Below, one piece after another: positions 1 through 64,000 of a stretch of 64,000 bases of DNA. Where the stretch lies: the NCBI GenBank assembly GCA_049199595.1, contig JBMCYV010000001.1, positions 46,778 through 110,777 of the forward strand, written 5' to 3'. The stretch comes from Candidatus Nitrosomirales archaeon (lineage in GTDB: Archaea; Thermoproteota; Nitrososphaeria; Nitrososphaerales; UBA213). The notes below the pieces were generated by a model. That model searched no databases. It had not been told where the DNA came from and was given only the letters and a program-made list of their open reading frames with translations. Within the stretch, counting starts at the first letter, position 1. Every line of letters begins with the position of its first letter. Made by a program: the position numbers and the translations under genes.

Positions 1-259
1 CTCTTCTCAGATATACAATAACATCGGCAGCACTCTCCCCTACTGGAGCTTTCATACAAACATCGGAATTCTTTATTGCCTGGAAACTATGATCTGGTAA
101 TGCCTTACCAGTTTTCTTTACGCTTGAATCTCCTGCCTCGATGTCTATAATGTCGAACTTCACATCATACTTGTCATGGATTAAAGTTAGAACGGATCGT
201 GTTGCTTTTGATATTTCCGGACCTATGCCATCTCCTAGAATAAGTGCTAATCTATACAT
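1..259 (-). CDS. leuB: 3-isopropylmalate/isocitrate dehydrogenase family, 5' part (runs off the window start)
   Basis: Read manually: MYRLALILGDGIGPEIS. The GDGIGPE motif marks this family, and the gene directly follows leuA. Confidence 0.85.
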   Translation of the reverse strand, partial: MYRLALILGDGIGPEISKATRSVLTLIHDKYDVKFDIIDIEAGDSSVKKTGKALPDHSFQAIKNSDVCMKAPVGESAADVIVYLRR

Positions 260-260
260 C

Positions 261-1790
261 TTAAACCGTGTATTTCCGTAATTCCGTATCTTTATCTGTT
301 GTTCTTTTGAGCATAATCCTGTTCAGGCCATTGATCATTGCCTGAACACTCGCAATTACTATGTCTTCACCAGCTGCTCTTGCAGTTGAAACGTTGCCAT
401 ACTTGTCCTCAACCTTTATACTAACTTCTGCCAACGCATCAGATCCGCCAGTTATCGCCTCTAACCTGAATTCTCTTAACTTCACACTGGCAAGTTCGTT
501 TGTGATCTTCTGTATTGCATTTAGAGCAGCATCGACAGGCCCCAAACCAGTGTCAGCAGCGACGAACTCCTTCCCTTCAACAACCAAGCGCACAGATGCT
601 GTTGGTACAACATTCATTCCAGTCATTACACTAAAGTCGGTTAGCTTTACCTTCTCCTCTAGTCCCTCTTGGCGCATGATCTGCGATGCAATTGCCAACA
701 GATCCGCGTCTGTGATATGCTTACCCTTGTCTCCCAAATCTTTGATCTTATCAACGATCTCTCGCAACTGTTCCTGTGTTGGTTTCAAACCATATTCATC
801 GAGCATTGCTGAAACGCCATGTGCGCCAGCATGCTTGCCAGCTTCCAGCCATCGTTTCCTTCCAACAAGTTCTGGACTAATTGGTTCATATGTCAAAGGA
901 TTTGACAATACACCATGCGTATGGATTCCGGATTCGTGACCAAACGCATTCTCTCCAATGATTGCCTTGTTCGGTTGCACAACTATGCCAGATAAACTTG
1001 ATACTAGTCTAGAGGTTTCATAAAGCAACTCTGTTTTGATATGTGTTTTTCTGCCATACAAACAGTGTAAAGCCATCACAAATTCTTCCAAAGATGCATT
1101 GCCAGCTCTCTCTCCTAAACCGTTTATTGTAACATGGGCGCATGATGCACCTGCTTCAATACCAGCAATCGAGTTTGCAACCGCCAGCCCAAAGTCATCA
1201 TGGCAGTGCATGCTTATCGGAACATTTACTGTCGATCTTAATTCCCTGATCAAACTGTCAATATACTTTGGATGCGAGTAGCCTACAGTATCGGGAACAT
1301 CGATCCTGTCTGCACCAGCATCTACAACTGCTTTATAGACCTGCTTGAGAAACTCCCTGTCTGTTCTCGTGGCATCCTCTGCCGAAAACTCAACATAGAG
1401 TCCATGCGACTTGCCGTATTCCACTGCCTCAACAGCTTTGCGCAATGCCTCTTCCCTAGAGATCTTCAGCTTGTACTGCAGATGAATGTCAGACGTTGCG
1501 ATGAACGTATGGACATACTTCAGATCACAGTTGATGACAGCATCAATGTCGCGCTTTTCAGCCCTTGCAAGTCCAGCTATCTCAGAGGGAAGCCCTTGTT
1601 TTGCAATTTCCTTGATCGCATCAATCTCTCCTTGAGACACTATCGGGAAACCTGCTTCTATGACATCAACTCCCAGCTTGCTTAGCTGAACTGCTATCTT
1701 CACCTTGTTACTTGGAGTGAGAGTAACCCCTGGAGTTTGCTCACCGTCTCTTAAAGTAGTATCGTAAATCCTAACATACTCCTCAGTCAT
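261..1790 (-). CDS. leuA: 2-isopropylmalate synthase (LeuA/CimA family)
   Basis: DTTLRDGEQ, HCHDDFG and GERAGNA motifs plus a C-terminal regulatory domain. Likely start is MTEEY at 1790. Confidence 0.9.
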   Translation of the reverse strand: MTEEYVRIYDTTLRDGEQTPGVTLTPSNKVKIAVQLSKLGVDVIEAGFPIVSQGEIDAIKEIAKQGLPSEIAGLARAEKRDIDAVINCDLKYVHTFIATSDIHLQYKLKISREEALRKAVEAVEYGKSHGLYVEFSAEDATRTDREFLKQVYKAVVDAGADRIDVPDTVGYSHPKYIDSLIRELRSTVNVPISMHCHDDFGLAVANSIAGIEAGASCAHVTINGLGERAGNASLEEFVMALHCLYGRKTHIKTELLYETSRLVSSLSGIVVQPNKAIIGENAFGHESGIHTHGVLSNPLTYEPISPELVGRKRWLEAGKHAGAHGVSAMLDEYGLKPTQEQLREIVDKIKDLGDKGKHITDADLLAIASQIMRQEGLEEKVKLTDFSVMTGMNVVPTASVRLVVEGKEFVAADTGLGPVDAALNAIQKITNELASVKLREFRLEAITGGSDALAEVSIKVEDKYGNVSTARAAGEDIVIASVQAMINGLNRIMLKRTTDKDTELRKYTV

Positions 1791-2274
1791 TAAACGCACC
1801 TCTTGGCAATGCAGAGACTCCGGTTCTCGCCAGCTGTATGACACCATAATGTTCGACTAGTGCCTTGAAGGCGTCTATCTTGTCCGGCGTGTCAGTTATC
1901 TCGACCATTATAGATCCCTTGCTTGTATCAACAACTTTTCCTCCAAAATTATTTGCAAGATTTACTATCTCCGTCTTAGATGTAGGATCTGCAGCTTTTA
2001 ACTTTATCAATGCGAGTTCCCTGTAAACTGTCTGGTCTGTAGCAAGCCTTGTTACTTCAACGACATCGATGAGTTTTCGTAACTGCTTTACCAACTGCTC
2101 CGTAACATTTTCGTCGCTCTCTATTGTAACGGTGATCCTTGAAAGATCCTTATCCTCCGTAGGTCCTACCGACAAACTTTCGATGTTAAAACTTCTTGCT
2201 CTAAACATGTTCGAAACTCTGAAGAGCACTCCTGGTTTGTTTTCTACCAGTGCAGAAATAATATTCCAACCCAT
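1783..2274 (-). CDS. ilvN: Acetolactate synthase small (regulatory) subunit
   Basis: ACT domain VENKPGVLFRV..FRARSFNIESLSVG, downstream of ilvB. Confidence 0.95.
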   Translation of the reverse strand: MGWNIISALVENKPGVLFRVSNMFRARSFNIESLSVGPTEDKDLSRITVTIESDENVTEQLVKQLRKLIDVVEVTRLATDQTVYRELALIKLKAADPTSKTEIVNLANNFGGKVVDTSKGSIMVEITDTPDKIDAFKALVEHYGVIQLARTGVSALPRGAFND

Positions 2275-2282
2275 GTTCTCAC

Positions 2283-3971
2283 CTATCCAGCCACGATCAT
2301 GTCCTTCAGTCCCGTTCCAGGAGCCACAAATGGATATACATCTTCTTCAGGATCTATCAGAATGTCAATTACAGTTGCGACATCGCTCTTCAATGCTACC
2401 TTTATTGCTTTATCAAGTTCATCCATGGACTGCGCTCTTATGCCCTGAGCACCGTAAGCGTCAGCAAGTTTCACGAAATCTGGCGTTGCCTTTAGATCGA
2501 TACCCATGTAGCGCCTGTTGTAGAAGAGTCTCTGCCACTGAGCTACCATGCCCAATGAGTAGTTGTTCATCAGGAAGACTATGACTGGAAGGTTGTCTTG
2601 CACAGAAACTGCCAGCGAGTTTTCTGTCATATTGAAACTGCCATCGCCTGCAATATCTACAACATGAACATCCGGTTTCGCAGCCTTTGCTCCTATTGAA
2701 GCGGGAAAGCCAAAGCCCATCGTTCCTAAACCTGTCGAGCTGAAGAATGTCCCTGGTTGAATGATATCAAAGTGTAGCGAGGCCCACATCTGGCACTGTC
2801 CAACCTCTGTAGTAACAATGGATTCAGGAGGGAGCAATTCTCTCAATTTCTTGAGTGACTTTCTGGCCGTTATATCTCTCGATGCATCTTTAATCGAGCT
2901 CTGGTAATATTCTCTAATTTCCTTGATATGTTTGAACCATGATGTCTCTTGCTCCTTCTTCGCAATCCTCTTAGCCAGCATTTTTACCAATGCCCTAAGC
3001 GATGCCTTGACATCTCCAACTAGCGGAACATCAACTGTCTTGTTCTTTCCAATCTCAGCTGGATCTATGTCTATGTGAATTATCTTCATCCTTTGACCGA
3101 ACTCATCAAACTTGCCAACAGATCTGTCTGAGAACCTTGCTCCTATTGCCAGAAGGACATCTGACTCGATTATCAACTTGTTAGCTTCAGCATGTCCGTG
3201 CATACCGATTGGGCCAAGAGCCAAGGGATGATTTTCTGGAAACGCGCCCTTGCCCTTGAAAGTGGTAACCACTGGTATCATTAACAGTTCTGCTAAAGCC
3301 TGAAGTTCCGGAAATGCACTAGAAATATGCACCCCTCCTCCAGCCATTATCATGGGTCTTTCTGCATTGAGTAACAGTTCTACTGCTTCACCCATTTTTG
3401 AAATATCAGGATCAACGAGTGGAGAATAGCCTCTTATCTTGACAAACTCTGGAAAACTAACATCCTTAACCTCTTGCTGCACGTCTTTGGGAATATCAAC
3501 TAACACTGGACCTGGTCTTCCACTTTCAGCAATGTAAAACGCTTTCTTTATGGTTTCTGGAATTTCTGTAGCTGATCTTGGTTGGAAGCAGTATTTTGTT
3601 ATCGACGCACAAATGCCAACTATATCGCACTCCTGAAAAGCATCCCTCCCGATCATTGCTTTTGGCACCTGACCAGTTACAGCTACCACCGGTGCAGAGT
3701 CCATGTAAGCAGTTGCTATTCCAGTAACAAGGTTAGTTGCTCCCGGTCCGGAAGTTGCAAAACAAACTCCAGGTTTACGTTTTATTCTGCCATAACCATC
3801 TGCCATGTGTGCAGCTGATTGTTCATGTCTAACCAAGATATGTCTGATATTGCTTGAATAAAGTTCGTCATACATTGGTAGATTAGCACCTCCGGGCATG
3901 CCGAAGACAATGTCTACGCCCTCCTTCTCTAGAGCATGCATCAACGCCTTAGAACCAGATAGTTCGACCAT
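2283..3971 (-). CDS. ilvB: Acetolactate synthase large subunit
   Basis: RHEQSAAHMADGY, TSGPGATN and GDGSFNM TPP-binding motifs. Confidence 0.95.
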   Translation of the reverse strand: MVELSGSKALMHALEKEGVDIVFGMPGGANLPMYDELYSSNIRHILVRHEQSAAHMADGYGRIKRKPGVCFATSGPGATNLVTGIATAYMDSAPVVAVTGQVPKAMIGRDAFQECDIVGICASITKYCFQPRSATEIPETIKKAFYIAESGRPGPVLVDIPKDVQQEVKDVSFPEFVKIRGYSPLVDPDISKMGEAVELLLNAERPMIMAGGGVHISSAFPELQALAELLMIPVVTTFKGKGAFPENHPLALGPIGMHGHAEANKLIIESDVLLAIGARFSDRSVGKFDEFGQRMKIIHIDIDPAEIGKNKTVDVPLVGDVKASLRALVKMLAKRIAKKEQETSWFKHIKEIREYYQSSIKDASRDITARKSLKKLRELLPPESIVTTEVGQCQMWASLHFDIIQPGTFFSSTGLGTMGFGFPASIGAKAAKPDVHVVDIAGDGSFNMTENSLAVSVQDNLPVIVFLMNNYSLGMVAQWQRLFYNRRYMGIDLKATPDFVKLADAYGAQGIRAQSMDELDKAIKVALKSDVATVIDILIDPEEDVYPFVAPGTGLKDMIVAG

Positions 3972-3985
3972 TTTTTATCACCAAC

Positions 3986-4013
3986 AAACCCTGCACGAGA
4001 AACTGCAGGATTT
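3986..4013 (-). promoter_or_regulatory. 10-bp hairpin between the leader peptide and the ilvB ribosome-binding site (candidate attenuator)
   Basis: Minus strand AAAUCCUGCA-GUUUCUCG-UGCAGGGUUU, followed by GUUGGUGA (Shine-Dalgarno-like) and the ilvB AUG. Confidence 0.6.
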
Positions 4014-4077
4014 AATCTAGCAAGACAACTAGCAAAAGCAGTTCTACAAGGCTAGTTGTGTTGCCGTGTTCATTCAT
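4012..4077 (-). CDS. Putative ilvB leader peptide, 21 aa, MNEHGNTTSLVELLLLVVLLD
   Basis: Read manually. 7 Leu and 3 Val in the last 12 codons, located upstream of a branched-chain amino acid operon, with a TATA-like element ~24 nt upstream of the ATG. Confidence 0.7.
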   Translation of the reverse strand: MNEHGNTTSLVELLLLVVLLD

Positions 4078-4100
4078 ACGAGTCAGGTATGCATACTCCG

Positions 4101-4113
4101 TATAATTATAAAT
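4101..4113. promoter_or_regulatory. Bidirectional TATA-like element (TATAATTATAAAT)
   Basis: About 25 nt from both the leader-peptide ATG (minus strand) and the 4140 start (plus strand). Confidence 0.5.
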
Positions 4114-4139
4114 ATTTTGCCCCTCTATCATGAGTCACT

Positions 4140-4550
4140 TTGTCAGAAAGCGATGAGTCGCTCATTGAAAAGACAGTCTACAGGGCATTTGAGATAGGGA
4201 AGAGTAAGGATTTGCAATCTATACAGAGTATGCACTATAATGACAAACGGTTCTCAAAGTTTGGAGACACACCTCCGTATATGAGAATGGACTTCAATGA
4301 TGCATGCATGCATGAGGAATTATATTTTGCAAGCGTTTCCGACTATGACTTTAAGATTGAGGATCTTAGAGTAGACATATTTGACGATGTTGCTATTGCA
4401 ACTTTCCTGATCGAACATACTGGAATGCTTGTAGATGATTACAGCTTTACGGGTCGAACGATGAGCGTCAAGTCCAGAGCGACAATGGTCTTCCAGAAAA
4501 AAGATTCACAGTGGTTAATAATACATGAACACTTTTCAAAAATTCCTTAG
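4140..4550 (+). CDS. NTF2/SnoaL-like (DUF4440-type) protein
   Basis: C-terminal RATMVFQKKDSQWLIIHEHFS is typical of the NTF2-like fold. Confidence 0.75.
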   Translation: MSESDESLIEKTVYRAFEIGKSKDLQSIQSMHYNDKRFSKFGDTPPYMRMDFNDACMHEELYFASVSDYDFKIEDLRVDIFDDVAIATFLIEHTGMLVDDYSFTGRTMSVKSRATMVFQKKDSQWLIIHEHFSKIP

Positions 4551-4569
4551 ATTGTAGTGATAGATACTG

Positions 4570-5376
4570 TTATCGCTCTATATCAATTACAGGTGACTCT
4601 TTCAGAGTATTAAACAATTCATACGCTTCTTTTACAGTTGCATTCTCGTGAACTATGTTTCGTACTGCTCTAATCATTGCCACTGGATGATCTGATTGCC
4701 AAATATTTCTACCCATGTCAACACCAACAGCTCCATGTTTTACAGAATTGTATGCAAGCTCCAGTGCTTCCAATTCGCTCGTCTTCTTTCCGCCAGCGAT
4801 GATTATCGGAACAGGACAACCTTCAACAACTTTTTCAAACTCTTCACAGTAGTAAGTTTTTACCATCTTCGCACCAAGTTCTGCCGCTACTCTGCACGAT
4901 AATGAAAGATAGCGAGCATCCCTTGCCATCTCTTTCCCAACAGCAGTGACTGCTAATACTGGAATGCCATATTTTTCACCTTCGTCAACAAGCTTTGAAA
5001 GATTTACAAGCGTTTGGTGCTCATGTGCTTCACCAACAAAGATTGAAAGAGCCAGAGCAGATACATTTAGTCTTATAGCTTCTTCAATAGAAGTTGTGAT
5101 AGATTCGTTAGAAAGATCCTGCCCAACAATACTGGTACCTCCTGATACTCTGAGAACGATAGGTATGTTAGCATTAGGATCTACAGATGAACGTAATACT
5201 CCTCTAGTAAGCATAAGAGAGTCAGCATAAGGAAGAAGTGGAGCAATAGTTTTTCTAGGATTCTCTAGTTTTTGTGTAGGTCCTAAAAAGTATCCATGAT
5301 CTACCGCAAGCATGACCGCACGACCAGTATCTGGTTTGATTATCTTTGCAATGCGGTTCTGCATTCCCCAGTCCAT
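4570..5376 (-). CDS. lsrF: LsrF-like class I aldolase/thiolase (DhnA family)
   Basis: MDWGMQNR N-terminus, AVDHGYFLGP, VKTYY Schiff-base Lys and DMGRNIWQ. Confidence 0.8.
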   Translation of the reverse strand: MDWGMQNRIAKIIKPDTGRAVMLAVDHGYFLGPTQKLENPRKTIAPLLPYADSLMLTRGVLRSSVDPNANIPIVLRVSGGTSIVGQDLSNESITTSIEEAIRLNVSALALSIFVGEAHEHQTLVNLSKLVDEGEKYGIPVLAVTAVGKEMARDARYLSLSCRVAAELGAKMVKTYYCEEFEKVVEGCPVPIIIAGGKKTSELEALELAYNSVKHGAVGVDMGRNIWQSDHPVAMIRAVRNIVHENATVKEAYELFNTLKESPVIDIER

Positions 5377-5424
5377 CTTGATTACCTAGATTTTCAAAGA
5401 GAGTAAGGCCATAGTTAAATTTTT

Positions 5425-6453
5425 CTAAGATGTCACAACAACTTTCATTGCATCTTTTGCCTCATATGCACATTTGATCGCATCACCAACTCTCTCTAAA
5501 TCAAATCTATGCGTAATTATTGGTTTTATGTCCAGTCGTTTTGATGCAATCAGCTCAAATGCTTGGTTCGTCTCTTTTTCAGATGCCGCCAAACTCGGGA
5601 TCAACTTTATCTCGTTTGAGAAGATGCGGTTAACGTCAAGCGTTACATTCGAACCTTTGGAAGGGACACCAAACATTACTACTTTGCCTCCACTTCTTAC
5701 TAACTCCAGTGATTGCAGAAATGCCTTTGCACTGCCCGTTGCTACTATAGCAATATCTGCACCCCTGTTTTCAGTAGAATCTTTTATAATCTTGGTGGCA
5801 TCATCTCTTGTTGTATTTATTGCGATATCAGCCCCAAGTCTTTTGGCAAAGTCTAACCTGAAATCGTTTATATCAATGGCAAATATCTTACCAGCTCCAA
5901 ATATTCTGGAAAGGATGACGTGCATTACGCCAGCAGGACCTACACCAACTACCGCAACATCATCACCTTTCTTCATTTCGGATTTGTTTATGGCTCTGAT
6001 ACAACAAGCAAGGGGTTCTATCATTGCCGCTTCTTCAAAGGAGACGTTGTTTGGTAGTTTGATTAGTCCTCCTCTGCTAACATTCCATTCTGGAACAAGA
6101 AACACCTCTGCCAGACCACAAGGTTCAAGATTGCTTTTTTGATACTGGGGGCACATTGTGTAATCTTCATGCTTACAATAATGACATGAATAACACGGAA
6201 CATGATGATGCACGAATACCCTGTCGCCAACTTTAAGGTCCTTAACTTTCTTGCCTAAACCAACGATCTCACCTGCAGGCTCGTGTCCGAGTCGCATCGA
6301 TACAACTCCGTAATGTCCATATACTTTCTCGAGATCTGAACCACATAAACCGCAGGCATGCATCTTTACAAGAACATCACCACCGCCAATTTCTGGTGTG
6401 GGAACATCCTTTACACTAATGCTGTTAGCTTCTCCGACAAAGACAGCCTTCAT
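5425..6453 (-). CDS. Zn-dependent alcohol/sugar dehydrogenase (MDR family)
   Basis: CGSD, GHE, structural-Zn CxxCxxC and GVGPAG motifs. Confidence 0.9.
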   Translation of the reverse strand: MKAVFVGEANSISVKDVPTPEIGGGDVLVKMHACGLCGSDLEKVYGHYGVVSMRLGHEPAGEIVGLGKKVKDLKVGDRVFVHHHVPCYSCHYCKHEDYTMCPQYQKSNLEPCGLAEVFLVPEWNVSRGGLIKLPNNVSFEEAAMIEPLACCIRAINKSEMKKGDDVAVVGVGPAGVMHVILSRIFGAGKIFAIDINDFRLDFAKRLGADIAINTTRDDATKIIKDSTENRGADIAIVATGSAKAFLQSLELVRSGGKVVMFGVPSKGSNVTLDVNRIFSNEIKLIPSLAASEKETNQAFELIASKRLDIKPIITHRFDLERVGDAIKCAYEAKDAMKVVVTS

Positions 6454-6494
6454 ATCGATGATGATAATCTTCTGTCATAAATAATGATTCTGCT

Positions 6495-6944
6495 TCAAGC
6501 ACTAGCACCTACCAATTGCTTTCCGTGAGGGAATATTTCGCGCTTGATTACGGCCCATTCAATCGAAGCAACTCCCGGTCCACCAATAAGCAAGGTGGCG
6601 GCGCATGCTAAGAGCAGAAGCTCAAGTTCGAAACCGCCTATGAATCCCTTGGGCAGCTTCACTAGCATGATAGCTCCGATCATGTCTCCTATCAACAGGA
6701 TTGATGCTATCCTTGTTAGAATGCCGAGAATCAACGCAATGCCGCCAAAGAATTCCAGCAATCCTATTAGTAATGCAAGTTCTGCAGGAAGTCCTATATT
6801 GCCAAAGAATCCCTGCGTGCCAGCAACATCCATTAATTTTGGATATCCGTGTAACATGAAAGCTGCTCCTGCAACGATCCTGATTGGCAATTGACTGAGC
6901 AGCAGCGATCTTCTTACACCGTATACCATTATCTTTCCCTGCAC
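6495..6944 (-). CDS. DoxX family membrane protein
   Basis: HGYPKL, EFFGGIALILGILTR and GGFELEL motifs. Confidence 0.85.
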   Translation of the reverse strand: MQGKIMVYGVRRSLLLSQLPIRIVAGAAFMLHGYPKLMDVAGTQGFFGNIGLPAELALLIGLLEFFGGIALILGILTRIASILLIGDMIGAIMLVKLPKGFIGGFELELLLLACAATLLIGGPGVASIEWAVIKREIFPHGKQLVGASA

Positions 6945-7000
6945 GTTAATGGTTATAATTTGTTTCTATGCAAAAAATGTTCACTAAATGAAACTCATAG

Positions 7001-7122
7001 TTAAGCATACTCGCTGATCCTTCTCTGATACCGTGCGTCCTGCAGGATCTTGCTTTTTGGCAACCATTTGTTCAATGGAATCGTAAGGTTGCTCACCGCA
7101 AATTCTAAAGCTTGTTCCATGC
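7001..7122 (-). pseudogene. Diverged duplicate of the nreA 3' end (39 codons plus stop)
   Basis: Manual ungapped alignment to 15485-15606 gives 101/122 nt identical and 35/39 aa identical. Confidence 0.9.
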
Positions 7123-7182
7123 CCAATCTTTCTGGTTTGATTTCAACTCTGTAGACAGGAGTATTATCATTGTTGGAGAATA

Positions 7183-8652
7183 TCATGCGATTACTTGTAC
7201 CTCTATATTCTTTGATGGTGCAAGTGGTGAAGGAGTTTCCAAGTTGTTCCAGAGGAAAGTTTGTATCCTGTATTCGCCTGATTCTTCAGGTAGCCACGAC
7301 TGGGCTGGTCTGAATGAATCCGCTGCGGCAAGTTCACCAGTTAACCATGACAACGATACGGTAACATCGTTCTCGTCCTTTATCTGGACTATGTAGGCAA
7401 ATGGTTGAGTATTTGTCTGTGAGTTGGTAATCTGACTCTGTATCACTACCTGCGAACCCACTGTTAGATCTGTTAACGCATTATCCTCCTGGTCAACTAG
7501 CGCGGGATCTCGGAAAACTATAGGACTCTCCGTATCCAGATCAAATATTTCTATTTTGCTATTTCCTTCGGGATAATTTATTTTGACGTTAAAATGAGTT
7601 GCATTTTTATTCGATGTGAAATCGATATTTGTACGATTAATGCTAGCTGAAGCAATATCATGGAAAGCTTCCCTTGGTATTTGCAGTTCTAATGTTCCTG
7701 CCTTATTTGCTACATTGACAAACTCAAGTTTCCTTTCATACTTGAGAAATTTCAAATCCTGCACTGCAGATTCTGTCTTCATGATGAAGTTATTGAGCAA
7801 TTGTCCCTCCGTGTAATTACCATAGAATAGAGGTGCTGGTTTAATTGTTGGTACTGTGCCCAAAAAAGGTGCAACGGCAAATAACCAAGTTCCTTCAGTC
7901 TGGTTAATACTATTCCCGACGAAAGAATAAGGTTTTGGGAGGGTGGTGTCATGATAAAAAGCTACTATAGCCTCCCCATCAGGGTTGAATTGTAATGGTC
8001 TTAATAGTCCACTTGATGAAGTAGCTTTTCCTCCAGCAGCAAAAATTCCACTATTAACTCCCAGCTCTGGCACGATTCCTGGAAATATACCACGCATAAA
8101 AGTAGATGTAAGGAAAAATTCATGTACGATATCGCGTTGCTCAGGATCAAGATTTAGATCCTCGTCAATGAGTATGGCTAGTACAGTATCATCGTCTCGA
8201 TAAGAATTCTTTTCAAAGAAAATTCTACCTATGTGATAATCTATGGTTGCTTTGGCATCCAACTTCTGTCCTGAACCAGAAGTGAAAGAAACTGATAACA
8301 TGTCTCCCCTCGAGGCTTTAAGCCTACCATCACTTGGACCTTCACCAATTGTCATGCCATCGGGCCCTGTAAGAGATATGTAACCAGTGAACCTACTGGT
8401 GTCCAAACCTGTTTCAACTAATCTATAATCGCTCAAGCTTTCAGACTCAGTCTTAATATCGACATAGAATTGATCTCTTTTGAATGGATCAACGTTTTGA
8501 TTTGACGCATTTACAGAAATGTTCACTCTACTATACAGGCTATAGGATGTTTTGTCCAACCCTATCATTGGTTCAGAAGCACTATCTGACTTATCAAACG
8601 TCTTAGGAATAAGAAGAGACAGAATTATCAGCGCCAAGAAAAGATTCTTCAA
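7183..8652 (-). CDS. Secreted S-layer-like protein with the thaumarchaeal C-terminal Ig-like domain
   Basis: Signal peptide, ETGLDTSRFTG repeats and C-terminal QPFAYIVQIKDEND..WLPEESGEY. Confidence 0.75.
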   Translation of the reverse strand: MKNLFLALIILSLLIPKTFDKSDSASEPMIGLDKTSYSLYSRVNISVNASNQNVDPFKRDQFYVDIKTESESLSDYRLVETGLDTSRFTGYISLTGPDGMTIGEGPSDGRLKASRGDMLSVSFTSGSGQKLDAKATIDYHIGRIFFEKNSYRDDDTVLAILIDEDLNLDPEQRDIVHEFFLTSTFMRGIFPGIVPELGVNSGIFAAGGKATSSSGLLRPLQFNPDGEAIVAFYHDTTLPKPYSFVGNSINQTEGTWLFAVAPFLGTVPTIKPAPLFYGNYTEGQLLNNFIMKTESAVQDLKFLKYERKLEFVNVANKAGTLELQIPREAFHDIASASINRTNIDFTSNKNATHFNVKINYPEGNSKIEIFDLDTESPIVFRDPALVDQEDNALTDLTVGSQVVIQSQITNSQTNTQPFAYIVQIKDENDVTVSLSWLTGELAAADSFRPAQSWLPEESGEYRIQTFLWNNLETPSPLAPSKNIEVQVIA

Positions 8653-8692
8653 TATAGTTCAACTCTTACAAGTAAAATAAAAATGTTGAGGA

Positions 8693-9223
8693 TCATGCTT
8701 TTAGTACAGTATCCATAGTCACATAATAGTACTTGCCATTATATTCAACTGCAGCTTGATAGAATCTAACAAGCGTGGCACTATCGTCCGTTACATGTTC
8801 CTCAAAGTAATCGAGTTTTACAAGGGAGTTGAGTATTGTTGAAGTTTCTAATTCATTCACAGACATTGTCGCGAATTGGGGAACTGGCGGAATAGCAATC
8901 CTCCCATCACAAAGATCTTCACCGCAAAATTCTAACAACTTCTGATAATTGCTATCTGCACCATCAAATACTTCCTTTAACTTAGGCATATGTGAGACAA
9001 TCAAGGGATCTAAGCTAATTAGGGTGGTCGCATTCCTAGCACGCTCTACTTCGGCATCGAATGCATGTCTGGCGGAAATCAGACCGCTATGAAATCCATA
9101 CGTTACTGGTGAATTTGTTTGTACCGATGCTTGACTAAAACCAAACCATAACGATAGTCCTGCTACTGCAATTGCAATGAAGGCAAATCCCATCTTCTTC
9201 TTTAGTGATGTTCTCATCAACAT
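8693..9223 (-). CDS. Hypothetical secreted/membrane-anchored protein
   Basis: N-terminal basic then hydrophobic segment. Confidence 0.6.
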   Translation of the reverse strand: MLMRTSLKKKMGFAFIAIAVAGLSLWFGFSQASVQTNSPVTYGFHSGLISARHAFDAEVERARNATTLISLDPLIVSHMPKLKEVFDGADSNYQKLLEFCGEDLCDGRIAIPPVPQFATMSVNELETSTILNSLVKLDYFEEHVTDDSATLVRFYQAAVEYNGKYYYVTMDTVLKA

Positions 9224-9279
9224 GAATATATGATTGCAAATTATAAGGCTATTGATAACGTTGGAACAAAAGAGAGTCG

Positions 9280-12270
9280 TTATGAATTGATTGTTTTATC
9301 ATAGAATATGTCAAAGTCAGTAGGATCGCTGCGTATATGTATGAATACAGCATGAACTTCTGTATTTGTACTTGAAGCAATGCCATGATATTCTCCTACC
9401 TGCTGATTGTCGTGATTGTTAGATGAAGTGTCGGAAACTTTTTTCTGATTATTTGGGCCATGCCAATCTCCAGTACCTTGACAACCACTGAATTGGTTTG
9501 TGTGACAATGATAGTGCCATATTTCCCAATTAACATTACTGGTGTCGGATCTTCGATCTCTTGCGGTTACGTGGACGTTTCCCTCTGGGTTCAGAGCTGT
9601 TTTGCGTACCATAATCGCCGGTTCCCATTGATCACCTGCACCGACAGAATTCAACTGTAATCCTACCCCGGATGCAGGGTTAAACGTGCAAAGATTAAAA
9701 TCAGTATTTTTGCCACAATTGTATGAGTTTCTGTAGAAAATGTCAGCCTTGTTAGTTACGCCATTCTTATGAGAATATGTTATGTGAATTCCTGTAGTCG
9801 ATCTGAAATCTATGGCCATTGTTGGGAATTGAGCGGCTCGTATGCAACTTGTACCAGTGCCGCTAACATCACCTACACTGAATTGTCCGCAGTTAAGCCT
9901 TGTGATTGTCGAAACAGTTCTTGGCGCCTTCCAGTCACCAACACCATCACTACCACCATTGTCATTTCTGGTCAGCTTTATGTCTGCGGTAGTGGCAGTG
10001 TTGTAATGTACCCACGCAAGATACACTTCATTCTGTACTGGCCCTACGGCAATGTAACAACCTTGTACGAAACTGTTAGGCGGCCCACCGCTCACCGTAG
10101 CTCGTATTTGAGGCGTCGAATCTATTCCCGGTCTAAAGAACTTGATTCTCCAGACCTCAGGGGTGACAGTCCTGTCGATTTCTGTCCAGCAAACATATAC
10201 TCTATCCTTGAAAGGACTTGAGGTATTTTTGTCCACAGCCACCCACTCCTTGTCCATATCTACATTTCCTGATGTATCTACTGGTCTCGAAACATTGCCG
10301 GAAGTCCAATTAATGCCGTCTGTTGATGTTGCTTGCCATATACCATCTCCAGTAGTTGCGAAGCCTATACACATCATATAGAACTTACCCGTCGTATCAC
10401 TAACTATCACTGGATCGGTACTAGAATTCAGATTTACCCAACTTGGTGGCGCCGGCGCTCGATAATCATTGCTAGGCCAGCTTGTACCTCCATTAGTGCT
10501 CCGTGCTGTTGCACACTTCATAGTGGCAGTATAAACTTCGTCCATATAAGCTGCAACTAACGTATCGGGTTCAGAAGCAGATTTCACAGCTATGTAGGGT
10601 TCTATCTGCGATAGTTGAGACTGGAATTGAGTTACCTCCTTGTCTTCCATCCAAGAAGGTGGACTACCACTTGGGGGATCAAAAGCAACATAAATGATCT
10701 CCCTTGGTGTCCCATCAATGTTACTCCAGCTTAGGGTAAAGCCATCTGCATCAAATGATTGGAGATCTGCAGCTGCATTTATCGTAGAAAAGCTTGCTGG
10801 TTCATTTTCGGTCATTAATCTCATTATCTTTGTCGTTATGGAAGTGCGAGCAGTAATAGAGGTAGCCACGTTATCCGTATCACCTACCCACACAACACCT
10901 TCGTTTCCATCTCCAGGGGCATGGGCTGCACCAAAAGATAATCTATTATGATCCAGAACCGCACTATTGGCTTGTGAATTAAAACTCGTCAATATCAAAC
11001 CCTCTGGTAGGAATCCGACTCCAGTTATAGGCTGGGGTACAGGTGTCATCCCTGATATAGGCTGAGTCAAACTTCCAACATGATGGCGACCTCCTTTTAG
11101 CGCCAAATAATAAATACGATCTATGTTAGTGGGGTCAGGCGCATCTGTCCAGTTTATGGTAAAACCGGTTGAATCCATGGAAACGAAATCCGCTTGTGAA
11201 TCTACGTTATTGCATGAACCTGGCATAAGAGTTAGAATAGCCAGATCTGTCCTCTGCGATCTGCAAGTATTCATGGTAGCCCTATTATCGTTACTCGTCA
11301 CAGCTATGGCAGCTCTCTCAGTTGCAGACACTGCAAAACCGAAGCTGGTGAATGCATTAACATTCTGCGACGTACCATCGCTATTGGTGCGAGGATTGAT
11401 AAACATGAGAAAGTCGGGCTGAAACCCAACGGTTGACACCGTTTGAGGACCTGTTACGCTGTTTGCTATGAATTGATCCACCTTTACATTTGTAAAAATA
11501 GGGCCACCCAAGGCAATATAGTGAATCTTGGATGCTACGTTCCCAGGATCATTCTTCGTCCAAGTGAGCGTAAAACCAGTTGAGGTAAAGCTCGCGTCAG
11601 CCTCGGATATGACTGTAGGATTGCCTGAGCTGAGTATCCTTAAGACTTTGCCGCCGAAACCTCTCCCAGTATTCGATGTTGCCGCATTGTCATCTGACTG
11701 CATACCATTGGATCTGGAGCTTGTGCCGTTCGAAAATCCTATTGCAAAATTGTAGCCTTCCTGCAGACCTCCTGATTGATGGCCGTTAGTGAATAGTATC
11801 AAGGCTTTAGGCTGGAAGCCAACTGTTATGGTCTGGGATCCTACAGTAGTTATCTTGTCAAATCTACCAGTAATAACGTTAAGGACAGAGTTAACTGTGA
11901 TATTGACAGTATCAGGTGTACTGTTCTGCGTACCGTCATTAACTACGAGCTGGAATGTCAGTACAGTCTGTGTACTGACGAGCGGAGCCGTGAAGGTTGG
12001 GTTAACGGTGTTTGCATTTGCCAAAGTTACTGTTGGTCCAGCAGTTTGTGTCCATGAAAACGTTAACGGATCTCCTTCTGGATCTGAACTACCGCTGCCG
12101 TCTAGCACCACTAACGCGTCTTCGTCGACAGTTTGGTCAGGCCCAGCATTGGCTACAGGCGGACTGCCCGGAGCATATGCCGGTGCCGAAGAAAAAACGT
12201 ATACAGAAGTTATAAGCAATGTTGCTATCATAATACCTGTTGTTTTCCGCGTACTTGTTTCAACACTCAA
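9280..12270 (-). CDS. Large secreted protein: PKD/K319-like domain, three internal repeats and a Cys-rich sialidase-like (BNR) C-terminal domain
   Basis: PVANAGPDQTV..LDGSGSSDPEG, 3x VGF(Q/L)P..GFTxxW repeats, STNGGTSW Asp-box and DKEWVAVD. Confidence 0.75.
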   Translation of the reverse strand: MSVETSTRKTTGIMIATLLITSVYVFSSAPAYAPGSPPVANAGPDQTVDEDALVVLDGSGSSDPEGDPLTFSWTQTAGPTVTLANANTVNPTFTAPLVSTQTVLTFQLVVNDGTQNSTPDTVNITVNSVLNVITGRFDKITTVGSQTITVGFQPKALILFTNGHQSGGLQEGYNFAIGFSNGTSSRSNGMQSDDNAATSNTGRGFGGKVLRILSSGNPTVISEADASFTSTGFTLTWTKNDPGNVASKIHYIALGGPIFTNVKVDQFIANSVTGPQTVSTVGFQPDFLMFINPRTNSDGTSQNVNAFTSFGFAVSATERAAIAVTSNDNRATMNTCRSQRTDLAILTLMPGSCNNVDSQADFVSMDSTGFTINWTDAPDPTNIDRIYYLALKGGRHHVGSLTQPISGMTPVPQPITGVGFLPEGLILTSFNSQANSAVLDHNRLSFGAAHAPGDGNEGVVWVGDTDNVATSITARTSITTKIMRLMTENEPASFSTINAAADLQSFDADGFTLSWSNIDGTPREIIYVAFDPPSGSPPSWMEDKEVTQFQSQLSQIEPYIAVKSASEPDTLVAAYMDEVYTATMKCATARSTNGGTSWPSNDYRAPAPPSWVNLNSSTDPVIVSDTTGKFYMMCIGFATTGDGIWQATSTDGINWTSGNVSRPVDTSGNVDMDKEWVAVDKNTSSPFKDRVYVCWTEIDRTVTPEVWRIKFFRPGIDSTPQIRATVSGGPPNSFVQGCYIAVGPVQNEVYLAWVHYNTATTADIKLTRNDNGGSDGVGDWKAPRTVSTITRLNCGQFSVGDVSGTGTSCIRAAQFPTMAIDFRSTTGIHITYSHKNGVTNKADIFYRNSYNCGKNTDFNLCTFNPASGVGLQLNSVGAGDQWEPAIMVRKTALNPEGNVHVTARDRRSDTSNVNWEIWHYHCHTNQFSGCQGTGDWHGPNNQKKVSDTSSNNHDNQQVGEYHGIASSTNTEVHAVFIHIRSDPTDFDIFYDKTINS

Positions 12271-12421
12271 TGATAATTCACTCCGTTTTTCAAAACGCTT
12301 AGCATTAACAAAATATTGTGCATGCGCTCTATCCCATCTTGTTTATGGAAGATCGGATAAAACATTTTTGATAACATCAGAATGAGCAACCTTATATGCC
12401 AATACTTGCATTCTTCAATGG

Positions 12422-13834
12422 TTGAAGAAGAGTTCAAAAAAGTTCCTGACTATTATGGGGATGTTATCAATGGTTATCAGTGTCATCACATTTTCAGCTT
12501 CGTTCGAACAGGTACAGGCACCTAGTGTTGACTTTGCGGTGCTACGCAATGTGAGCAACAGTGTTGGTGACTCTTTCAGTCAGCAGATAGCTACATCTGG
12601 GAATAATGTTTATCTGGTGTGGTATGAGGAAACACAAGGGAGCTTCGACATATTTTTCACAAGAAGTATAGATGCAGGTTTTTCATTTCCATTAATCGGT
12701 GCATCTAATCTCAGCAATACACCTGGGCGTTCGTTCAATCCGGAGATTGAGATATCTGGCAGCAATGTGTATGTTGTTTGGGAAGATGACTCTCCCGGCA
12801 ACTTTGATATATTTTTCACAATGTCTGCCGATAATGGAGTTAGCTTTACCAATACGATTAATCTGAGCAACACCCCGGGAATATCAGCAGCGCCTCAGAT
12901 AGCTATATCTGGCAATAATGTATACGTAGTATGGAGTGATGATACAGCTGGAAATAGCGGCATCTTCTTCGCTAAGAGCAGTGATAACGGAGTCAGTTTT
13001 GATAAAGCAGTTAATATCAGTGCCAGCCTAGGGGTGTCTGGTATTTTTGGGTTGACGAGCATTGTAGCTTCCGTCGACAATGTCTTTTTATCATGGAGCA
13101 AAGAGATTCCAGGGAAGAATGTTGCTACTATTCCAGGAAGTGAGGACGGTGACACGATTCTCGAAAACAACGAAATATTCTTCACGAAAAGCAGTGATAA
13201 CGGAGCTACCTTCGGACCTCTGATTAATCTGAGCAATACAGAAGGAAGATCAGTAGGTCAGCAGATGGCTGTATCCAGCAATAACGTACACGTAGTATGG
13301 TATGAGGAAGATCAACTCGCTCGCAATGGGGTAATTCTAAGAACGAGCAATGATAACGGATCTACCTTCGGACCTGCAGTAGTCCTAACTAACAATGCGG
13401 GAACTTCATATGATCCTGTGGTCGCCGCATCTGCTAATAATGTTTACGTGACTTGGTTTGACAGTAGCTTGGGAAACGTTGCTCTTGCCATGAGGGTCAG
13501 CAATGATAACGGAGCCAGTTTTGCTCGAGCAGTGGTTCTAACTAACAACGCAGGGAGCTCTTTCGATAAACAGATAATGGCGGTATCTGGTTCTAATGTC
13601 TTCGTAGCATGGGATGGTGCAGATCTATCTGGCATCTATCTTAGGAAAAGCAATGACAATGGAGCCACTTTTGGCTCTGCAGTGAAGATAAGCGAGCCCA
13701 GCAGTAGTACCACGGCTGGTTCTCCACGGCTGGCTATAGCAGGCAACAATGTTCATGCAGTATGGAATGAAGGTCTGCTTGTGGATTCAGAAACAGTCCA
13801 AAATCGTGACATAGTATATAAGAAAATCGAATAG
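12422..13834 (+). CDS. Secreted BNR/Asp-box (sialidase-like) beta-propeller protein
   Basis: Signal peptide and about seven SxDNGxxF repeats, each with NVYVVW. Confidence 0.85.
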   Translation: MKKSSKKFLTIMGMLSMVISVITFSASFEQVQAPSVDFAVLRNVSNSVGDSFSQQIATSGNNVYLVWYEETQGSFDIFFTRSIDAGFSFPLIGASNLSNTPGRSFNPEIEISGSNVYVVWEDDSPGNFDIFFTMSADNGVSFTNTINLSNTPGISAAPQIAISGNNVYVVWSDDTAGNSGIFFAKSSDNGVSFDKAVNISASLGVSGIFGLTSIVASVDNVFLSWSKEIPGKNVATIPGSEDGDTILENNEIFFTKSSDNGATFGPLINLSNTEGRSVGQQMAVSSNNVHVVWYEEDQLARNGVILRTSNDNGSTFGPAVVLTNNAGTSYDPVVAASANNVYVTWFDSSLGNVALAMRVSNDNGASFARAVVLTNNAGSSFDKQIMAVSGSNVFVAWDGADLSGIYLRKSNDNGATFGSAVKISEPSSSTTAGSPRLAIAGNNVHAVWNEGLLVDSETVQNRDIVYKKIE

Positions 13835-13880
13835 ATAACACCACTAACAGGAAACTTTTGCGGCGCCGCAAAACTAAGTT

Positions 13881-14744
13881 CTACATACACAAAGCAAATT
13901 TCTTTCTCTGTCTGAGAAGCAAATCTATCTGTGAATGAAGAGTATTCTTGTGTTGCATAAGAATTTCATAAAGTATCCAATTATCTTCTAAATTATCGAT
14001 TGTTGCACCGAACTTGCTCATGGCAGACTGCAAAACTATTATAGGCTTGTCAAAGGCCTTCTGATGTTTTTCTGTCCCCGATGTCCTATCCATTTGGTAC
14101 GATACTCCTGTGTCTGATGCCTCATTACTCTTGATCAACTTTCTTGTATCACGTAGAGATAAATGTCGTAGTCGTATTATTTCGCCCAGTTTTGACTGCT
14201 TTGCCCCGTCATCAAGGGAGCACAAGTCTTCAGCAGCACTTTTACTAATAATCGATTTCTGTATGGCATCAAGAATATCCTCAGGTAAATTGAGTAACTT
14301 TATTTTTCTTGTAACATATGCAGGACTCTTACCTATCTTCCGTGCAAGATCAGAAATTCCGCCGTAGCCAAAGTCAGAAACATATTTCCTAAACGCTTCT
14401 GCTTCTTCTACTGAATTTAGAGTTTTTCTCTGTATATTTTCTATTAGTGATATCTCGAATGCATCTTTATCATCAAGCTCTACCATGTGGCAGGGTATCT
14501 TTCTCCAGCCAAGTGATTTGCATGCGTTGAATCTTCTATTTCCGGCAACAATTTCGAAAGAACCATTATTGTCTGCCCGCACCACTATTGGTTGAAGAAG
14601 ACCTCTTTCTTTGATCGATTGAGCCAATTGTTCAATGTTTGTTAATTGTGATCTTAGCGGCACTCGGGAAGGTTTTATTCTGAAAATATCAACATCATCT
14701 ATCAATCCTGGAATGAGGTCACTTTTCGACGCAATTCTGGACAT
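13881..14744 (-). CDS. ParB/RepB/Spo0J family protein
   Basis: GLLQPIVVR..EIVAGNRR, ENIQR and HTH LARKIGKSPAYVT. Confidence 0.9.
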   Translation of the reverse strand: MSRIASKSDLIPGLIDDVDIFRIKPSRVPLRSQLTNIEQLAQSIKERGLLQPIVVRADNNGSFEIVAGNRRFNACKSLGWRKIPCHMVELDDKDAFEISLIENIQRKTLNSVEEAEAFRKYVSDFGYGGISDLARKIGKSPAYVTRKIKLLNLPEDILDAIQKSIISKSAAEDLCSLDDGAKQSKLGEIIRLRHLSLRDTRKLIKSNEASDTGVSYQMDRTSGTEKHQKAFDKPIIVLQSAMSKFGATIDNLEDNWILYEILMQHKNTLHSQIDLLLRQRKKFALCM

Positions 14745-15155
14745 TCTGAGGTAATAGTATCATATTTTGGGCAACTGATAAGCTTTCTTATTAGTTTTCT
14801 AGCGAATGGTCATATAAACAGATTATCTTTTAATGCACAAAATCTAGAACTGTTGCTATAGAAAATGCGAAGGAGTCGGTAGATCTCTAGCGATAAATGA
14901 TCATGTTTATGAAAGATTTATTGGCCCAGTTAAAGAAGCAAATAAATCTATTCTCTTAAAAACAGCAAGCCTCATCTTCAACAGATCTTCTTCGGATAAA
15001 CTAATTATTCTTGGCGTGAAGCAGTCTAATGAAATAGTTTACAAACGAGCCAGATAGTATTGAAAAGGTATAGTTACGAAATTCTTTTTGATTTTCAACT
15101 TTCCATGTATCCATTATAAAGACCCCCCACAACTTTTGCTGAACGAACCACCCAC

Positions 15156-15414
15156 ATATGTCCCCAGCCTTACTGGCATGGAGCTGTGATTGATATAGTA
15201 AGTAGATATAACAAGTAGAGGTCAAGTATGGCTAGCACACGCCCTCGCGTGACACCGCAGGAAAAAAATCAAGTGTAAAATCAAGGATTCCTATATACCC
15301 TTATGATATACAAGGAGATCTTGAGGAAGACTCTACGGGGATATGAAGAATTGCAAAGAATATTGTTAAAGATTGCAAAACTTTCCCCCGTATGAACTTA
15401 CAACCTTGCGAGGG
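15156..15414 (+). repeat. Inverted repeat copy 1 (partner at 19232-19473)
   Basis: Reverse complement aligns almost perfectly to 19232-19473, with a 13-nt internal duplication in this copy. Confidence 0.9.
15303..15395 (+). CDS. Putative 30-aa small ORF inside the inverted repeat (MIYKEILRKTLRGYEELQRILLKIAKLSPV)
   Basis: Intact in both repeat copies with a single nucleotide difference. Confidence 0.35.
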   Translation: MIYKEILRKTLRGYEELQRILLKIAKLSPV

Positions 15415-15484
15415 ACATATGTGGTTGGATAGAACACCGCCTCAACTTTTGCACAAGCGTATGTTTACATAATCCGTCATCTAG

Positions 15485-16708
15485 TTAGGCATATTCGCTG
15501 ATCCTTCGCTGGTATCTTGTGTCCTGCAAGATCTTGCTCTTTGGTAACCACTTGCTTAATGGAATTGTTAGATTGGTCATTGCAAATTCCAAAGCCTGTT
15601 CCATGCTGCTGAATCTCTGCGGTTTTGATTTCATCATTGCTCTTAACTGTTCTCTAACGAACCACACTCCTAACGGAATGTTAAAACCTGGATAGATCTC
15701 CCGCAACATCAAGACCGAACCTTGCTTCTGCAAACCACTTAATGCTTCCGCAGCTGTCAACCTTGCAGAATAATAACAACCACCAACTTTTGCATAGTGA
15801 TCTATTCCATAGTAACCTTCGTTGTCGCCCATAATCTCTGGATTGCCATACTGCAAGAGGTTCCAAGTTGTGTTCGGAAACCAGGCCTCTATCCATTCAA
15901 AGCACCATGAGCCTGGTATCACTACTGCAACGAAAACGTTCATGTGTATCTTCCTAACATACACTAAATACTCGCCAGTTTCCTGCTGCATTTTCACATT
16001 TGCTACCAATGATTTTGATACGATATCATCTACTGCGGTTATGCTCCATCGCGTAGGTACAAGTCTTCGCGCCTTTCCAAACGAGCCTACACTGAAAGAC
16101 TTCATTATTTTAGACAATGGCACTCTATCACGATAAAGGTCGACCACCGCGTTACCAGCCTTGAGGTCCTTGTCATAATATGCCTTCTCGATCCTATGAT
16201 CTACGCTTACGTTACCACTAACGCTGAACTTCAGCATATGCCCGGAAGGCCCGAAAGGCGGGATGTGCTCGTTCAGGTGCACGGATTTAGCAGGGTCCTT
16301 CTTGAGCACCATGTCTGAATCAACTGGTTTGTCTGCCATTGCTACTTCCTGTAACGTCTGAACTGTCTTGGTCTCCTTGAGGGCATCCTTGACATGAACC
16401 ATCGTTGTGCCTCTTACGAGTGAGAGCCTGAAGCGCAGTATGTCATCTACGTCATAGTCCTGCCATAGTTCTGGTGTGTCGTAGGTAGAGGTGTCTTCGA
16501 AGACGGGGGGTAGCATTGGTCCGACAAGCACTTTGGGATAACCCATTCTGCCAACAAAGACGCTTGGAGGACTGGAACCCTGAATTTCTGAAGCAAGATT
16601 TAGCCTAATGGGCTGAATGTTCATCTTCACCATAACCGGACAGTAAGCAAGTCCACAAAGATGCTTCGTGCCCCTACATTGAATACAAAGTTCTGGAGGA
16701 ATATCCAA
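15485..16708 (-). CDS. nreA: Archaeal DNA repair protein NreA
   Basis: N-terminal CxxC..CG..CP, GSSPPSVFVG, LVPTRWSITAVD, GGCYY and a C-terminal PIP-like QRRISEY. Confidence 0.9.
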   Translation of the reverse strand: MDIPPELCIQCRGTKHLCGLAYCPVMVKMNIQPIRLNLASEIQGSSPPSVFVGRMGYPKVLVGPMLPPVFEDTSTYDTPELWQDYDVDDILRFRLSLVRGTTMVHVKDALKETKTVQTLQEVAMADKPVDSDMVLKKDPAKSVHLNEHIPPFGPSGHMLKFSVSGNVSVDHRIEKAYYDKDLKAGNAVVDLYRDRVPLSKIMKSFSVGSFGKARRLVPTRWSITAVDDIVSKSLVANVKMQQETGEYLVYVRKIHMNVFVAVVIPGSWCFEWIEAWFPNTTWNLLQYGNPEIMGDNEGYYGIDHYAKVGGCYYSARLTAAEALSGLQKQGSVLMLREIYPGFNIPLGVWFVREQLRAMMKSKPQRFSSMEQALEFAMTNLTIPLSKWLPKSKILQDTRYQRRISEYA

Positions 16709-16787
16709 ATCAAAATCAGTTGGTGATCAATGAATATGAAGATTATGTTTGCATTCTACACTGAAAATGAAAACTTGATTTTGGTTT

Positions 16788-16913
16788 TCAAACTTGGACT
16801 TGGCGTTGCTCGCAACAATTCTTGCACATCGTCCAGTTATACAGTTTAGAGCACTCACTACTAACCTGATCGGGGTCAAAGCTGTTACCGCAACTTATAC
16901 AGATTCTTTTCAT
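16788..16913 (-). CDS. Small putative zinc-finger protein, 41 aa (not in the ORF track)
   Basis: Read manually: MKRICISCGNSFDPDQVSSECSKLYNWTMCKNCCEQRQVQV, with two CxxC motifs. Confidence 0.55.
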   Translation of the reverse strand: MKRICISCGNSFDPDQVSSECSKLYNWTMCKNCCEQRQVQV

Positions 16914-17029
16914 AATTTCTCGTTTTCTAATTACTGCATACCTTATTTAAATTACTCGAAAGAATTTGTTAAACTTACAGCTGTTTCTTGATTTATATTA
17001 GTGATCAAATGTAAGTTTCAAATCCAGAT

Positions 17030-17611
17030 TTATGATCCTAGTTTTGCTCTAGCAATCAACCTTGCAACCCTGATCGGTTCTGGTATCGAACCCTGCAACA
17101 AGAACTTGTTAATTGCCAGCTTCGCATTTTTCACATTTACTCCCTCTGCCCTTACAAACACCTTGTAACCAGTCTTTAGCTTGATCTCTTCTCTCGATCT
17201 CAACTCGTGATATGCTTCGATCTTGCTCTCCCATGTGTTAGGGAACTGCCTCTTTATGTGCGCGTCAAGACCCTCGGATTCTTCGAATGTTACGCCTATT
17301 ATGGGGATCTTGAGCCTTTCGTACAACCTCTCAATACTAATTATGTTATACATGCTGATTATCAACCCTCCAAGCATCACAAAGTTTATGTCCGTTCTGT
17401 CAAGGCTTGTGTAAAGTTTGATCACAGCATCAGTAGCATCGTCGCCTCTGACGGTAGCACTTGCATATGCAACACCATCTATGACCATGTCGCTTCTCAT
17501 GACAACACCAGCAAGCACAGATTGCTTTTCAGATTTCTTGAAACTCTCCGCTATGCCCAGTGCACGTATCGCTTTCTTCTCAATATGGAGGTGTCTCATC
17601 TTTGCGCTCAT
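17030..17611 (-). CDS. DUF99 family (endonuclease V-like) protein
   Basis: RALGIAESF, GVVMR, GDDAT and IPEPIRVARLIA motifs. Confidence 0.85.
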   Translation of the reverse strand: MSAKMRHLHIEKKAIRALGIAESFKKSEKQSVLAGVVMRSDMVIDGVAYASATVRGDDATDAVIKLYTSLDRTDINFVMLGGLIISMYNIISIERLYERLKIPIIGVTFEESEGLDAHIKRQFPNTWESKIEAYHELRSREEIKLKTGYKVFVRAEGVNVKNAKLAINKFLLQGSIPEPIRVARLIARAKLGS

Positions 17612-17723
17612 CAGTTTCCCGCTTACTTGCCCTCGTAACTCTCCTGTAAAGAAGGGCTATTACCCCAATGAAGACTACCGTAAGAATCATCCATGCTACC
17701 AATGGGATCAACTCTAAGGGCAT
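17580..17723 (-). CDS. Small single-TM protein, 47 aa (not in the ORF track)
   Basis: Read manually: MPLELIPLVAWMILTVVFIGVIALLYRRVTRASKRETDERKDETPPY. The TM helix is followed by basic residues. Confidence 0.6.
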   Translation of the reverse strand: MPLELIPLVAWMILTVVFIGVIALLYRRVTRASKRETDERKDETPPY

Positions 17724-17759
17724 AAAGTGTATGTATTCACGCATCATATAGCGATTGCG

Positions 17760-18146
17760 CTAAACGAAATCGATCTTCAACGATGATATATCTGGGCTGG
17801 CTTTAACTATCTTCTTCTCCTTTACATCTACGTTTATGCTGTAATTTATCGAAACGGTAAACTGCTTGTCTATGAACGGTATGCCAGGACCGACCTTTAT
17901 TCGTACAGTGTCTATGACATTGTAAAGATCGTTAGAGATCTTTTGCGGTTCTGACGCGGAGAAGATAAGGTTCTTCTTCAACATTCCAGATAGGGATGTG
18001 CTGGCAAGTTCTCGCAGGAAAGGCACCTGACCTGGTATTATCCTGACAATTTCGTCTGCTATGTCCGATACCTTCGCCTTCTCCCAATCCTTAACAATAC
18101 GTTTGGCAGCATTCCCCTTTCCAAGCTTGCTGAACCAAAATGGCAT
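17760..18146 (-). CDS. Hypothetical protein
   Basis: 128-aa ORF with an AT-rich upstream region. Confidence 0.55.
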   Translation of the reverse strand: MPFWFSKLGKGNAAKRIVKDWEKAKVSDIADEIVRIIPGQVPFLRELASTSLSGMLKKNLIFSASEPQKISNDLYNVIDTVRIKVGPGIPFIDKQFTVSINYSINVDVKEKKIVKASPDISSLKIDFV

Positions 18147-18296
18147 TGAACTGGATTAGCAGATGCATACTTTATAGTGTTTATATCCGTGGGAAATTCA
18201 CATAATCTAGTTAAGCGGTGGGTTCTTGCATAGCATACTTGCGAATTTCCTGCACAGGCACATATTCGCGAGCTTCCCACCTTTGCAAGAAACGGT

Positions 18297-18506
18297 ATGC
18301 TTGTGAGTGAAATAGCCTCGAAATACAACACAACTCGTTACCAGATCTACTCCCTGCTGAACCGTTATAATATACCAAGAAGGCCTATTTCAGATCTGCA
18401 ATTATATTATGCAAAAAGGCTCATGGAAGAGAACCCAAAAGCAAAGAAATGGTTTGATGAGAACGATTGCGAGTGCTTTACGTGCTCTTGGCTACGAAGA
18501 TCATGA
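18297..18506 (+). CDS. Small HTH-like protein with a Cys-rich tail
   Basis: SEIASKYNTTRYQIYSLLNRYNIPRR HTH pattern and CECFTC. Confidence 0.5.
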   Translation: MLVSEIASKYNTTRYQIYSLLNRYNIPRRPISDLQLYYAKRLMEENPKAKKWFDENDCECFTCSWLRRS

Positions 18507-18523
18507 TCTGATCTTTTGCTGAT

Positions 18524-18802
18524 CTAATTCTCGTCTAGTGTGAACACAAACCTTGACCCAACAAAGTCCTGCGTTCCCTGCCTCTCCCAGTTGATCTTAT
18601 ACTGCTTTTCTGACTGCTTGCCTATGATCTTTATTGTTTGAGGTAGTGTTGTCCATAAACGCTCAACCTTCTCCTTATCCTTGGTCATAAGCAATGAACG
18701 TCTTCTCTTCATGAGGTACTTTATTGCAACGTTCTTTGGCTGGTGTCCCTCTACAGGGATCTGCTCGGTTCCTAGGTCTATTGTAAACGGTCTTTTTGCC
18801 AT
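18524..18802 (-). CDS. Hypothetical protein (resembles conserved thaumarchaeal small proteins)
   Basis: 92 aa, KNVAIKYLMKRRRSLLMTKD. Confidence 0.7.
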   Translation of the reverse strand: MAKRPFTIDLGTEQIPVEGHQPKNVAIKYLMKRRRSLLMTKDKEKVERLWTTLPQTIKIIGKQSEKQYKINWERQGTQDFVGSRFVFTLDEN

Positions 18803-19014
18803 TTTCAGATGTTAATCCGTAGGTAAAGTAAAAAGGCTTGCTGTCTATCTTCGATCACAAATGAGGTAGTGATTATGAAGCTGCTCCAACTATGTTATCG
18901 CTAAGCTCTTGTGAGGATAATATTACTTGATTGTTATTCTATATTCTGTGTTATAGAAAATCCTGCGCCGATCTACAATACAATTTAAAAGAGATTAACA
19001 CTAACTATAGATCG

Positions 19015-19167
19015 ATGGAAACAACCACGATGAACGTTAGCGAACCTTGTCGCAAGAACACTCATAAGTATTGCGTATATGCTTGGTGTACATGTGGCTG
19101 TCACAAAGAAGATAAGCATGGTAAACCGCTTGAAGTAGCCTTAATTTTCAAATTCTTTGTGTGGTAA
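19015..19167 (+). CDS. Small Cys/His-rich protein
   Basis: SEPCRKNTHKYCVYAWCTCGCH, with TTTAAAA upstream. Confidence 0.45.
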   Translation: METTTMNVSEPCRKNTHKYCVYAWCTCGCHKEDKHGKPLEVALIFKFFVW

Positions 19168-19231
19168 ATAAATATCGTATTTCATGTTTAATAACGATGC
19201 GCGAAGCCTAGAGACCGCTGTTGCGTGTATT

Positions 19232-19473
19232 CCTCTCAAGGTTGTAAGTTCATACGGGGGAAAGTTTTGCAATCTTTAACAATATTCTTTGCAATTCTTC
19301 ATATCCCCGTAGAGTCTTCCTCAAGATCTCCTGGTATATCATAAAGGACTATAGGAATCCTTGATTTTCCACTTGATTTTTTTCCTGCGGTGTCACGCGA
19401 GGGTGCGTGCTGGCCATTTTGACCTCTACTTGCTATATCAATCACAGCTCCATGTCAAGACTGGGAGACATAT
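19232..19473 (-). repeat. Inverted repeat copy 2
   Basis: Reverse complement of 15156-15414. Confidence 0.9.
19250..19342 (-). CDS. Second copy of the 30-aa small ORF (MIYQEILRKTLRGYEELQRILLKIAKLSPV)
   Basis: Only a K/Q difference from 15303-15395. Confidence 0.35.
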   Translation of the reverse strand: MIYQEILRKTLRGYEELQRILLKIAKLSPV

Positions 19474-19905
19474 TGGTAGATCGCTCACGACGCATAGACT
19501 CCCTTCCCCTGGTCTTAGCTATTTTACGAGATGTCAATTCGTTATTATGACAACAAATTCAATTGTTTTAAAGAAGATTTGATTTATCATGTGGGTGAGT
19601 TTAATATTGGTTGCCACAATTAAGTGAAAGGGCAACCTTGCAGGCTGAAGGTCAGGCCGCTTGATAGATGGTTTGATGGGAGCTAGATGGATAGTTGGCT
19701 GGCTGTGTCAAACCTAACGTATCGGTTTCAACCGTGCAAGTATATTATCACTTGACAATTATTTAAGATTGATGAAGCTGATACATTAGTTCTAAACGCT
19801 TATTTACCTCTATTCAGGAATGCCTTGAATCTACAAGTTTCCCAAGTTTTCAGAAATTGCAACTATGACAAGCGATATATAGATTACAACCAGTCAAAAA
19901 ACAAG

Positions 19906-20724
19906 TTGAAAAGTGTTGGAATAATTGGCTGTGGAACAATTGGCTCTCAGCTTGCCCTCGCTGTTGATTCAAGAAAGATAGACGCAGAGCTGGTTGCATT
20001 ATTCGATGCTTATGAAGGTGCTGTGAATACGCTTGCAAACAAGTTGAAAACCAAACCCTTGCTGGCAAAGAATGCTGGAGAATTTGTTGCAAATGATATG
20101 GACATTGTAGTTGAGGCCGCCTCTCAGGATGCTGTAAGAAATTATGCTAGACTCGTACTGGAGACCAACCACGATCTGATGATTATGAGTGTAGGAGCGT
20201 TGCTTGACAGCAATATGTATGATGATCTGAAAGGTCTGGCGGAAAAGCATGACAGAAGAATCTATCTCCCAACAGGTGCAATAGCAGGCATAGATGCGAT
20301 CAGAACCGTGAAGCATCTGCTCGAAGAGGTTACGTTGACAACGACAAAGAGCCCAAAGGGACTTGAGGGCGCGCCTTTCTTCAAGACACACAAAACTGAT
20401 CTTAAGAAGATCAAGAAGTCAAGAGTGATCTATGAAGGCAAGGCAGAGGATGCCGTAAAATTCTTCCCTGCAAACGTTAACGTTGCAGCTGCATTAAGCC
20501 TTGCAGGTATTGGAGGCAAGAAGACGAAGGTTAGGATTGTTGCGGATCCAAAGACAAAGGTTAACACACATGAAGTAACTGCAAAGGGCAGCTTTGGTGA
20601 AATGCGCTTCCAGGTTAAGAACGTGCCAAGTCCAACAAACCCGAAAACCAGTTATCTTGCAGTGCTTTCCGCAATTGAATGCTTGCGCTCAATCTGTGAT
20701 GATAGAGTAAGCATAGGAACGTGA
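19906..20724 (+). CDS. nadX: L-aspartate dehydrogenase
   Basis: GCGTIG, VVEAAS, PANVNVAA and NPKTSYLA motifs. A TTG start at 19906 was chosen. Confidence 0.9.
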   Translation: MKSVGIIGCGTIGSQLALAVDSRKIDAELVALFDAYEGAVNTLANKLKTKPLLAKNAGEFVANDMDIVVEAASQDAVRNYARLVLETNHDLMIMSVGALLDSNMYDDLKGLAEKHDRRIYLPTGAIAGIDAIRTVKHLLEEVTLTTTKSPKGLEGAPFFKTHKTDLKKIKKSRVIYEGKAEDAVKFFPANVNVAAALSLAGIGGKKTKVRIVADPKTKVNTHEVTAKGSFGEMRFQVKNVPSPTNPKTSYLAVLSAIECLRSICDDRVSIGT

Positions 20725-20809
20725 TTACAGCATCATTTTTGAGCCCGTGCCTGTAGTGGCTTCCTACAATAATTATGAGTACGCTTGAACTTACTCCTAC
20801 AAACTGCGG

Positions 20810-21793
20810 TTACTCTTCAACAGAGACCATCATTCTCTTGGTCAGAGGTAAGCCTGGATCTTCAAGGCTCTTCCAAACAAAGACTTCGACGGTATAGTTT
20901 CCGCTGTCTTCAGGAGTCCAAGATATACCAGCGTCCAGATCGGCAGATGCATTCATTGTGCCCTTGATCCATGTAAGCATAACTGTAAAACCTTCGCTAT
21001 CCTTCACCTGCAGTATATACACGAATGGCTGTTCTTCATTCAAGTTATTTGTAACCATTGTTTGTACAATTACTGGCTGTCCAGTAACTATTTCCTCGAT
21101 TCCATCTCCAAAAGGAGCTGCAAGTTTCGGTTCACTTGTTATAGAATACGGAATCACTTTGATCCCTGGTTCTTCAACTTCAACCTCAACTTTAACTTCG
21201 ACCTTAGGTTCTTCCGTGCCTACCTTGGGCTCTTCCTTTCCGATACTGGTACTGGAATCGTCAGTTGTATTCTTAGATTCAGCACTTGATGTTGATAATA
21301 CTGCTTCAGCTATGATATCAACAGCGCCTTCGTTTAACGTATCACTATCTGATGGTGCCGAAGTTCCTACAACAACAACAACCCTACCAACGCTATCGAT
21401 GGGACAGGCTTTGGTATCATCTGCTGCAGGAAAGTCCTCAGCGCTAAACTGCTGAGTAAACCTTACGTAATCATACTTGTCCTTTGGCATCACGTTATTG
21501 CCTATCTTTATGTAACTCTCTGGACCGTTCTTTGTAAGATCTATGACGTACGCTGAAAGCTCATTCTTACCTTTTGAGTGAAATACCTTTAGAACATCGA
21601 TCCTGATATCTACTTTGGCTTCAGTTTCTCCATACTGCCAACACGTAACCTTTGCCGTTCCGGTGATATATCCATCGCCTACTAATTTGTAGGTCTTGTT
21701 CAGGTCATAAGTCGAAGATGCGGGTATTGCAGCAACACTTAACATCAGCACTACTGCGAATGATATCGCTGCAAAAGCAATTGCTCGGTTCAC
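20810..21793 (-). CDS. Secreted protein with the thaumarchaeal S-layer-like C-terminal domain
   Basis: Signal peptide, EEPKV linker and C-terminal QPFVYILQVKD..SWTPEDSGNYTVEVFVW. Confidence 0.75.
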   Translation of the reverse strand: MNRAIAFAAISFAVVLMLSVAAIPASSTYDLNKTYKLVGDGYITGTAKVTCWQYGETEAKVDIRIDVLKVFHSKGKNELSAYVIDLTKNGPESYIKIGNNVMPKDKYDYVRFTQQFSAEDFPAADDTKACPIDSVGRVVVVVGTSAPSDSDTLNEGAVDIIAEAVLSTSSAESKNTTDDSSTSIGKEEPKVGTEEPKVEVKVEVEVEEPGIKVIPYSITSEPKLAAPFGDGIEEIVTGQPVIVQTMVTNNLNEEQPFVYILQVKDSEGFTVMLTWIKGTMNASADLDAGISWTPEDSGNYTVEVFVWKSLEDPGLPLTKRMMVSVEE

Positions 21794-22298
21794 AATAAAT
21801 TGTGATACTTTAGACCTAATAAATTAATGCTTTAACCCTGAGAACAATCCTAGTCAAAATTTGTTAATTGTCTCAATTAGTACCGACAAATCATCTCAAA
21901 TACGGACTACAGATGCAGCTCATAGTTTGCAAGTGTTATTCTGGTAAGTTAATTGGTCATATAGCCACACAATTGAGTTGCGTTAGTGTACAGAGATCCA
22001 TGCAACTTCCAAAAAATGCTTTTGTTAGAAATAATTTCGCGCTTACACAACATCATATTATTTCTCATTACCGTTGCTATGTTGGTAGAGTTAGTTCCGA
22101 AACTGAGCTAGCACGGAAACAATAAACTGTAACACATGACACCGAATAGATATGCTTGTTCCTGAGAATTTATCAGTTCTGCCAATTCGAAAATTGATAT
22201 AAATAGATCTAGGCAATTATTGTACACTACTTCAAATAATCAGGTAACATAGTCCTACATTGTATCCCTTTAAATACAATTTTCTAATAATGTATTGT

Positions 22299-23288
22299 AT
22301 GACCGTAGTACTGAACGTAGATTCACTGAAGAATGAGATCCTGAAACTAAAGAAGGAGAGGAATGCAGTGATACTTGCACACAACTACCAGGTGCCCGAA
22401 GTGCAGGATGTAGCTGATTTTGTAGGCGATTCTCTGGGTTTATCACAGCAAGCAGCTAAAACGGATGCTAAAGTTATAGTGTTTTGCGGCGTGCACTTTA
22501 TGGCCGAAACGGCTTCTATAATCTGCCCTGAAAAGACGGTGCTCATACCAGATCTGGAAGCTGGATGTTCTCTATCAGACACGATAAATGCTGAGCAGTT
22601 AAGAAAATGGAAGGAAGAGAATCCTAATGCTGTTGTTGTTGGATATGTAAATACAACTGCTGATGTAAAGGCACAGTGCGATTACTGCTGCACATCAAGC
22701 AATGCAGTCAAAATTGTTAACAGCATTTCTGCAGATAAGACTGTTCTGTTCTTGCCTGATATGTTTCTGGGGGCATATGTTGCCGAAGTTACTAAACGCA
22801 AGAATATGCTGATCTGGCCAGGAGAATGTCATGTGCATGCTGGCATAAGACCAGAAATGGTGAATGATATGCTAAAGGCGAATAAAGGAGCTGAATTCCT
22901 TATCCATCCAGAATGCGGATGCACTACTTCGATGATGTATTACTTTGGCAATGGTAATGGAAATGGAAATAATCATGCAAACGGTAATGGAAACGGTCAT
23001 AACGTAAAGTTCTTCTCTACTGAAGGCATGATGAGACATGCCAAGAGTTCTAGTGCAGACAAGTTCGTGGTTGCAACAGAGACTGGAATCCTTTACAGGA
23101 TGCGTAAGGAGAACCCGAGCAAGCAGTTCATACCTATCAGCGAGAATGCTGTATGCAAGTACATGAAGACTATAACATTGGAGAAAGTTTACAGATCGCT
23201 TACAGACATGGTTTATGAGATCAAAGTACCTAGTGAGATAGCTGCCAAGGCTAAACTCGCAATAGAACGAATGCTTGCAATTAATTAA
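22299..23288 (+). CDS. nadA: Quinolinate synthase
   Basis: LAHNYQ, GDSLGLS, CGVHFMAET and HPEC motifs. Confidence 0.95.
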   Translation: MTVVLNVDSLKNEILKLKKERNAVILAHNYQVPEVQDVADFVGDSLGLSQQAAKTDAKVIVFCGVHFMAETASIICPEKTVLIPDLEAGCSLSDTINAEQLRKWKEENPNAVVVGYVNTTADVKAQCDYCCTSSNAVKIVNSISADKTVLFLPDMFLGAYVAEVTKRKNMLIWPGECHVHAGIRPEMVNDMLKANKGAEFLIHPECGCTTSMMYYFGNGNGNGNNHANGNGNGHNVKFFSTEGMMRHAKSSSADKFVVATETGILYRMRKENPSKQFIPISENAVCKYMKTITLEKVYRSLTDMVYEIKVPSEIAAKAKLAIERMLAIN

Positions 23289-23289
23289 T

Positions 23290-24126
23290 TCATTTAACTA
23301 TCTCAAGGCTCATATCTACTGCCCTTACAGAATGTGTTATACTACCTATTGATATTAAATCAATGTTCGCAGTAGCATATTGCTTTACGTTCTTGTGAGT
23401 TATCCCGCCAGATACTTCTATAGTTACCTTGTCACGCAGATCTTTCTTCTTCAAAGTTTTGACTATGGAATGAACCTGCTTTGGTGTTAGGTTATCGAGC
23501 ATTATTATGTCTGCACCTGCATTCACGGCTTCAATAGCATCGTTCAAAGAACGCACCTCAATTTCGATCTTATTTCTGGAGCCATGTCTCTCCTTTGCAA
23601 GTTCGACCGCTTTAGAAGTGGAACCAACTATTGCCAGATGGTTATCCTTGATGAGAACCATATCATCAAGTCGCATTCGATGTGTTTCACCACCGCCGAC
23701 TTTCACTGCACGTTTATCAAAGATTCTAAATCCAGGCGATGTTTTTCTTGTGCATGCAACATTCACTCTAGGATTTATCTTTCTTACTTCATCAACAAAC
23801 TTTTTCGTTTCGGTAGCGATCCCGCTCATCCGCATCAACACGTTCAGAACCGTTCTTTCTGCTGAAAGTATAGACCTGGCATTTCCAGAAATGTTAATTA
23901 TAGTCGAGTTTGGCTTTACAAAAGATCCTTCTGTTACTAGAGTTCTTACTTCGCACCCCACAATCTCAAACAAGATACCTGCTTCATGCAGACCAGCAAT
24001 GACAGCTTTCTCCTTGCAGATTATCTTTGCCTTGGCAGGATCATTAGGTATTATATCGCTGGTTATGTCGCCTTTGCCAATATCCTCTTCAAGAAATTTC
24101 GCAAGTGCTTCCCTGAGCACATGCAT
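23290..24126 (-). CDS. nadC: Quinolinate phosphoribosyltransferase
   Basis: TRKTSPG, HRMRLDDMVLIKDNH, EIEV and MLDN motifs. Confidence 0.95.
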   Translation of the reverse strand: MHVLREALAKFLEEDIGKGDITSDIIPNDPAKAKIICKEKAVIAGLHEAGILFEIVGCEVRTLVTEGSFVKPNSTIINISGNARSILSAERTVLNVLMRMSGIATETKKFVDEVRKINPRVNVACTRKTSPGFRIFDKRAVKVGGGETHRMRLDDMVLIKDNHLAIVGSTSKAVELAKERHGSRNKIEIEVRSLNDAIEAVNAGADIIMLDNLTPKQVHSIVKTLKKKDLRDKVTIEVSGGITHKNVKQYATANIDLISIGSITHSVRAVDMSLEIVK

Positions 24127-24127
24127 C

Positions 24128-24316
24128 TTACGTTACCTTTAACGCGTACTTTCCCTTCTGCTTTATGCCCAGCACCTCTGCGACTTGCGAAGTTTCAGGG
24201 TGAGCTATCAGCAGTATTCCAGACCAGTCAGGTGTTAGATCAGATGATTTGCATATAGGACACACCTTGCCAGTTGTTATTGCCCTGCACTTTCTGCAGG
24301 CAAGTTCTCTGACCAA
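24128..24316 (-). CDS. spt4: Transcription elongation factor Spt4 (RpoE'')
   Basis: CRKC..CPIC zinc ribbon and DWSG, downstream of rpoE'. Confidence 0.9.
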   Translation of the reverse strand: MVRELACRKCRAITTGKVCPICKSSDLTPDWSGILLIAHPETSQVAEVLGIKQKGKYALKVT

Positions 24317-24934
24317 CTACTTCGCCTTTGCCTCTTTCTCTACTTTTGCTTCCTTCTCTATCTTCTGGTCTTTTGGCTGCTGTCCCTGTGCCTTCTTGAT
24401 ATCTTCCACTATCCATTCTTCTGCGCCCAGAAAAGGCTGACGGCACGTAATACCGATCTTGCCCATCGCTGCACCTTTACCTAAACTAACAGCAGTAACT
24501 CTTGCCCTCAATTTTGAACCGATCCTCAAAGTTCTTGATGACTGGTTAGCAACTATCATTCCAGACTTTACGTCGCTCTTTAGGTAATCGTCTAGTATTT
24601 GTGATAAATGCAACAATGCATCAGTTGGACCGATTCTAACAAACGCTCCAAAATCAGTAATTTCAACGACCTCGCCTTCAACAATTTCTTGCAACTGCGG
24701 GTAGAATGTCAGTGCCTTGAAATTTACTCTATGATAAGTAGCACCATCGCCAGCAACCAGTTTTCCAGTTGCATTGACATCGGCATCAATAATCATTATA
24801 ACATAACCCAGATCTGTGCTAATCATGCTCTCATATTTTTCCTTGAGAATACTTATCGCAGCTTCCTTCAAAGACGTACCCAATTTGTTAGGGGGAATCC
24901 TAACAACATCAGACATTTCGACAATAGCAAACAT
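24317..24934 (-). CDS. rpo7: RNA polymerase subunit Rpo7 (RpoE')
   Basis: VRIPP, GDGATY and S1 domain FGAFVRIGP.DALLHLSQ. Confidence 0.95.
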   Translation of the reverse strand: MFAIVEMSDVVRIPPNKLGTSLKEAAISILKEKYESMISTDLGYVIMIIDADVNATGKLVAGDGATYHRVNFKALTFYPQLQEIVEGEVVEITDFGAFVRIGPTDALLHLSQILDDYLKSDVKSGMIVANQSSRTLRIGSKLRARVTAVSLGKGAAMGKIGITCRQPFLGAEEWIVEDIKKAQGQQPKDQKIEKEAKVEKEAKAK

Positions 24935-25049
24935 GTATGCGTGTCGAAACAGAACATCAATTTATGAATCTTTTGATTGAGGTGAGTGGAAAATTCATTA
25001 GTTCCGCCTAAGAATATGAATATTTAAATAATGTTAACGACAAAATTAG

Positions 25050-26129
25050 ATGACGATGGTTACCGTTGATGAAGTTTTAACCACTCTCAAAAGTGTAATC
25101 GACCCAGAACTTCACAAAGACATTGTGTCGATGGGTATGATCAAGGATCTTGCTATCAATGATGATAAGGTTAGTTTTACTCTTGAACTGACCACGCCCG
25201 CTTGTCCGTACAATAGCGAGATAGAGCAGGAGGTTAGAAGCAAGGTCTCAAGCATCAAAGGCGTCAATGATCTTGACTTGAAGGTAACTGCAAGAGTGAT
25301 GGAAGGCAGAACAATGGGTATGGAGGAAATACTACCCAAGGTCAAGAACGTAATTGCTGTTGCCAGTGGTAAGGGAGGAGTTGGCAAGAGCACTGTTGCT
25401 ATTAATTTAGCACTTGCCTTGACTAGAAGTGGAGCAAAGGTTGGGCTGCTGGACGCTGATATTTACGGACCAAGCGTTCCTTTGATGTTGGGCCTGCAGC
25501 CGGGACTCGAAGCCAATGAGAACATGATGCTTCCTCAGGAAATACATGGGTTGAAGGTTATCTCGATGGGTCTTGTTCCCCAGCAGGGAGAACAGAATGT
25601 TAGTATTTGGAGAGGGCCAATTATTTCTGGAATAATCAAGCAATTTCTTACCACTGTTGCATGGGGGGAGCTGGATTATCTTGTTGTAGACCTGCCTCCG
25701 GGTACGGGAGATGTGCCTTTGACACTTGCACAAACGATTCCAATTACTGGTGTTGTTGTGGTTACCACGCCGCAAGATGCTGCAATGAATATTGCACTTA
25801 AAGCTGCTTTGATGTTTAAGAAGCTAGGAATTCCGATAATAGGCGTTATAGAAAACATGTCGAGTTTTATTTGCCCTCATTGTAATAAGGAAACTCATGT
25901 GTTTGGAAAGGGTGGAGAAGAGAAAGTTAGTGAAAAGTTTGGCGCTCCGTTTCTGGGTCAGATACCGTTGCACACTGGTATAATGGCAGGAAGTGATTTT
26001 GGCAAACCTGTTGTGGTTACCGAACCAAATTCACCACATGCCGCTGCCTTCAAGAAAGTTGCAATGGCTGTAGCTGGCAAGATCAGTATTATCGCTGCAG
26101 AGATGCAAGCTAATGCAGTTCAGCAATGA
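25050..26129 (+). CDS. mrp: Mrp/NBP35 (ApbC) Fe-S carrier ATPase with an N-terminal DUF59 domain
   Basis: SGKGGVGKS, DADIYGPS, DLPPGTGD and CPHC motifs. Confidence 0.95.
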   Translation: MTMVTVDEVLTTLKSVIDPELHKDIVSMGMIKDLAINDDKVSFTLELTTPACPYNSEIEQEVRSKVSSIKGVNDLDLKVTARVMEGRTMGMEEILPKVKNVIAVASGKGGVGKSTVAINLALALTRSGAKVGLLDADIYGPSVPLMLGLQPGLEANENMMLPQEIHGLKVISMGLVPQQGEQNVSIWRGPIISGIIKQFLTTVAWGELDYLVVDLPPGTGDVPLTLAQTIPITGVVVVTTPQDAAMNIALKAALMFKKLGIPIIGVIENMSSFICPHCNKETHVFGKGGEEKVSEKFGAPFLGQIPLHTGIMAGSDFGKPVVVTEPNSPHAAAFKKVAMAVAGKISIIAAEMQANAVQQ

Positions 26130-26613
26130 AGAACTGCAGTTGTTCAAGAAACCTGCAGGCGTTCTCATCAGTAATGATAAGATTAGTTCTGCTTCGCTAT
26201 CGCCCTATCTTAAAACCCAGTTGATCGTAGGTGTCGGTGATGCCACGACAGAAAAGTTGCTGTCATTAGGCATTGTGCCTTCTATACAAATAGTCGATGG
26301 TAAGGAACGAAGAGAAAGACGCAAACTGCCAGAGAAAGCTCATGCTGTAGAGATAAAATGTATCAACCCAGCAGGTGGTATTTCTAGTGATGCAATAAGT
26401 GCGGTCAAAAAGGCATTAATTTCTGAAAAACCTGTAAGAATTGCTGTTGAGGGTGAAGAGGATCTCATGGGGGCTGTCGTTCTTGCCCTTGCTCCAGATG
26501 GTTCGGTGATGTTCTATGGCCAGCCATTAGAAGGACTCGTAGCCGTAAGAATAAACGAGGAATCCAGAAACAAGTTCGGCGAAGTAATTAATAGGATAAG
26601 ATCATCAAGTTAA
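26113..26613 (+). CDS. GTP-dependent dephospho-CoA kinase (DUF359)
   Basis: VGDATT, VDG..RR, NPAG, GEEDL and YGQP motifs. Confidence 0.85.
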   Translation: MQFSNEELQLFKKPAGVLISNDKISSASLSPYLKTQLIVGVGDATTEKLLSLGIVPSIQIVDGKERRERRKLPEKAHAVEIKCINPAGGISSDAISAVKKALISEKPVRIAVEGEEDLMGAVVLALAPDGSVMFYGQPLEGLVAVRINEESRNKFGEVINRIRSSS

Positions 26614-26724
26614 TCGGGGAATGATGACGTGGTGGCTGATTGATTGATGAAATGTTATACAATAGTCTGACCCCATTGAACTCTTGATTGTAAAAAATAT
26701 AGTATGTGTTTGCTAATTGCTTTA

Positions 26725-27006
26725 TTAAATATAGATTCCCAAGTCGTTGTATAATCTAGATTTTGTCTTATCAGCTTCTTCCTTGCTTAGAGTGTTTAGT
26801 TTTTCCTTTATTTGCAATATCAAGACATCCTTCTCGCGCTTTGCAACATTTCTTTGCCGTTGAACCCCTCTTACACTGTACGGTAATTCATATCTCAGTT
26901 TCGATGTGATCTCACTGAGTTTACTGACAAGCTCATCTAGATTGGAAGGAGGCAATTCTGTTACAACATTATTGGAATTTTCGACCATGATTGCGGTTCG
27001 ATACAT
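26725..27006 (-). CDS. Hypothetical protein
   Basis: Helical 93-aa ORF. Confidence 0.5.
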   Translation of the reverse strand: MYRTAIMVENSNNVVTELPPSNLDELVSKLSEITSKLRYELPYSVRGVQRQRNVAKREKDVLILQIKEKLNTLSKEEADKTKSRLYNDLGIYI

Positions 27007-27063
27007 GTTGCGGCTTATAAGTCGCTATGGAAAAAATGAAAACATTTTCAGTAAGTCATAAAA

Positions 27064-27102
27064 CGTAACATCCATGCGTAAATTCCATGCGTGAAATCCA
27101 TG
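27064..27102 (+). repeat. Three imperfect 13-bp tandem repeats
   Basis: CGTAACATCCATG / CGTAAATTCCATG / CGTGAAATCCATG. Confidence 0.6.
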
Positions 27103-27385
27103 TGGATGTTCCACGTAATATTATCAAATCTGTTAGTTTGGTTCGCGGACCAATCCTAGATAAATGAAAATTACCTTGGCTAATGATGAATCTTTGTAGC
27201 TTGGATCTTTTTCCAGTTCTCTGTATACTAATTATCTCGGTCATTCTCATAGAATCTCATTAGACGATCGTCTATATCCATGAGAACATAATATACATGA
27301 TGCGACACCTGTTATCAGGAGCTGTTACTTACATTTAGTTAAATTGCAAACAGTGTTCCGTATACGTGTTCGAGGTGCTGGTGTA

Positions 27386-28078
27386 ATGCTTGAAATACGT
27401 CTCATAGCATGTGCAGTGATGCTTGTTCTAGCATCAGTAATGGATCTCAAGAAGAGAGAGATCAGTGACAAGATATGGGTAGCATTTGGAGGTTTAGGGC
27501 TGCTAGTAACAGCCATAGAGTTTAGCAGCAATTCAATAAACATGTTCCAGTACGGCTTTGGAATAATGATAACAGCTCCAATAGCTTATGGCGTCTACCG
27601 TTCCGGTCTTTTTGGAGGCGCAGATGCAAAGGCGTTGGTCGCGATTGCCGTATTGGTTCCATTTTACGACATGCCCTTCAAGATTCATGGTTTTACAGCA
27701 TTCACCGTATTAACGAATGCAACTATGCTCACCCTCGCGCATGTTGCTCATAATGTCATAAGAAACTCAATGGATCTGGCAAAGGGAAAGACTGTCTTTG
27801 AAGGCTTTGAAGAATCTGGTTTGAGGAAGGCACTTGCGTTCATAATGGGTTTCAGAGCAGCTGCTCCAAACGGATATCTGTTTGCGATGGAGAGTGTTAG
27901 CGACGGCAAGCGAAGGTTCAACTTCCATCCTGGAACTTATGATGATTATGCAAACGCAAATGACAAAAACCTGTGGGTCACACCAGCTCTGCCGTTTATA
28001 GTTTACATGGCATTTGGATTTTTGTTTATGTTGGTGTTTGGAGATCTTCTAGCATTAATTTTCACAAACATTTTCTAA
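27386..28078 (+). CDS. Prepilin/preflagellin peptidase (A24, FlaK/PibD-like)
   Basis: DLKKREISD, GGADAK and WVTPALPF motifs. Confidence 0.9.
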   Translation: MLEIRLIACAVMLVLASVMDLKKREISDKIWVAFGGLGLLVTAIEFSSNSINMFQYGFGIMITAPIAYGVYRSGLFGGADAKALVAIAVLVPFYDMPFKIHGFTAFTVLTNATMLTLAHVAHNVIRNSMDLAKGKTVFEGFEESGLRKALAFIMGFRAAAPNGYLFAMESVSDGKRRFNFHPGTYDDYANANDKNLWVTPALPFIVYMAFGFLFMLVFGDLLALIFTNIF

Positions 28079-28168
28079 TTTTTCTTACCTCAAGTCTTTG
28101 CACATTTTGAGTTTTGACTAAAAACACGACAGCGTTTATATATATCACAGATAGTGAATCACTCAAAA

Positions 28169-30226
28169 ATGAGCTTTCTTGGTTTGGGTCTTGATTCTAC
28201 TCTATCAATAATTGCATCTATTGCATCACTTGCACTTGCAGGTGGCATGGCTGCCTGGGTTAGCAGACAGAGCAGCGGTACGGAACAGATGATGGAAATA
28301 AGCAGAGCAGTAAGAACTGGGGCATCTGCTTTTTTGCGGCGCGAATTTAAGATCATAATACCAATTGCTGTGGGGTTAGCGATAGCGATCTCGTTCGCTT
28401 CTTCACCATCCAACGGCGTTGCATTTGCCGTTGGCGCTGCGTTGTCTGGCCTAGCTGGACTGATAGCAATGAAGATTACCGTGAAGGCCGCGGTTAGAAC
28501 TGCACAGGCCACAACAAAAGATCTGGGTCATACGCTGACAACTGCGTTTAGAGGCGGAGCGACAGTTGGTCTCGCTATACCGGCTATGGCACTCATTGGC
28601 GTCACTGTCTTGTACCTTCTGTATCAGAACCCGATTACCATTGCTGGCGTTGGCATAGGTGCAAGTCTTATTGCACTGTTCATAAGAGCCGGGGGAGGCA
28701 TATTCACCAAGGCGGCAGATCTGGGAGCGGACCTTGTGGGCAAGATCGAGGCGGGTATGCCGGAAGACGATCCCAGAAACCCGGCTACTATAGCTGATAA
28801 CGTTGGAGACAATGTTGGAGACGCCGCTGGCATGGGCTCCGATATTTACGAATCCTACATCGTTACGATACTTGCTGCCATGCTCCTTGGTGCATTGATA
28901 ATTCCTGACGTTCTTACAACTACACAGTTGATAGTTTATCCAATAGTGATAGGTGCGTCAGGTTTGATAGCATCAATAATTGGCACCCTTACGGTAACGC
29001 CTAGAAAGATAACTGACCCCATGAAACCACTCAACTTGGCGTTCATTGTGAGTGCTGCGATTGCAATTGCTCTGAACTTTGCATTTACCCAGCTCATTTT
29101 GGGTGACAGCCCCTTGTCATATGCATTGTTTGCAACGACTGTCGTGGGCGTAATCCTAGTTCCGGTTATTCAACGCATAACCGATTACTATACAAGTTAC
29201 AAGTACAAACCCGTTCAAGAGATAGGCGAAGCTACAAAGTGGGGTCATGCTTCCAACACGCTTGCGGGGATAATTACAGGTCTGCGCTCAACGATGCCCT
29301 TCATGCTTGCGATCGTCGTTACGCTGGCAGTTTCCTACTCTGTTGCCTATACAATTTCAGGAGACCCGCTGATGGGTATATACGGAACTGCGCTTGCTGC
29401 GATGGCAATGCTAAGCTTAGCTGGGATAGTTCTCAGCATAGACTCCTTCGGGCCCATAAGCGACAACGCTGGAGGCATTGTGGAAATGACCAGCATGGGC
29501 GAGGAGAACAGAAAGATCACCGACGAGATAGATGCTGTCGGCAACACAACAAAAGCTGTTACCAAGGGATTTGCAATAGCAAGTGCGGGCCTTGCAGCGT
29601 TAGCAATGATACAAGCATTCCAGCACGAAGCTGCCAACATTTTTGTTACAAAGACATTAGAATACAGTTTATCAAATCCAAACGTTATAATCGGCCTACT
29701 TGTCGGAGGGCTCTTGCCATTCTTCATATCAAGCCAATTGATCTCCGGTGTTAACAGGGCTGCAATGCGCTTGGTTGATGAAATACGGAGACAGTTCAAG
29801 GAAGACCCCAATATACTCAAGGGAACTTCAAAGCCCGACTATGCAAGGTGTATAGATATAACAACAAGTGCAAGCATTAAGCAACTCTTCAAACCAGCAA
29901 TTATAACAGTTGCGAGTCCGATTGTGTTGGGCGTATTATTCGGCCCGACTGCAGTTGCTGGACTGTTGATGGGTGCTGTAATTAGCGGGATATTCTTGGC
30001 ATACCATATGGCCAATAGCGGCGGAGCGTGGGATAATGCAAAGAAGTATATCGAGATTCAGGGGAAGAAGAACACGCCGGAGCACGAAGTCGCAGTCGTA
30101 GGAGATCTTATCGGCGATCCGTACAAGGACACCGCGGGTCCTGCTCTTAATACTGTCATAAAACTGCTCAACACTGTAGCGATCGTATTCGTGGCAATAT
30201 TCTTCGGTTTTATAGTACTTGCCTAG
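28169..30226 (+). CDS. hppA: Membrane H+-translocating pyrophosphatase, likely K+-independent
   Basis: DLGADLVGKIE, DDPRNP, DNVGDNVGD and GNTTKA (Lys at the K+-dependence position). Confidence 0.95.
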   Translation: MSFLGLGLDSTLSIIASIASLALAGGMAAWVSRQSSGTEQMMEISRAVRTGASAFLRREFKIIIPIAVGLAIAISFASSPSNGVAFAVGAALSGLAGLIAMKITVKAAVRTAQATTKDLGHTLTTAFRGGATVGLAIPAMALIGVTVLYLLYQNPITIAGVGIGASLIALFIRAGGGIFTKAADLGADLVGKIEAGMPEDDPRNPATIADNVGDNVGDAAGMGSDIYESYIVTILAAMLLGALIIPDVLTTTQLIVYPIVIGASGLIASIIGTLTVTPRKITDPMKPLNLAFIVSAAIAIALNFAFTQLILGDSPLSYALFATTVVGVILVPVIQRITDYYTSYKYKPVQEIGEATKWGHASNTLAGIITGLRSTMPFMLAIVVTLAVSYSVAYTISGDPLMGIYGTALAAMAMLSLAGIVLSIDSFGPISDNAGGIVEMTSMGEENRKITDEIDAVGNTTKAVTKGFAIASAGLAALAMIQAFQHEAANIFVTKTLEYSLSNPNVIIGLLVGGLLPFFISSQLISGVNRAAMRLVDEIRRQFKEDPNILKGTSKPDYARCIDITTSASIKQLFKPAIITVASPIVLGVLFGPTAVAGLLMGAVISGIFLAYHMANSGGAWDNAKKYIEIQGKKNTPEHEVAVVGDLIGDPYKDTAGPALNTVIKLLNTVAIVFVAIFFGFIVLA

Positions 30227-30627
30227 GTTACTACGAACTCCAGAGTGTGTATCTTTCCATCATAAAGGAATGCCGCTAGTTCGTTGTTTGTTGTAGACAA
30301 AATTAGCCATGGTATAGGGTTTATCTCCATATACTTTACATCCGTACCGGAAGGCTTTGCAGGTGCTGGGTGCGAGTGAAATATTGCAACTATCTCAAGA
30401 CCCATGCTTTCCGCCTTGCTGTATGCGTCCAACAATTCTTTGGGTTCAATGCTGAAACTAACCTGTGATTTATCCGCATTATTGGCAATTATTATCTCGC
30501 TTACCATAACATCTTCATCGTTGATTTTTCCTACTAGAAGCGCACATGATTCCAACGGAAGAGAGTCGGCTGCAAGTTTCCTGAGCTCGCTTACATGTTT
30601 GGCGTTCAGAACCAGTCTTTGTGTCAT
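30223..30627 (-). CDS. JAMM/MPN+ (M67) metalloprotease
   Basis: E..HSHP..PSGTD motif. Confidence 0.9.
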   Translation of the reverse strand: MTQRLVLNAKHVSELRKLAADSLPLESCALLVGKINDEDVMVSEIIIANNADKSQVSFSIEPKELLDAYSKAESMGLEIVAIFHSHPAPAKPSGTDVKYMEINPIPWLILSTTNNELAAFLYDGKIHTLEFVVT

Positions 30628-30628
30628 G

Positions 30629-31831
30629 CTACTTGACTATTACTTTACCAGTCATATATGGGTGCACTTGGCAGAAATATGGGTGCACTTGGCAGAAATA
30701 TGGATACTCACCTGCAGTATCAAATGTATACTCAAAAGTTTCTCCAGTCTTCAAAAGCGGGAAGTTGGAATCAAACAAACTTCCAAAATCAGGATCTCCA
30801 GGGTTGCCACTTGTTACTGTATGTCCTGTTGTGTCCATGTTTGTCCATACGACCGTTGTATCTATATTAACAGATATTTCTTTGGGAGCGAAAAACTCCG
30901 GATTGTTTGCGTCTGCAGCACCAGCAACTATTTCGACTGTAACTCTATTAGGTGCAATGGATTTTTCTCCTGTGCCTTCTGCAGGAATTTCCGGCGTCGG
31001 AGTTTCTTCATTACCTTCTGCAGGTTGTTCCTTTGGAGTTTCACTGACAACAAACGTGCCCTTCATATGAGGATGGAACGAGCAGAAGTAATGATATTCA
31101 CCAGGTTCGAGCTTTGCGGTGTTAAGGGTGAATGTTGCGTTTGTTCCAACTGATCTGGAGTCAAAGAGAGAACCAAAATCAGTATCTTCAACTGTTCCGC
31201 TTGTTATCGTATGTGCAACTTCATCTATATTCGTCCACACAAGTACCGAGCCTTTCTCAACTGTAATTGAGGGAGGATCGAACGCAGGCGCACCCTCCGC
31301 AAAAGAACCCTTCAGTATTGTTACGTCAACTTTAATACCTAATTCTTGAGGTGCAGGTTCTTCCTCCAAAACACCAGCTTGTATAGGCTGCGGAGCAACG
31401 AAACCAAATGATACAAATGCTATTGCACCAACTACGGATGAACCTGCAAACAGTATAGCGATTGCCTTGAAATGTGCTGATTGTTTATGTGCAGCATATG
31501 CTATAACCATTGCTGGTATTGTTATGAGCAGGAGTACACCAGCAAACAAAGGCAAGGTACTAACTGTTGATATGCCTATCATGAACGCACCAAACGAGAC
31601 CAAGAATCCGATTATGATTACAACAGTAGCTTTTGCTGTATTGCTACTTGGAAGACCGTCCTTCAAAATACCGGCCGCGAAGATGATGAGGCCGATGAAC
31701 ATCATGAGCGCGGATATCGCGTGCATGCCTTCAACGAAAGTTCTAGCTATTCCTGCAAGCGATAGACCTACACCTGCAACGCCCAGAATTGTGAGGCCAA
31801 GGCCCGGCACCATGAGCTCCCAGTCAGTCAA
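30629..31831 (-). CDS. Membrane-bound blue-copper protein with two plastocyanin-like domains
   Basis: About five N-terminal TM helices, HTITSG..YFCSFHPHM and HTVTSG..YFCQVHPY..M. Confidence 0.9.
   Translation of the reverse strand: MTDWELMVPGLGLTILGVAGVGLSLAGIARTFVEGMHAISALMMFIGLIIFAAGILKDGLPSSNTAKATVVIIIGFLVSFGAFMIGISTVSTLPLFAGVLLLITIPAMVIAYAAHKQSAHFKAIAILFAGSSVVGAIAFVSFGFVAPQPIQAGVLEEEPAPQELGIKVDVTILKGSFAEGAPAFDPPSITVEKGSVLVWTNIDEVAHTITSGTVEDTDFGSLFDSRSVGTNATFTLNTAKLEPGEYHYFCSFHPHMKGTFVVSETPKEQPAEGNEETPTPEIPAEGTGEKSIAPNRVTVEIVAGAADANNPEFFAPKEISVNIDTTVVWTNMDTTGHTVTSGNPGDPDFGSLFDSNFPLLKTGETFEYTFDTAGEYPYFCQVHPYFCQVHPYMTGKVIVK
30656..30703 (+). repeat. Perfect 21-nt tandem duplication in the copper-ligand loop
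   Basis: ATATGGGTGCACTTGGCAGAA twice, plus ATATGG. Confidence 0.95.
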
Positions 31832-31908
31832 CTTGATGTAGCTAACTTTCTAACGCTTAAATAATCTTTTCTTGCAAGTGATCTACCCAACGATTAAATG
31901 CTAGGCAG

Positions 31909-32793
31909 ATGTATGGCTCCCGATCGGGCGTGGGAGTTAAGGAGTATCTGGAGATTTCAAAACTTAGAATTGTAGCCGTTCTTAACCTTGTTGCAATTAC
32001 ATCCTTGCTTGCAGCTAGCCATTGGAACGTTTCTGGTGAAAAAATTCTCTTCATACTTATCGCTGGGACTCTAGCATCAATGGGATCCAGTGCGCTTAAC
32101 CATTACTATGATCGCGATATTGACTCGCTGATGGCCAGAACCAGCAGGAGACCCATACCTTCTGGAAAGATAAAGGCCAAGAATGCTCTTGCTTATGGTC
32201 TAATTCTAAGCATAGCTTCTGTTGCCATCGCGTACTTCACACTCAACCCCATTGCAACTGCTTTCATAGCATTAGGTATAGTAATCTATGTGATAGTTTA
32301 CACGGCATGGCTGAAGCGGAGCAACGTCTCCAACATAGTAATAGGAGGATTTGCTGGCAGCTGTGCTTCATACGCTGGCTGGTCAGCTGCAACGGGCTCT
32401 CTGGATCTGCTCGGTTTTCTGGTTGGTCTGCTGGTATTCATATGGACTCCCAGTCACTTTTGGTGCTTGGCAATAAAGAGCAAGGAGGAGTATGCAAGTG
32501 CAAGAATTCCAATGTTGCCAGTACTGGTAGGGGAAAGTGTGGCTGCAAGATACATCCTTGCCAACACATTGATTCTGGTTCCTTATTCCATAATGCTCTA
32601 CTTCTTCGGCCTGGGTCTGCTATACCTGATAATTGCGTCGATGTCTGGCGCAATGATGCTAGCGTACAACTTTAAACTAATCCAAAACCCAAGCAAGGAT
32701 ATTGCGTGGAAGGCTTACAAAGTATCTAGTCCTTATTTGGCCATAATATATCTTGCACTGATGTTCGATTCTCTTTACTTTATGACTCTTTAG
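31909..32793 (+). CDS. ctaB: Protoheme IX farnesyltransferase (heme O synthase)
   Basis: NHYYDRDIDSLMARTSRRP and WTPSHFW motifs. Confidence 0.95.
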   Translation: MYGSRSGVGVKEYLEISKLRIVAVLNLVAITSLLAASHWNVSGEKILFILIAGTLASMGSSALNHYYDRDIDSLMARTSRRPIPSGKIKAKNALAYGLILSIASVAIAYFTLNPIATAFIALGIVIYVIVYTAWLKRSNVSNIVIGGFAGSCASYAGWSAATGSLDLLGFLVGLLVFIWTPSHFWCLAIKSKEEYASARIPMLPVLVGESVAARYILANTLILVPYSIMLYFFGLGLLYLIIASMSGAMMLAYNFKLIQNPSKDIAWKAYKVSSPYLAIIYLALMFDSLYFMTL

Positions 32794-33004
32794 TTACTTC
32801 GATTCTTCGCTTGTCTTTGGTTATCCATCCTACCCTTATCAGACCATAGATCTCAAGGTCTAGCAATGTTTTATTAAATTGAGGCTCGGTAACAGCAACG
32901 CCTTCCTTGGCAAGCAGGTTCATTAGTTCTCCATCAGTGATATTTCCCTGCTGCTTTATCCTTTCATAGATAAGGTTTCTTAATGGGTACTTCATTATGC
33001 TCAT
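32780..33004 (-). CDS. Small conserved winged-helix-like protein
   Basis: FNKTLLDLEIYGLIRV, overlapping the cdc48 stop. Confidence 0.7.
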   Translation of the reverse strand: MSIMKYPLRNLIYERIKQQGNITDGELMNLLAKEGVAVTEPQFNKTLLDLEIYGLIRVGWITKDKRRIEVTKES

Positions 33005-35178
33005 CCATAGAACGCTTTGTCTATTGGCTTTGGCATTGCATATGTAACATTTTTACTTATCGAATCATACCATGCCTCAACGTCTGGTGTTATGGATGGT
33101 TTGACCTGTCTCAATGCTTTCTCGAAATCTCCTGCGTTAATCTCCTTCCTGTTACTTCGCATAGTGTTTATTGCAGCCTCCCTGCACACTCCAACCAGAT
33201 CTGCACCGCTGTAACTCTTGGTAACCTTCGCAAGTTCCTCAAGATCAACATTCTTTGTAATGGGCATCTTTCTTGTTATGATCTTCAATATCTCTACCCT
33301 CGATGTTTCATCTGGAGGAGGAATGTAGGTTATCAGATCAAGCCTCCCCGGTCTCAATAATGAAGTGTCAACGAGGTCTGGTCTATTGGTTATACCAATA
33401 GATATCACACCGGTAGGACCAATATCTTCCATCTCTGTTAATAGTTGACTCAACACTCTTTCGCCAACGCCGGACTCTTCGCCAGCACCTGCCCTTGGTC
33501 TGGCTATAGAATCAAGTTCATCAAAGACAACTATACATGGCGATGATGCCTTTGCTTTCCTGAATATATCGCGTATGGCCTTTTCTGATTCTCCAACCCA
33601 CTTTGATAGCACTTCCGGACCCTTCACCATTATTATGTTGGCACCGCTTTCGGTAGCAAGAGCAAGTGCAAGCAAGGTCTTGCCGCAACCTGGAGGACCA
33701 TAAAGCAACGCTCCCTTTGGAGGTGTTATACCAAGTTCTTGAAAGTGTTCTGGCTCCTTTATTGCTGTTATAAGATTATCGTAGAGCGTTCTCTTGGCTT
33801 CATACAGACCTCCAACGTTCTCCCATTTCACTTTTGGTGTTTCAACATAAAACTCTCTTAACGCTGTTGGCACTATTTCCTTGAGTCCATTGTAATAATC
33901 CTTGTTTGTAATAACCATCTTTTCTAGAATTTCCGGAGATACCTTGTCACTCTCCAGGTCAATCTCAGGCAAATATCTCTTCAATGCTTTCATAGCTGCT
34001 TCCCTGCACAATGCTTTGACGTCCGCACCTGTATAGCCATGCAGTTCAGCAGCAAGTTTCTTTAAATTAATATCGTCAGATAATGGCATCCCTCTTGTAT
34101 GGATCTGCAGGATTTCAATTCTACCGTCAACGTTCGGCACGCCAACTTCCAACTCTCTATCAAACCTTCCAGGTCTTCTTAACGCAGGATCAATACTTTC
34201 TGGTCTGTTAGTTGCTCCTATAACTATTACATTGCCACGTTCAGACAGTCCGTCCATCAATGCCAGTAACTGTGCAACGACCCTTTTCTCAACGTCGCCA
34301 AAGGCTTCCTCACGCTTTGGTGCTATGGCGTCTATCTCATCGATGAATATTATTCCCGGAGAATTTTCTCTAGCTTCCTTGAATATTTCGCGCAATCTAG
34401 CTTCAGTCTCCCCATAATACTTGTTCATAATTTCTGGGCCGTTTATCGAGAAGAAGTTAGCTTCAGATTCGCTTGCAAGTGCTTTTGCGATAAGCGTCTT
34501 GCCGCAACCTGGAGGACCGTAAAGCATTATGCCTTTGTGTGGCTCTATGCCCAATCTTTGAAAAACTTCTGGGTGTCTTAACGGCAGTTCAACGATTTCT
34601 CGCAATTTTTCAATCTGCTCTTTCAATCCTCCGATCTCTTCGTAGGTTACTCTGGGCTTCTTGTCCACGGTAGTGTCAGCAAGTATGTTCAACTTGGTTG
34701 AAACCTCGATTCTTATTATTCCCTTGGGAACAACTCTTTGAACGCGAAAGTCCATAGAATTGCCAAGAACAACAACTGAAATTTCATCGCCTTCAATCAA
34801 AGGAATTGCCTTCAATCTATTCTTGACAAATTCGCAAAATTCTTTATCAACAGCAATCTTGCCTCCCATTGGCAAGAGCACAATGCTCCTTGCTGGCTTG
34901 GTATCGCCCTTGGTAACAGTGACAAGATCGTTCAACCCTACGCCAGCATTCTTCCTTGTCTGACCATCAATCCTGATCACATCTTTATCAATATCGTCTT
35001 CATCCGCAGGCCAAGCGGTAACAACGGTTCTTTGTTTTCCAACTAGTTCAATAACATCCCCGGGAGCGATTTCAAGCGAGTTCATGATTTCGTGGTTTAT
35101 CCTTGCTCTTCTCTTCCCAACGTCTCGCTGCTTTGACTCTGCAACGCGCAACTGCTGTGGGTCAGACTTGGATTTCAT
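33001..35178 (-). CDS. cdc48: Cdc48/VCP-like AAA+ ATPase
   Basis: N domain plus two [11 protein letters not shown] modules. Confidence 0.95.
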
Positions 35179-35191
35179 GGTGTTGCTCCTA

Positions 35192-35470
35192 TCATAGATC
35201 TGCTGACTGTCTGCTGATGTTCATTACCTCGATCTCGCTTACACCTTCAGTTTTTTTTACAGACTCTTCAAGCATATCCATCTGACCCTCTTTATCCTCA
35301 AGCAAGAAATCTACCACCAAGGCATTTAATCCAAATGCAATCGGCTCCTTCACAGAATTTTTTACTGCCATGCCATTCGGTAGAGACGATTTTAACTTGT
35401 TTACAACGCCATCAAGGTTAACGTCTGTGTCCGTGGGCAGCAATTTTATTCTAGCAACAAGTCTTGCCAT
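35192..35470 (-). CDS. ef1b: Elongation factor 1-beta
   Basis: EPIAFGL motif. Confidence 0.9.
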   Translation of the reverse strand: MARLVARIKLLPTDTDVNLDGVVNKLKSSLPNGMAVKNSVKEPIAFGLNALVVDFLLEDKEGQMDMLEESVKKTEGVSEIEVMNISRQSADL

Positions 35471-35478
35471 CTGCTCAC

Positions 35479-35661
35479 CTATGGCCCCTCAAAGCCGCAC
35501 TTTGCGCACTTGTAACTTCTGGCAAACTCTCTGCAACTCTGACATCTCCATGTCAGAGATTTGCCACAACTAGGGCAGTAAAACTTGACACATTCATCGT
35601 TTGCCATTATTGTTCTGTTGCAACAAGCACATACGGGCAACTGTAAGGGTTTCTGTGACAT
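35479..35661 (-). CDS. HVO_2753/DUF1610 zinc-finger protein
   Basis: Four CxxC motifs ending CGFEGP, upstream of ef1b. Confidence 0.9.
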   Translation of the reverse strand: MSQKPLQLPVCACCNRTIMANDECVKFYCPSCGKSLTWRCQSCREFARSYKCAKCGFEGP

Positions 35662-35699
35662 TGTTTAGGTGTGGTTATTGAATATAATTTATACCTTGC

Positions 35700-36848
35700 T
35701 TATGCGAAGAGCTTGCGAATTTCGCTTCCCAAAACTGTTTTTGCGATCTTTATTGCTCCTTCTACAGTTAACAGCTTGGAAAGTGCCTGAGAATGAAAAT
35801 CAAAGTCTCCGCTCTCCGAAACCTGATCTATAGTTTCAGATGAAACCATTCTGAACATCTCGTCAATTGCTTTGTTGTCCAAGTGCTCAAAGACTCTTCT
35901 TGCGAGTAACATTCTGTCAAATTCGCTCTTGAAGATCCTGAACCATTCATTTTCATAATTTTTCAAAAGTTGCAAATCATCGTTTGCAAGCGCGTTTGCG
36001 ATTGACCTTCCCGCTAGTATACCCGCCATACCGCATGTATAGATTCCGCCAGCAGTTGTTGGCTTTGTCTGTCCAGCAGCATCACCTATGGTAACGATTC
36101 TTTTTGTCATAAAATGCTCAAGAGGTCCCAGAACCCATATGGGCGCAAATATCTTTCTTACAATTGCGTGCTTACCCTTGCTGTCAAGAAATGATTGCAG
36201 AGCGTTTGCTGCATTTATTCCCTTACCTGCAGCTCCTATCTTTCCAGTACCATTTCCAGTCGGTATTATCCAAGAAAAGAATCCAGGATATTGCTTCTGA
36301 TCAAAGTAAACTTCTACTACATCCTTAATTATCCAGTCTGCATAAACTTCGTATTGAGCAGAGATCAAGACACCGTCCCTGTTCTTCGTTATTATAGATG
36401 CAACTCCTCTTGCATCTATCATTATCTTGCACTCAACATTGCCATTTGTAGTTTCAACGCTGACATGATCATCATTTTCCTTGAACGATTTCACGGAACA
36501 CTTTACCCATATCTCAGCACCGTTTCTCATTGCCTGATATGCAATCTGCTTGTCAAATGCCCTCCTATCTATCGCTATAACACCCTGTTTCTCTGCGTTA
36601 AGAACAAAACTTGAACCTGAGGGCGAGAATATCTCTGCCTTCTTCACACTGTTTTGTAAAACATTGCTGGTAGGAATTATGCCTAGGTTCCTTATGCCGC
36701 TTATGCTAACCATGCCGCCACAGTGTTCAGGCGTGCCTATCTCCGTATCTTCCTCAACAACCAGAACAGATAATCCTTTAGCGGCTATCTCTCGAGCGGC
36801 TAAAAGTGCTGAGACGCTTCCTCCAGCAATAACAACATCGTAGTTCAT
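35700..36848 (-). CDS. Geranylgeranyl reductase-family FAD oxidoreductase
   Basis: PEHCGG and GDAAGQTKPTTAGGI motifs. Confidence 0.85.
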   Translation of the reverse strand: MNYDVVIAGGSVSALLAAREIAAKGLSVLVVEEDTEIGTPEHCGGMVSISGIRNLGIIPTSNVLQNSVKKAEIFSPSGSSFVLNAEKQGVIAIDRRAFDKQIAYQAMRNGAEIWVKCSVKSFKENDDHVSVETTNGNVECKIMIDARGVASIITKNRDGVLISAQYEVYADWIIKDVVEVYFDQKQYPGFFSWIIPTGNGTGKIGAAGKGINAANALQSFLDSKGKHAIVRKIFAPIWVLGPLEHFMTKRIVTIGDAAGQTKPTTAGGIYTCGMAGILAGRSIANALANDDLQLLKNYENEWFRIFKSEFDRMLLARRVFEHLDNKAIDEMFRMVSSETIDQVSESGDFDFHSQALSKLLTVEGAIKIAKTVLGSEIRKLFA

Positions 36849-36894
36849 TGAAGCAAATATGAAATATAGACGGTATTTAATGTATGTATGTCAT

Positions 36895-37248
36895 ATGGAA
36901 CTGAAGCAGGTAATTGTTGTAAGGCGAGATCTCAAGATGGGTGCAGGGAAGACTGCTGTGCAGGTAGCACATGCATCAGTTCTTGGTGTGGAGAAAGCAA
37001 AGTCAGAACATCGCAGATGGTTCGATGCATGGTTTGAAGAGGGTCAAGCAAAGATTGCCGTAAAGGTGAAGAGTCTTGAAGAACTGATGAAAGTTAAGAA
37101 TCATGCTGAGAAACTTGATCTACCAGTTGCACAGGTAGATGACAGAGGTCTTACGCAGTTACCTCCAGGCACAACTACGTGTATTGCTATCGGACCCGCT
37201 CCTTCTGATTTGATTGACAAGGTCACCAAAGATCTTAAATTACTTTAA
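36895..37248 (+). CDS. pth2: Peptidyl-tRNA hydrolase 2
   Basis: KQVIVVRRDLKMGAGK..QVAHA and DRGLTQL motifs. Confidence 0.95.
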   Translation: MELKQVIVVRRDLKMGAGKTAVQVAHASVLGVEKAKSEHRRWFDAWFEEGQAKIAVKVKSLEELMKVKNHAEKLDLPVAQVDDRGLTQLPPGTTTCIAIGPAPSDLIDKVTKDLKLL

Positions 37249-37260
37249 GGTTTTTTCTTA

Positions 37261-38754
37261 CTATTCAACAGTAACCGTCATATTCTTGGTTAGAGGCAGA
37301 CCCGGATCTTCAAGGCTCTTCCAAACAAAGATCTCAACAGTATAGTTTCCATCTTCTTCAGGAGTCCATGATATGCCAGCGTCCATAGATGCTAACGCAT
37401 TCATCGCACCTTTTATCCACGTGAGCATAACAGTATAGTCGTTGCTATCCTTTACCTGTAGGATATACATGAATGCCTGTTCTTCGTCTATGTTATTCGT
37501 TACTTTCGTTTCAACAAGTATCGGCTCTCCAGTAACTACACTATCAATCGAGCTGCCGGAAACATCTACCATAATTGGCTCGCTTATCGAATAAGGAGCC
37601 TGCTGAACTGCCATTTGTGGTTCCTCAACTTCAGGTGCTGGCGTTCCTTCCTTGACCTCTTCCTTCCCAACACTAACACTGGCATCGTGAGTTGACATTC
37701 CAGATGCTGTTGATTTATCAAAATAATCAAACCTGATCTGTGCATCTCTCTTGTTTGCGAACATGTCCGCACGATCTGTATTACGATCAAAGTTCTCAAA
37801 TACACCTGAATTTGGAAATCTTTCTACAAGTACAGTTTCTGGATTTCCGCTTATAGCATTTGTGAACTTTATACCATCAACTCCTTCTGCATCAAGAACC
37901 TGTTTACTATCAAATCCAAGACTGTTTAGAATTCCTGTAAGACTAGCCGGTGTTAGGGCGCTAGTTGCCTGATAGAAGACTTCTGGTTCGCCATTTGTAA
38001 ATGCAAAGTGTACCATGTCCTCCTCTACAGGATTTATGTTCCACATATAGTCTCGCAGATTTACTATTATCTCAGCACCAATTGGATACGAATCCCTGTC
38101 AAGCGAAATGGATACATCGTCAAGCGATGGCTCTATGTAGTCTAATGTAACTGATTGACTTGAATACCTGAAAGAAACCTGATCGTTCTCGTTAAAGCTG
38201 AAGAGTCTTATGTAGGGCCATTCCACACATACGTCCTGATCTGATATTGTTGCTGCACAGTCACCGTTAAGATCTAGGTTTGGGTTCAATGAATTGGTAG
38301 CAGGATCATTACGAAATGCTCCTGGAAGGCTTGGAAAGAGCAATGGTTTCCCAGTGGGACCAAGACTCCAAAAGCTGCCGCCTAGAGCAGAAACCTGTCC
38401 TCTAGGAAAATCTGCAGCGTCTGCAAGAGTGGTAAAAGTATCCTGATCAGCCACATACGCATACCATCTGCTGTCCGACAAATGAACCAATGGAACATTT
38501 ACTCCATTGACGATCAATGCTCCAGCACTTGTGTTCGGTTCCCCTATGCCAGAACCGTCAATTATTATCTGTATTATCTGCGGACCGAAAAACTTGCCAC
38601 CTGTATCTAATGCAGAAACAGACATGTAAGCTTGTTGTGCGTTAACAACTTGGAATTTATTTATGGATAAGGAGAGCGTTAACACTATGATGATAAATCC
38701 TGCCAAAAGCATGTGTTTCAAAACTTGCATCCATGATTCGATATGCTGAAACAT
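37261..38754 (-). CDS. Secreted S-layer-like protein
   Basis: Signal peptide, FFGPQIIQIII, LDRDSYPIGAEI and the shared C-terminal domain. Confidence 0.75.
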   Translation of the reverse strand: MFQHIESWMQVLKHMLLAGFIIIVLTLSLSINKFQVVNAQQAYMSVSALDTGGKFFGPQIIQIIIDGSGIGEPNTSAGALIVNGVNVPLVHLSDSRWYAYVADQDTFTTLADAADFPRGQVSALGGSFWSLGPTGKPLLFPSLPGAFRNDPATNSLNPNLDLNGDCAATISDQDVCVEWPYIRLFSFNENDQVSFRYSSQSVTLDYIEPSLDDVSISLDRDSYPIGAEIIVNLRDYMWNINPVEEDMVHFAFTNGEPEVFYQATSALTPASLTGILNSLGFDSKQVLDAEGVDGIKFTNAISGNPETVLVERFPNSGVFENFDRNTDRADMFANKRDAQIRFDYFDKSTASGMSTHDASVSVGKEEVKEGTPAPEVEEPQMAVQQAPYSISEPIMVDVSGSSIDSVVTGEPILVETKVTNNIDEEQAFMYILQVKDSNDYTVMLTWIKGAMNALASMDAGISWTPEEDGNYTVEIFVWKSLEDPGLPLTKNMTVTVE

Positions 38755-38988
38755 TATTTAAGGATAAGTAAACTTGTATGTAGACTCGTTGTTGAAGATG
38801 ATAGACAAGATACACTATTACGCAAAACGTTTTCGAAATCTGAGTAGATTAAAGATCTAGACCACTCATACATATTCACTATGGATAATAAGCGAAACGC
38901 ACGCGTGTAAAACCCACTAGAGGGGGGGGTCTATATAAAGGACAAATCAAGAAATCAAGAATTTCAGAACTACATCAGGGTTTTGTAA

Positions 38989-39252
38989 TCATGGAGGAGA
39001 TTGAGATTGTTTTCCTTCGTTTGCTCGTTCTTCCGCACTTTCATTTGCTTCGGAGTTTTCAGTTTCGTTCTGCCCTGCATTTGGATTAGTTATGGCATTT
39101 ACCGCTTCGTTGATTTTCTGAGATACAGTTTCCTCTCCTTGTTCTGTTCCCTCTATGGCAGATTGCCTTAGGTGCACAACAACTGCTAATGCAGAAATTA
39201 TAACAGCAACCGCAATACCTGAAATGATTGCTATCTTTGTTGATTTTTTCAA
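38989..39252 (-). CDS. Small membrane-anchored acidic protein
   Basis: N-terminal TM helix and an E/N-rich tail. Confidence 0.6.
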   Translation of the reverse strand: MKKSTKIAIISGIAVAVIISALAVVVHLRQSAIEGTEQGEETVSQKINEAVNAITNPNAGQNETENSEANESAEERANEGKQSQSPP

Positions 39253-39324
39253 TGATCATGATTATTCTAATGAGTATAAATGGATTTTTCCAAATGGCGT
39301 TGTTATGTTCTCGGTTGATTATTC

Positions 39325-41862
39325 TTAAACTAATGATTTTTCTCCTTCCATTGGTTCGATGATTTCTGTCTTCTCTCCAGCTAAAACTCTATGGAAAACT
39401 TCTAGAGAAGCATACTTGTGCAAGTATTCGTTGTTGTTACCGCATCTGTATGAGTAAGTACATCGAGGGCACCCACTTTCGCTAACACATGGACACTCGC
39501 TTAGTATGCTCTTACCTCTTGCAAATGCTCTATCGAGTCTGTCGAAAAGAACCTTGCTCGCTCCATTGCCTCCAACGCTCGAGTCATAAACAAAGATCAG
39601 ACCAGATGAACCCAGAGATATGCCTCCTAGATCCTGCGATGCTCCTCCGGTTATCATGCTACTGCCTTCAATAACAACATGTTCAGTCGCATGGTAACTG
39701 CTCATCTCAACATACAACGGATCCTTTGCCGAATTGATTGATTCAATGGCTCTAGGAGCTCTGAACACCAAACCCTTTGTTATGAAATCATACTCAAAAG
39801 GACTATCGAGCATAACCTTCCTGCCCTTTGCCACCTCTGAACCAATCTCGATATTCACATAACCAATGACTCGTTTGTGTATATGCAGAGCGCAATATGT
39901 AGCCGCAACGCCAAAAACATTCTTTGTTTCGTAAACCGCATCTATATGCGGCCAATCGTCTGTTAATGCTTTAGTGTAGTATGGATAATCCTGCGGTATC
40001 TGAGCTATCTCTGCCTTCGGATGCTTATCAAGTTTTAGTTTGGTAACTTTGTACCGCCTGCCGGCAAGAAAGTATACTGCTCCGTCATGCAATTCCTCCA
40101 TAGCTATTGGTAACGATCGTTCTCCGATCTTTCGGTTGTTCAAAATGATATCGACACTCTTGCCGACGCCCCTTATGCTCAATTCATGAAGAAACTTCAC
40201 TGCTTCTTTGTAGTTGGGAACGAATCTACCGTTTGATGATGTTAGAAGATCTTTTTCGACGAGTTTCTTAACTGTTTCCTTATGTTGATCTGCTTCATCA
40301 ATACTCAATGGTCTGTCGCAAGCCATCGCAAGTACCTGATACTCTTCAACAAATGGATTGCTAGGATCAGTATATGCGTGCTCAAAGTCATTCAGGTAAT
40401 CATCAGGATGGTTCTTGTAGTACTGGCTTATCGGATCATTTCCCAAAGTCAGAAATGCGTAGCCTTGCTGTCCCCTCCTTGCAGCCCTTCCCAGCCTCTG
40501 CATCAATCTGTTTATCGGCACTATACTAGAGACGACGCCATCAACTGCACCAATATCGATACCAAGCTCAAGTGTAGGTGTAGATGACAGAGCCATGAGG
40601 TCTCCTTGCTTGAATGAATCTTCGATCATCTTTCTATAATTTGGCATGAGACCTGCCCTGTGGACCTTTATGCTTACTCCCTGCTTCGATGCATAGAAAG
40701 CAAGCAATTCTGCACCTATATGAGAATTAGCGAAAGAAATTACTTTATGAGATTTCGATGTAAGTGTCTTAACGAGTTCGAGCATCAGCGAACGTTGCGT
40801 CCGTAAAGATGGAAATAAGATAGAGAAGTGTACCTTGCCCCTTCTGCCTTTTCCTTCTACTAGATCCATTTCACAGTCAAAAAGTTTCTCGCAAAACTCT
40901 TTCGCATTTGGCAGTGTGGCAGACGCAGCTATTATCTGCAAATTGTTTGAGAAACGTCTTAATCGTTTTATTATATAATGAACGTTGGAGCCGAACACTC
41001 CTGTGTATACATGTGCCTCGTCAACAACAAGATATTTTACATTTCTAACTGATCTGGCGAATTTGGTTCTGTGCATCAGATGATAATGCAACACATCAAA
41101 ATTAGTTACGATAACATCTGGTAACTGTGATAGTATAAGATCGCGTTCCTTTGCTGGAGTGTCACCGTCAAAGACAGCGATTCTTATACCCAGCGACTCA
41201 GCAAGTTGCTTGATCTTCGGTAACTGATCCCTTGCTAGTGCTTTTGTAGGATAGACAAGCATTGCCTTAACATTGGTCTCACCGTAACGCATCGAGCCAA
41301 ACCTTTTTACTTCGTTTGCTATCTTGTGAAGTATTGGAATAGCAAAGGCTTCCGTCTTCCCAGACGCTGTTGGCGCAACTATAGCCAGATTCTTGCCATC
41401 AAGTACCTTTCTGATTGCCTCTTCCTGAAACCTGAATAGTGTAATAATTCCTTTTTCTTTCAGTGTATCTGCAAGTGTTTTATCTATGCCAAGATCGGAA
41501 ACATCGCAACCTGCTTCTGGTGCAGGTTCGTCTATAACCCTGTAATCAACCGCATAATCGCGTCTTGAAGAGAGGGTATTTCTTACGATCTCATCTTTTC
41601 CATTGCCGTGAAGCAGCGACTCTATCTCTTCTCTGGATCTGACAATTCTTTCCTTCTCCAGTAGAGTTTCCAAATTTTCTCTCTGTTCTACCCTGCCATT
41701 ATCGTACTGTTCCAGAAAATTCATGTATGCTCCATCAGGATCAGCACTAAATGGTACTATCGCACTTATCGAACATTTGCTGCATCGAAATATGAAACGC
41801 CCATCATACACCTTCTCCGAAGTTATGCTTGCTTTGCACTTCGGACATCTGTACTTTGACAC
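39325..41862 (-). CDS. DEAH-box helicase with C-terminal DUF1998 (Hrq1/SftH-like) and an N-terminal zinc ribbon
   Basis: APTASGKT, DEAH, QRLGRAAR and CPC..GCPRC motifs. Confidence 0.9.
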   Translation of the reverse strand: MSKYRCPKCKASITSEKVYDGRFIFRCSKCSISAIVPFSADPDGAYMNFLEQYDNGRVEQRENLETLLEKERIVRSREEIESLLHGNGKDEIVRNTLSSRRDYAVDYRVIDEPAPEAGCDVSDLGIDKTLADTLKEKGIITLFRFQEEAIRKVLDGKNLAIVAPTASGKTEAFAIPILHKIANEVKRFGSMRYGETNVKAMLVYPTKALARDQLPKIKQLAESLGIRIAVFDGDTPAKERDLILSQLPDVIVTNFDVLHYHLMHRTKFARSVRNVKYLVVDEAHVYTGVFGSNVHYIIKRLRRFSNNLQIIAASATLPNAKEFCEKLFDCEMDLVEGKGRRGKVHFSILFPSLRTQRSLMLELVKTLTSKSHKVISFANSHIGAELLAFYASKQGVSIKVHRAGLMPNYRKMIEDSFKQGDLMALSSTPTLELGIDIGAVDGVVSSIVPINRLMQRLGRAARRGQQGYAFLTLGNDPISQYYKNHPDDYLNDFEHAYTDPSNPFVEEYQVLAMACDRPLSIDEADQHKETVKKLVEKDLLTSSNGRFVPNYKEAVKFLHELSIRGVGKSVDIILNNRKIGERSLPIAMEELHDGAVYFLAGRRYKVTKLKLDKHPKAEIAQIPQDYPYYTKALTDDWPHIDAVYETKNVFGVAATYCALHIHKRVIGYVNIEIGSEVAKGRKVMLDSPFEYDFITKGLVFRAPRAIESINSAKDPLYVEMSSYHATEHVVIEGSSMITGGASQDLGGISLGSSGLIFVYDSSVGGNGASKVLFDRLDRAFARGKSILSECPCVSESGCPRCTYSYRCGNNNEYLHKYASLEVFHRVLAGEKTEIIEPMEGEKSLV

Positions 41863-41903
41863 AATCTTTGCCCGTCTAGCAATCTTTTAAACCATACACA
41901 ACA

Positions 41904-42614
41904 GTGCTTATAACTAGATCAACCTTGGGTCTTGGAAGTTACTGGAACGAAATAATCGAAGTTCTTAGGGAAATAATTCCAGTTTATGACAAGGTTAACA
42001 GTGCTATTTCATTAGGAAAAGATGCAGAGTATAGAGAACGCGGTATAAGAGGAAGGGTCAAAGAAAACAACTTGGTTTTGGATGCTGGTTCTGGATACGG
42101 CAACATGTCGAAGGTTGCTTTACGACTGTGTAATAATAATCTGAACATAATCATGCTTGATCCGATACCAGAGATGCTTGCGAAGGCAAAGACTGAATTT
42201 AATGGAAAAGTACCTCTCGTATCAGGCATCTTTGAACATTTGCCCTTCAGAGATAATGTATTTGATGCTGTGATGTGCGGTTATTCTTTCAGGGACGCAA
42301 TCAGCATTCGAACTACCATTGCAGAATTTTCCAGAATTCTTAAAGACGGAGGAAGATTGATCATAGTAGATATTGGCAAGCCTGACAACGCATTCAACAG
42401 ATTTGGTGTTTCATTTTACTTGAAATTCATCCTAGGCATGCTTGCGTTTTTCGCAGCGGGCAGGCTGGGTTTAAAGTTCAGGGCCATATACGGAACCTAC
42501 AAAAGATTACCGAAAAATGCTGAACTCGATAAGATGCTGAAGGAGAAATTCAAGAGAGTGGAGTTTGAGACAGAGATGAGTGGTGGAGCTGTACTCATTG
42601 CCGCTTACAAGTAG
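41904..42614 (+). CDS. UbiE/MenG-family SAM methyltransferase
   Basis: YDKVN..ISLG, VLDAGSG and LPFRDNVFD motifs. Confidence 0.85.
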   Translation: MLITRSTLGLGSYWNEIIEVLREIIPVYDKVNSAISLGKDAEYRERGIRGRVKENNLVLDAGSGYGNMSKVALRLCNNNLNIIMLDPIPEMLAKAKTEFNGKVPLVSGIFEHLPFRDNVFDAVMCGYSFRDAISIRTTIAEFSRILKDGGRLIIVDIGKPDNAFNRFGVSFYLKFILGMLAFFAAGRLGLKFRAIYGTYKRLPKNAELDKMLKEKFKRVEFETEMSGGAVLIAAYK

Positions 42615-42623
42615 TGCTTACAC

Positions 42624-43763
42624 ATGAACAAAGTTCTAGTTCTTGTCTATACAGTAGCGTGTACAATTGGCGTAGCATACGGTGCCCACGCTCCACTGGT
42701 TCCAGTCTTTGCAAAGGAAGATCTGAGTGCAACATACTTCGACATTGGTATCATTGGAATGGCAAATTATGTGCCTTACATGTTTGCTCCTGCGTTCGTT
42801 GGCTTGCTACTTGACAGATTTAACAAAGGTGTGATCTTGAGTATCGGGATCGCGATGGGAATGGTTTCTGTATTCCTGCTCGCATTTGCTAATAATGTTT
42901 TTGATGCAATGCTTGTGAGGGCGTTGACCGGGATTGCGCATGCATTCCTCTGGCCTTCTGCTGAATCCATAGTTGCCGCAACTGCACCTCCAGAAAAAAG
43001 AGTGCAGGTCATATCCAAGTTCACTATGGCTTGGGTTGCTGGCTATATGGCAGGACCACTTATAGGTGCTTTACTGTTTGAAGCTGTTGGTTTCAGATTA
43101 CTGTTTGAGTATTCTTCTGCTATAATTATAGTTGCATTAATTGCTGCACTAATGCTGATAAGACATGGTGGTGCAATACGTCATGAAAAATATTCGATTG
43201 CTGATGTGTTTACCATCATAAAGATCAACCCGAAGATAAGCGTGCTCATCATGTACTACAGTGCTGCATTTGGAATAGTGTTAACAATATTTCCTGCCTA
43301 TCTTAAGGATAATACGATCAATGAATTTTTCATAGGAGTGCTCTTCTTCATCTTCGGCCTGTCAAGGTTGTTGACTTTGCCATTCGCTCATAGGTTTGGA
43401 TTGCATGAAAGGAGCAGCATATTCGTTGCAACGCAGGCAATCGCGTTTGCCATGCTGATTGCGTATTTGTTCACGACCTTAAGTTCCTTTTCTCTTTCGC
43501 TCATATTGTTTGGCTTTGCTTTCAGCCTGTACTTTCCTATCACATTGAGTTTGATAACGAAGCAGGTGTCAGGAAAGATGATTGGCATTTCTGTAGGAGC
43601 TTATGAAACGATCTTCGGTATAGGATGGGCTATAGGTCCAACAATATCTGGCATCGCTGCAGATGTCTTTGGAAGCAACACACCATACATATCGATGTTC
43701 ATAATTGGCGCAATACTACCAGTAATAATTCTATTAAAACAAAAGACCAGAAAAGAACTGTGA
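42624..43763 (+). CDS. MFS transporter
   Basis: About 12 TM segments and GLLLDRFNK motif A. Confidence 0.9.
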   Translation: MNKVLVLVYTVACTIGVAYGAHAPLVPVFAKEDLSATYFDIGIIGMANYVPYMFAPAFVGLLLDRFNKGVILSIGIAMGMVSVFLLAFANNVFDAMLVRALTGIAHAFLWPSAESIVAATAPPEKRVQVISKFTMAWVAGYMAGPLIGALLFEAVGFRLLFEYSSAIIIVALIAALMLIRHGGAIRHEKYSIADVFTIIKINPKISVLIMYYSAAFGIVLTIFPAYLKDNTINEFFIGVLFFIFGLSRLLTLPFAHRFGLHERSSIFVATQAIAFAMLIAYLFTTLSSFSLSLILFGFAFSLYFPITLSLITKQVSGKMIGISVGAYETIFGIGWAIGPTISGIAADVFGSNTPYISMFIIGAILPVIILLKQKTRKEL

Positions 43764-43803
43764 TTGAGAAAGTTTAAGTTTAGCGTTCGCGAATGCCAGA
43801 TCA

Positions 43804-44280
43804 GTGATAACTGACTTTTCGCTTAACATAGGAGGCAGCGAATGGGTAGTGATCATCCTTCTTGGATTGTTCCTGCTCTTCGGTGCTAAGAGATTGCCTC
43901 AGGTTAGCAAATCATTGGGAAGAGTCATCGGGGAATACAACAGGGCCAAGAACACAATACAGGACGAGATAACAAATGCAACTAAACCCTTTACCACACA
44001 GTCAAAATTCGATACTACAACTCCAAGGCTGCCGACCAGACAAGAAACTAGAAGTGTGGGAGAAACAAAAACGGAAACGAAGACAGAAGCTACTACAGAT
44101 ACTACGGTCAAAGCAGAGACTAGTACTACGCCAAGTACGACAACAGACACGACAATCACTAGTCCTGTAGTAAGTGAAAGAGAAAAACTTGAAGTCATTG
44201 CCAGAACGTTGGACATCGAGCCTCGTGGCAAGAGCACGGATGAGCTAAAACAGTTGATAGCAAGCAAGATGAACCAGTAA
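43804..44280 (+). CDS. tatA: TatA/TatB family subunit with a Thr-rich insert
   Basis: GGSEW..LLFGAKRLPQVSKSLG. Confidence 0.8.
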   Translation: MITDFSLNIGGSEWVVIILLGLFLLFGAKRLPQVSKSLGRVIGEYNRAKNTIQDEITNATKPFTTQSKFDTTTPRLPTRQETRSVGETKTETKTEATTDTTVKAETSTTPSTTTDTTITSPVVSEREKLEVIARTLDIEPRGKSTDELKQLIASKMNQ

Positions 44281-44334
44281 CAACCATTACACGCCTCGAA
44301 AGCAAAGGTTTTAAATGAGTTTTAATTTGTTGAT

Positions 44335-45588
44335 ATGGAAATGTCAACAATAAATCCATATGATAATGCGTTAAAGCAGTTAGACGATGCGGCCAAATTA
44401 TTGAGGCTTGACCAAGGGATGCATGACTTTCTTCGAACTCCTAAACGCATTCTGACTGTATCAGTTCCAGTTAAGATGGATAGCGGGAGGGTCAAGGTCT
44501 TTGTCGGTCACAGGGTGCAGCACAATGATGCCAGAGGACCTTTCAAGGGAGGCATAAGATATCATCCTGCTGTTACACTTGATGAAGTGAAAGCATTAGC
44601 TACATGGATGACATGGAAGTGTGCCATAATGAACATTCCTTATGGTGGAGGCAAGGGAGGAATTGCTTGCGATCCGCACCGTATGTCGGAAGGTGAACTT
44701 GAGAGAATGACTAGAAGATATGCATATGCTATTTCTGATATTATTGGTCCATACGTTGACGTACCTGCTCCAGATGTTTACACTGGAGGAAAGGAAATGG
44801 CATGGATAATGGATACTTACAGTGCGTTGAAAGGATCTGTTACTCCAGGAGTTATCACTGGTAAACCAATTCCAATTGGAGGTTCAGAGGGTCGAGCTGA
44901 AGCAACTGGTAAGGGAACAGCGTTCTGCATTAGAGAGGGCGCGAAGAAGGTTGGCGTGAAAGTGAAGGGTTCAGATGCTGTTGTACAAGGTTTCGGAAAT
45001 GCTGGTACATATGCGGCGCAGTTTCTTGATGAGATGGATGCTAGTGTCATTGCGGTTAGCGATTCCAAAGGTGGTATCTATAACAAGAACGGATTCGATG
45101 TTAAGAAACTCATAGAGTACAAAGCAAAGTACAAGAAAGTGGGAGGATTTCCAGGAGGTAAGCAGATAACAAATGAACAACTGCTTGAGCTTGACTGTGA
45201 TATTTTAGTGCCTGCAGCGTATGAAAACCAGATAACGAAGAAGAATGCTCCAAATGTAAAAGCGAAATTAATTGCGGAAGCTGCAAACGGACCTACTACT
45301 CCGGAGGCCGATGAAATTCTGTACAAGAAGAATAAGTTGGTTATTCCAGACATTCTTGCAAATGCAGGAGGTGTTACGGTCAGTTACTATGAATGGGTTC
45401 AGAACCTGTCGAGATATTACTGGGAACACGATGAAGTGATCAACAGACTCGAAAAGAATATGGTAAAGTCTTTCAACGATGTCTACCAAAAGGCGAAAGA
45501 GTACAAGGTTGACATGCGAAAGGGAAGCATGGTGCTTGCAGTCGGCAGAGTTGTTGAGGCAACTAAGACCAGAGGCATCTGGCCGTAA
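44335..45588 (+). CDS. gdhA: Glutamate dehydrogenase
   Basis: GPFKGGIR, GGGKGG, VPAPD, QGFGNAG and EAANGP motifs. Confidence 0.95.
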   Translation: MEMSTINPYDNALKQLDDAAKLLRLDQGMHDFLRTPKRILTVSVPVKMDSGRVKVFVGHRVQHNDARGPFKGGIRYHPAVTLDEVKALATWMTWKCAIMNIPYGGGKGGIACDPHRMSEGELERMTRRYAYAISDIIGPYVDVPAPDVYTGGKEMAWIMDTYSALKGSVTPGVITGKPIPIGGSEGRAEATGKGTAFCIREGAKKVGVKVKGSDAVVQGFGNAGTYAAQFLDEMDASVIAVSDSKGGIYNKNGFDVKKLIEYKAKYKKVGGFPGGKQITNEQLLELDCDILVPAAYENQITKKNAPNVKAKLIAEAANGPTTPEADEILYKKNKLVIPDILANAGGVTVSYYEWVQNLSRYYWEHDEVINRLEKNMVKSFNDVYQKAKEYKVDMRKGSMVLAVGRVVEATKTRGIWP

Positions 45589-45600
45589 GATATTTTGTTT

Positions 45601-46028
45601 CTATTTTGATACCTTCATCTTGCAGAATTCGTAAAGGGCATCATAGACGTAAAATTGCTTGTACATGTTGTCGAAATCATCCTTTGTTATTGCTCTAAAA
45701 CCTTCAGCAACAGCTACAAGCCCAGCCGATTCTGGCGTTAAAGTTCTGTTTTGAGTATCAGCGCCTCTAACAATCTTCGCAAGTTCTAAAAGAGCATTAT
45801 CCTGCAATTTGTATTTCTCTATAATAGCATCAAAACTGCACTTCTCACCATGATGACCAAGTTCTACATTTGGAACGTGAAGCGAATGGCATTTTGTTCC
45901 TTTGCTACCTCCATGACCTTATCGGCAGGAACGAAAAGGAATTCTGCTTGAGGGTCAACGAACTTCTTTATGAGCCAAGGACATGCTATTCTGTCTACCT
46001 TGGCTTTTTCCCTAGTTACCCATTTCAT
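45601..46028 (-). pseudogene. ChrB-type chromate-resistance domain protein, frameshifted
   Basis: MKWVTRE..DRIACPWLIKKFVD in one frame and ELGHHGEKCSFDAII..LAKIVRGAD in another, with a 1-nt loss near 45879. Confidence 0.85.
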
Positions 46029-46089
46029 TCGTAGTTGTAATTTAAAATCGTCAATATAAATAATCAAGAATATACATTGAATCATGCAT

Positions 46090-46602
46090 TTAGGCACAAG
46101 AGAACTGTGTTGCTTGTGGTGAAACTACTAATGCCACAAATTCGTCATAACTAAAATTCCTCTCTGCAGAAACTGGAATGAAGCCAAATGCCTTCGCCTG
46201 CACGGTTACTTTCAAGTTTATATCCTCGTGACTGAATCCCGTAAATATATTGTAAGCCTGCCACCAATTCTCCACCGTATCAGCGTTCATGTGTATTCTT
46301 CCATGAAGTATGACAGATTGCTTGGGCATGATAGTATCTCCTTGGACTATCATACTTGCAAACTCCTTAGACTTGTAGTCAAGCTCAAATCGCATTTTAT
46401 CAAAACCTGTGGGAAGTGATGTTGGATTGCATGCGTCTATTTCTACGCCTAAAGTAAGTGTATCTTTATCAAAATCACCCACACTTCTAGGGCTAAATTG
46501 CACTTCTTGTAAGCTAGTAAGGGAGTAATGTTGTATGATAACTGCGAGCACTACAACAACTGCGATAGCGCTAACAATACCAATACGAACTGATCTGCGC
46601 AA
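46090..46602 (-). CDS. LEA-2/WHy-like membrane-anchored protein
   Basis: N-terminal TM helix and NPTSLP motif. Confidence 0.6.
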   Translation of the reverse strand: MRRSVRIGIVSAIAVVVVLAVIIQHYSLTSLQEVQFSPRSVGDFDKDTLTLGVEIDACNPTSLPTGFDKMRFELDYKSKEFASMIVQGDTIMPKQSVILHGRIHMNADTVENWWQAYNIFTGFSHEDINLKVTVQAKAFGFIPVSAERNFSYDEFVALVVSPQATQFSCA

Positions 46603-46677
46603 TACAATCTCGCCCCTATTTATGAACTATATATACCAATGTTTCTGATATTTTTTAATCAAATCTCCTAGCAAGGA

Positions 46678-48411
46678 TCAAGGACTACCAGATTTGTCAG
46701 CACTGTTTAAAGCGAATTTCTGGATCCGGTTATTAGTAGTGTCAGCAACGTAGATGTTTCCAGTCTTGTCTAAAGCTACGCCATTTGGACCATGAAATTG
46801 ACCGTAGCTGTGACCACGAGCACCGAACTTGAATAGGAAGTTGCCAGTAGGATCAAAAATTTGAATGCGATGATTGTTCGTGTCGGCAACATAGATGTTA
46901 CCAGAGGCATCTAAAGCCAGAGCACTAGCACCATAAAGCTGACCTTCACGTGACCCAAACCTACCGAACGTGAATAGGAAGTTGCCTGTTGGATCGAATT
47001 TCTGAATCCGCTCATGTTCTCTATCAACAACACAGATGTTTTCTGAAGGATCCAGTACAAGGTTTGCTGGGGAGATAAACTGACCGTCCTTAGGACCCAG
47101 ACTTCCAAATTTGAGAAGGAATTTGCCAGTAGGATCCAGCTTCTGGACGCGGTGATTACCCAGATCAGCAATGTAGATGTTGCCTGCAGCATCTAGCGCT
47201 ATTCCGTTCGCGAAACTAAACTGACCATCCCCAGAGCCATGACTTCCAAACTTGAGTAGAAATTTGCCTGTTGGATCGAACTTCTGGATACAATCCAGTT
47301 CCCTATCAATCACATAGATGTTTCCTGAAGTATCAAGGGCCATGTTAACTGGAGAAAGGAACTGGCCGTCCTTATGACCACGCGTACCAAATTTGAGTAG
47401 TGGTTTGCCTGTTGGATCGAACTTCTGGATGCGATTATTGTTAGCATCTACAACGAAAATGTTACCAACTTCGTCCACTAGTACACCGGTAGGACCCCTG
47501 AACCGCCCGTCATCAGAACCGAAGGTACCAAACTTTGCCACCAGTTTGCCAGCCGGATCGAATTTCTGAATACGACCATTTTTTACATCAGCAATGTAAA
47601 AGGAACCAGAACTATCAATTGCTATACCAGACGCCTCAACAAACTGCCCATCGCCATAACCATGTGTGCCGAACTTGAGCTGGAAGACTCCGGTTGAATT
47701 GAATTTTTGTATACGCTGATTGTGTGTATCGGCAACATAGATGCTACCCATACCATCTACAACTAGACCACTTGCTCCGTTAAACTGACCATCTCCCTCT
47801 CCTTTAGTACCAAATTTGAGAAGAAAATTTCCAGCCGCATTGAATATCTGGATACGACTATTGTTTGTATCAGCGACGTAAATGCTACCGCTGCTGTCAA
47901 CTGCTACCCCTAAAGGTGATGTGAACTGTCCGTCGGCAGTGCCGATCTGACCAAATTTGAGCAGTAGTTTACCAGCTGGATCAAATTTCTGGATGCGATT
48001 ATTGGTAGTATCTGCAACGTAGATGTTTCCCGCATTGTCTACAGCTATACCATCTGGGCGAGCAAACTGCACGTCACCATGGCCAGGCGTTCCAAATTTC
48101 AGTAAAAAGTCTCCTGTTGGATCGAATTTCTGGATGCAGTTGTTGTTTGTGTCAACGACATAGACATTGTCATTACTGTCTACCGCTACACCTGCTGGAG
48201 TATTGAACTGTGCTTCACCATTGCCAAAGGCATTTATACGCCAGATCTCGCTTCCCGTAGGGGTCAATTTAACGAGCTGATGAGGGGTCGTTTGCGTTGC
48301 ATAGATGTTTCCGGAACGATCCACAGCGACATGTCCAACCGCTGTCAAGACAGGCTGTCCCGACGGAATACTAAACAAGAATCTAGGCTGCAAAGATTGA
48401 GGATTCTGCAC
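46678..48411 (-). CDS. NHL-repeat beta-propeller protein (~12 repeats)
   Basis: Repeated GQF..P.G.AVD..GNIYVADT.NNRIQKFD. Confidence 0.95.
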   Translation of the reverse strand: MQNPQSLQPRFLFSIPSGQPVLTAVGHVAVDRSGNIYATQTTPHQLVKLTPTGSEIWRINAFGNGEAQFNTPAGVAVDSNDNVYVVDTNNNCIQKFDPTGDFLLKFGTPGHGDVQFARPDGIAVDNAGNIYVADTTNNRIQKFDPAGKLLLKFGQIGTADGQFTSPLGVAVDSSGSIYVADTNNSRIQIFNAAGNFLLKFGTKGEGDGQFNGASGLVVDGMGSIYVADTHNQRIQKFNSTGVFQLKFGTHGYGDGQFVEASGIAIDSSGSFYIADVKNGRIQKFDPAGKLVAKFGTFGSDDGRFRGPTGVLVDEVGNIFVVDANNNRIQKFDPTGKPLLKFGTRGHKDGQFLSPVNMALDTSGNIYVIDRELDCIQKFDPTGKFLLKFGSHGSGDGQFSFANGIALDAAGNIYIADLGNHRVQKLDPTGKFLLKFGSLGPKDGQFISPANLVLDPSENICVVDREHERIQKFDPTGNFLFTFGRFGSREGQLYGASALALDASGNIYVADTNNHRIQIFDPTGNFLFKFGARGHSYGQFHGPNGVALDKTGNIYVADTTNNRIQKFALNSADKSGSP

Positions 48412-48517
48412 AACGATCCATTATTACATTGATTAAATTAACGTTTGGTAAAAGTTTTATATTTATGCAATCGTGTTACGGTCTTGGCTGAAAAACTGCG
48501 ACATTAAATGCCTTATC

Positions 48518-49279
48518 CTAATCACCCACAGAAAGCATTTTGGATCTAATAAAATTATAGAAATCTGGATTTGTCGTGAACTCTCTACCCAACCTTGCTT
48601 GCTCGACTCCCTTGAAGTCAAAAACAAAAAATTTTCCTGAGTCGATTTGCAATTTAGCTATCCAATATGGAGCATAAAATCTAACACAATTGCGAATGGT
48701 TTTGAACTCCTTAATACGATTGAGATTGCCTTGAAAACTGGCCTCAAACCTACTTACATCAGAATTCTTGAAACCCGCAACCTTGTGAGGTTCTTGATGA
48801 GCCCTCTGGTATTGCCAGAAATGCAATAATTTATTAAAATAATCTTCAATCGCACTGGCATCGTCGCATCCAATGTACAGGAATTTCCCCTTATCCAGCT
48901 CAACAATCCGATTGTTAGCAACATACTCTACAAGCTCACGTTTCGGCCCTCTCTGAAGATACTCGAAACTCGTTGCTTCGTCCAAGAATTGTGCATCAGA
49001 GCCATCTATCTCTTGTGGTGGTTTACCCTGTATTTGGAGTTGGAGAAGATCAATCACAATCTTGTGAGTGCTGGATACTAGTTCTAATTTCGTACTCGCC
49101 CCCAATTTTTCCTCTACAATTTCGTACTCGGCGAATACATGTGGTGAATATACGAGCTCCAGCTCGATATTCTCCAGTTTCTTACCTTGAGCACCTTCTC
49201 CTTCGCTCATCTTAGTCTCTATTAACTTCGTTACACTAGTCCCATCAACCTCAGACTGCACACCCTGTAGTATTGGCAA
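48518..49279 (-). CDS. Hypothetical protein
   Basis: 253-aa ORF, co-oriented with its neighbours. Confidence 0.6.
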   Translation of the reverse strand: MPILQGVQSEVDGTSVTKLIETKMSEGEGAQGKKLENIELELVYSPHVFAEYEIVEEKLGASTKLELVSSTHKIVIDLLQLQIQGKPPQEIDGSDAQFLDEATSFEYLQRGPKRELVEYVANNRIVELDKGKFLYIGCDDASAIEDYFNKLLHFWQYQRAHQEPHKVAGFKNSDVSRFEASFQGNLNRIKEFKTIRNCVRFYAPYWIAKLQIDSGKFFVFDFKGVEQARLGREFTTNPDFYNFIRSKMLSVGD

Positions 49280-49325
49280 CCTCTGTTGATTCTGCTAACA
49301 ATGATTATGTAAAAGTTTCTACAAA

Positions 49326-49787
49326 TCAACTTGGTAACTTGAGCTTTCGCCACCAAGCTGGAACATGGATCCTTTTCTGGACATCAATATGATCGTAGGG
49401 CTTTATGTCCAAGACAGGTGTGCCGTCTATAGCATCCAGTGCTTGTACCTTTAATGAATTTCCTCTTCTCTTCAGCAGTTTGACTACAGCCAAACCAATT
49501 TTGTTTGGATGACTCCTGCTTCTAGTTGCAAATACCCCTACCTTTTCTATATCAGTCCTTCCTCTAGGATGAATCTTGAGAACCTTGGTTTCACTCAAAG
49601 GTACTTTATGTAAAAAGAATATGACGAAGAGATGTGAATAAGACTCGATACCGTCCAACGCCTTTGCATATCGCTTGTCTATTACTACTTCAGAAACGAT
49701 GCGGCTTCTCTTTCTTTTGATCTCCTGCTCGGTAAAATTGCATTTTACTCTGCCGATGGGGCGCAACCGAATAGTACCAGAGATCAA
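49326..49787 (-). CDS. trmO: tRNA m6t6A37 methyltransferase TrmO (TsaA) family
   Basis: GVFATRS..HPN.IG and DAIDGTPVLDIKPY motifs. Confidence 0.9.
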   Translation of the reverse strand: MISGTIRLRPIGRVKCNFTEQEIKRKRSRIVSEVVIDKRYAKALDGIESYSHLFVIFFLHKVPLSETKVLKIHPRGRTDIEKVGVFATRSRSHPNKIGLAVVKLLKRRGNSLKVQALDAIDGTPVLDIKPYDHIDVQKRIHVPAWWRKLKLPS

Positions 49788-49881
49788 ATCCTCACCTGAG
49801 TGAGAATTATCAAATTCATAAAGGTTGTTGTGGAGTTATATGCAAGTAGGAATTTATTGCAGTTTATCGTGTTCGGAGTTT

Positions 49882-51018
49882 ATGAAACGTGATGACAAGG
49901 ACGTTAGTGAAGAGCCAAAGTCAGAAAGCAAGGTATTCACTCTTGAGGAAAGAGAAGAGATAGCGTTGAGCGAAGTAGAGAGCATGATGGACAGAGAAAT
50001 TCAGGACGCTATGCCTGAAACACCTGCAATAGATCTTACTGACATAGAAGCATGGATTAACACTGAACCGATATCTCTTGAGGACCAGAAAGGAAAGGTG
50101 ATCATGCTCGCTTTCTGGGCATATACTGACATATTCTGCCTGAGATCAATACCCATAGAACGCAAATTGTTCAAGAAATACGAGCAGTATGGCTTCAAGA
50201 TTATAAGTATACATTGTGCAGAGTATGAGTTTGCCAAAGATCTTTCGAACGTTAGGAAGGCTGTCGCAAAATACAAGATCGACTTCCCTGCTGCGGCCGA
50301 TAAGGAAAATAAAACCTGGCAGACCTATGGCAATATGTACATTCCAAAACATGTCCTGATCGACTCTACTGGAATGATTAGATATGAAATCGCGGGTTAT
50401 AGCAATATACGCGATTATGAGGTGCCGATATACGGATTACTTAGAGAAGCTGGCCAGCATCCTCCACCATACTTTGAAGATGAAGAACTCAAGGATGAGA
50501 TTTACGATATCTATGGGAGTCATTACTTGGGCACAACCGTACAAACTTGGGAAAGCTTGATACATCCTGTTTCTGTGGGATATGCAAGGACCAAACAATT
50601 TGGAAATTCTCAATGGGCAGAACGCGACAAGATAAATGAATTCAACGACTCTGGCCATCATCTTGACAAAGTTGTCTATCTTCGTGGAAAATGGTTCTGG
50701 GACAAAGAATGCGTAAGATTTGCAGGGAAGGCTGGTGACAATGCAGGAATCGTGATACCGTACAGCGCTAGAAGAGCAAATGCGATCCTAGGCACCCAAG
50801 ATGGTAAATCAGGAACCGTTGAGGTGAGTATTGATGGAAAATATGTGACAGAAAAATATTTTGGAAGCGATCTTAAAATCAAGGATGGAGTGAGTTATGC
50901 GGACATTCAATGGACTCACGTTCATAATCTCATAAAGACCGAAGAAGCAGAGACCCACGAAATAGAGATAATACCAAAAACGGAAAATATTGTATTTTAT
51001 GCATTCTTGTTTAGTTGA
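49882..51018 (+). CDS. Redoxin-domain protein with a DipZ-like C-terminal domain
   Basis: WINTEP..KGKVIMLAFWAYTDIFC and a C-terminal YAFLFS. Confidence 0.8.
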   Translation: MKRDDKDVSEEPKSESKVFTLEEREEIALSEVESMMDREIQDAMPETPAIDLTDIEAWINTEPISLEDQKGKVIMLAFWAYTDIFCLRSIPIERKLFKKYEQYGFKIISIHCAEYEFAKDLSNVRKAVAKYKIDFPAAADKENKTWQTYGNMYIPKHVLIDSTGMIRYEIAGYSNIRDYEVPIYGLLREAGQHPPPYFEDEELKDEIYDIYGSHYLGTTVQTWESLIHPVSVGYARTKQFGNSQWAERDKINEFNDSGHHLDKVVYLRGKWFWDKECVRFAGKAGDNAGIVIPYSARRANAILGTQDGKSGTVEVSIDGKYVTEKYFGSDLKIKDGVSYADIQWTHVHNLIKTEEAETHEIEIIPKTENIVFYAFLFS

Positions 51019-51135
51019 ACAGCATTGCATATATTTCCGAACTCCCAAAATATCATGATTTGAAAATTGTTGTCAGAATTGCGCAGAACAAGAATCAGGA
51101 AACGTTTATTTTGCACGTGATATTAATTCAGTTTA

Positions 51136-51786
51136 TTGACGAAGTTCACGGAGGAACAGATTAGATACGTACTAATGAATGTTAAAGACCCAGAAATCGA
51201 CTGTAACATTGTAGACCTTGGTTTGGTGTATGGAATTGGTGTTAATGAAAACAACGATGTGGATCTCAAGATTACGCTTACTAGCTTAGGCTGCCCTTTG
51301 ACTGAAACTCTGGTTAGAGACGTTAACAAAACTCTTGGGGCTATGCAAGGAATAGGAAAGATTGATGTTAAAATTGTTTGGGATCCTCCATGGACGCCAG
51401 AACGCATGACAGAGGAGGGTAAAAAGAAACTCGACTTACTTAGAAGCAGTGAAGCGCTGCGATTTATGATCGATTATGAAAAGACAAAGATCTTCAAGCA
51501 AGGAACCTCAGTGGTACTGAAAGACGGTTCTATAGAACTGCTTAATCCTGAGAATAAAAACTATGGAATAAACCAAGCACTTTTTGATCTGTGGTCTATA
51601 TGTGACGGGACAAAAACTGTCAACGAACTTATAGATATTTGCACAAAAAAATTGAATCTGCAAAGGGTAGATATGGAAAGAGATGTTGTTACATTGATCC
51701 AGCAGCTAATGGCTGTTGGTTTGATCAGGACTGAAACTCCGCCACCTGCTGATGAAATAAATACGTCAGAATCTAGTGTTCGATAG
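51136..51786 (+). CDS. DUF59 (SufT-like Fe-S assembly) domain fused to a PqqD-like domain
   Basis: VKDPEI..NIVDLGLVY, TLTSLGCP, WDPPWTPERM and LWSICDGTKTVNEL. Confidence 0.85.
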   Translation: MTKFTEEQIRYVLMNVKDPEIDCNIVDLGLVYGIGVNENNDVDLKITLTSLGCPLTETLVRDVNKTLGAMQGIGKIDVKIVWDPPWTPERMTEEGKKKLDLLRSSEALRFMIDYEKTKIFKQGTSVVLKDGSIELLNPENKNYGINQALFDLWSICDGTKTVNELIDICTKKLNLQRVDMERDVVTLIQQLMAVGLIRTETPPPADEINTSESSVR

Positions 51787-52507
51787 GACAATCGTTGGGA
51801 TCATTATCAGGGCTCTCGGCCTGTATCCATTTTTGGACTTTCTCGAATGGTTCAATGAATCCAGGTCTTACATTAAGCTCCTTGAGGTCCTTGTTTACCA
51901 GCTCTATGGTTGATCTTGACAGCACCTTGTAAAACTCGACTTCACTTTTATGGTTAATCAAAGTGCAAAATGTTGGGCCCCACCTACCTATGTGATCCTT
52001 GAGAAACTTCTTGCGCGCTTCTAAGCAAACATTAGCCTTGTCTTCCCAAGCCTCATTCTTGGCATATGCTTCTTTGATCATCAAGGTAGCCATAAAATCG
52101 AGTTCGATGCTGACGTGATCTGCCCTCTCGCCCTGTGAATCTTTTCCTAGTTCGACCTCAAATGCCCTGTAAAACCCGTTTAGATCTGCAAGTTCTTTGG
52201 TCTTCGCAAAGATAGTATCCATGGCATATTCTGTCTCATACATCGGTATCAGGATAGTTTCCCCAACGCCAAACAAGCGGTCATACTCTTCCCCCAATCC
52301 CGCCAAGGAGTGCGCCTCAATACTCTGATCTAGTGCATTGCTGATCGAACGTTCGAACCCAGGTACTGCACTTTCATTCTCTTTTCTTGCGGCCAAAAAT
52401 GATGTTATAGATGTTAACCAGTTCTTGTCAGGATACATGAAACCGTATGCCGCGAGCTGATAAGATCTTGCTCCTTCCAATAATCCTTCAAGTTCGCCTA
52501 CTTGCAA
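51773..52507 (-). CDS. TorD/DmsD/NarJ-family molybdoenzyme chaperone
   Basis: EEYDRLF, YETEY, ERADHVSIELDFM and FLKDHIGRW. A TTG start just after the gamma-subunit stop was chosen. Confidence 0.9.
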   Translation of the reverse strand: MQVGELEGLLEGARSYQLAAYGFMYPDKNWLTSITSFLAARKENESAVPGFERSISNALDQSIEAHSLAGLGEEYDRLFGVGETILIPMYETEYAMDTIFAKTKELADLNGFYRAFEVELGKDSQGERADHVSIELDFMATLMIKEAYAKNEAWEDKANVCLEARKKFLKDHIGRWGPTFCTLINHKSEVEFYKVLSRSTIELVNKDLKELNVRPGFIEPFEKVQKWIQAESPDNDPNDCPIEH

Positions 52508-52511
52508 AGTT

Positions 52512-53669
52512 TCACTTTGTAATCGTTGGCGCTGCCTTTCGTCTTGATGCGTAGAATATCGCAGCCGCAACCACAGCACCGACGCCAATAATGATAGCAG
52601 GTATCAACATGCCTGAACCTCCTCCATCGCCACCTCCGCCACCGGTAGTAGTTCCGGGAGTGGTTCCGTCTCCACCTCCGTTACCTGCTGGAATCCCCGA
52701 GCCTCCTTCTATCGCAAGAGTATGCCATAGTGCTACTGCCTTTCTACCATTAACTTCTCTATTTCCTCCATCCCATACCGCTACAGCCATATCCGTATTC
52801 TTTCCTGCATGGAACTGTGCATCGGTAGGGTCTTCGGTCAACATGGACCTTGCTATCACGACCTTCCACATTCCGTTGTCATACATACCCTTTCCAAACG
52901 AGTCCTGATGCTGCTGACTAGTCAAAGTTCCAAAGCCCTCTGCCACCAGCTCTTCTATAGGTGTCTGCCTAGGAGCGTCTCTCGTTGAGAACGAATTACC
53001 TGCAGCATAGCCAGGTAGATACATCTTGCTTACATCTTCAACAGGAACCCGAGGGTTTTGTGGATCGTTATAACCACCTTCTACGCCCTGAAATCGTCCG
53101 TTACCTTGTGCAGCTAGATCCTTATCTCCTACGTAAAAGTCATAAGCCATGTTAGGATATGCGTCTTGGCGATCCAAGTATCGTCCCATGTCTACATCTT
53201 TTTGCCAGTCTGCTTTCCAGTGCAAAATATTAACTGGCGTACCCGGACCTCCCATCGCTATGAAGGTCTTTGCATCAGTCACTGGGAATACTACAGCGAT
53301 AGCATCTCTAAACTGATTTGTGTTAAGAGCCATGAAAGATTCTGACGGATCAGACCATTCCAGCATCCATCCTATCCATGTACCATTGTTAACTGATCTA
53401 ACATTAACAGAGCTTACGGTAGGATTGAACAAAATAGGTATTGTAATATTTTGACCCATTACCTTGAACTCCGTTGCTGGTGCTTTATCCCACAGTGATG
53501 CCGTAGGATCTACAGGCAGATCTCCGTCTATCGCTATTGATGTTATCTTGGGTCCATCTCCTCCGCTAAAAGTTCCTAGAATTTGAGCTTGGACAACAAT
53601 AGGTGAGAGAATTAGAATACCTGCTAGAACAATCGGCCCTAATAGAACCGTTCTTGTTGTGAGCCCCAT
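52512..53669 (-). CDS. EbdC/NxrC-like heme-b gamma subunit with a C-terminal membrane anchor
   Basis: Sec-type signal, LEWSDP, FRDAIAV, candidate Met ligand in IAMGG, AVAVWDGGNREVNGRK (candidate Lys ligand), Gly-rich linker and TM helix. Confidence 0.85.
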   Translation of the reverse strand: MGLTTRTVLLGPIVLAGILILSPIVVQAQILGTFSGGDGPKITSIAIDGDLPVDPTASLWDKAPATEFKVMGQNITIPILFNPTVSSVNVRSVNNGTWIGWMLEWSDPSESFMALNTNQFRDAIAVVFPVTDAKTFIAMGGPGTPVNILHWKADWQKDVDMGRYLDRQDAYPNMAYDFYVGDKDLAAQGNGRFQGVEGGYNDPQNPRVPVEDVSKMYLPGYAAGNSFSTRDAPRQTPIEELVAEGFGTLTSQQHQDSFGKGMYDNGMWKVVIARSMLTEDPTDAQFHAGKNTDMAVAVWDGGNREVNGRKAVALWHTLAIEGGSGIPAGNGGGDGTTPGTTTGGGGGDGGGSGMLIPAIIIGVGAVVAAAIFYASRRKAAPTITK

Positions 53670-53678
53670 CTAATCACC

Positions 53679-54812
53679 CTATGATGTGTTGTGTCTGAAG
53701 CTTGGTCTTATGATGAAAGGCTCCATGATAGGAACTCTTATGATTTCATGCCCCGCCATGTCATACCCAATAGCATCCTTTTCGGTAACTCTGAAACGTT
53801 CAATGATCTTCTGCGTAGTTCCAAATAATTGCAGTACCCCTAGCGTTTCATGATCGGGTTCTGTGTAGTTCTTGATGGCAGTATCTACTCCAGGGCCAAA
53901 CATCTGATCCTGATAGGATTTTGGCACCCAGCGCGGCGGTATGTAGTAAATGTTTCCTTCACAACCGTACTGTGGATAAAGTGGCAACGCAATCTTCGCA
54001 ATGTGTGCAAGATAGTCCATTGGGCTGTCAGGAATTGCTTCATCAGGGGGCTTGATCCAACCCTGCAGTCTTATCTTTCCAACACAAGCAGCTATACACC
54101 TTGTGATTATTCCTTGTTCAACTCTGGGATAGCAAGCGATGCACTTTTCGCTTACTCTTGTTACTGGATTGTACAATGATTTTCCATAAGGACAGCCTGT
54201 TACACATTCTCTGTACCCTCTGCAGCGGCCCTGGTCAATTAGCACAATACCATCTTCAGGACGCTTGTATATGGCCTTCCTCGGACATACTGAACCACAT
54301 GAAGGATAGGTGCAGTGATTACAGATTCTCTGCAAGTAGTGGAAGAAATTCACGTGGTATGGAGCCTCTGGATCCTCCAAGTCAGCATGAGATGAGAATA
54401 CCTCGCCATCCTTAAGCGTAGATGCACCCACGTCTTGATACCAGTTGGGGAACCTCCAGTCCTCTTCTGGCTTGATGACACCAAGGACCTGTTTGCCCTC
54501 TGGTGCAGCTTCGTATATCGTCTTGCCCTTGTAAACACCGTTCGTCCAAGTCTGACCATCACCTAACAGCTTTAGTATCTGGATATCCCAAAAGTGCGGA
54601 TAGCCACCATAAGGCTTTGTTTCGACGTTGTTCCACCACATGTGCTCCTGACCCTTGCTAAACGTCCATGTGGACTTGCATGCCATCGTACAGGTCTGGC
54701 AGCCTATGCAGCGGTTTATGTTGAATACTGCGGCAAATTGTTTCTTTGGTCTTACACCCTCAAATGGGTAGAACATTTCCCGCCCAATATGCCAGTTATA
54801 TACCATTGGCAT
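53679..54812 (-). CDS. nxrB: NxrB/NarH-like Fe-S beta subunit
   Basis: VYNWHIGREM..FNINRCIGCQTCTMACKSTW..WWNNVETKPYGGYP, RICNHCTYPSC and EKCIACYPR. Confidence 0.85.
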   Translation of the reverse strand: MPMVYNWHIGREMFYPFEGVRPKKQFAAVFNINRCIGCQTCTMACKSTWTFSKGQEHMWWNNVETKPYGGYPHFWDIQILKLLGDGQTWTNGVYKGKTIYEAAPEGKQVLGVIKPEEDWRFPNWYQDVGASTLKDGEVFSSHADLEDPEAPYHVNFFHYLQRICNHCTYPSCGSVCPRKAIYKRPEDGIVLIDQGRCRGYRECVTGCPYGKSLYNPVTRVSEKCIACYPRVEQGIITRCIAACVGKIRLQGWIKPPDEAIPDSPMDYLAHIAKIALPLYPQYGCEGNIYYIPPRWVPKSYQDQMFGPGVDTAIKNYTEPDHETLGVLQLFGTTQKIIERFRVTEKDAIGYDMAGHEIIRVPIMEPFIIRPSFRHNTS

Positions 54813-57800
54813 CTATTTTCTCAACCCCTGTATCTGAACGAACTGTCCCCTCAAATACTTTTTCATGTCATCATTTTCATAGCCCGGAGTGTATCCAGTC
54901 TGTACTGGATCCCACATACCTACGCCGCCTATTCCACCATTCTCTGCCTTTGTTATCTTCACTAGTGTTTCCTTTGGACACGTATTAGGCGCATGAGTAT
55001 CATATTCATATCCTTCAGCTATCTTCCATCCCCATAGATCCTTTCTTGCTATAGTGTCAGTCATCAGAGTAGGCTGCAGATATGCCCTCGTAAGTGCCTG
55101 ATGACTACCATACCTGAACTTTGCCTGATATCCCGTATCTGCGGATTTTGCTAACCCATCTGCTCTGGTCTCGTGTGCCTTTACTGATTTGTGAGAAGCC
55201 ATCCATGCTGAGTGCTTCATCATTGTTACATGCTTTGGATACCCTGGATTGAACGTAACACGCAGCATGAGTCTAGCAACTTTATAGTCTTCGGTTCCTT
55301 CCTTCCATCCAATGTAAGGTCTGTCTACTGGATTAGCATCAAGGTGTACATAATCGCCGTCGTTTATTCCAAGTTCCTTTGCAGCATCAGGATTAATGTG
55401 CAGCTGATGCTCACCGATACCTGGAGTTCTTTTATCATGTCTCAATGGATCACCATAGTTGTTCTCCCAAATAAGCAGCCAGTCTGCGACACCCCATGAT
55501 GAGTGAACCGTGTAACGAGACTTTGGTGTCAAGACGTAGAACCTGTATCCTTGCTCCCACAGCGGACTAACAGTATTCTTCACCTTGTCCCAACCCATCT
55601 TTATGTTCCTAACCTGTATCTCATCCATGTCGGTAGAGGCAGGTGATATACCATAATCATCGGGTCTTATCCATGGATGCTCAGCAACAATCACATTAGG
55701 AAGATGTGGAGTCGCCTCCGGTGGTTCCCTGAAGACTACCATGTTCTCTCCATACTCTATGAACTCGGGCTCGTCCCTATACAACTCCAGTCTTCCGCTC
55801 TTGTTATAGAACGGCTTGCTTTCGTTGATCTCTTCCCACCCTGGAACTCTCGGATACGTTCTGTACATCACGAACCAACCAACATCCGAGTCTAAGATGT
55901 CATTTACGTTATAGCCTCTAAGATTGACTGCAGCGTCAAACACTCGCTGGATGTAAACCTCACTTCTATCCTCCTTAATAAATTTCCAGTAGTCATTAAA
56001 TCTCTGGTCTCCTGTTAGCTCTGCGAGTTTATCAGAGACCATAGCGTAAATCTCGTTATCTCCTACCGTGTTGAAGAGTGGAGGAATACCACCTCTCCAT
56101 ATGAATACAAATGGATTCGAGTTTGATGTAGCCCACTCAGGTTGTGAGATCTCTACCCATGAGGATACAGGGAACACAACATCAGCATATTCACAGCTAC
56201 CAGTCCACTCCCAGTCGTTGTAAATAATCATCTCCTCGTGTGGATATTGGTTGAACAAAACATTGTAAGCCCACTTTGAGTTGTTAAACGTGTTTGCGTT
56301 TACGTGCCACTCGACCTTCGTTGGTGCTGGCATGTGAGTTTTTCCTGTGAACACCTTTCTTCCATATTTTGGCGTATTGACAACCAGCGGCCCCTCTGTC
56401 TGTCCCGTAGTTACTGACGAATAGTTCCAGTACTGTATCTCTTCCTTGTGGGCGTACCTGTGTACCTTGATTTCCCTACCGTCAACTGTTGGATCTAGTG
56501 TTATGTTGAAGGGATCTTCGACAACCCAAGGTGCAAATCCCGTACCTACAGATGATGTTCTATATGTGCCAGCCCAGTGACCATAGTTTGCTCCTGGTTT
56601 TCCGACATTACCTGTTAATGCTAAAACCATCCAAAGAACTCTATCCTTCTGATCATTGTGGAAGTAGTGGTTTGTGCCTTCACCAGTGTGGATCTGGACA
56701 GGCTTTATGGTGCCAAAGTCCCTAGCAAGTCTTGGGATTAGATGTGCTGGAGTTCCACTCATCTCTGCTGTTTTATCAACATCATACTCTGAACAAAGCT
56801 CTTTGTATAATTGGAATACTGTCTTGACATCGATCTCTTTGCCGTCTACTAACTTCACCTTGAACGTACCCTCTAATGCTGGGTCAACGCCAAGTTTATC
56901 AAACCATGCACCGACATCATCCCTAGTGACCACTGCAGGCTTGTTGGTTACTCTGTCCCAAACAACGCGGTCGCCCCACTTCTCCCTTAATTCCGGCAAT
57001 ATAACTTGAGGACCGAGGTTCTCAAGTGTCTTGTTCTTATAGCCTTTAATTATGTCGCTTGCATGCAGGAGCTTTAGTGTGTCTCCTCTAACAAGCAACG
57101 GGAAGTCTGTGAACCTCTTGACGAATGGTTCATCGTAAAGTTTCTCCTGAATTATTACATTGCAAATTCCCATGAATAAAGCCACATCAGATCCTGGACG
57201 GACAGTCAACCAATAATTAGCCTTTGACGCGGATGGACTCATCTCGGGTGACACTACGACTATCTTGCCACCTCTTTCGATTATTTCAGTCATCCAGTGC
57301 GCTTCGGGCATCTTGTTCTCAATAAAGTTCTTACCAACAAGTACATACAATTTAGCATTTCTGTGATCAGAAAATTCTGGGTCAAATGTCTGTATTCCAG
57401 TTACCAGAGGAGTGCCTGGGTCAAGGTCGCCGTGCCAAGTATAGTTCGACCAGTATCTTGCTCCTCTAGCTTGCTCAGGTGGAACACCACGTATGTGTTG
57501 ATCAAGCAAAGCCATAACGTTGGCGGTTCTAATATGCCCTATCTTTGCAGAACCGCCCAGCATTGGCATGCCTGGACGGAACTTGAATGTCTGAACACCA
57601 GCTATTGTATCCGTCTCTGTTGGGTGGTGTATCGCCCAATTACCTTTCATTGACTCTATCATTTCTTCCGGATAACCTTCTTCTCTGAGTCGTTGAGCTC
57701 CTTCCTCTCCAGAATATTTCTTGGCTACATGCAAAAGTGTCCTTGCAACTACTTCAGCTGCTTCCTCATACGTCATCTTCACCCACGAATCTTTACCCCT

Positions 57801-58301
57801 TTGGAAATATTTCTCTTGATTCTCTGGCTGTCTTGGATCGGGATAACCTGCATTGACCCAATCAAGCCAGCCTTTTCGCACCATAGGTGCTTTAATTCTG
57901 TAAGGACCATAAACACGTCTAGTGATAGCGTAACCCTTTAGGCAACCTCTAGGATTCCATGCAGCTGTTGCAACGTTTCCATAAACATCTCTGTACTTTT
58001 GATGATCATAAGACTGCTCAACTCTTGTAATAATTCCGTTTCTTACAGCAGCTGTCAACCTGCAGTTGTGAGTATCATTTGGCGTACAGTTAAAACGGAA
58101 TTCACGGTCAAATCTGTAAATATTTCTATAAACTTCTTCCCAACTTCTATCAGGATAAGACTCGATTGGATTCTGAACTTTGGTAGCTTTTGTTGGCTCG
58201 AAGAGTTTCAAACCAGAGCTCGCGCCTGTACCGAGAGCTGCTAGTCCAACACCAGATGCACCAGCAATTTTCAGGAAGTCTCTTCTAGTAACTTCCATCA
58301 A
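54813..58301 (-). CDS. nxrA: Tat-exported Mo-bisPGD alpha subunit, periplasmic NXR/nitrate-reductase type
   Basis: TRRDFLK Tat motif, FS0 CTPNDTHNC..NPRGCLKG, WSNYTWHGD Mo-ligand Asp, KNFIENKMPEAHW and TPKSRYTVHSSW. Confidence 0.85.
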   Translation of the reverse strand: MMEVTRRDFLKIAGASGVGLAALGTGASSGLKLFEPTKATKVQNPIESYPDRSWEEVYRNIYRFDREFRFNCTPNDTHNCRLTAAVRNGIITRVEQSYDHQKYRDVYGNVATAAWNPRGCLKGYAITRRVYGPYRIKAPMVRKGWLDWVNAGYPDPRQPENQEKYFQRGKDSWVKMTYEEAAEVVARTLLHVAKKYSGEEGAQRLREEGYPEEMIESMKGNWAIHHPTETDTIAGVQTFKFRPGMPMLGGSAKIGHIRTANVMALLDQHIRGVPPEQARGARYWSNYTWHGDLDPGTPLVTGIQTFDPEFSDHRNAKLYVLVGKNFIENKMPEAHWMTEIIERGGKIVVVSPEMSPSASKANYWLTVRPGSDVALFMGICNVIIQEKLYDEPFVKRFTDFPLLVRGDTLKLLHASDIIKGYKNKTLENLGPQVILPELREKWGDRVVWDRVTNKPAVVTRDDVGAWFDKLGVDPALEGTFKVKLVDGKEIDVKTVFQLYKELCSEYDVDKTAEMSGTPAHLIPRLARDFGTIKPVQIHTGEGTNHYFHNDQKDRVLWMVLALTGNVGKPGANYGHWAGTYRTSSVGTGFAPWVVEDPFNITLDPTVDGREIKVHRYAHKEEIQYWNYSSVTTGQTEGPLVVNTPKYGRKVFTGKTHMPAPTKVEWHVNANTFNNSKWAYNVLFNQYPHEEMIIYNDWEWTGSCEYADVVFPVSSWVEISQPEWATSNSNPFVFIWRGGIPPLFNTVGDNEIYAMVSDKLAELTGDQRFNDYWKFIKEDRSEVYIQRVFDAAVNLRGYNVNDILDSDVGWFVMYRTYPRVPGWEEINESKPFYNKSGRLELYRDEPEFIEYGENMVVFREPPEATPHLPNVIVAEHPWIRPDDYGISPASTDMDEIQVRNIKMGWDKVKNTVSPLWEQGYRFYVLTPKSRYTVHSSWGVADWLLIWENNYGDPLRHDKRTPGIGEHQLHINPDAAKELGINDGDYVHLDANPVDRPYIGWKEGTEDYKVARLMLRVTFNPGYPKHVTMMKHSAWMASHKSVKAHETRADGLAKSADTGYQAKFRYGSHQALTRAYLQPTLMTDTIARKDLWGWKIAEGYEYDTHAPNTCPKETLVKITKAENGGIGGVGMWDPVQTGYTPGYENDDMKKYLRGQFVQIQGLRK

Positions 58302-58610
58302 TAGAGATTATCCCTTGCCATATACCCTACGTCCTCATCAGGTTATTCGAATGGCAAATATATAAATTTTTTATAACGCTGTTTTTTCTGTATTCATTTG
58401 TAGCTTTCAAACTCCTGTTTATGATCCTATTTTGCAATAATTATAAATCACGTTCAAATATTTGCACTTGAGTATTTATAGTGAAAATACGCACGGATTA
58501 GGCTGCTTAGTACGCTGATGATCCTGAAATCATGGTTTATCACACGAACCTACAATCTAGAGATCGCAATGGATATAAGTAACAAAGGACGAAATTAAAA
58601 TAGAAGTTGC

Positions 58611-58919
58611 ATGGTCACAGAAATGATTCCTCTTTTTGTCATGGGAATGGAGTGGATATGGTTGATTGTCATAGGTGGTATAGTGATCTTTGGAGCCAAG
58701 AAGATACCAGAACTTGCCAGATCTTTGGGAAAGGCTCAAGGTGAATTCGAGAAAGGCAAGATCCAAGGTACTAAAGAAGCAAAGGAGCTGCTGAATTCTT
58801 CAGACGATCATTCGAAACTCGTAAAGGCGGCCGAGTCATTGGGGTTAGAAACTGAAGGGTTAAGTGATCAACAGCTGAAGGACGCCATAAGCAAAGCAAC
58901 ATCAAAACCAGGAAACTGA
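58611..58919 (+). CDS. tatA: Twin-arginine translocase TatA
   Basis: GMEW..IFGAKKIPELARSLGKAQGEFEKG, divergent from nxrA. Confidence 0.9.
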   Translation: MVTEMIPLFVMGMEWIWLIVIGGIVIFGAKKIPELARSLGKAQGEFEKGKIQGTKEAKELLNSSDDHSKLVKAAESLGLETEGLSDQQLKDAISKATSKPGN

Positions 58920-59132
58920 TTTATCGAAAGTAATCAAGTTCAAGGGAGTTCCTAGGAATGACTTTGTTCTTAAAACACACACTAACGTATTATGTTTTAT
59001 CAAAAATGATGTTGGCACGCGTTCAAGATTTACTCTTCGTTATCCAATGCCCCATAACTACTTTCAAAAGATACGTTCTCGTCAGTGATCTTCACTAGGC
59101 CGCTAATACCGGTTAGTCCTTTAATAAGATGC

Positions 59133-59681
59133 TTACGAGCTTTTTTCTGGTCTTATGTTAATGTCAGTGCTACAATACGAACAGTATACGAGCTCAAGTC
59201 CGCCAGTCTTCATTTCCTCGCCGTTTATAGATACCATTGCATAAAATTCCGTCCAATCAGCCTCAGCTTCAGTTTCTCCTTTCATTAGATCGCTAGGTAT
59301 CACATCTACTGAGCACTCGAATCTAGCTGCTGTTTTAACGGTAACGGAAGTTGTACATGTACCAACTGATACATCTGGAGTTATTGGAGCTGTCCACAGG
59401 TGATCCACTGCTTGATGAGCATCTTCAAACATATCTGTGTCCATAAACTCTACAGAGATGTTATACTTACCATCTTCGTATATGTATCCTATCAAAGTCA
59501 AAGTAGTTGTCTGACCCTCTTCCACTACATTTGGACTAGCGACAACGTAAGCATAAGAGTCCACCGCATTGGCCGAAATCAGCGTAGTTGAAAATCCCAG
59601 CATAGAAATCACTGAAATGCCGAACAACACCTTTACAATCTTCCCTATGCGCGTCTTACCCAACCCATGATTCTGTATCAT
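59133..59681 (-). CDS. Hypothetical secreted protein
   Basis: Signal-like N-terminus and a C-terminal CSYC. Confidence 0.55.
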   Translation of the reverse strand: MIQNHGLGKTRIGKIVKVLFGISVISMLGFSTTLISANAVDSYAYVVASPNVVEEGQTTTLTLIGYIYEDGKYNISVEFMDTDMFEDAHQAVDHLWTAPITPDVSVGTCTTSVTVKTAARFECSVDVIPSDLMKGETEAEADWTEFYAMVSINGEEMKTGGLELVYCSYCSTDINIRPEKSS

Positions 59682-59787
59682 GTTACTGCCTGCACTACCG
59701 AGTTGGTACTAGATAAATTTTTACTTTTAGACCTCTGCAAGAAATCATGTCTAAACTAACTAGTGAACTAGCATCCGATTCTAACTG

Positions 59788-60855
59788 TCAGGGCTGAACA
59801 CCGTGGTCAAATGCCAAATGACCTTGATAGTCAATATTGCAAATACCCACCCCACAATACTCACACTGACGGTCGATCTTATTTTCCTTGCATTTGGCAC
59901 AAAGCTGGGACTCTTCTTCTGATTTTTCCTCCGCTGCATCAACAGTAACAGCCTCTGGCAAGGAAGTTCCAAGCACCTGAATACGATTGTTACCTGAATC
60001 AGCGACTATAACACTACCAGTGCTACTTACAGCTACACCACGCGGAAAACTAAACTCGCCCTCTTTGGAGCCCATGGTACCTAATCTGAGAAGGAATTTA
60101 CCTGTTGGATCGAATTTCTGTATACGATTGTTGTACGTGTCGGCAACGTAGATATTTCCTTCTTTGTCTAATGCTACACCGCGTGGAAAGTTAAACTGGC
60201 CTTCATCAGAGCCCAGAGTACCTATTATCGCTAGGAATTTGCCCGTAGAGTCGAATTTCTGGACGCAGTTATTGTTCGCATCTACAACGTAAACATTGTT
60301 TTCAACATCAAGTGCCAATCCAACAGGAGAACTAAACTGACCTGGAACATAACCACCGCTGCCGAACTTGAAAATGAATTTACCTGTTGAGTCGAACTTT
60401 CTAATACAATGATTGTTTATGTCATTAATGTAGACGTTACCTTCTTTGTCCAATGCCACACAGTTTGGCTGACTAAACTGTATATCACCAGCACCACCAA
60501 ATTTGAGAAGGAATTTACCTGTTGGATCGAATTTCTGTACTCGAGAATTTTTTGTGTCAGCGACGTAAATGCTGCCTTCTTTGTCCACTGCTACACCGTG
60601 AGGGCTGTTAAACTGACCGTCGCCAGAACCGATATCGCCAAATTTTAGGAGTAGCTTACCAGTTGGATCGAATTTCTGTATACGATTATTCCTCGTATCG
60701 GCAACGTATATGTTGCCTTCCTTATCAACAGCTATACCAAAAGGCTGACCGAATCGTCCATCGTCAGAACCAGATCTACCGAATGCGAAAGAACGCATCG
60801 GTGCTTGACTGACTGACTGCTCGCTGCTCGGGTTCTGACCCTGGCCTTGACTCAT
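59788..60855 (-). CDS. NHL-repeat protein (6 repeats) with a C-terminal zinc-finger-like motif
   Basis: NHL repeats, then CAKC..CEYC..C..D..H..H. Confidence 0.9.
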   Translation of the reverse strand: MSQGQGQNPSSEQSVSQAPMRSFAFGRSGSDDGRFGQPFGIAVDKEGNIYVADTRNNRIQKFDPTGKLLLKFGDIGSGDGQFNSPHGVAVDKEGSIYVADTKNSRVQKFDPTGKFLLKFGGAGDIQFSQPNCVALDKEGNVYINDINNHCIRKFDSTGKFIFKFGSGGYVPGQFSSPVGLALDVENNVYVVDANNNCVQKFDSTGKFLAIIGTLGSDEGQFNFPRGVALDKEGNIYVADTYNNRIQKFDPTGKFLLRLGTMGSKEGEFSFPRGVAVSSTGSVIVADSGNNRIQVLGTSLPEAVTVDAAEEKSEEESQLCAKCKENKIDRQCEYCGVGICNIDYQGHLAFDHGVQP

Positions 60856-60904
60856 AATTTCTATGACTCTCTAGCCAATATTCAACCTTGCGGTATTCAG
60901 CACG

Positions 60905-61453
60905 CTACTTTGCAATCAGTACCTCTGTTGCCTTTACTATCGCCGTGACCTTGTCCCCAACCTTAAGTTCCAGATCGTTAGCCGCGTCACTTGTTATCAG
61001 CGAAACTATGCTTATAGGTGTAGAGCATTTGATCTCAACATGCGCTACCACAGAATCTTTTTTGATCTTCGTAACCTTGCCTACAATCTTATTTCTGGCG
61101 CTAATCTTAAGACCCAACGCTTCCCAAAACCCTTCATCTTTTACTACTCCCTTTATGCCCTTGGTGACCCTCTGATACTCTCTAACTATGTCAGAACCCT
61201 TCTTGCTTAATGTTACAAGTCCACCTCCTCCCTTGCCGCCCCTTGATCTCAAGAGAACTTTCGTTCCTAGTTGCTTCTCTAACTTGCCTATCAAATTCCA
61301 CGCATGACGAAACGATATCGACATCGCTTTAGCTGCATGTGATATGGATTGTTTTTCTCCAATTAGGCTCAGTAGTTCCAAGGTCTGTGGATCTACCCGA
61401 AGGCCTTTGTCAAGTTTTACCCAAACTCTTGGCTCTGAAATGAATCTTCTCAA
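60905..61453 (-). CDS. modE: ModE-like regulator (winged HTH plus TOBE domain)
   Basis: SISHAAKAMSISFRHAW, RGGKGGG, SARNKIVGKV and KATEV motifs. Confidence 0.9.
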   Translation of the reverse strand: MRRFISEPRVWVKLDKGLRVDPQTLELLSLIGEKQSISHAAKAMSISFRHAWNLIGKLEKQLGTKVLLRSRGGKGGGGLVTLSKKGSDIVREYQRVTKGIKGVVKDEGFWEALGLKISARNKIVGKVTKIKKDSVVAHVEIKCSTPISIVSLITSDAANDLELKVGDKVTAIVKATEVLIAK

Positions 61454-61456
61454 TTC

Positions 61457-61519
61457 TCGCTATGTAATCTTATAGCGAAATGTATTTATGCGTTGCGTTA
61501 TGAACAATAGTTCATAACA
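61457..61519. promoter_or_regulatory. Two palindromes, candidate ModE operators
   Basis: TCGCTAT-N8-ATAGCGA (61457-61478) and GTTATGAAC-AATA-GTTCATAAC (61497-61518). Confidence 0.65.
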
Positions 61520-61527
61520 ATGCATGC

Positions 61528-62526
61528 TTGGAGGAAATATCAGCCTTGACTAAGGGTGTAATTACAGTATCTATAGTTGTAGCATTATCAGCGATTGCAA
61601 GTATATTGTTTATAACGGAACAATACTCACAAGCATCTCCCAGAGGTGAGGTCTTCGTAATGTATGCAGGTTCTTTAGTAAAAACATTCGAGAACACTCT
61701 TGGGCCGTCGTTTCAAAGTGAGACTGGTTATACTTACATCGGCGAAGGCAAAGGTTCTGTACAGCTAGCAAATATGATAATTGATCAGCAAAGGCGTCCT
61801 GATATCTTCGTAAGTGCAGGCACTGTCCCTATCAAGAGGCTGATGGACAACAAACCTGCTTTAGCTCATTGGTTAGTGAAATTTGCTACCGCTGAAGTTG
61901 TAATAGCTTACACACCCAATAGTCCTTTCTTTGACGATTTGGAGAAGGCTAGAAAAGGAGAACTATTGTGGTACGAGGTTCTTTCCGAGGACGGTCTAAA
62001 GTTCAGAAGGACTGATCCTGAGCTGGATCCAAAGGGGTACTATACTATCATTGTTGCCAAGCTTGCTAACATGCATTATAAAGATCCAACGATCAAGGAC
62101 AGGATCCTAGGTGCTGATAGAAATCCTGAACAGATCCTACCAGAAGAGACACTGAAGACCGCGTTGCAGCAGGGTCAGATCGATGCCGCTGCTGCTTACA
62201 AACATGAAGCTGTGGCGCGAGGGCTTCCATATATCATACTGCCGAAGGAGATCAATCTTAGCGATCCCTCGTTCTCCAACTTTTACAAAGAGGCTTCATA
62301 CACTCTAGGTTCAAGTGTAACAGTTTATGGAGATATTATCCCATTCTGCATTACTATACCAGAAACAAGCAAGTATCTTGATGGCGCTATAGCTTTCATG
62401 AAATTCTTGCTCTCTGAGAAAGGCGCGAGCGTGCTTGAGCGCGATGGGTTGTATCCTATTACCATTGAAGCAGAGGGTGACCTTGAAGAAATTCCCTCTG
62501 CCATAATTGATATTGTTGGAGATTAA
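61528..62526 (+). CDS. wtpA: Molybdate/tungstate ABC substrate-binding protein (WtpA/ModA)
   Basis: YAGSL, GSV, DPELDPKGY and YKHEA motifs. Confidence 0.85.
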   Translation: MEEISALTKGVITVSIVVALSAIASILFITEQYSQASPRGEVFVMYAGSLVKTFENTLGPSFQSETGYTYIGEGKGSVQLANMIIDQQRRPDIFVSAGTVPIKRLMDNKPALAHWLVKFATAEVVIAYTPNSPFFDDLEKARKGELLWYEVLSEDGLKFRRTDPELDPKGYYTIIVAKLANMHYKDPTIKDRILGADRNPEQILPEETLKTALQQGQIDAAAAYKHEAVARGLPYIILPKEINLSDPSFSNFYKEASYTLGSSVTVYGDIIPFCITIPETSKYLDGAIAFMKFLLSEKGASVLERDGLYPITIEAEGDLEEIPSAIIDIVGD

Positions 62527-62531
62527 TATCG

Positions 62532-63338
62532 ATGCAAAAAGAATCGTCAGGCATTTCGAGGACGAGGGGCACGGGATTCGGTATTTTATTCTTGATTTTA
62601 GCGGGAGCTCTGGTTGCATACATAGCCTACCCTATTGTCAACATCGTTACCATCACAGATCCTGCAACACTTCTGGAGTCTATTACAAGACCTCAGGTCG
62701 GCAGTGCGTTCTTACTCAGCTTGGCCACTGCAACGATCTCAACTCTTCTTCTTGCAGTATTCGGGATACCGCTTGCGTACACGCTAGCAAGATATGATTT
62801 TCGGGGCAAGCTTCTGCTGAGGCTTGTTGTAATCCTTCCTCTAGTGATCCCACCCCTAGCAAGCGGTGCATTACTCTTAGGAATATTTGGTCCTTATACT
62901 CCTCTAGGAAAATCATTCTCCTTGGAGTTCACCCAGTCGCCTTTAGGTGTCATTATCGCCCAGATCTACATCTCTTCTCCCTTCATGATCCTCTTGTCTC
63001 AATCAGCGTTCGAATCTGTCGATCAATCTTATGAAAAAGTTTCTAGAGTTCTCGGGAAGAGCAGATTTCAAACATTTCTGCATGTTACACTTCCACTTGC
63101 AAAGACAGGAGTAATGGCGGGGATAATCATGTCATGGGTCAGAGCTGTAGGAGAGCTAGGAGCTACCATGATGTTGGCCTATAACCCTCATACTATATCC
63201 ATACAGATCTTCGAAGATAACGCAATTGGAGGGCTTGAACAAACTGTTCCTGGTATACTGCTGGTCATTCTTCTGTCGTTCATGGTATTAGCTGCTTTTT
63301 CCATTGTAAATAAAGGCGGATTGAGGTTGGGCTGGTGA
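62532..63338 (+). CDS. wtpB: Molybdate/tungstate ABC permease
   Basis: LPLVIPPLASG, EAA-like loop and RAVGELGAT. Confidence 0.85.
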   Translation: MQKESSGISRTRGTGFGILFLILAGALVAYIAYPIVNIVTITDPATLLESITRPQVGSAFLLSLATATISTLLLAVFGIPLAYTLARYDFRGKLLLRLVVILPLVIPPLASGALLLGIFGPYTPLGKSFSLEFTQSPLGVIIAQIYISSPFMILLSQSAFESVDQSYEKVSRVLGKSRFQTFLHVTLPLAKTGVMAGIIMSWVRAVGELGATMMLAYNPHTISIQIFEDNAIGGLEQTVPGILLVILLSFMVLAAFSIVNKGGLRLGW

Positions 63339-63342
63339 TTCG

Positions 63343-64000
63343 ATGGGATTAGAACTCGTTAACATAATGAAGAATTTCACTGATTTTAAACTGGGGCCCT
63401 TCAATCTGAAGATCGATAACGAGGTCTTGGTGCTGATTGGTCCTACCGGCAGCGGGAAAACTACTATACTCAACCTGATTGCTGGGATGGCAAATCCTGA
63501 TGCAGGATCAGTAATACTAGACGGTTCAGACATTACCAATGTACCGGTAGAATCCAGGAGAGTCGGTTACGTCTTCCAAACTCCAAGCTTATTTCCGCAT
63601 CTGAATGTCTACGAAAACATTATCTTTGGTCTTCCGAAGGTAAAGAGAAAAGAAAAGAGTCTTCATGTTAAGAAACTCTTGGACGAACTTGGAATTTCAC
63701 ACCTTTCAGATCGCAGAGTTCAGGGCTTAAGCGGAGGAGAGATGCAGAAAATTTCCCTAGCAAGAATGCTCGCTGTAGAACCGACGATCATACTACTAGA
63801 CGAACCTCTAGCACATTTAGATCCTCCTACAAGAAGAAAGCTGCGGCTGGAGCTGAGGAGAATTCTCAGAAAGCAAGGCGTTCCAGTGATCTACGTAACT
63901 CATTTCGAGGACGATGTATATGCTCTTGCTGACTCTGTGGCAGTATTACATGAAGGTATGATAGAAAAAACAGCAAGACTTGAAACGATCTTGGAATCAA
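63343..64000 (+). CDS. wtpC: ABC ATPase (WtpC/ModC), partial, runs off the window end
   Basis: Read manually: MGLELVNIMK..GPTGSGKTT, LSGGE and LLDEP. Confidence 0.85.
   Translation, partial: MGLELVNIMKNFTDFKLGPFNLKIDNEVLVLIGPTGSGKTTILNLIAGMANPDAGSVILDGSDITNVPVESRRVGYVFQTPSLFPHLNVYENIIFGLPKVKRKEKSLHVKKLLDELGISHLSDRRVQGLSGGEMQKISLARMLAVEPTIILLDEPLAHLDPPTRRKLRLELRRILRKQGVPVIYVTHFEDDVYALADSVAVLHEGMIEKTARLETILES

Follow-up and report, generated by a model that had tools for sequence, protein, structure and literature searches.

The leader ORF and the ilvB operon

The window (the whole stretch of 64,000 nucleotides that was analysed) carries at one end an ilvB-ilvN-leuA-leuB operon on the minus strand, and upstream of ilvB lies a short open reading frame in the same orientation, with a putative promoter and two predicted hairpins. 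The features are listed in the order in which they would be transcribed.

4106..4120, minus strand: promoter, with a purine-rich BRE-like GCAAAA (4120-4115) and a TATA-like TTTATAA (4112-4106); from the sequence
4012..4077, minus strand: leader ORF, 21 codons plus TAA, start ATG at 4077, stop TAA at 4014-4012, peptide MNEHGNTTSLVELLLLVVLLD; from the sequence
4019..4065, minus strand: hairpin 1, GGCAA-C-ACAACTAGC ... GCTAGTTGT-C-TTGCT; RNAfold minimum-free-energy fold
4018..4050, minus strand: putative regulatory run, codons 10-20, L V E L L L L V V L L; from the sequence
3985..4014, minus strand: hairpin 2, 5' arm TAAATCCTGCA including the stop codon (4014-4004), loop GTTTCTCG (4003-3996), 3' arm TGCAGGGTTTG (3995-3985); predicted fold
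3983..3988, minus strand: weak U-rich stretch TTTGTT, partly within the 3' arm of hairpin 2; from the sequence
3978..3982, minus strand: Shine-Dalgarno-like GGTGA, 6 nt 5' of the ilvB ATG at 3971; from the sequence
2283..3971, minus strand: ilvB, acetolactate synthase large subunit, first gene of the operon; Pfam and TIGR00118
2274..1783, minus strand: ilvN, after ilvB; Pfam
1847..261, minus strand: leuA, after ilvN; Pfam
259..2, minus strand: leuB, of which only the start lies inside the window, the gene running off its end; Pfam

The assignment of ilvB is supported by a score of 728 bits against TIGR00118 (cut-off 538). The gene order ilvB-ilvN-leuA was also found in a Nitrosotalea locus (L085) and a Nitrososphaera locus (L033), and GGAGG/GGTGA-like motifs likewise occur 5' of ilvB in the relatives. 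Leu or Val makes up 10 of the final 12 sense codons of the leader ORF, the run itself reading CTT GTA GAA CTG CTT TTG CTA GTT GTC TTG CTA, and it sits co-oriented upstream of the operon that makes these amino acids, which is the end-product codon enrichment expected of an attenuator.

The original prediction had described the ORF at 4077-4012 with its ten Leu/Val codons, a 9-bp stem inside it, a 10-bp hairpin over the stop codon, a weak U-tract after that hairpin and a following GGUGA Shine-Dalgarno-like site of ilvB, and all five were recovered from the window. The 9-bp stem, in which ACAACTAGC (4059-4051) pairs with GCTAGTTGT (4033-4025), is extended by RNAfold with the GGCAA/TTGCT pairing; its 5' arm falls in codons 5-9 and its 3' arm within the Leu/Val run, and the stem is retained in the family consensus. 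The stop-codon hairpin comprises 11 pairs, two of them G-U. As a whole, the 126-nt leader folds with -36.9 kcal/mol (z = -2.78), a value matched by 3 of 200 shuffled sequences.

A longer in-frame start at 4131 (MIEGQ...) was rejected because the TATA box would then lie inside the ORF and because this start is not conserved in L002-L009, where peptides homologous to MNEHGNTTSLVELLLLVVLLD were found. Searches of Pfam and NCBIfam at E up to 10 returned no family for three leader peptides, leader-peptide families included, and Rfam at the same threshold gave nothing in the leader, leader RNA families included. Rfam also yielded two weak matches outside the leader (4433-4566 and 4861-4907). The exact peptide MNEHGNTTSLVELLLLVVLLD is absent from a collection of some 15 billion predicted proteins, and none of seven leader peptides looked up there was present. 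Small ORFs of this leader type are absent from gene calls and could be added to the annotation.

Promoter spacing and probable leaderless start

Archaeal TATA boxes lie about 26 nt before the transcription start. Upstream of the leader ORF a TATA-like box had been predicted at a distance of about 24 nt; the box itself, TTTATAA, is there, but it ends 28 nt before the leader ATG. Within the family of the window the promoter string GCAAAATATTTATAATTAT is kept in L002-L005 and L007, and 82 of 106 distinct leaders have a [TC]TTA[TA][TA]A box whose end lies 24-33 nt upstream of the leader ATG. For comparison, 77 of 197 such boxes in front of genes of the window's own genome end 20-29 nt before the ATG, and judged against these the leader promoter spacing is typical of leaderless genes. 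The spacing of 24-33 nt implies a leaderless mRNA, and the leader ORF is probably leaderless or preceded by a 5' UTR of only a few nt.

Conservation of the leader in related archaea

We surveyed ilvB loci of the phylum Thermoproteota and scored the tail of each upstream ORF by the count of Leu, Val and Ile in its last 12 codons, calling a leader conserved at a score of 8 or more; these thresholds were picked after the first data had been seen, and the relatives compared are not independent samples. A family search that also listed control genomes of Methanocaldococcus, Haloferax, Sulfolobus and Methanosarcina yielded no loci from them. Two loci with too little upstream DNA (L093 and L100) were left out, as were L176-L189, and identical sequences were merged before distinct leaders were counted for codons, composition, folding, spacers, promoters and accessibility. 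When 1669 upstream regions of the window's own genome were scored identically, the leader ranked first with the sole score of 10, followed by one region with 9 and twelve with 8.

In 22 of 30 loci from the same order, ilvB is preceded by an equivalent ORF that scores at least 8. The same threshold was reached in other orders of the class by all eight f24 loci, seven of eight f25 loci, one of two f21 loci and the single f29 locus. Among named ammonia-oxidiser loci 36 of 78 score 8 or more and 51 of 78 score 7 or more, these counts being based on ATG starts and thus excluding loci that have no in-frame ATG, such as L152. Ammonia oxidisers with an equivalent ORF belong to Nitrosotalea, Nitrosopumilus, Nitrosarchaeum, Nitrosotenuis and Nitrososphaera, and the element is present in the cultured lineages Nitrosotalea devanaterra (L085), Nitrosopumilus sp. 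(L082) and Nitrosarchaeum sp. (L109). Weak or absent leaders were seen in Nitrosocosmicus-type loci and in families f8 and f26. In the other classes of the phylum this score was reached by only 2 of 60 loci.

The ORF, the Leu/Val/Ile run, the stop-codon hairpin and the leaderless-type promoter spacing recur throughout the order and in further orders of the class, and are almost absent from the other classes of the phylum. Conservation of the ORF and its Leu/Val run in relatives, on which the original prediction had been staked, thus held, a result that speaks strongly for that prediction's interpretation. First place among 1669 regions of its own genome, together with recurrence in relatives and rarity in other classes, argues that the leader did not arise by chance.

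Codon-level selection on the run

In 98 distinct leaders, T occupies codon position 2 in 84-94% of cases at codons -8 to -5, -3 and -2, with codon positions 1 and 3 near maximal entropy. The core of the run is about 8 codons long. The 827 NTN codons of these leaders comprise 447 for Leu, 225 for Val, 138 for Ile, 7 for Phe and 10 for Met. Leu, Val and Ile account for 0.90 of the hydrophobic residues in leader tails, compared with 0.45 in 3363 hydrophobic 12-mers from the genome's own proteins. Asp, Glu and Lys do occur within runs, and Phe and Met are found at 0.6% each. On these sequence patterns, the run is under codon-level selection that is specific for Leu, Val and Ile.

A crude scan of the window's own genome for leaders rich in another single amino acid, which covered ATG-started ORFs of 6-45 aa lying no more than 220 nt upstream of ORFs of at least 120 aa and counted each residue type in an 8-residue window, gave nothing convincing. 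Its best Thr run (MIPMTTTTTVK..., L253:229-330) lies 5' of a 228-aa protein that does not have the apparent look of a biosynthetic enzyme.

Predicted RNA structure and simulated ribosome position

The region from stop-9 to stop+45 folds in 96 distinct leaders with a mean of -12.1 kcal/mol and a median z of -1.65 (z < -2 in 41 of 96), and the ORFs of distinct leaders fold with a median z of -1.38 (z < -2 in 34 of 104). The place of the stop-codon hairpin is kept while its sequence is wholly different between families, and compensatory changes were noted in four pairs of hairpin 2 in the f1 consensus and in five pairs in f25. RNAalifold on 13 Nitrososphaera-type leaders gave a consensus with a 7-pair helix only and no post-stop hairpin, which we attribute to the many indels in this alignment; folded singly, these leaders do have the post-stop hairpin.

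Ribosome positions were simulated by folding with a 30-nt mask in 19 loci from many families. Hairpin 2 was lost only when the A site lay on the last 2-8 codons or on the stop codon, which is the place of the run. In L016, L034 and L109 the wrong helix was picked, so that the simulation is uninformative there; in most of the correctly picked loci hairpin 2 was lost only by direct coverage, and no ribosome-dependent 2:3 antiterminator was predicted by the mask folding. The layout of a bacterial attenuator, as originally proposed for this locus, is hence not supported in that form. An alternative 7-bp pairing that would disrupt the hairpin had also been put forward. The pairing of GAACTGC (4044-4038) with GCAGTTT (4006-4000) does exist in the window and is kept within family f1 (57 of 63 cells, one compensatory change), but this is no excess over column shuffles, 102 of 500 of which do as well. 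A ribosome stalled in the run would also cover this pairing.

Translational control had been the fallback of the original prediction and is not generally supported by the predicted accessibility of the Shine-Dalgarno site. Across positions -14 to +3 around the Shine-Dalgarno site and start of ilvB, the mean predicted unpaired probability is 0.48 in the free RNA and 0.50 with a late-stalled ribosome; only 6 of 101 loci gain more than 0.2 in accessibility of this region, and only 6 of 99 gain more than 0.3 in the Shine-Dalgarno core. Family f25 is a local exception, its consensus having 9 predicted pairs between the last codons of the run and the Shine-Dalgarno region of ilvB. The leader stop codons of L137-L140 lie 4-14 nt upstream of the ilvB start and either overlap the Shine-Dalgarno site or adjoin it.

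Candidate termination signals

Between leader and ilvB, 51 of 96 spacers contain a T4 or longer tract, about twice the 25.6 expected from shuffles; a tract of T5 or longer occurs in only 16 of 96, and the U tract is thus inconsistent. In the family of the window, six of seven distinct spacers have T4 or longer and five of seven T5 or longer. Hairpins were not enriched at 1065 gene ends of the window's own genome, where the mean folding energy is -6.6 kcal/mol compared with -6.3 kcal/mol for shuffled sequences and only 3.0% reach -14 kcal/mol. A 20 kb consensus scan for sigma-70 promoters and terminators gave 14 hairpin/U sites with 13.5 expected. The same scan flagged the leader hairpin on the opposite strand only.

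A terminator role of hairpin 2 is an assumption on our part, because hairpins are not the usual gene-end signal in this genome. PMC13675443 describes archaeal RNA polymerase stopping at bacterial-like hairpin/U terminators in vitro, recognition of U tracts by aCPSF1, and a thaumarchaeal orthologue of aCPSF1 that is functional in a heterologous test. For E. coli, PMC4824070 reports that the translating ribosome represses a terminator lying a few bases past a stop codon. A closely coupled ribosome that does not stall might therefore also give read-through, which poses a timing problem: occlusion of the hairpin by a stalled ribosome would need a polymerase pause longer than the ribosome termination time.

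Proposed mechanism and alternative explanations

We read the element as a leader peptide that acts in cis and, via hairpin occlusion, informs the ilvB-ilvN-leuA-leuB operon of how much charged tRNA-Leu, tRNA-Val and tRNA-Ile is available, and give this reading a probability of roughly 0.6. Its first part, namely that the leader senses the supply of branched-chain amino acids in cis, appears likely from the comparison of sequences. As to the output, we would only tentatively, and at somewhat less than even odds, place it at premature transcription termination or pausing and not at a post-transcriptional step.

The transcript would begin a few nt before the leader AUG, judging from the TATA spacing, so that the ribosome would load on a leaderless 5' end. 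Nearly all of the last ~8 sense codons specify Leu, Val or Ile, and they lie against a stable hairpin at the stop codon or a few nt from it. When the amino acids are scarce, the ribosome would dwell on the run with its front edge over the 5' arm of the hairpin, which therefore could not form, and the polymerase would proceed into ilvB. When they are plentiful, the ribosome would finish and leave, and the hairpin, often accompanied by a U-rich stretch, would form; with the polymerase still slowed on the U-rich stretch, the transcript would be ended or cut. The switch would thus consist in direct occlusion of a single hairpin, not in 1:2, 2:3 and 3:4 competition. The most far-reaching form of this proposal is that Nitrososphaeria, the ammonia oxidisers included, possess true ribosome-mediated transcription attenuation, with a leaderless Leu/Val/Ile tRNA-sensing peptide and a single occluded hairpin gating the polymerase; we hold this possible, with the balance of doubt against it.

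The same sensor might instead have a post-transcriptional output, in that the stalled ribosome or the open hairpin would alter mRNA cleavage, decay or the initiation of ilvB translation, for example by aCPSF1-type cleavage at the U-rich site or through the progress of a 5'-to-3' exonuclease, and read-through by the polymerase would not be what is controlled. Such an output would require no tight coupling of transcription and translation and therefore avoids the timing problem. It agrees with the inconsistent U tract and with hairpins not being generic terminators in this genome, and U-tract recognition by aCPSF1, with its functional thaumarchaeal orthologue, points the same way (PMC13675443). 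The predicted pairing of the f25 run with the Shine-Dalgarno region and the leader stops at the Shine-Dalgarno site in L137-L140 would also fit, whereas the predicted accessibility of the Shine-Dalgarno site and start, no higher with a ribosome on the run, does not. We regard a post-transcriptional output as fairly unlikely.

Still less probable is a general role of the conserved upstream ORF, independent of branched-chain amino acid supply, such as loading ribosomes on the leaderless 5' end, setting a constitutive ilvB level, or acting as a minigene with its own end structure. In favour of such a role, position, promoter spacing and hairpin are all conserved, and the crude single-residue scan, having found no comparable single-amino-acid leader elsewhere, suggests that this genome has no general habit of amino-acid-specific leaders. 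A general role leaves unexplained, however, why Phe and Met are kept out of a run confined to Leu, Val and Ile, why this run stands only before the operon making these three amino acids and why its end always falls at the hairpin.

Many small hydrophobic proteins exist, and they often escape annotation. That the peptide product itself is functional, as a small hydrophobic protein co-expressed with the operon and, for example, inserted in the membrane or bound to an enzyme, is nevertheless very improbable. Within families its hydrophobic C-terminal half is conserved, but the run of only ~8 residues, often broken by Asp, Glu or Lys, is too short and too polar to form a membrane helix, and the residues that such helices commonly contain besides (Ala, Gly, Phe, Met and Trp) are scarce or missing. 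The N-terminal half differs between families, and the peptide has no family match.

Implications

Ammonia-oxidising archaea are globally abundant, play a major part in the nitrogen cycle and are genetically hard to study. If the leader does report tRNA charging through hairpin occlusion as proposed, the ribosome would directly decide what becomes of a nascent or young archaeal mRNA, and amino acid biosynthesis in these organisms would for the first time have a proposed cis-regulatory logic, with a bearing on archaeal transcription-translation coupling and on the effects of hairpins on archaeal polymerase. Should transcription attenuation in particular prove true, these archaea would couple transcription functionally to translation, a eukaryote-like polymerase would use hairpin-dependent termination or pausing for regulation, and amino acid attenuation would either predate the bacterial systems or have had an origin independent of them. 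The presence of the element in cultured strains makes the proposal testable.

Comparison with known systems

Attenuation by leader peptides is a textbook bacterial mechanism; in a full-text literature search we found no described case from archaea. With the enterobacterial ivbL, leuL and ilvL leaders the element shares a short co-oriented ORF before a branched-chain operon, a run of end-product codons, and RNA hairpins between the leader and the first gene. It differs from them in being archaeal, apparently leaderless and devoid of its own Shine-Dalgarno site, in having the run at the very end of the ORF and a hairpin that starts at the stop codon, and in its inconsistent U tract, the lack of a predicted 2:3 antiterminator and the lack of a match in Rfam, NCBIfam or Pfam.

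The Staphylococcus aureus ilvD leader, a Leu/Ile-rich attenuator peptide, is likewise short and conserved, precedes the ilv-leu operon and contains Ile and Leu codons; its conserved terminator-like stem-loop was found by comparative analysis first and given mutational support later, according to PMC5794164. As described in the same paper, that leader is 26 residues long and has its own ribosome binding site 9 nt upstream, and its terminator lies 52 nt past the stop codon with a predicted antiterminator, whereas in the window the hairpin touches the stop codon and no antiterminator was found. The ilvBNC attenuators of Corynebacterium and other actinobacteria (PMC11857589 and PMC1262725) likewise have a leader peptide before ilvB and several hairpins; unlike the element described here they are bacterial, and a three-hairpin competition model has been proposed for them.

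The translational attenuators of ermC and cat resemble the element in their two-hairpin leader and in the ribosome stalled in a short ORF. There, the Shine-Dalgarno site lies in the second hairpin and is freed by stalling, which is not generally predicted here, where only the f25 family shows a predicted pairing of run and Shine-Dalgarno region. The E. coli leaders of pyrBI, pyrE and tnaC sense other signals, since pyrBI and pyrE respond to nucleotides via polymerase pausing and tnaC to free tryptophan via the nascent peptide, not to tRNA charging. What they have in common with our proposal is that the outcome hangs on whether a ribosome at the end of the leader covers the RNA just after it, this RNA being the terminator hairpin in pyrBI and pyrE and a factor loading site in tnaC.

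The leader locus

Upstream of ilvB-ilvN-leuA-leuB the original prediction placed a short ORF with a Leu/Val-rich ending, two hairpins and a GGTGA site in front of ilvB, and every detail of this layout was borne out by the sequence, RNAfold and Pfam. The TATA-like box is also present, but its spacing to the leader ATG is 28 nt and not the ~24 nt proposed. The features, all on the minus strand, are:

4112-4106, minus: TATA-like box TTTATAA, ending 28 nt before the leader ATG
4077..4012, minus: leader ORF MNEHGNTTSLVELLLLVVLLD, 21 codons (ATG 4077, TAA 4014-4012; read from the sequence)
4065..4019, minus: hairpin 1, 3' arm within the Leu/Val run (RNAfold of 4085..3960)
4014..3985, minus: hairpin 2, stop codon within the 5' arm (RNAfold of 4085..3960)
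3982-3978, minus: GGTGA, following hairpin 2 and TTTGTT and preceding the ilvB ATG at 3971
Downstream of the leader, minus: ilvB, ilvN, leuA and the start of leuB (Pfam)

Leu or Val is found at 10 of the 12 final sense codons. The leader fold (4085..3960) has an energy of -36.9 kcal/mol with z = -2.78 in RNAfold, equalled by 3 of 200 shuffles. No Rfam, Pfam or NCBIfam model matches the leader, with Rfam giving no match anywhere within it, and none of seven leader peptides looked up (0/7) is present in a collection of ~15 billion predicted proteins. The assignment of ilvB is clear, at 728 bits versus a TIGR00118 cut-off of 538. In its longest frame leuA (1847..261) shares 65 nt with the end of ilvN (2274..1783); since its Pfam domain begins only at residue 25, the leuA start may sit further downstream. 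On the opposite strand a divergent SnoaL-like gene (4140..4550, plus; Pfam) starts ~60 nt upstream of the leader ATG, and as a single AT-rich TATA region (4101-4140) lies between the two, it may be a bidirectional promoter for two leaderless transcripts. A divergent SnoaL-like gene likewise adjoins the Nitrososphaera locus L033 (895-1305, minus).

Specificity and conservation of the element

The element, composed of the leader ORF, a Leu/Val/Ile run in about the last eight sense codons and a hairpin at the stop codon, is real, conserved and specific. For each frame running from stop to stop and ending ≤150 nt upstream of a gene, we scored how many of its final 12 codons encode Leu, Val or Ile. 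Of the 1669 upstream regions scored in the genome that contains the window (G000), the ilvB region alone reaches 10, one region reaches 9 and twelve reach 8. A second acetolactate-synthase-like gene (G000:C8:73138-74754, L251) has 364 bits, under the TIGR00118 cut-off, and is probably a paralogue with another role; in the genome-wide scan a score of 9 is not reached upstream of it. In the same genome a small frame with five Thr codons in a row (MIPMTTTTTVKILSN..., L253:229-330, on G000:C18) ends 39 nt upstream of the gene for a 228-aa protein.

The same score was applied to ilvB orthologues with their flanks from related genomes. Values ≥8 were obtained in 22/30 loci from 20 sampled families of the window's own order and in 2/4 further loci of that order. 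For the other orders of the class the corresponding counts are 8/8 in family f24, 7/8 in f25 (8/8 at ≥7), 1/2 in f21, 1/1 in f29, 1/14 in the AT-rich f26 and 0/1 each in f27 and f28. Other classes of the phylum gave 2/60; one of the two is a distant 7-residue frame, and the other, from f48, is ambiguous, having a strong hairpin and no ATG. Under a stricter rule (ATG ORF of 12-50 aa, score ≥8) the counts are 7/9 loci of the window's family, 16/25 of the remainder of the order, 36/78 named loci (51/78 at ≥7), 12/26 further Nitrosopumilaceae-type loci, 16/35 loci of other orders and 1/60 of other classes. Because relatives are not independent, the count by family is fairer: about 14 of the 18 families of the order in which an ilvB orthologue was examined, and 4/7 families from other orders of the class.

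A peptide recognisable as homologous (e.g. MLNTYSETTGTHVDLLLLVVLLD) is encoded at each of the nine loci from the window's family. Distant families of the order have unrelated peptides with a shared ending (...VQLVLLLVS, ...SLILVIILLL, ...VLPLVVLL). In the named set of eighty public loci, leaders are found in Nitrosotalea devanaterra (MTKVDSTSISSILLQVELVL), Nitrosopumilus sp. (MNKSTDKTALFLLVVLL), Nitrosarchaeum sp. (MSATTTGTLGILLLVDLVL) and Nitrososphaera (MPRADSEHWHKVHVLVLLRLA); the element also occurs in Nitrosotenuis and Nitrosopelagicus metagenome-assembled genomes. Two groups within the order, f8 (L010-L012) and the Nitrosocosmicus-type loci (L014, L069-L075, L081), have no convincing Leu/Val/Ile leader, the latter offering only a weak candidate, MGLIKT...KGFLLL, without hairpin.

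The f8 locus L010 has a Met-rich frame, MMRMMMVCMIGLGL..., upstream of ilvB instead. In f48 (L190, L195; a different class) a very stable hairpin (AGCGCCTTAAG...CTTAAGGCGCT) lies ahead of ilvB, directly 3' of a frame rich in Val and Ile (...SLVIVVILK). This frame lacks an ATG, its sole TTG start is too near the TATA box, and frame and hairpin together may be a remote relative of the element, or a remnant.

Codon pattern of the run

When 98 distinct leaders were aligned at their stop codons, T occupied codon position 2 in 84-94% of them at codons -8 to -5, -3 and -2. Mean entropy is near its maximum at positions 1 and 3 (1.70 and 1.80 bits), versus 1.10 at position 2. The T-middle codons encode Leu 447, Val 225 and Ile 138 times, versus Phe 7 and Met 10 times. 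Of the hydrophobic residues in 90 distinct 12-residue tails, a fraction of 0.90 is Leu, Val or Ile, versus 0.45 in 3363 hydrophobic 12-mers from the genome's own proteins; this enrichment is itself circular, as the tails were selected by Leu/Val/Ile count, a circularity that does not touch the periodicity or the exclusion of Phe and Met. The remaining tail positions are mainly Ser, Asp, Ala, Gly, Lys and Glu. Such a pattern is as expected from selection on codon identity for three amino acids. A membrane helix, a nucleotide motif or plain RNA structure would not yield it.

Promoter spacing

TATA boxes are known to lie ~26 nt ahead of transcription start sites. A [TC]TTA[TA][TA]A box precedes an in-frame ATG in 82 of 106 distinct leaders, its end 24-33 nt (median 28) away, and in gene-free upstream regions of the window's genome 77/197 such boxes end 20-29 nt before the ATG. 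Across the whole genome the distance from TATA-like box to gene ATG peaks at 20-29 nt, and of the 1217 genes whose upstream DNA is free only 124 have a Shine-Dalgarno-like word. Leaderless mRNAs therefore seem common in this genome, with the leader ORF spaced likewise.

Hairpins and U tract

The position of hairpin 2 at the stop codon is constant and its sequence wholly different from family to family. From stop-9 to stop+45, 96 distinct windows have a mean energy of -12.1 kcal/mol and a median z of -1.65 (z < -2 in 41/96), with the structure mostly starting at -9 to 0 relative to the stop. In Nitrosopumilaceae-type loci the last codons themselves form the 5' arm (GTGCTGTAA), and the 3' arm, TACAGC, leads into TTTT and then the Shine-Dalgarno site. 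Consensus folds contain compensatory changes at 4 pairs in the window's family and 5 in f25; consensus folding of 13 Nitrososphaera-type leaders, an indel-rich alignment, did not recover the post-stop hairpin. Hairpin 1 is weaker yet recurrent (median z -1.38; z < -2 in 34/104). Runs of T4 or longer occur in 51/96 spacers versus 25.6 expected, and of T5 or longer in 16/96. At gene ends of the window's genome there is almost no enrichment of hairpins or T-runs, and hairpins are not the normal gene-end signal.

Loci of two families outside the order depart from this layout. In f24 loci L137-L140 (leader e.g. MGTFEIVVNGPEYTICLLDVGILSIILIL) the TAG or TAA lies only 4-14 nt from the start of ilvB and overlaps or adjoins its Shine-Dalgarno site (TAGGAGGTG), leaving a hairpin no space between leader and ilvB. 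In f25 (L144-L155, alignment A3) the consensus fold pairs the last run codons (TCATTGTCGTG) with the ilvB Shine-Dalgarno region in a helix of 9 pairs enclosing hairpin 2. Both may be local variants acting on translation.

Proposed mechanism

We consider a cis-acting leader, in which the ribosome would sense branched-chain amino acids, the probable reading (about 0.7). Leaders were folded with a 30-nt ribosome mask at each codon in turn. Hairpin 2 was lost only if the A site occupied the stop or the last 2-8 sense codons; stalling at earlier codons left it unchanged, and therefore no antiterminator is predicted. Since the compact conserved run spans about codons -8 to -1, most of it falls within reach of hairpin 2, and in this folding model direct occlusion of hairpin 2 is the simplest reading. 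A ribosome awaiting Leu-, Val- or Ile-tRNA would hold hairpin 2 open, and one finishing the leader would let it form. The sign would be right only if polymerase stays on the U-rich stretch for more time than an unstalled ribosome takes to leave. The alternative pairing originally proposed to disrupt hairpin 2 (GAACTGC, 4044-4038, with GCAGTTT, 4006-4000) is kept in 57/63 cells within the family versus 27-56% for slid controls, but shows a single compensatory change, and 102/500 shuffles do equally well; a ribosome stalling on the Leu/Val codons would cover it.

Premature termination as the output of such a leader is a tentative proposal, with the odds somewhat against it. It is graded below the leader itself because of several weak points: hairpins, which are not the normal gene-end signal of the window's genome; archaeal termination, which according to the review PMC13675443 depends chiefly on U tracts and aCPSF1/FttA, with a hairpin aiding only in some in vitro settings; and the E. 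coli case, described in PMC4824070, of a translating ribosome repressing a terminator a few bases after the stop codon. The main rival is a post-transcriptional output. Translational control, suggested in the original prediction, gains no general support from folding, in which unmasking of the ilvB Shine-Dalgarno site is not a general prediction.

Comparison with known leader peptides

In the main texts of openly searchable papers an archaeal leader-peptide attenuator was not found, which is not to say that none is in print. On sequence grounds the best reading of this archaeal element is a leader peptide for branched-chain amino acids with a new, simpler architecture, proposed to function in the manner of the leader peptides of bacterial ilv and leu operons. 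From those it differs in its archaeal host, in its apparently leaderless initiation (from the spacing), in the position of the run at the extreme end of the ORF, in a hairpin touching the stop codon and in the antiterminator, which is missing here according to folding prediction. The Staphylococcus aureus ilvD leader, as described in PMC5794164, carries a ribosome binding site of its own, along with a terminator 52 nt past the stop and an alternative fold.

Follow-up and report, generated by a model that had tools for sequence, protein, structure and literature searches.

The window, that is the whole stretch of 64,000 nucleotides analysed here, carries at 51773-58301 of the reverse strand an intact operon that very probably encodes an outward-facing molybdenum nitrite:nitrate oxidoreductase of the anammox/Nitrospina lineage, in an ammonia-oxidising archaeon (AOA) of a family matching Ca. 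Nitrosomirales. The gene cluster is already known: an earlier note on this DNA had mentioned reports of nitrate reductases in some deep AOA lineages, and this cluster was published in 2024 for terrestrial Ca. Nitrosomirales, under the name of a "putative nitrate reductase narGHIJ" with a link to formate, in a paper whose accessible part makes no mention of nitrite oxidoreductase (PMC10811736). We take the operon of the window to be the same gene cluster from the same lineage; what is added here is therefore the type of enzyme, its distribution among hosts and its wiring, and the reading in which it oxidises nitrite and makes its host a complete nitrifier is worth testing.

Gene content and type of enzyme

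The ORF list with its translations and the family scans bear out the four contiguous genes described in the earlier note, which encode a twin-arginine (Tat) signal-bearing alpha subunit, an Fe-S beta subunit, a haem-b gamma subunit and a TorD-type delta chaperone (Table 1). For delta, the TTG at 52509-52507, five bases past the gamma stop, is most likely the start, because the resulting protein of 244 aa agrees with the 240 and 244 aa of two relatives, and alpha has an alternative ATG start at 58298, one codon inside its TTG start. The divergent region upstream of nxrA, in which a TTTATATA-like stretch lies about 60 bases ahead of the alpha start, is a candidate promoter. The position of tatA is identical in three relatives, TatC is encoded on the same contig 15 kb further along, and genes for molybdenum uptake and for Moco synthesis (MoaA, MoaC/B, MoaE and MoeA) are clustered next to the operon, the WtpA/B/C-like transporter genes being syntenic in genome G006. 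The flanks of the operon, as far as they were read, showed neither a c-type cytochrome gene nor one for any other electron carrier.

Table 1. Features of the operon and of the region next to nxrA (window coordinates)
Feature	Coordinates	Strand	Size and evidence
alpha, NxrA/NarG-like	54813..58301	-	1162 aa; PF00384 86 bits (family scan)
beta, NxrB/NarH-like Fe-S protein	53679..54812	-	377 aa; Fer4_11 95 bits
gamma, NxrC/EbdC-like haem-b protein	52512..53669	-	385 aa; EB_dh (PF09459) 96.6 bits
delta, TorD/NarJ-type assembly chaperone	51773..52588	-	longest ORF 271 aa; Nitrate_red_del (PF02613) 71 bits, TIGR03482 81 bits
divergent intergenic region, nxrA/tatA	58302..58610	.	A+T-rich
TatA, pore subunit of twin-arginine export pathway	58611..58919	+	PF02416 40 bits; divergent from nxrA
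ModE/Mop-like molybdate-responsive regulator	60905..61453	-	Mop 57 bits (cut-off 55); ModE 66 bits (below cut-off)
WtpA/B/C-like molybdate/tungstate ABC transporter	61528..64000	+	best matches, all below curated cut-offs; last gene exceeds window

One and the same complex, the nitrite oxidoreductase (NXR) of Kuenenia stuttgartiensis (PDB 7B04), is the best solved relative of all three structural subunits: alpha reaches 1348.6 bits with NxrA (7b04_B, residues 2-1157), the next PDB entry standing at 210 bits, beta 423.9 bits with NxrB (7b04_A, residues 1-372) and gamma 129.8 bits with NxrC (7b04_C). Four families in the right order, with such scores to the three chains of a single complex, are far beyond chance. 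All the motifs quoted in the earlier note are present in the translations, FNCTPNDTHNC, WSNYTWHGD and KNFIENKMPEAHW in alpha and MPMVYNWHIGREM in beta. When mapped on the Kuenenia enzyme (C67/D71/C75/C115, N70 and D275), the ligands of FS0, the first Fe-S cluster, are C72, D76, C80 and C120, the substrate-facing asparagine is N75 and the molybdenum ligand is D292; in gamma, the haem ligands M155 and K305 have M139 and K310 as their aligned counterparts. Seven Nitrososphaerales sequences show no variation at the alpha positions, and M139 and K310 are likewise invariant in seven sequences. Export features can be read from the sequence as well, alpha bearing the Tat signal TRRDFLK at residues 5-11, beta having no signal peptide of its own, and gamma running from an N-terminal hydrophobic signal through the EB_dh haem-b domain and a Gly/Thr-rich linker to one C-terminal membrane helix.

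The earlier note had set C-x3-D-x3-C at FS0 against the H-x3-C-x3-C of canonical NarG. In our alignment the latter occurs in two NarG, in haloarchaeal pNarG and in ClrA, and the former in 28 of the 33 NXR-type rows that cover the site; the remaining five have Cys in place of Asp. The substitution is also seen in a more distant Halobaculum row, and the Natronococcus frame does not include the FS0 part of the alignment. For alpha, identity falls from 61% with a Brocadiales enzyme through 51% with Nitrospina and 42% with Natronococcus to 25% with NarG, pNarG and ClrA. A canonical NarG alpha can be discarded (TIGR01580 150.5 bits against a cut-off of 1084, a C-x3-D-x3-C site, a Tat signal), as can a NarI-type di-haem cytochrome b, the third gene being EB_dh/EbdC-like with a single C-terminal helix. 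The best-matching models are those of the curated type II DMSO-reductase subfamily of the SerA/PcrA/EbdA/Ddh kind, and all four subunits stay below their cut-offs (TIGR03479, 03478, 03477 and 03482, with 336/985, 252/481, 151/170 and 81/152 bits), so that, judged by these scores, the operon is a relative and not a member of that subfamily.

The assembly suggested by these features would start with the delta chaperone retaining alpha in the cytoplasm until it has received the Mo-bis-pterin cofactor and FS0, after which beta would be co-exported with alpha through TatA/TatC. Outside the cell, alpha-beta would dock on gamma, tethered to the membrane by its C-terminal helix. Electrons would travel between molybdenum, FS0, four further Fe-S clusters and haem b, and the latter would exchange them, in one direction or the other, with a carrier of the host that we infer to be a blue copper protein.

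Phylogeny and comparison with known enzymes

In four alpha trees the window enzyme falls with known NxrA and away from NarG, pNarG, ClrA and EbdA, and in three of them the archaeal clade is joined, at an SH-aLRT of 90-93, to the clades that contain the anammox-type and Nitrospina sequences. The beta tree (36 rows, of which L053 and L075 show extraction artefacts) is concordant: in it, five Nitrososphaerota betas cluster together (SH-aLRT 98) as the sister (90) of a clade with anammox-type and Nitrospina rows, while two loci lack a beta owing to contig ends. Together with the solved relatives and the identities above, the alpha and beta trees uphold the assignment of the earlier note to an NXR type distinct from canonical NarG. 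Nitrospira is absent from the trees, as the 80 loci kept include none of its own, and its periplasmic NXR is likened to the window enzyme through the literature. The Natronococcus-type clade stands apart with a support of 100, yet a topology that unites the archaeal rows with it survives an AU test (p = 0.566), and both the trees and this test leave the placement at the base of the NXR-type lineage undecided. The motifs that the earlier note called hallmarks of NXR do mark the anammox/Nitrospina-type lineage, but they do not mark nitrite oxidation, for over 500 loci across many phyla fall in this lineage; likely anaerobes are the source of many, and cultured nitrate reducers are also included.

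With the Kuenenia NXR the window enzyme shares the alpha-beta-gamma architecture and the Tat signal on alpha (PDB 7B04; PMC8387239), as well as the FS0 with three Cys and one Asp, the substrate-facing Asn, the Mo-ligand Asp and the Met/Lys coordination of the gamma haem b (PMC8387239). It differs by the C-terminal helix of gamma after its Gly/Thr-rich linker, by the flanks described above, in which no electron-carrier gene was seen, and by a host that is an aerobic archaeon rather than an anammox bacterium. In bacteria, the partner carriers of periplasmic NXR are cytochromes c. The periplasmic NXR of Nitrospina has in common with it the lineage, 50-51% alpha identity, an outward-facing active site and the exact motifs ENKMPEAHW and WSNYTWHGD, although the window enzyme sits in a different subclade.

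Among archaeal enzymes, the narGH cluster of Haloferax mediterranei (L114) is likewise exported and comes with an EbdC-like gamma and a TorD-type chaperone, whereas its alpha is only 25.7% identical, its FS0 reads H-x3-C-x3-C and its operon has Rieske and cytochrome b genes of its own, none of which lie beside the window operon. The Natronococcus-type clade, which includes genomes of the same order as the window genome (G011, G035, G047 and G085), shares C-x3-D-x3-C (in G011 and G035), 42-45% alpha identity and the four-gene layout, while the window alpha belongs to another clade. A sister clade with Nitrotoga and Hydrogenobacter has been described (PMC6050957); it may be this same Natronococcus-type clade, an equation made with trees that hold neither genus. 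As for the published narGHIJ of Ca. Nitrosomirales, the common traits are the four-gene operon, an AOA host devoid of PolD, an accompanying FdhA and an occurrence in soil and groundwater. The third gene, called narI there (PMC10811736), is here an EbdC/NxrC-type EB_dh haem-b protein and not a NarI-type cytochrome b, and anammox- and Nitrospina-type rows, once included, turn out to be nearer (51-61%) than Natronococcus (42%).

Host and distribution

The operon lies on contig C1 of a genome bin that is 99.87% complete with 0.64% contamination. In the earlier note the flanking core genes were judged to look like those of Nitrososphaeria, the lineage of the ammonia oxidisers, and the bin does contain amoA (350 bits), amoC (55 bits) and amoB-like matches (28 and 32 bits), all over their cut-offs, three of these matches lying side by side on contig C5. 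Both C5 and C1 have their nearest relatives in the same family (f1), the pairing of amo with the NXR-type enzyme is repeated in three other bins, and amoA is present in all eight other genomes of the family. The PolD large-subunit family PF03833 is found in 0/9 genomes of f1 and 0/3 of f8, against 2/2 in each of f12 and f15. As PolD is reported absent from Ca. Nitrosomirales and Ca. Nitrosocaldales, unlike other mesophilic AOA (PMC10811736), family f1 matches Ca. Nitrosomirales in this trait. For Ca. Nitrosomirales the expected sister is the family of thermophilic ammonia oxidisers; an AmoA tree (one protein, 216 columns) joins f1 and f8 in one clade (100/97) apart from f12 and f15, and f8 may correspond to the Nitrosocaldaceae.

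Among the ammonia-oxidiser families searched, the NXR-type enzyme is limited to that of the window, where four of nine genomes encode it, against none of 235 in the other three. Formate dehydrogenase alpha (TIGR01591, 798 bits, over cut-off), whose gene accompanies the "narGH" operon as a trait of terrestrial Ca. Nitrosomirales, occurs in three of the nine, all of them NXR-positive; it was not found in G008 (97% complete), which does have the NXR-type enzyme, nor was a FocA/NirC-type formate channel found in the window genome despite its completeness. One haem-copper oxidase (COX1) was identified in the latter and cytochrome bd was not found.

Direction of use, competing readings and significance

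The warning of the earlier note that direction cannot be read from sequence holds, and the enzyme class is reversible (PMC8387239). The role in vivo that we favour, at close to an even chance, is the published one of a respiratory nitrate reductase serving in oxygen-poor periods. Electrons would run from NAD(P)H or formate through quinol, complex III, a copper carrier and gamma to nitrate. Such a path would allow an ammonia oxidiser that is strictly aerobic in other respects to survive in soil and groundwater rich in nitrate. Formate-to-nitrate coupling has been proposed for the lineage, which was noted in nitrate-rich groundwater (PMC10811736). In the same sense, Caldinitratiruptor microaerophilus, isolated for nitrate reduction, has a homologue at 54% identity, and in two non-ammonia-oxidising relatives (G014 and G047) a membrane Fer4_5 protein and a small cupredoxin directly upstream of alpha read as a putative quinol-side feed. 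The co-occurrence of FdhA with the enzyme was also counted here, but it does not discriminate, because the same pair exists in Nitrospira, a nitrite oxidiser (cited in PMC10811736). Several points weigh against nitrate respiration. The operon of the ammonia oxidisers is devoid of both the Fer4_5 protein and an 8-helix protein present in the non-oxidiser relatives, so that no dedicated quinol link is seen. The host looks aerobic judging from its oxidases, apart from formate it shows no evident source of energy under anaerobic conditions, and the lack of FdhA in G008 and of the formate channel in the window genome counts on the same side. Finally, the characterised enzymes nearest to that of the window, those of anammox bacteria and Nitrospina, oxidise nitrite in vivo.

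It is tempting to hypothesize instead that the enzyme takes up the nitrite released when the cell oxidises ammonia, both reactions taking place on the outer face of the membrane, and turns it into nitrate, and this we regard as possible though doubtful; the archaeon would then be a complete nitrifier and the counterpart of comammox Nitrospira. Haem b of gamma would pass the electrons to a blue copper carrier, from which they would reach the haem-copper oxidase, and under anoxia the enzyme might also run in reverse with formate, as in Nitrospira. The gene content agrees, as amoABC, the NXR-type enzyme and a haem-copper oxidase share one genome, and so do the nearness of alpha to Kuenenia, Brocadiales and Nitrospina enzymes and the concordant alpha and beta trees. 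The operon has no quinol-side module, in G017 it follows immediately on coxB, coxA/C and a cupredoxin, and complete nitrification is predicted to pay in oligotrophic habitats, of which groundwater is one. The lineage is reported to be abundant there (PMC10811736), and a Met/Lys haem has been called high-potential (PMC8387239). On the other side, the same enzyme lineage extends to the likely anaerobes and the cultured nitrate reducers mentioned above, the Kuenenia NXR works both ways in vitro (PMC8387239), the base of the lineage is not settled by the AU test, and the enzyme is accessory within the family. In its full form, in which a subclade of this fourth AOA family would nitrify completely by way of haem b, blue copper and haem-copper oxidase and would turn to formate-driven reversal without oxygen, the proposal seems to us rather unlikely.

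Far less probable is a different substrate, such as chlorate, perchlorate, selenate or a similar oxyanion, or a main use in removing toxic nitrite without energy gain. Type II DMSO-reductase relatives do act on many substrates, the NCBIfam model that alpha matches best is the general one for type II alpha subunits, with a score under its cut-off, and no curated model names the lineage. However, the substrate-facing Asn, the Mo-ligand Asp and the FS0 ligands agree with a nitrite/nitrate enzyme, alpha is much closer to anammox-type NxrA than to ClrA, and no chlorite dismutase gene was seen in the flanks read, while cld adjoins clrA in the ClrA plasmid locus.

A foreign block brought in by misassembly or binning, or a silent relic, is hardly credible. 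The operon does deviate in composition: its tetranucleotide r is 0.79 where the median is 0.92, which places it within the bottom 2.5% of 321 genome windows, and its G+C is about 46% against about 42% in the flanks. But contigs from an independent assembler (51353-54212, 54325-60116, 49891-53585 and 56812-60094) bridge both of its ends, with even depth along them, in two runs that may represent the source samples, and the same neighbourhood and gene order recur in three other genomes of the family (G006, G007 and G008). The block lies 98 kb from the beginning of its 148-kb contig, which also carries archaeal housekeeping genes. Its four frames are open with every ligand residue kept, and NxrA (81-84% identity) and NxrB (88%, against two full-length relatives of the family) exceed in conservation all 13 of the flanking proteins with which they were compared. 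The block is accordingly no artefact of assembly or binning and the contig is not chimeric across it. The operon was also detected in runs of two other studies, in one of them with its flanks, and the runs holding the window stretch are labelled soil and groundwater.

To our knowledge, nitrite oxidation is known only from bacteria. If it were true of these archaea, they would be the first nitrite-oxidising archaea and the archaeal counterpart of comammox, which would change the division of nitrification among organisms in groundwater and soil, the reading of ammonia-oxidiser to nitrite-oxidiser ratios and the evolutionary account of complete nitrification. The enzymes of bacterial nitrite oxidisers are about 60% identical to anammox NxrA (PMC8387239), and that of the window is equally close. 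If nitrate reduction is the true direction, the enzyme would give AOA their first respiratory alternative to oxygen, with a bearing on their survival in the anoxic subsurface and on the supply of nitrite and NO there. Under either direction, enrichment and tracer studies have in this lineage a defined target.

Gene content, relatives and conserved residues

Four contiguous genes with motifs typical of nitrite oxidoreductase (NXR) had been described in the earlier note; the four open reading frames, all on the minus strand, sit exactly at the positions claimed, and every one of the motifs was found in their translations. The alpha frame opens with a TTG codon, with an ATG one codon further in, and for delta the probable start is the TTG at 52509-52507, 5 bases past the gamma stop, which would give a protein of 244 aa as in its relatives. 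The best NCBIfam matches are the four type II DMSO-reductase subunit models, every one under its curated cut-off (336/985, 252/481, 151/170 and 81/152 bits, score over cut-off), while the narG model gave alpha only 150 bits against a cut-off of 1084. Among solved structures, the top match of alpha, beta and gamma alike is the nitrite oxidoreductase of Kuenenia stuttgartiensis (1348.6 bits over alpha residues 2-1157, 423.9 bits for beta and 129.8 for gamma); for alpha, the runner-up, a type II enzyme, reached 210 bits and E. coli NarG 137 bits.

Coordinates of the operon genes, of their surroundings and of features in related genomes (window coordinates unless a contig, C, or locus, L, is named; G000 is the window's genome)
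Feature	Location	Strand	Length	Family match or remark
Alpha (nxrA)	54813-58301	-	1162 aa	Pfam Molybdopterin, 86 bits
Beta (nxrB)	53679-54812	-	377 aa	Pfam Fer4_11, 95 bits
Gamma	52512-53669	-	385 aa	Pfam EB_dh, 97 bits
Delta	51773-52588	-	271 aa as longest ORF	Pfam Nitrate_red_del, 71 bits
SufT/FeS-assembly-like and PqqD-like fusion	51136-51786	+		convergent with delta
NHL-repeat beta-propeller proteins	46678-48411 and 59788-60855 (-)			ScyF-like matches
Molybdenum/export island	G000:C1:98550-121256 (L130)		~23 kb	window 51773-64000 plus 10 kb past the window end
TatA region at contig end	L131 (G003:C45) 8289-8756			contig ends 168 bases past TatA
Second amoB-like frame	G000:C22:19317-19670		192 aa	PF04744, 32 bits
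Formate dehydrogenase alpha	G000:C3:73666-75690 (L122 7667-9691)		674 aa	TIGR01591, 798 bits, above cut-off
coxB-to-nitrilase run	G017:C82 (L015) 12227-17771
8-helix membrane protein	L015 4479-5414 (G017); L016 8835-9788 (G024)		~310 aa	no Pfam family
Frame between alpha and beta	L015 8356-8634 (G017)		92 aa	no family
Fer4_5 membrane protein	L020 (G014:C68) 1095-3550; L126 (G047:C8) 2-1168		658 aa in G014	Fer4_5
Alpha-like frame	L113 (Natronococcus occultus plasmid 2) 5001-8195		1068 aa	absent from plasmid gene table

Identity to the window's alpha falls from 82-85% within its family to 60.7% for both a Thaumarchaeota record (L033) and a Brocadiales MAG, 51% for Nitrospina, 44% for two genomes of non-oxidiser families (G011 and G035), 42% for Natronococcus, 34.5% for Halobaculum and 25-26% for NarG, the outward-facing haloarchaeal NarG (pNarG) and ClrA. 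The published comparisons give Kuenenia NxrA ~60% identity to the enzymes of nitrite oxidisers and comammox organisms, 40% to those of Nitrotoga and Hydrogenobaculum and ~20% to NarG (PMC8387239). A canonical NarGHI was rejected, given the narG score below its cut-off and an FS0 motif (the first Fe-S site of alpha) and identities that differ from those of NarG.

A scan of one genome per species returned 539 loci with relatives, and the best 80 of these, which were kept, come from Planctomycetota (including Brocadiales), Chloroflexota, Ignavibacteriota, Nitrospinota, Omnitrophota, Binatota, Hydrothermarchaeota and others. Annotated plasmid genes served as outgroups (NarG of Paracoccus and Thermus, Haloferax narG, ClrA, a Halobaculum enzyme and a Natronococcus frame), and alpha trees were built with FastTree (90 rows) and by quick IQ-TREE searches under LG+G4 (40 and 44 rows) and a C20 mixture (32 rows), the IQ-TREE support being SH-aLRT only; the placement of Nitrospira, Nitrotoga and Hydrogenobacter, which lie outside these rows, is taken from the wording of the papers. 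The trees agree on a clade (100) that unites the window with its family and with four metagenome clusters (77-86% identity); closest to it stand further sequences, some labelled Nitrososphaeria and some unlabelled, at 59-64% identity (100; 44-row and C20 trees). All fall within one group with the anammox-, Nitrospina- and Natronococcus-type enzymes, apart from Halobaculum, pNarG/ClrA and NarG (99-100). The position inside this group is less firm: the archaeal clade joins the anammox-type and Nitrospina-bearing clades with an SH-aLRT of only 90-93, and the row of locus L046 shifts between trees. The C20 tree has a five-way polytomy at the base of the group, Natronococcus-type clade included, and a tree that unites Natronococcus, G011 and G035 with five Nitrososphaerota rows was not rejected by an AU test (p = 0.566); its log-likelihood exceeds that of the quick free search by 5.9 units. 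The beta tree, with 36 rows, gives a like picture: its five Nitrososphaerota sequences group together (98) and are sister (90) to the clade with the anammox-type and Nitrospina rows. The alpha-like frame on the Natronococcus plasmid, which has neither the N-terminal signal nor the FS0 part, lies beside a beta-like gene, a TorD-like gene and a gene for a cbb3-type oxidase subunit I.

In the Kuenenia structure, FS0 of alpha is held by C67, D71, C75 and C115, N70 faces the substrate, D275 binds molybdenum, and the gamma haem ligands are M155 and K305 (PMC8387239). HMMER alignment gives as counterparts C72, D76, C80 and C120, N75 and D292 in alpha and M139 and K310 in gamma, and these residues show no variation across seven Nitrososphaerales sequences. 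In a 40-row alignment, FS0 reads H-x3-C-x3-C in NarG (Paracoccus, Thermus), haloarchaeal pNarG and ClrA; within the NXR-type group the motif is C-x3-D-x3-C in 28 of the 33 rows covering the site, with Cys for Asp in the other five, and the Asp position is Cys in the more distant Halobaculum row too. Because both enzyme types include lineages with Asp and lineages with His as the ligand (PMC8387239), the motif marks the lineage and not the direction of the reaction. The alpha N-terminus is a textbook twin-arginine signal (TRRDFLK), and gamma runs from a hydrophobic signal through a haem domain and a Gly/Thr-rich linker to one C-terminal membrane helix, a layout from which the active site is predicted to lie on the outer face. 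As far as sequence can tell, the interpretation given in the earlier note is supported.

Genomic setting and the molybdenum island

The operon is real and had been correctly described. The window spans C1:46778-110777 of a genome of 2.31 Mb in 63 contigs (99.87% complete, 0.64% contamination), and the operon lies ~98 kb into a 148-kb contig whose housekeeping genes are of archaeal kind (CDC48, archaeal GdhA, LeuA, IlvB, H+-PPase). Its composition is odd, with a G+C of ~46% against ~42% in the flanks and a tetranucleotide correlation to the genome of 0.79, within the lowest 2.5% of 321 windows, which fits an old transfer or a strong protein constraint. The chimeric contig that the earlier note had raised as a danger was rejected, and the operon is no assembly join. 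In two sequencing runs, possibly the source samples, a different assembler gave contigs over 51353-54212 and 54325-60116 in one and over 49891-53585 and 56812-60094 in the other, with even depth over flanks and operon in both; a groundwater run of another study holds contigs ~95% alike across 53191-59087, and a soil run of a further study holds small identical contigs within the operon and both flanks. The operon is also kept in three other genomes of the family, each of another genus, at 82-84% alpha identity and with the same neighbours: a ModE-like regulator, a Wtp-like transporter, an NHL-repeat protein, a 182-aa secreted protein, TatA and a thioredoxin-like protein. Among family members NxrA is 81-84% and NxrB 88% identical, as against 43-78% for the 13 flanking proteins compared, all of which are less conserved than both subunits. 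That the operon is an artefact or a relic is, we believe, hardly credible.

The operon is the core of an island with all that a Mo-bis-pterin enzyme requires for its synthesis and export. After the operon come, in order, TatA, whose gene points away from nxrA, a ModE/Mop-like regulator, a WtpABC-like transporter, MoaC/MoaB, MoaE, MoaA, MoeA, a polyferredoxin-like protein of 488 aa and TatC. MoaA scores above its cut-off in six of the nine genomes of the family, all four enzyme carriers among them. No electron-carrier gene was found in the operon flanks of the ammonia oxidisers. Two neighbours tried as enzyme partners were set aside as not specific to the enzyme: the 182-aa secreted protein also occurs in G003, a family member where NxrA was not found, and the thioredoxin-like protein is in 9/9 genomes of the family. 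The SufT/PqqD-like fusion overlaps the end of delta by 14 bases, and a homologue lies ~5 kb from the operon in G007, another member. Two NHL-repeat proteins flank the region, and in three genomes of the family one such protein lies between the molybdenum transporter and TatA.

Host, distribution and published record

The earlier note had suggested searching the same genome for amoABC, and archaeal amoA (350 bits), amoC and an amoB-like frame were found side by side on contig C5; a second amoB-like frame lies apart from this cluster. The genome also encodes one haem-copper oxidase subunit I; a NirK-like frame in it falls short of the model cut-off, and cytochrome bd was not found. The other eight genomes of the family all have amoA, which is also present in the ammonia-oxidiser families f8, f12 and f15 and was not found in 16 other families of the order that were sampled. 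In the AmoA tree the window's family joins f8 (100/97), apart from f12 and f15, and the large subunit of PolD is found in 0/9 of its genomes, 0/3 of f8, 2/2 of f12 and 2/2 of f15. Ca. Nitrosomirales are reported to be sister to the thermophilic ammonia oxidisers, to be without PolD, to live in soil, groundwater and springs and, where terrestrial, to carry fdhA and a 'narGH' operon (PMC10811736). Since the AmoA tree, the absence of PolD, the habitat and the presence of fdhA with the operon fit this account, we infer that the window's family is Ca. Nitrosomirales.

The gene cluster is therefore already in print for this lineage, under another name. The words 'nxr' and 'nitrite oxidoreductase' appear nowhere in the main text of PMC10811736, whose supplementary Fig. 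S6B may show more, and in the literature searched we found neither an NXR label for the ammonia oxidisers' enzyme nor nitrite oxidation by these archaea. Periplasmic- and cytoplasmic-type narG are described in non-ammonia-oxidising Nitrososphaeria (PMC10833072); PMC10579303 and PMC13326497 have no bearing on this lineage.

Of 401 genomes of the order, 13 have a strong alpha match (E <= 1e-150). By ammonia-oxidiser family, the counts are 4/9 in the window's own (its genome included), 0/11 in f8, 0/112 in f12 and 0/112 in f15. The first of these may be a lower bound, because the G003 contig stops exactly where nxrA begins in syntenic genomes; we rejected a call of absence there, where the gene may have been lost to an assembly break. 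Non-oxidiser families hold the same enzyme type in G017 (61% identity), G014 and G072 (59%, partial frames) and G024 (56%), and the Natronococcus type, at 44-48%, in G011, G035, G085, G047 and G044. A collection of 5.8 billion proteins holds only four 90%-identity clusters at least 77% identical to the window's alpha; the source names of relatives are 'nitrate reductase alpha subunit', 'molybdopterin-dependent oxidoreductase' and, twice, 'nrxA'. The AmoA tree has no resolution within the family, where the enzyme may have been gained once or several times, with or without losses.

Direction of the reaction and electron partners

We lean, with slightly less than even confidence, to the view that the enzyme would reduce nitrate in the cell. 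It is already the published proposal, PMC10811736 (its abstract agreeing) having put forward the reduction of nitrate at the expense of formate under anoxia. The fdhA gene (TIGR01591), found in three of the nine genomes of the family, every one an enzyme carrier, was counted on this side; nevertheless, the co-occurrence does not discriminate direction, because formate dehydrogenase with NXR is also the combination of Nitrospira, as cited in PMC10811736. Caldinitratiruptor microaerophilus, isolated for its nitrate-reducing activity, has a 54% homologue that branches inside the lineage or near its base, and the lineage is full of likely anaerobes. In G014 and G047, genomes of different families, a Fer4_5 membrane protein directly upstream of alpha (54% identical between them over 257 aa) stands beside a small COX2/cupredoxin-like protein (41% identical), a module that looks like a quinol-side feed. 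No obvious partner-subunit gene lies beside the formate dehydrogenase alpha gene in the window's genome.

Nitrite oxidation, possibly with reversal under anoxia, is an alternative that we regard as possible and somewhat doubtful. The closest characterised enzymes oxidise nitrite in vivo, and the aerobic host would release nitrite on the enzyme's own face, with an oxidase present to take the electrons. The operon comes without a quinol module, a search of the window's genome yielded no FocA-type formate channel, G008 carries the enzyme with no fdhA detected, and the operon of G017 adjoins an oxidase and a cupredoxin. Kuenenia NXR itself works in both directions in vitro (PMC8387239), and action on another substrate or in detoxification seems to us improbable.

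Relatives differ in what surrounds the operon. In G017, a non-ammonia-oxidiser, the operon is immediately preceded, on its own strand, by a run of coxB, fused coxA/coxC, a small frame, a plastocyanin-like cupredoxin and a nitrilase. Delta is followed in G017 and G024 by a gene for a protein of about eight hydrophobic segments (30% identical between the two), of which neither the window's genome nor the loci of its family have a homologue, and the 92-aa frame of G017 has no window counterpart. The Fer4_5 protein likewise has no homologue in the window's genome, where the relatives' cupredoxins find weak matches only: a pair next to that genome's cox genes on C17 and a single one on C11. It is tempting to propose that the archaeal enzymes of this group exchange electrons with blue copper proteins, and that the version of the ammonia oxidisers, reduced to alpha, beta, gamma and delta, would plug into the general copper carrier pool of its host. 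On the boldest reading of these genes, the lineage may include the first nitrite-oxidising or completely nitrifying archaeon.
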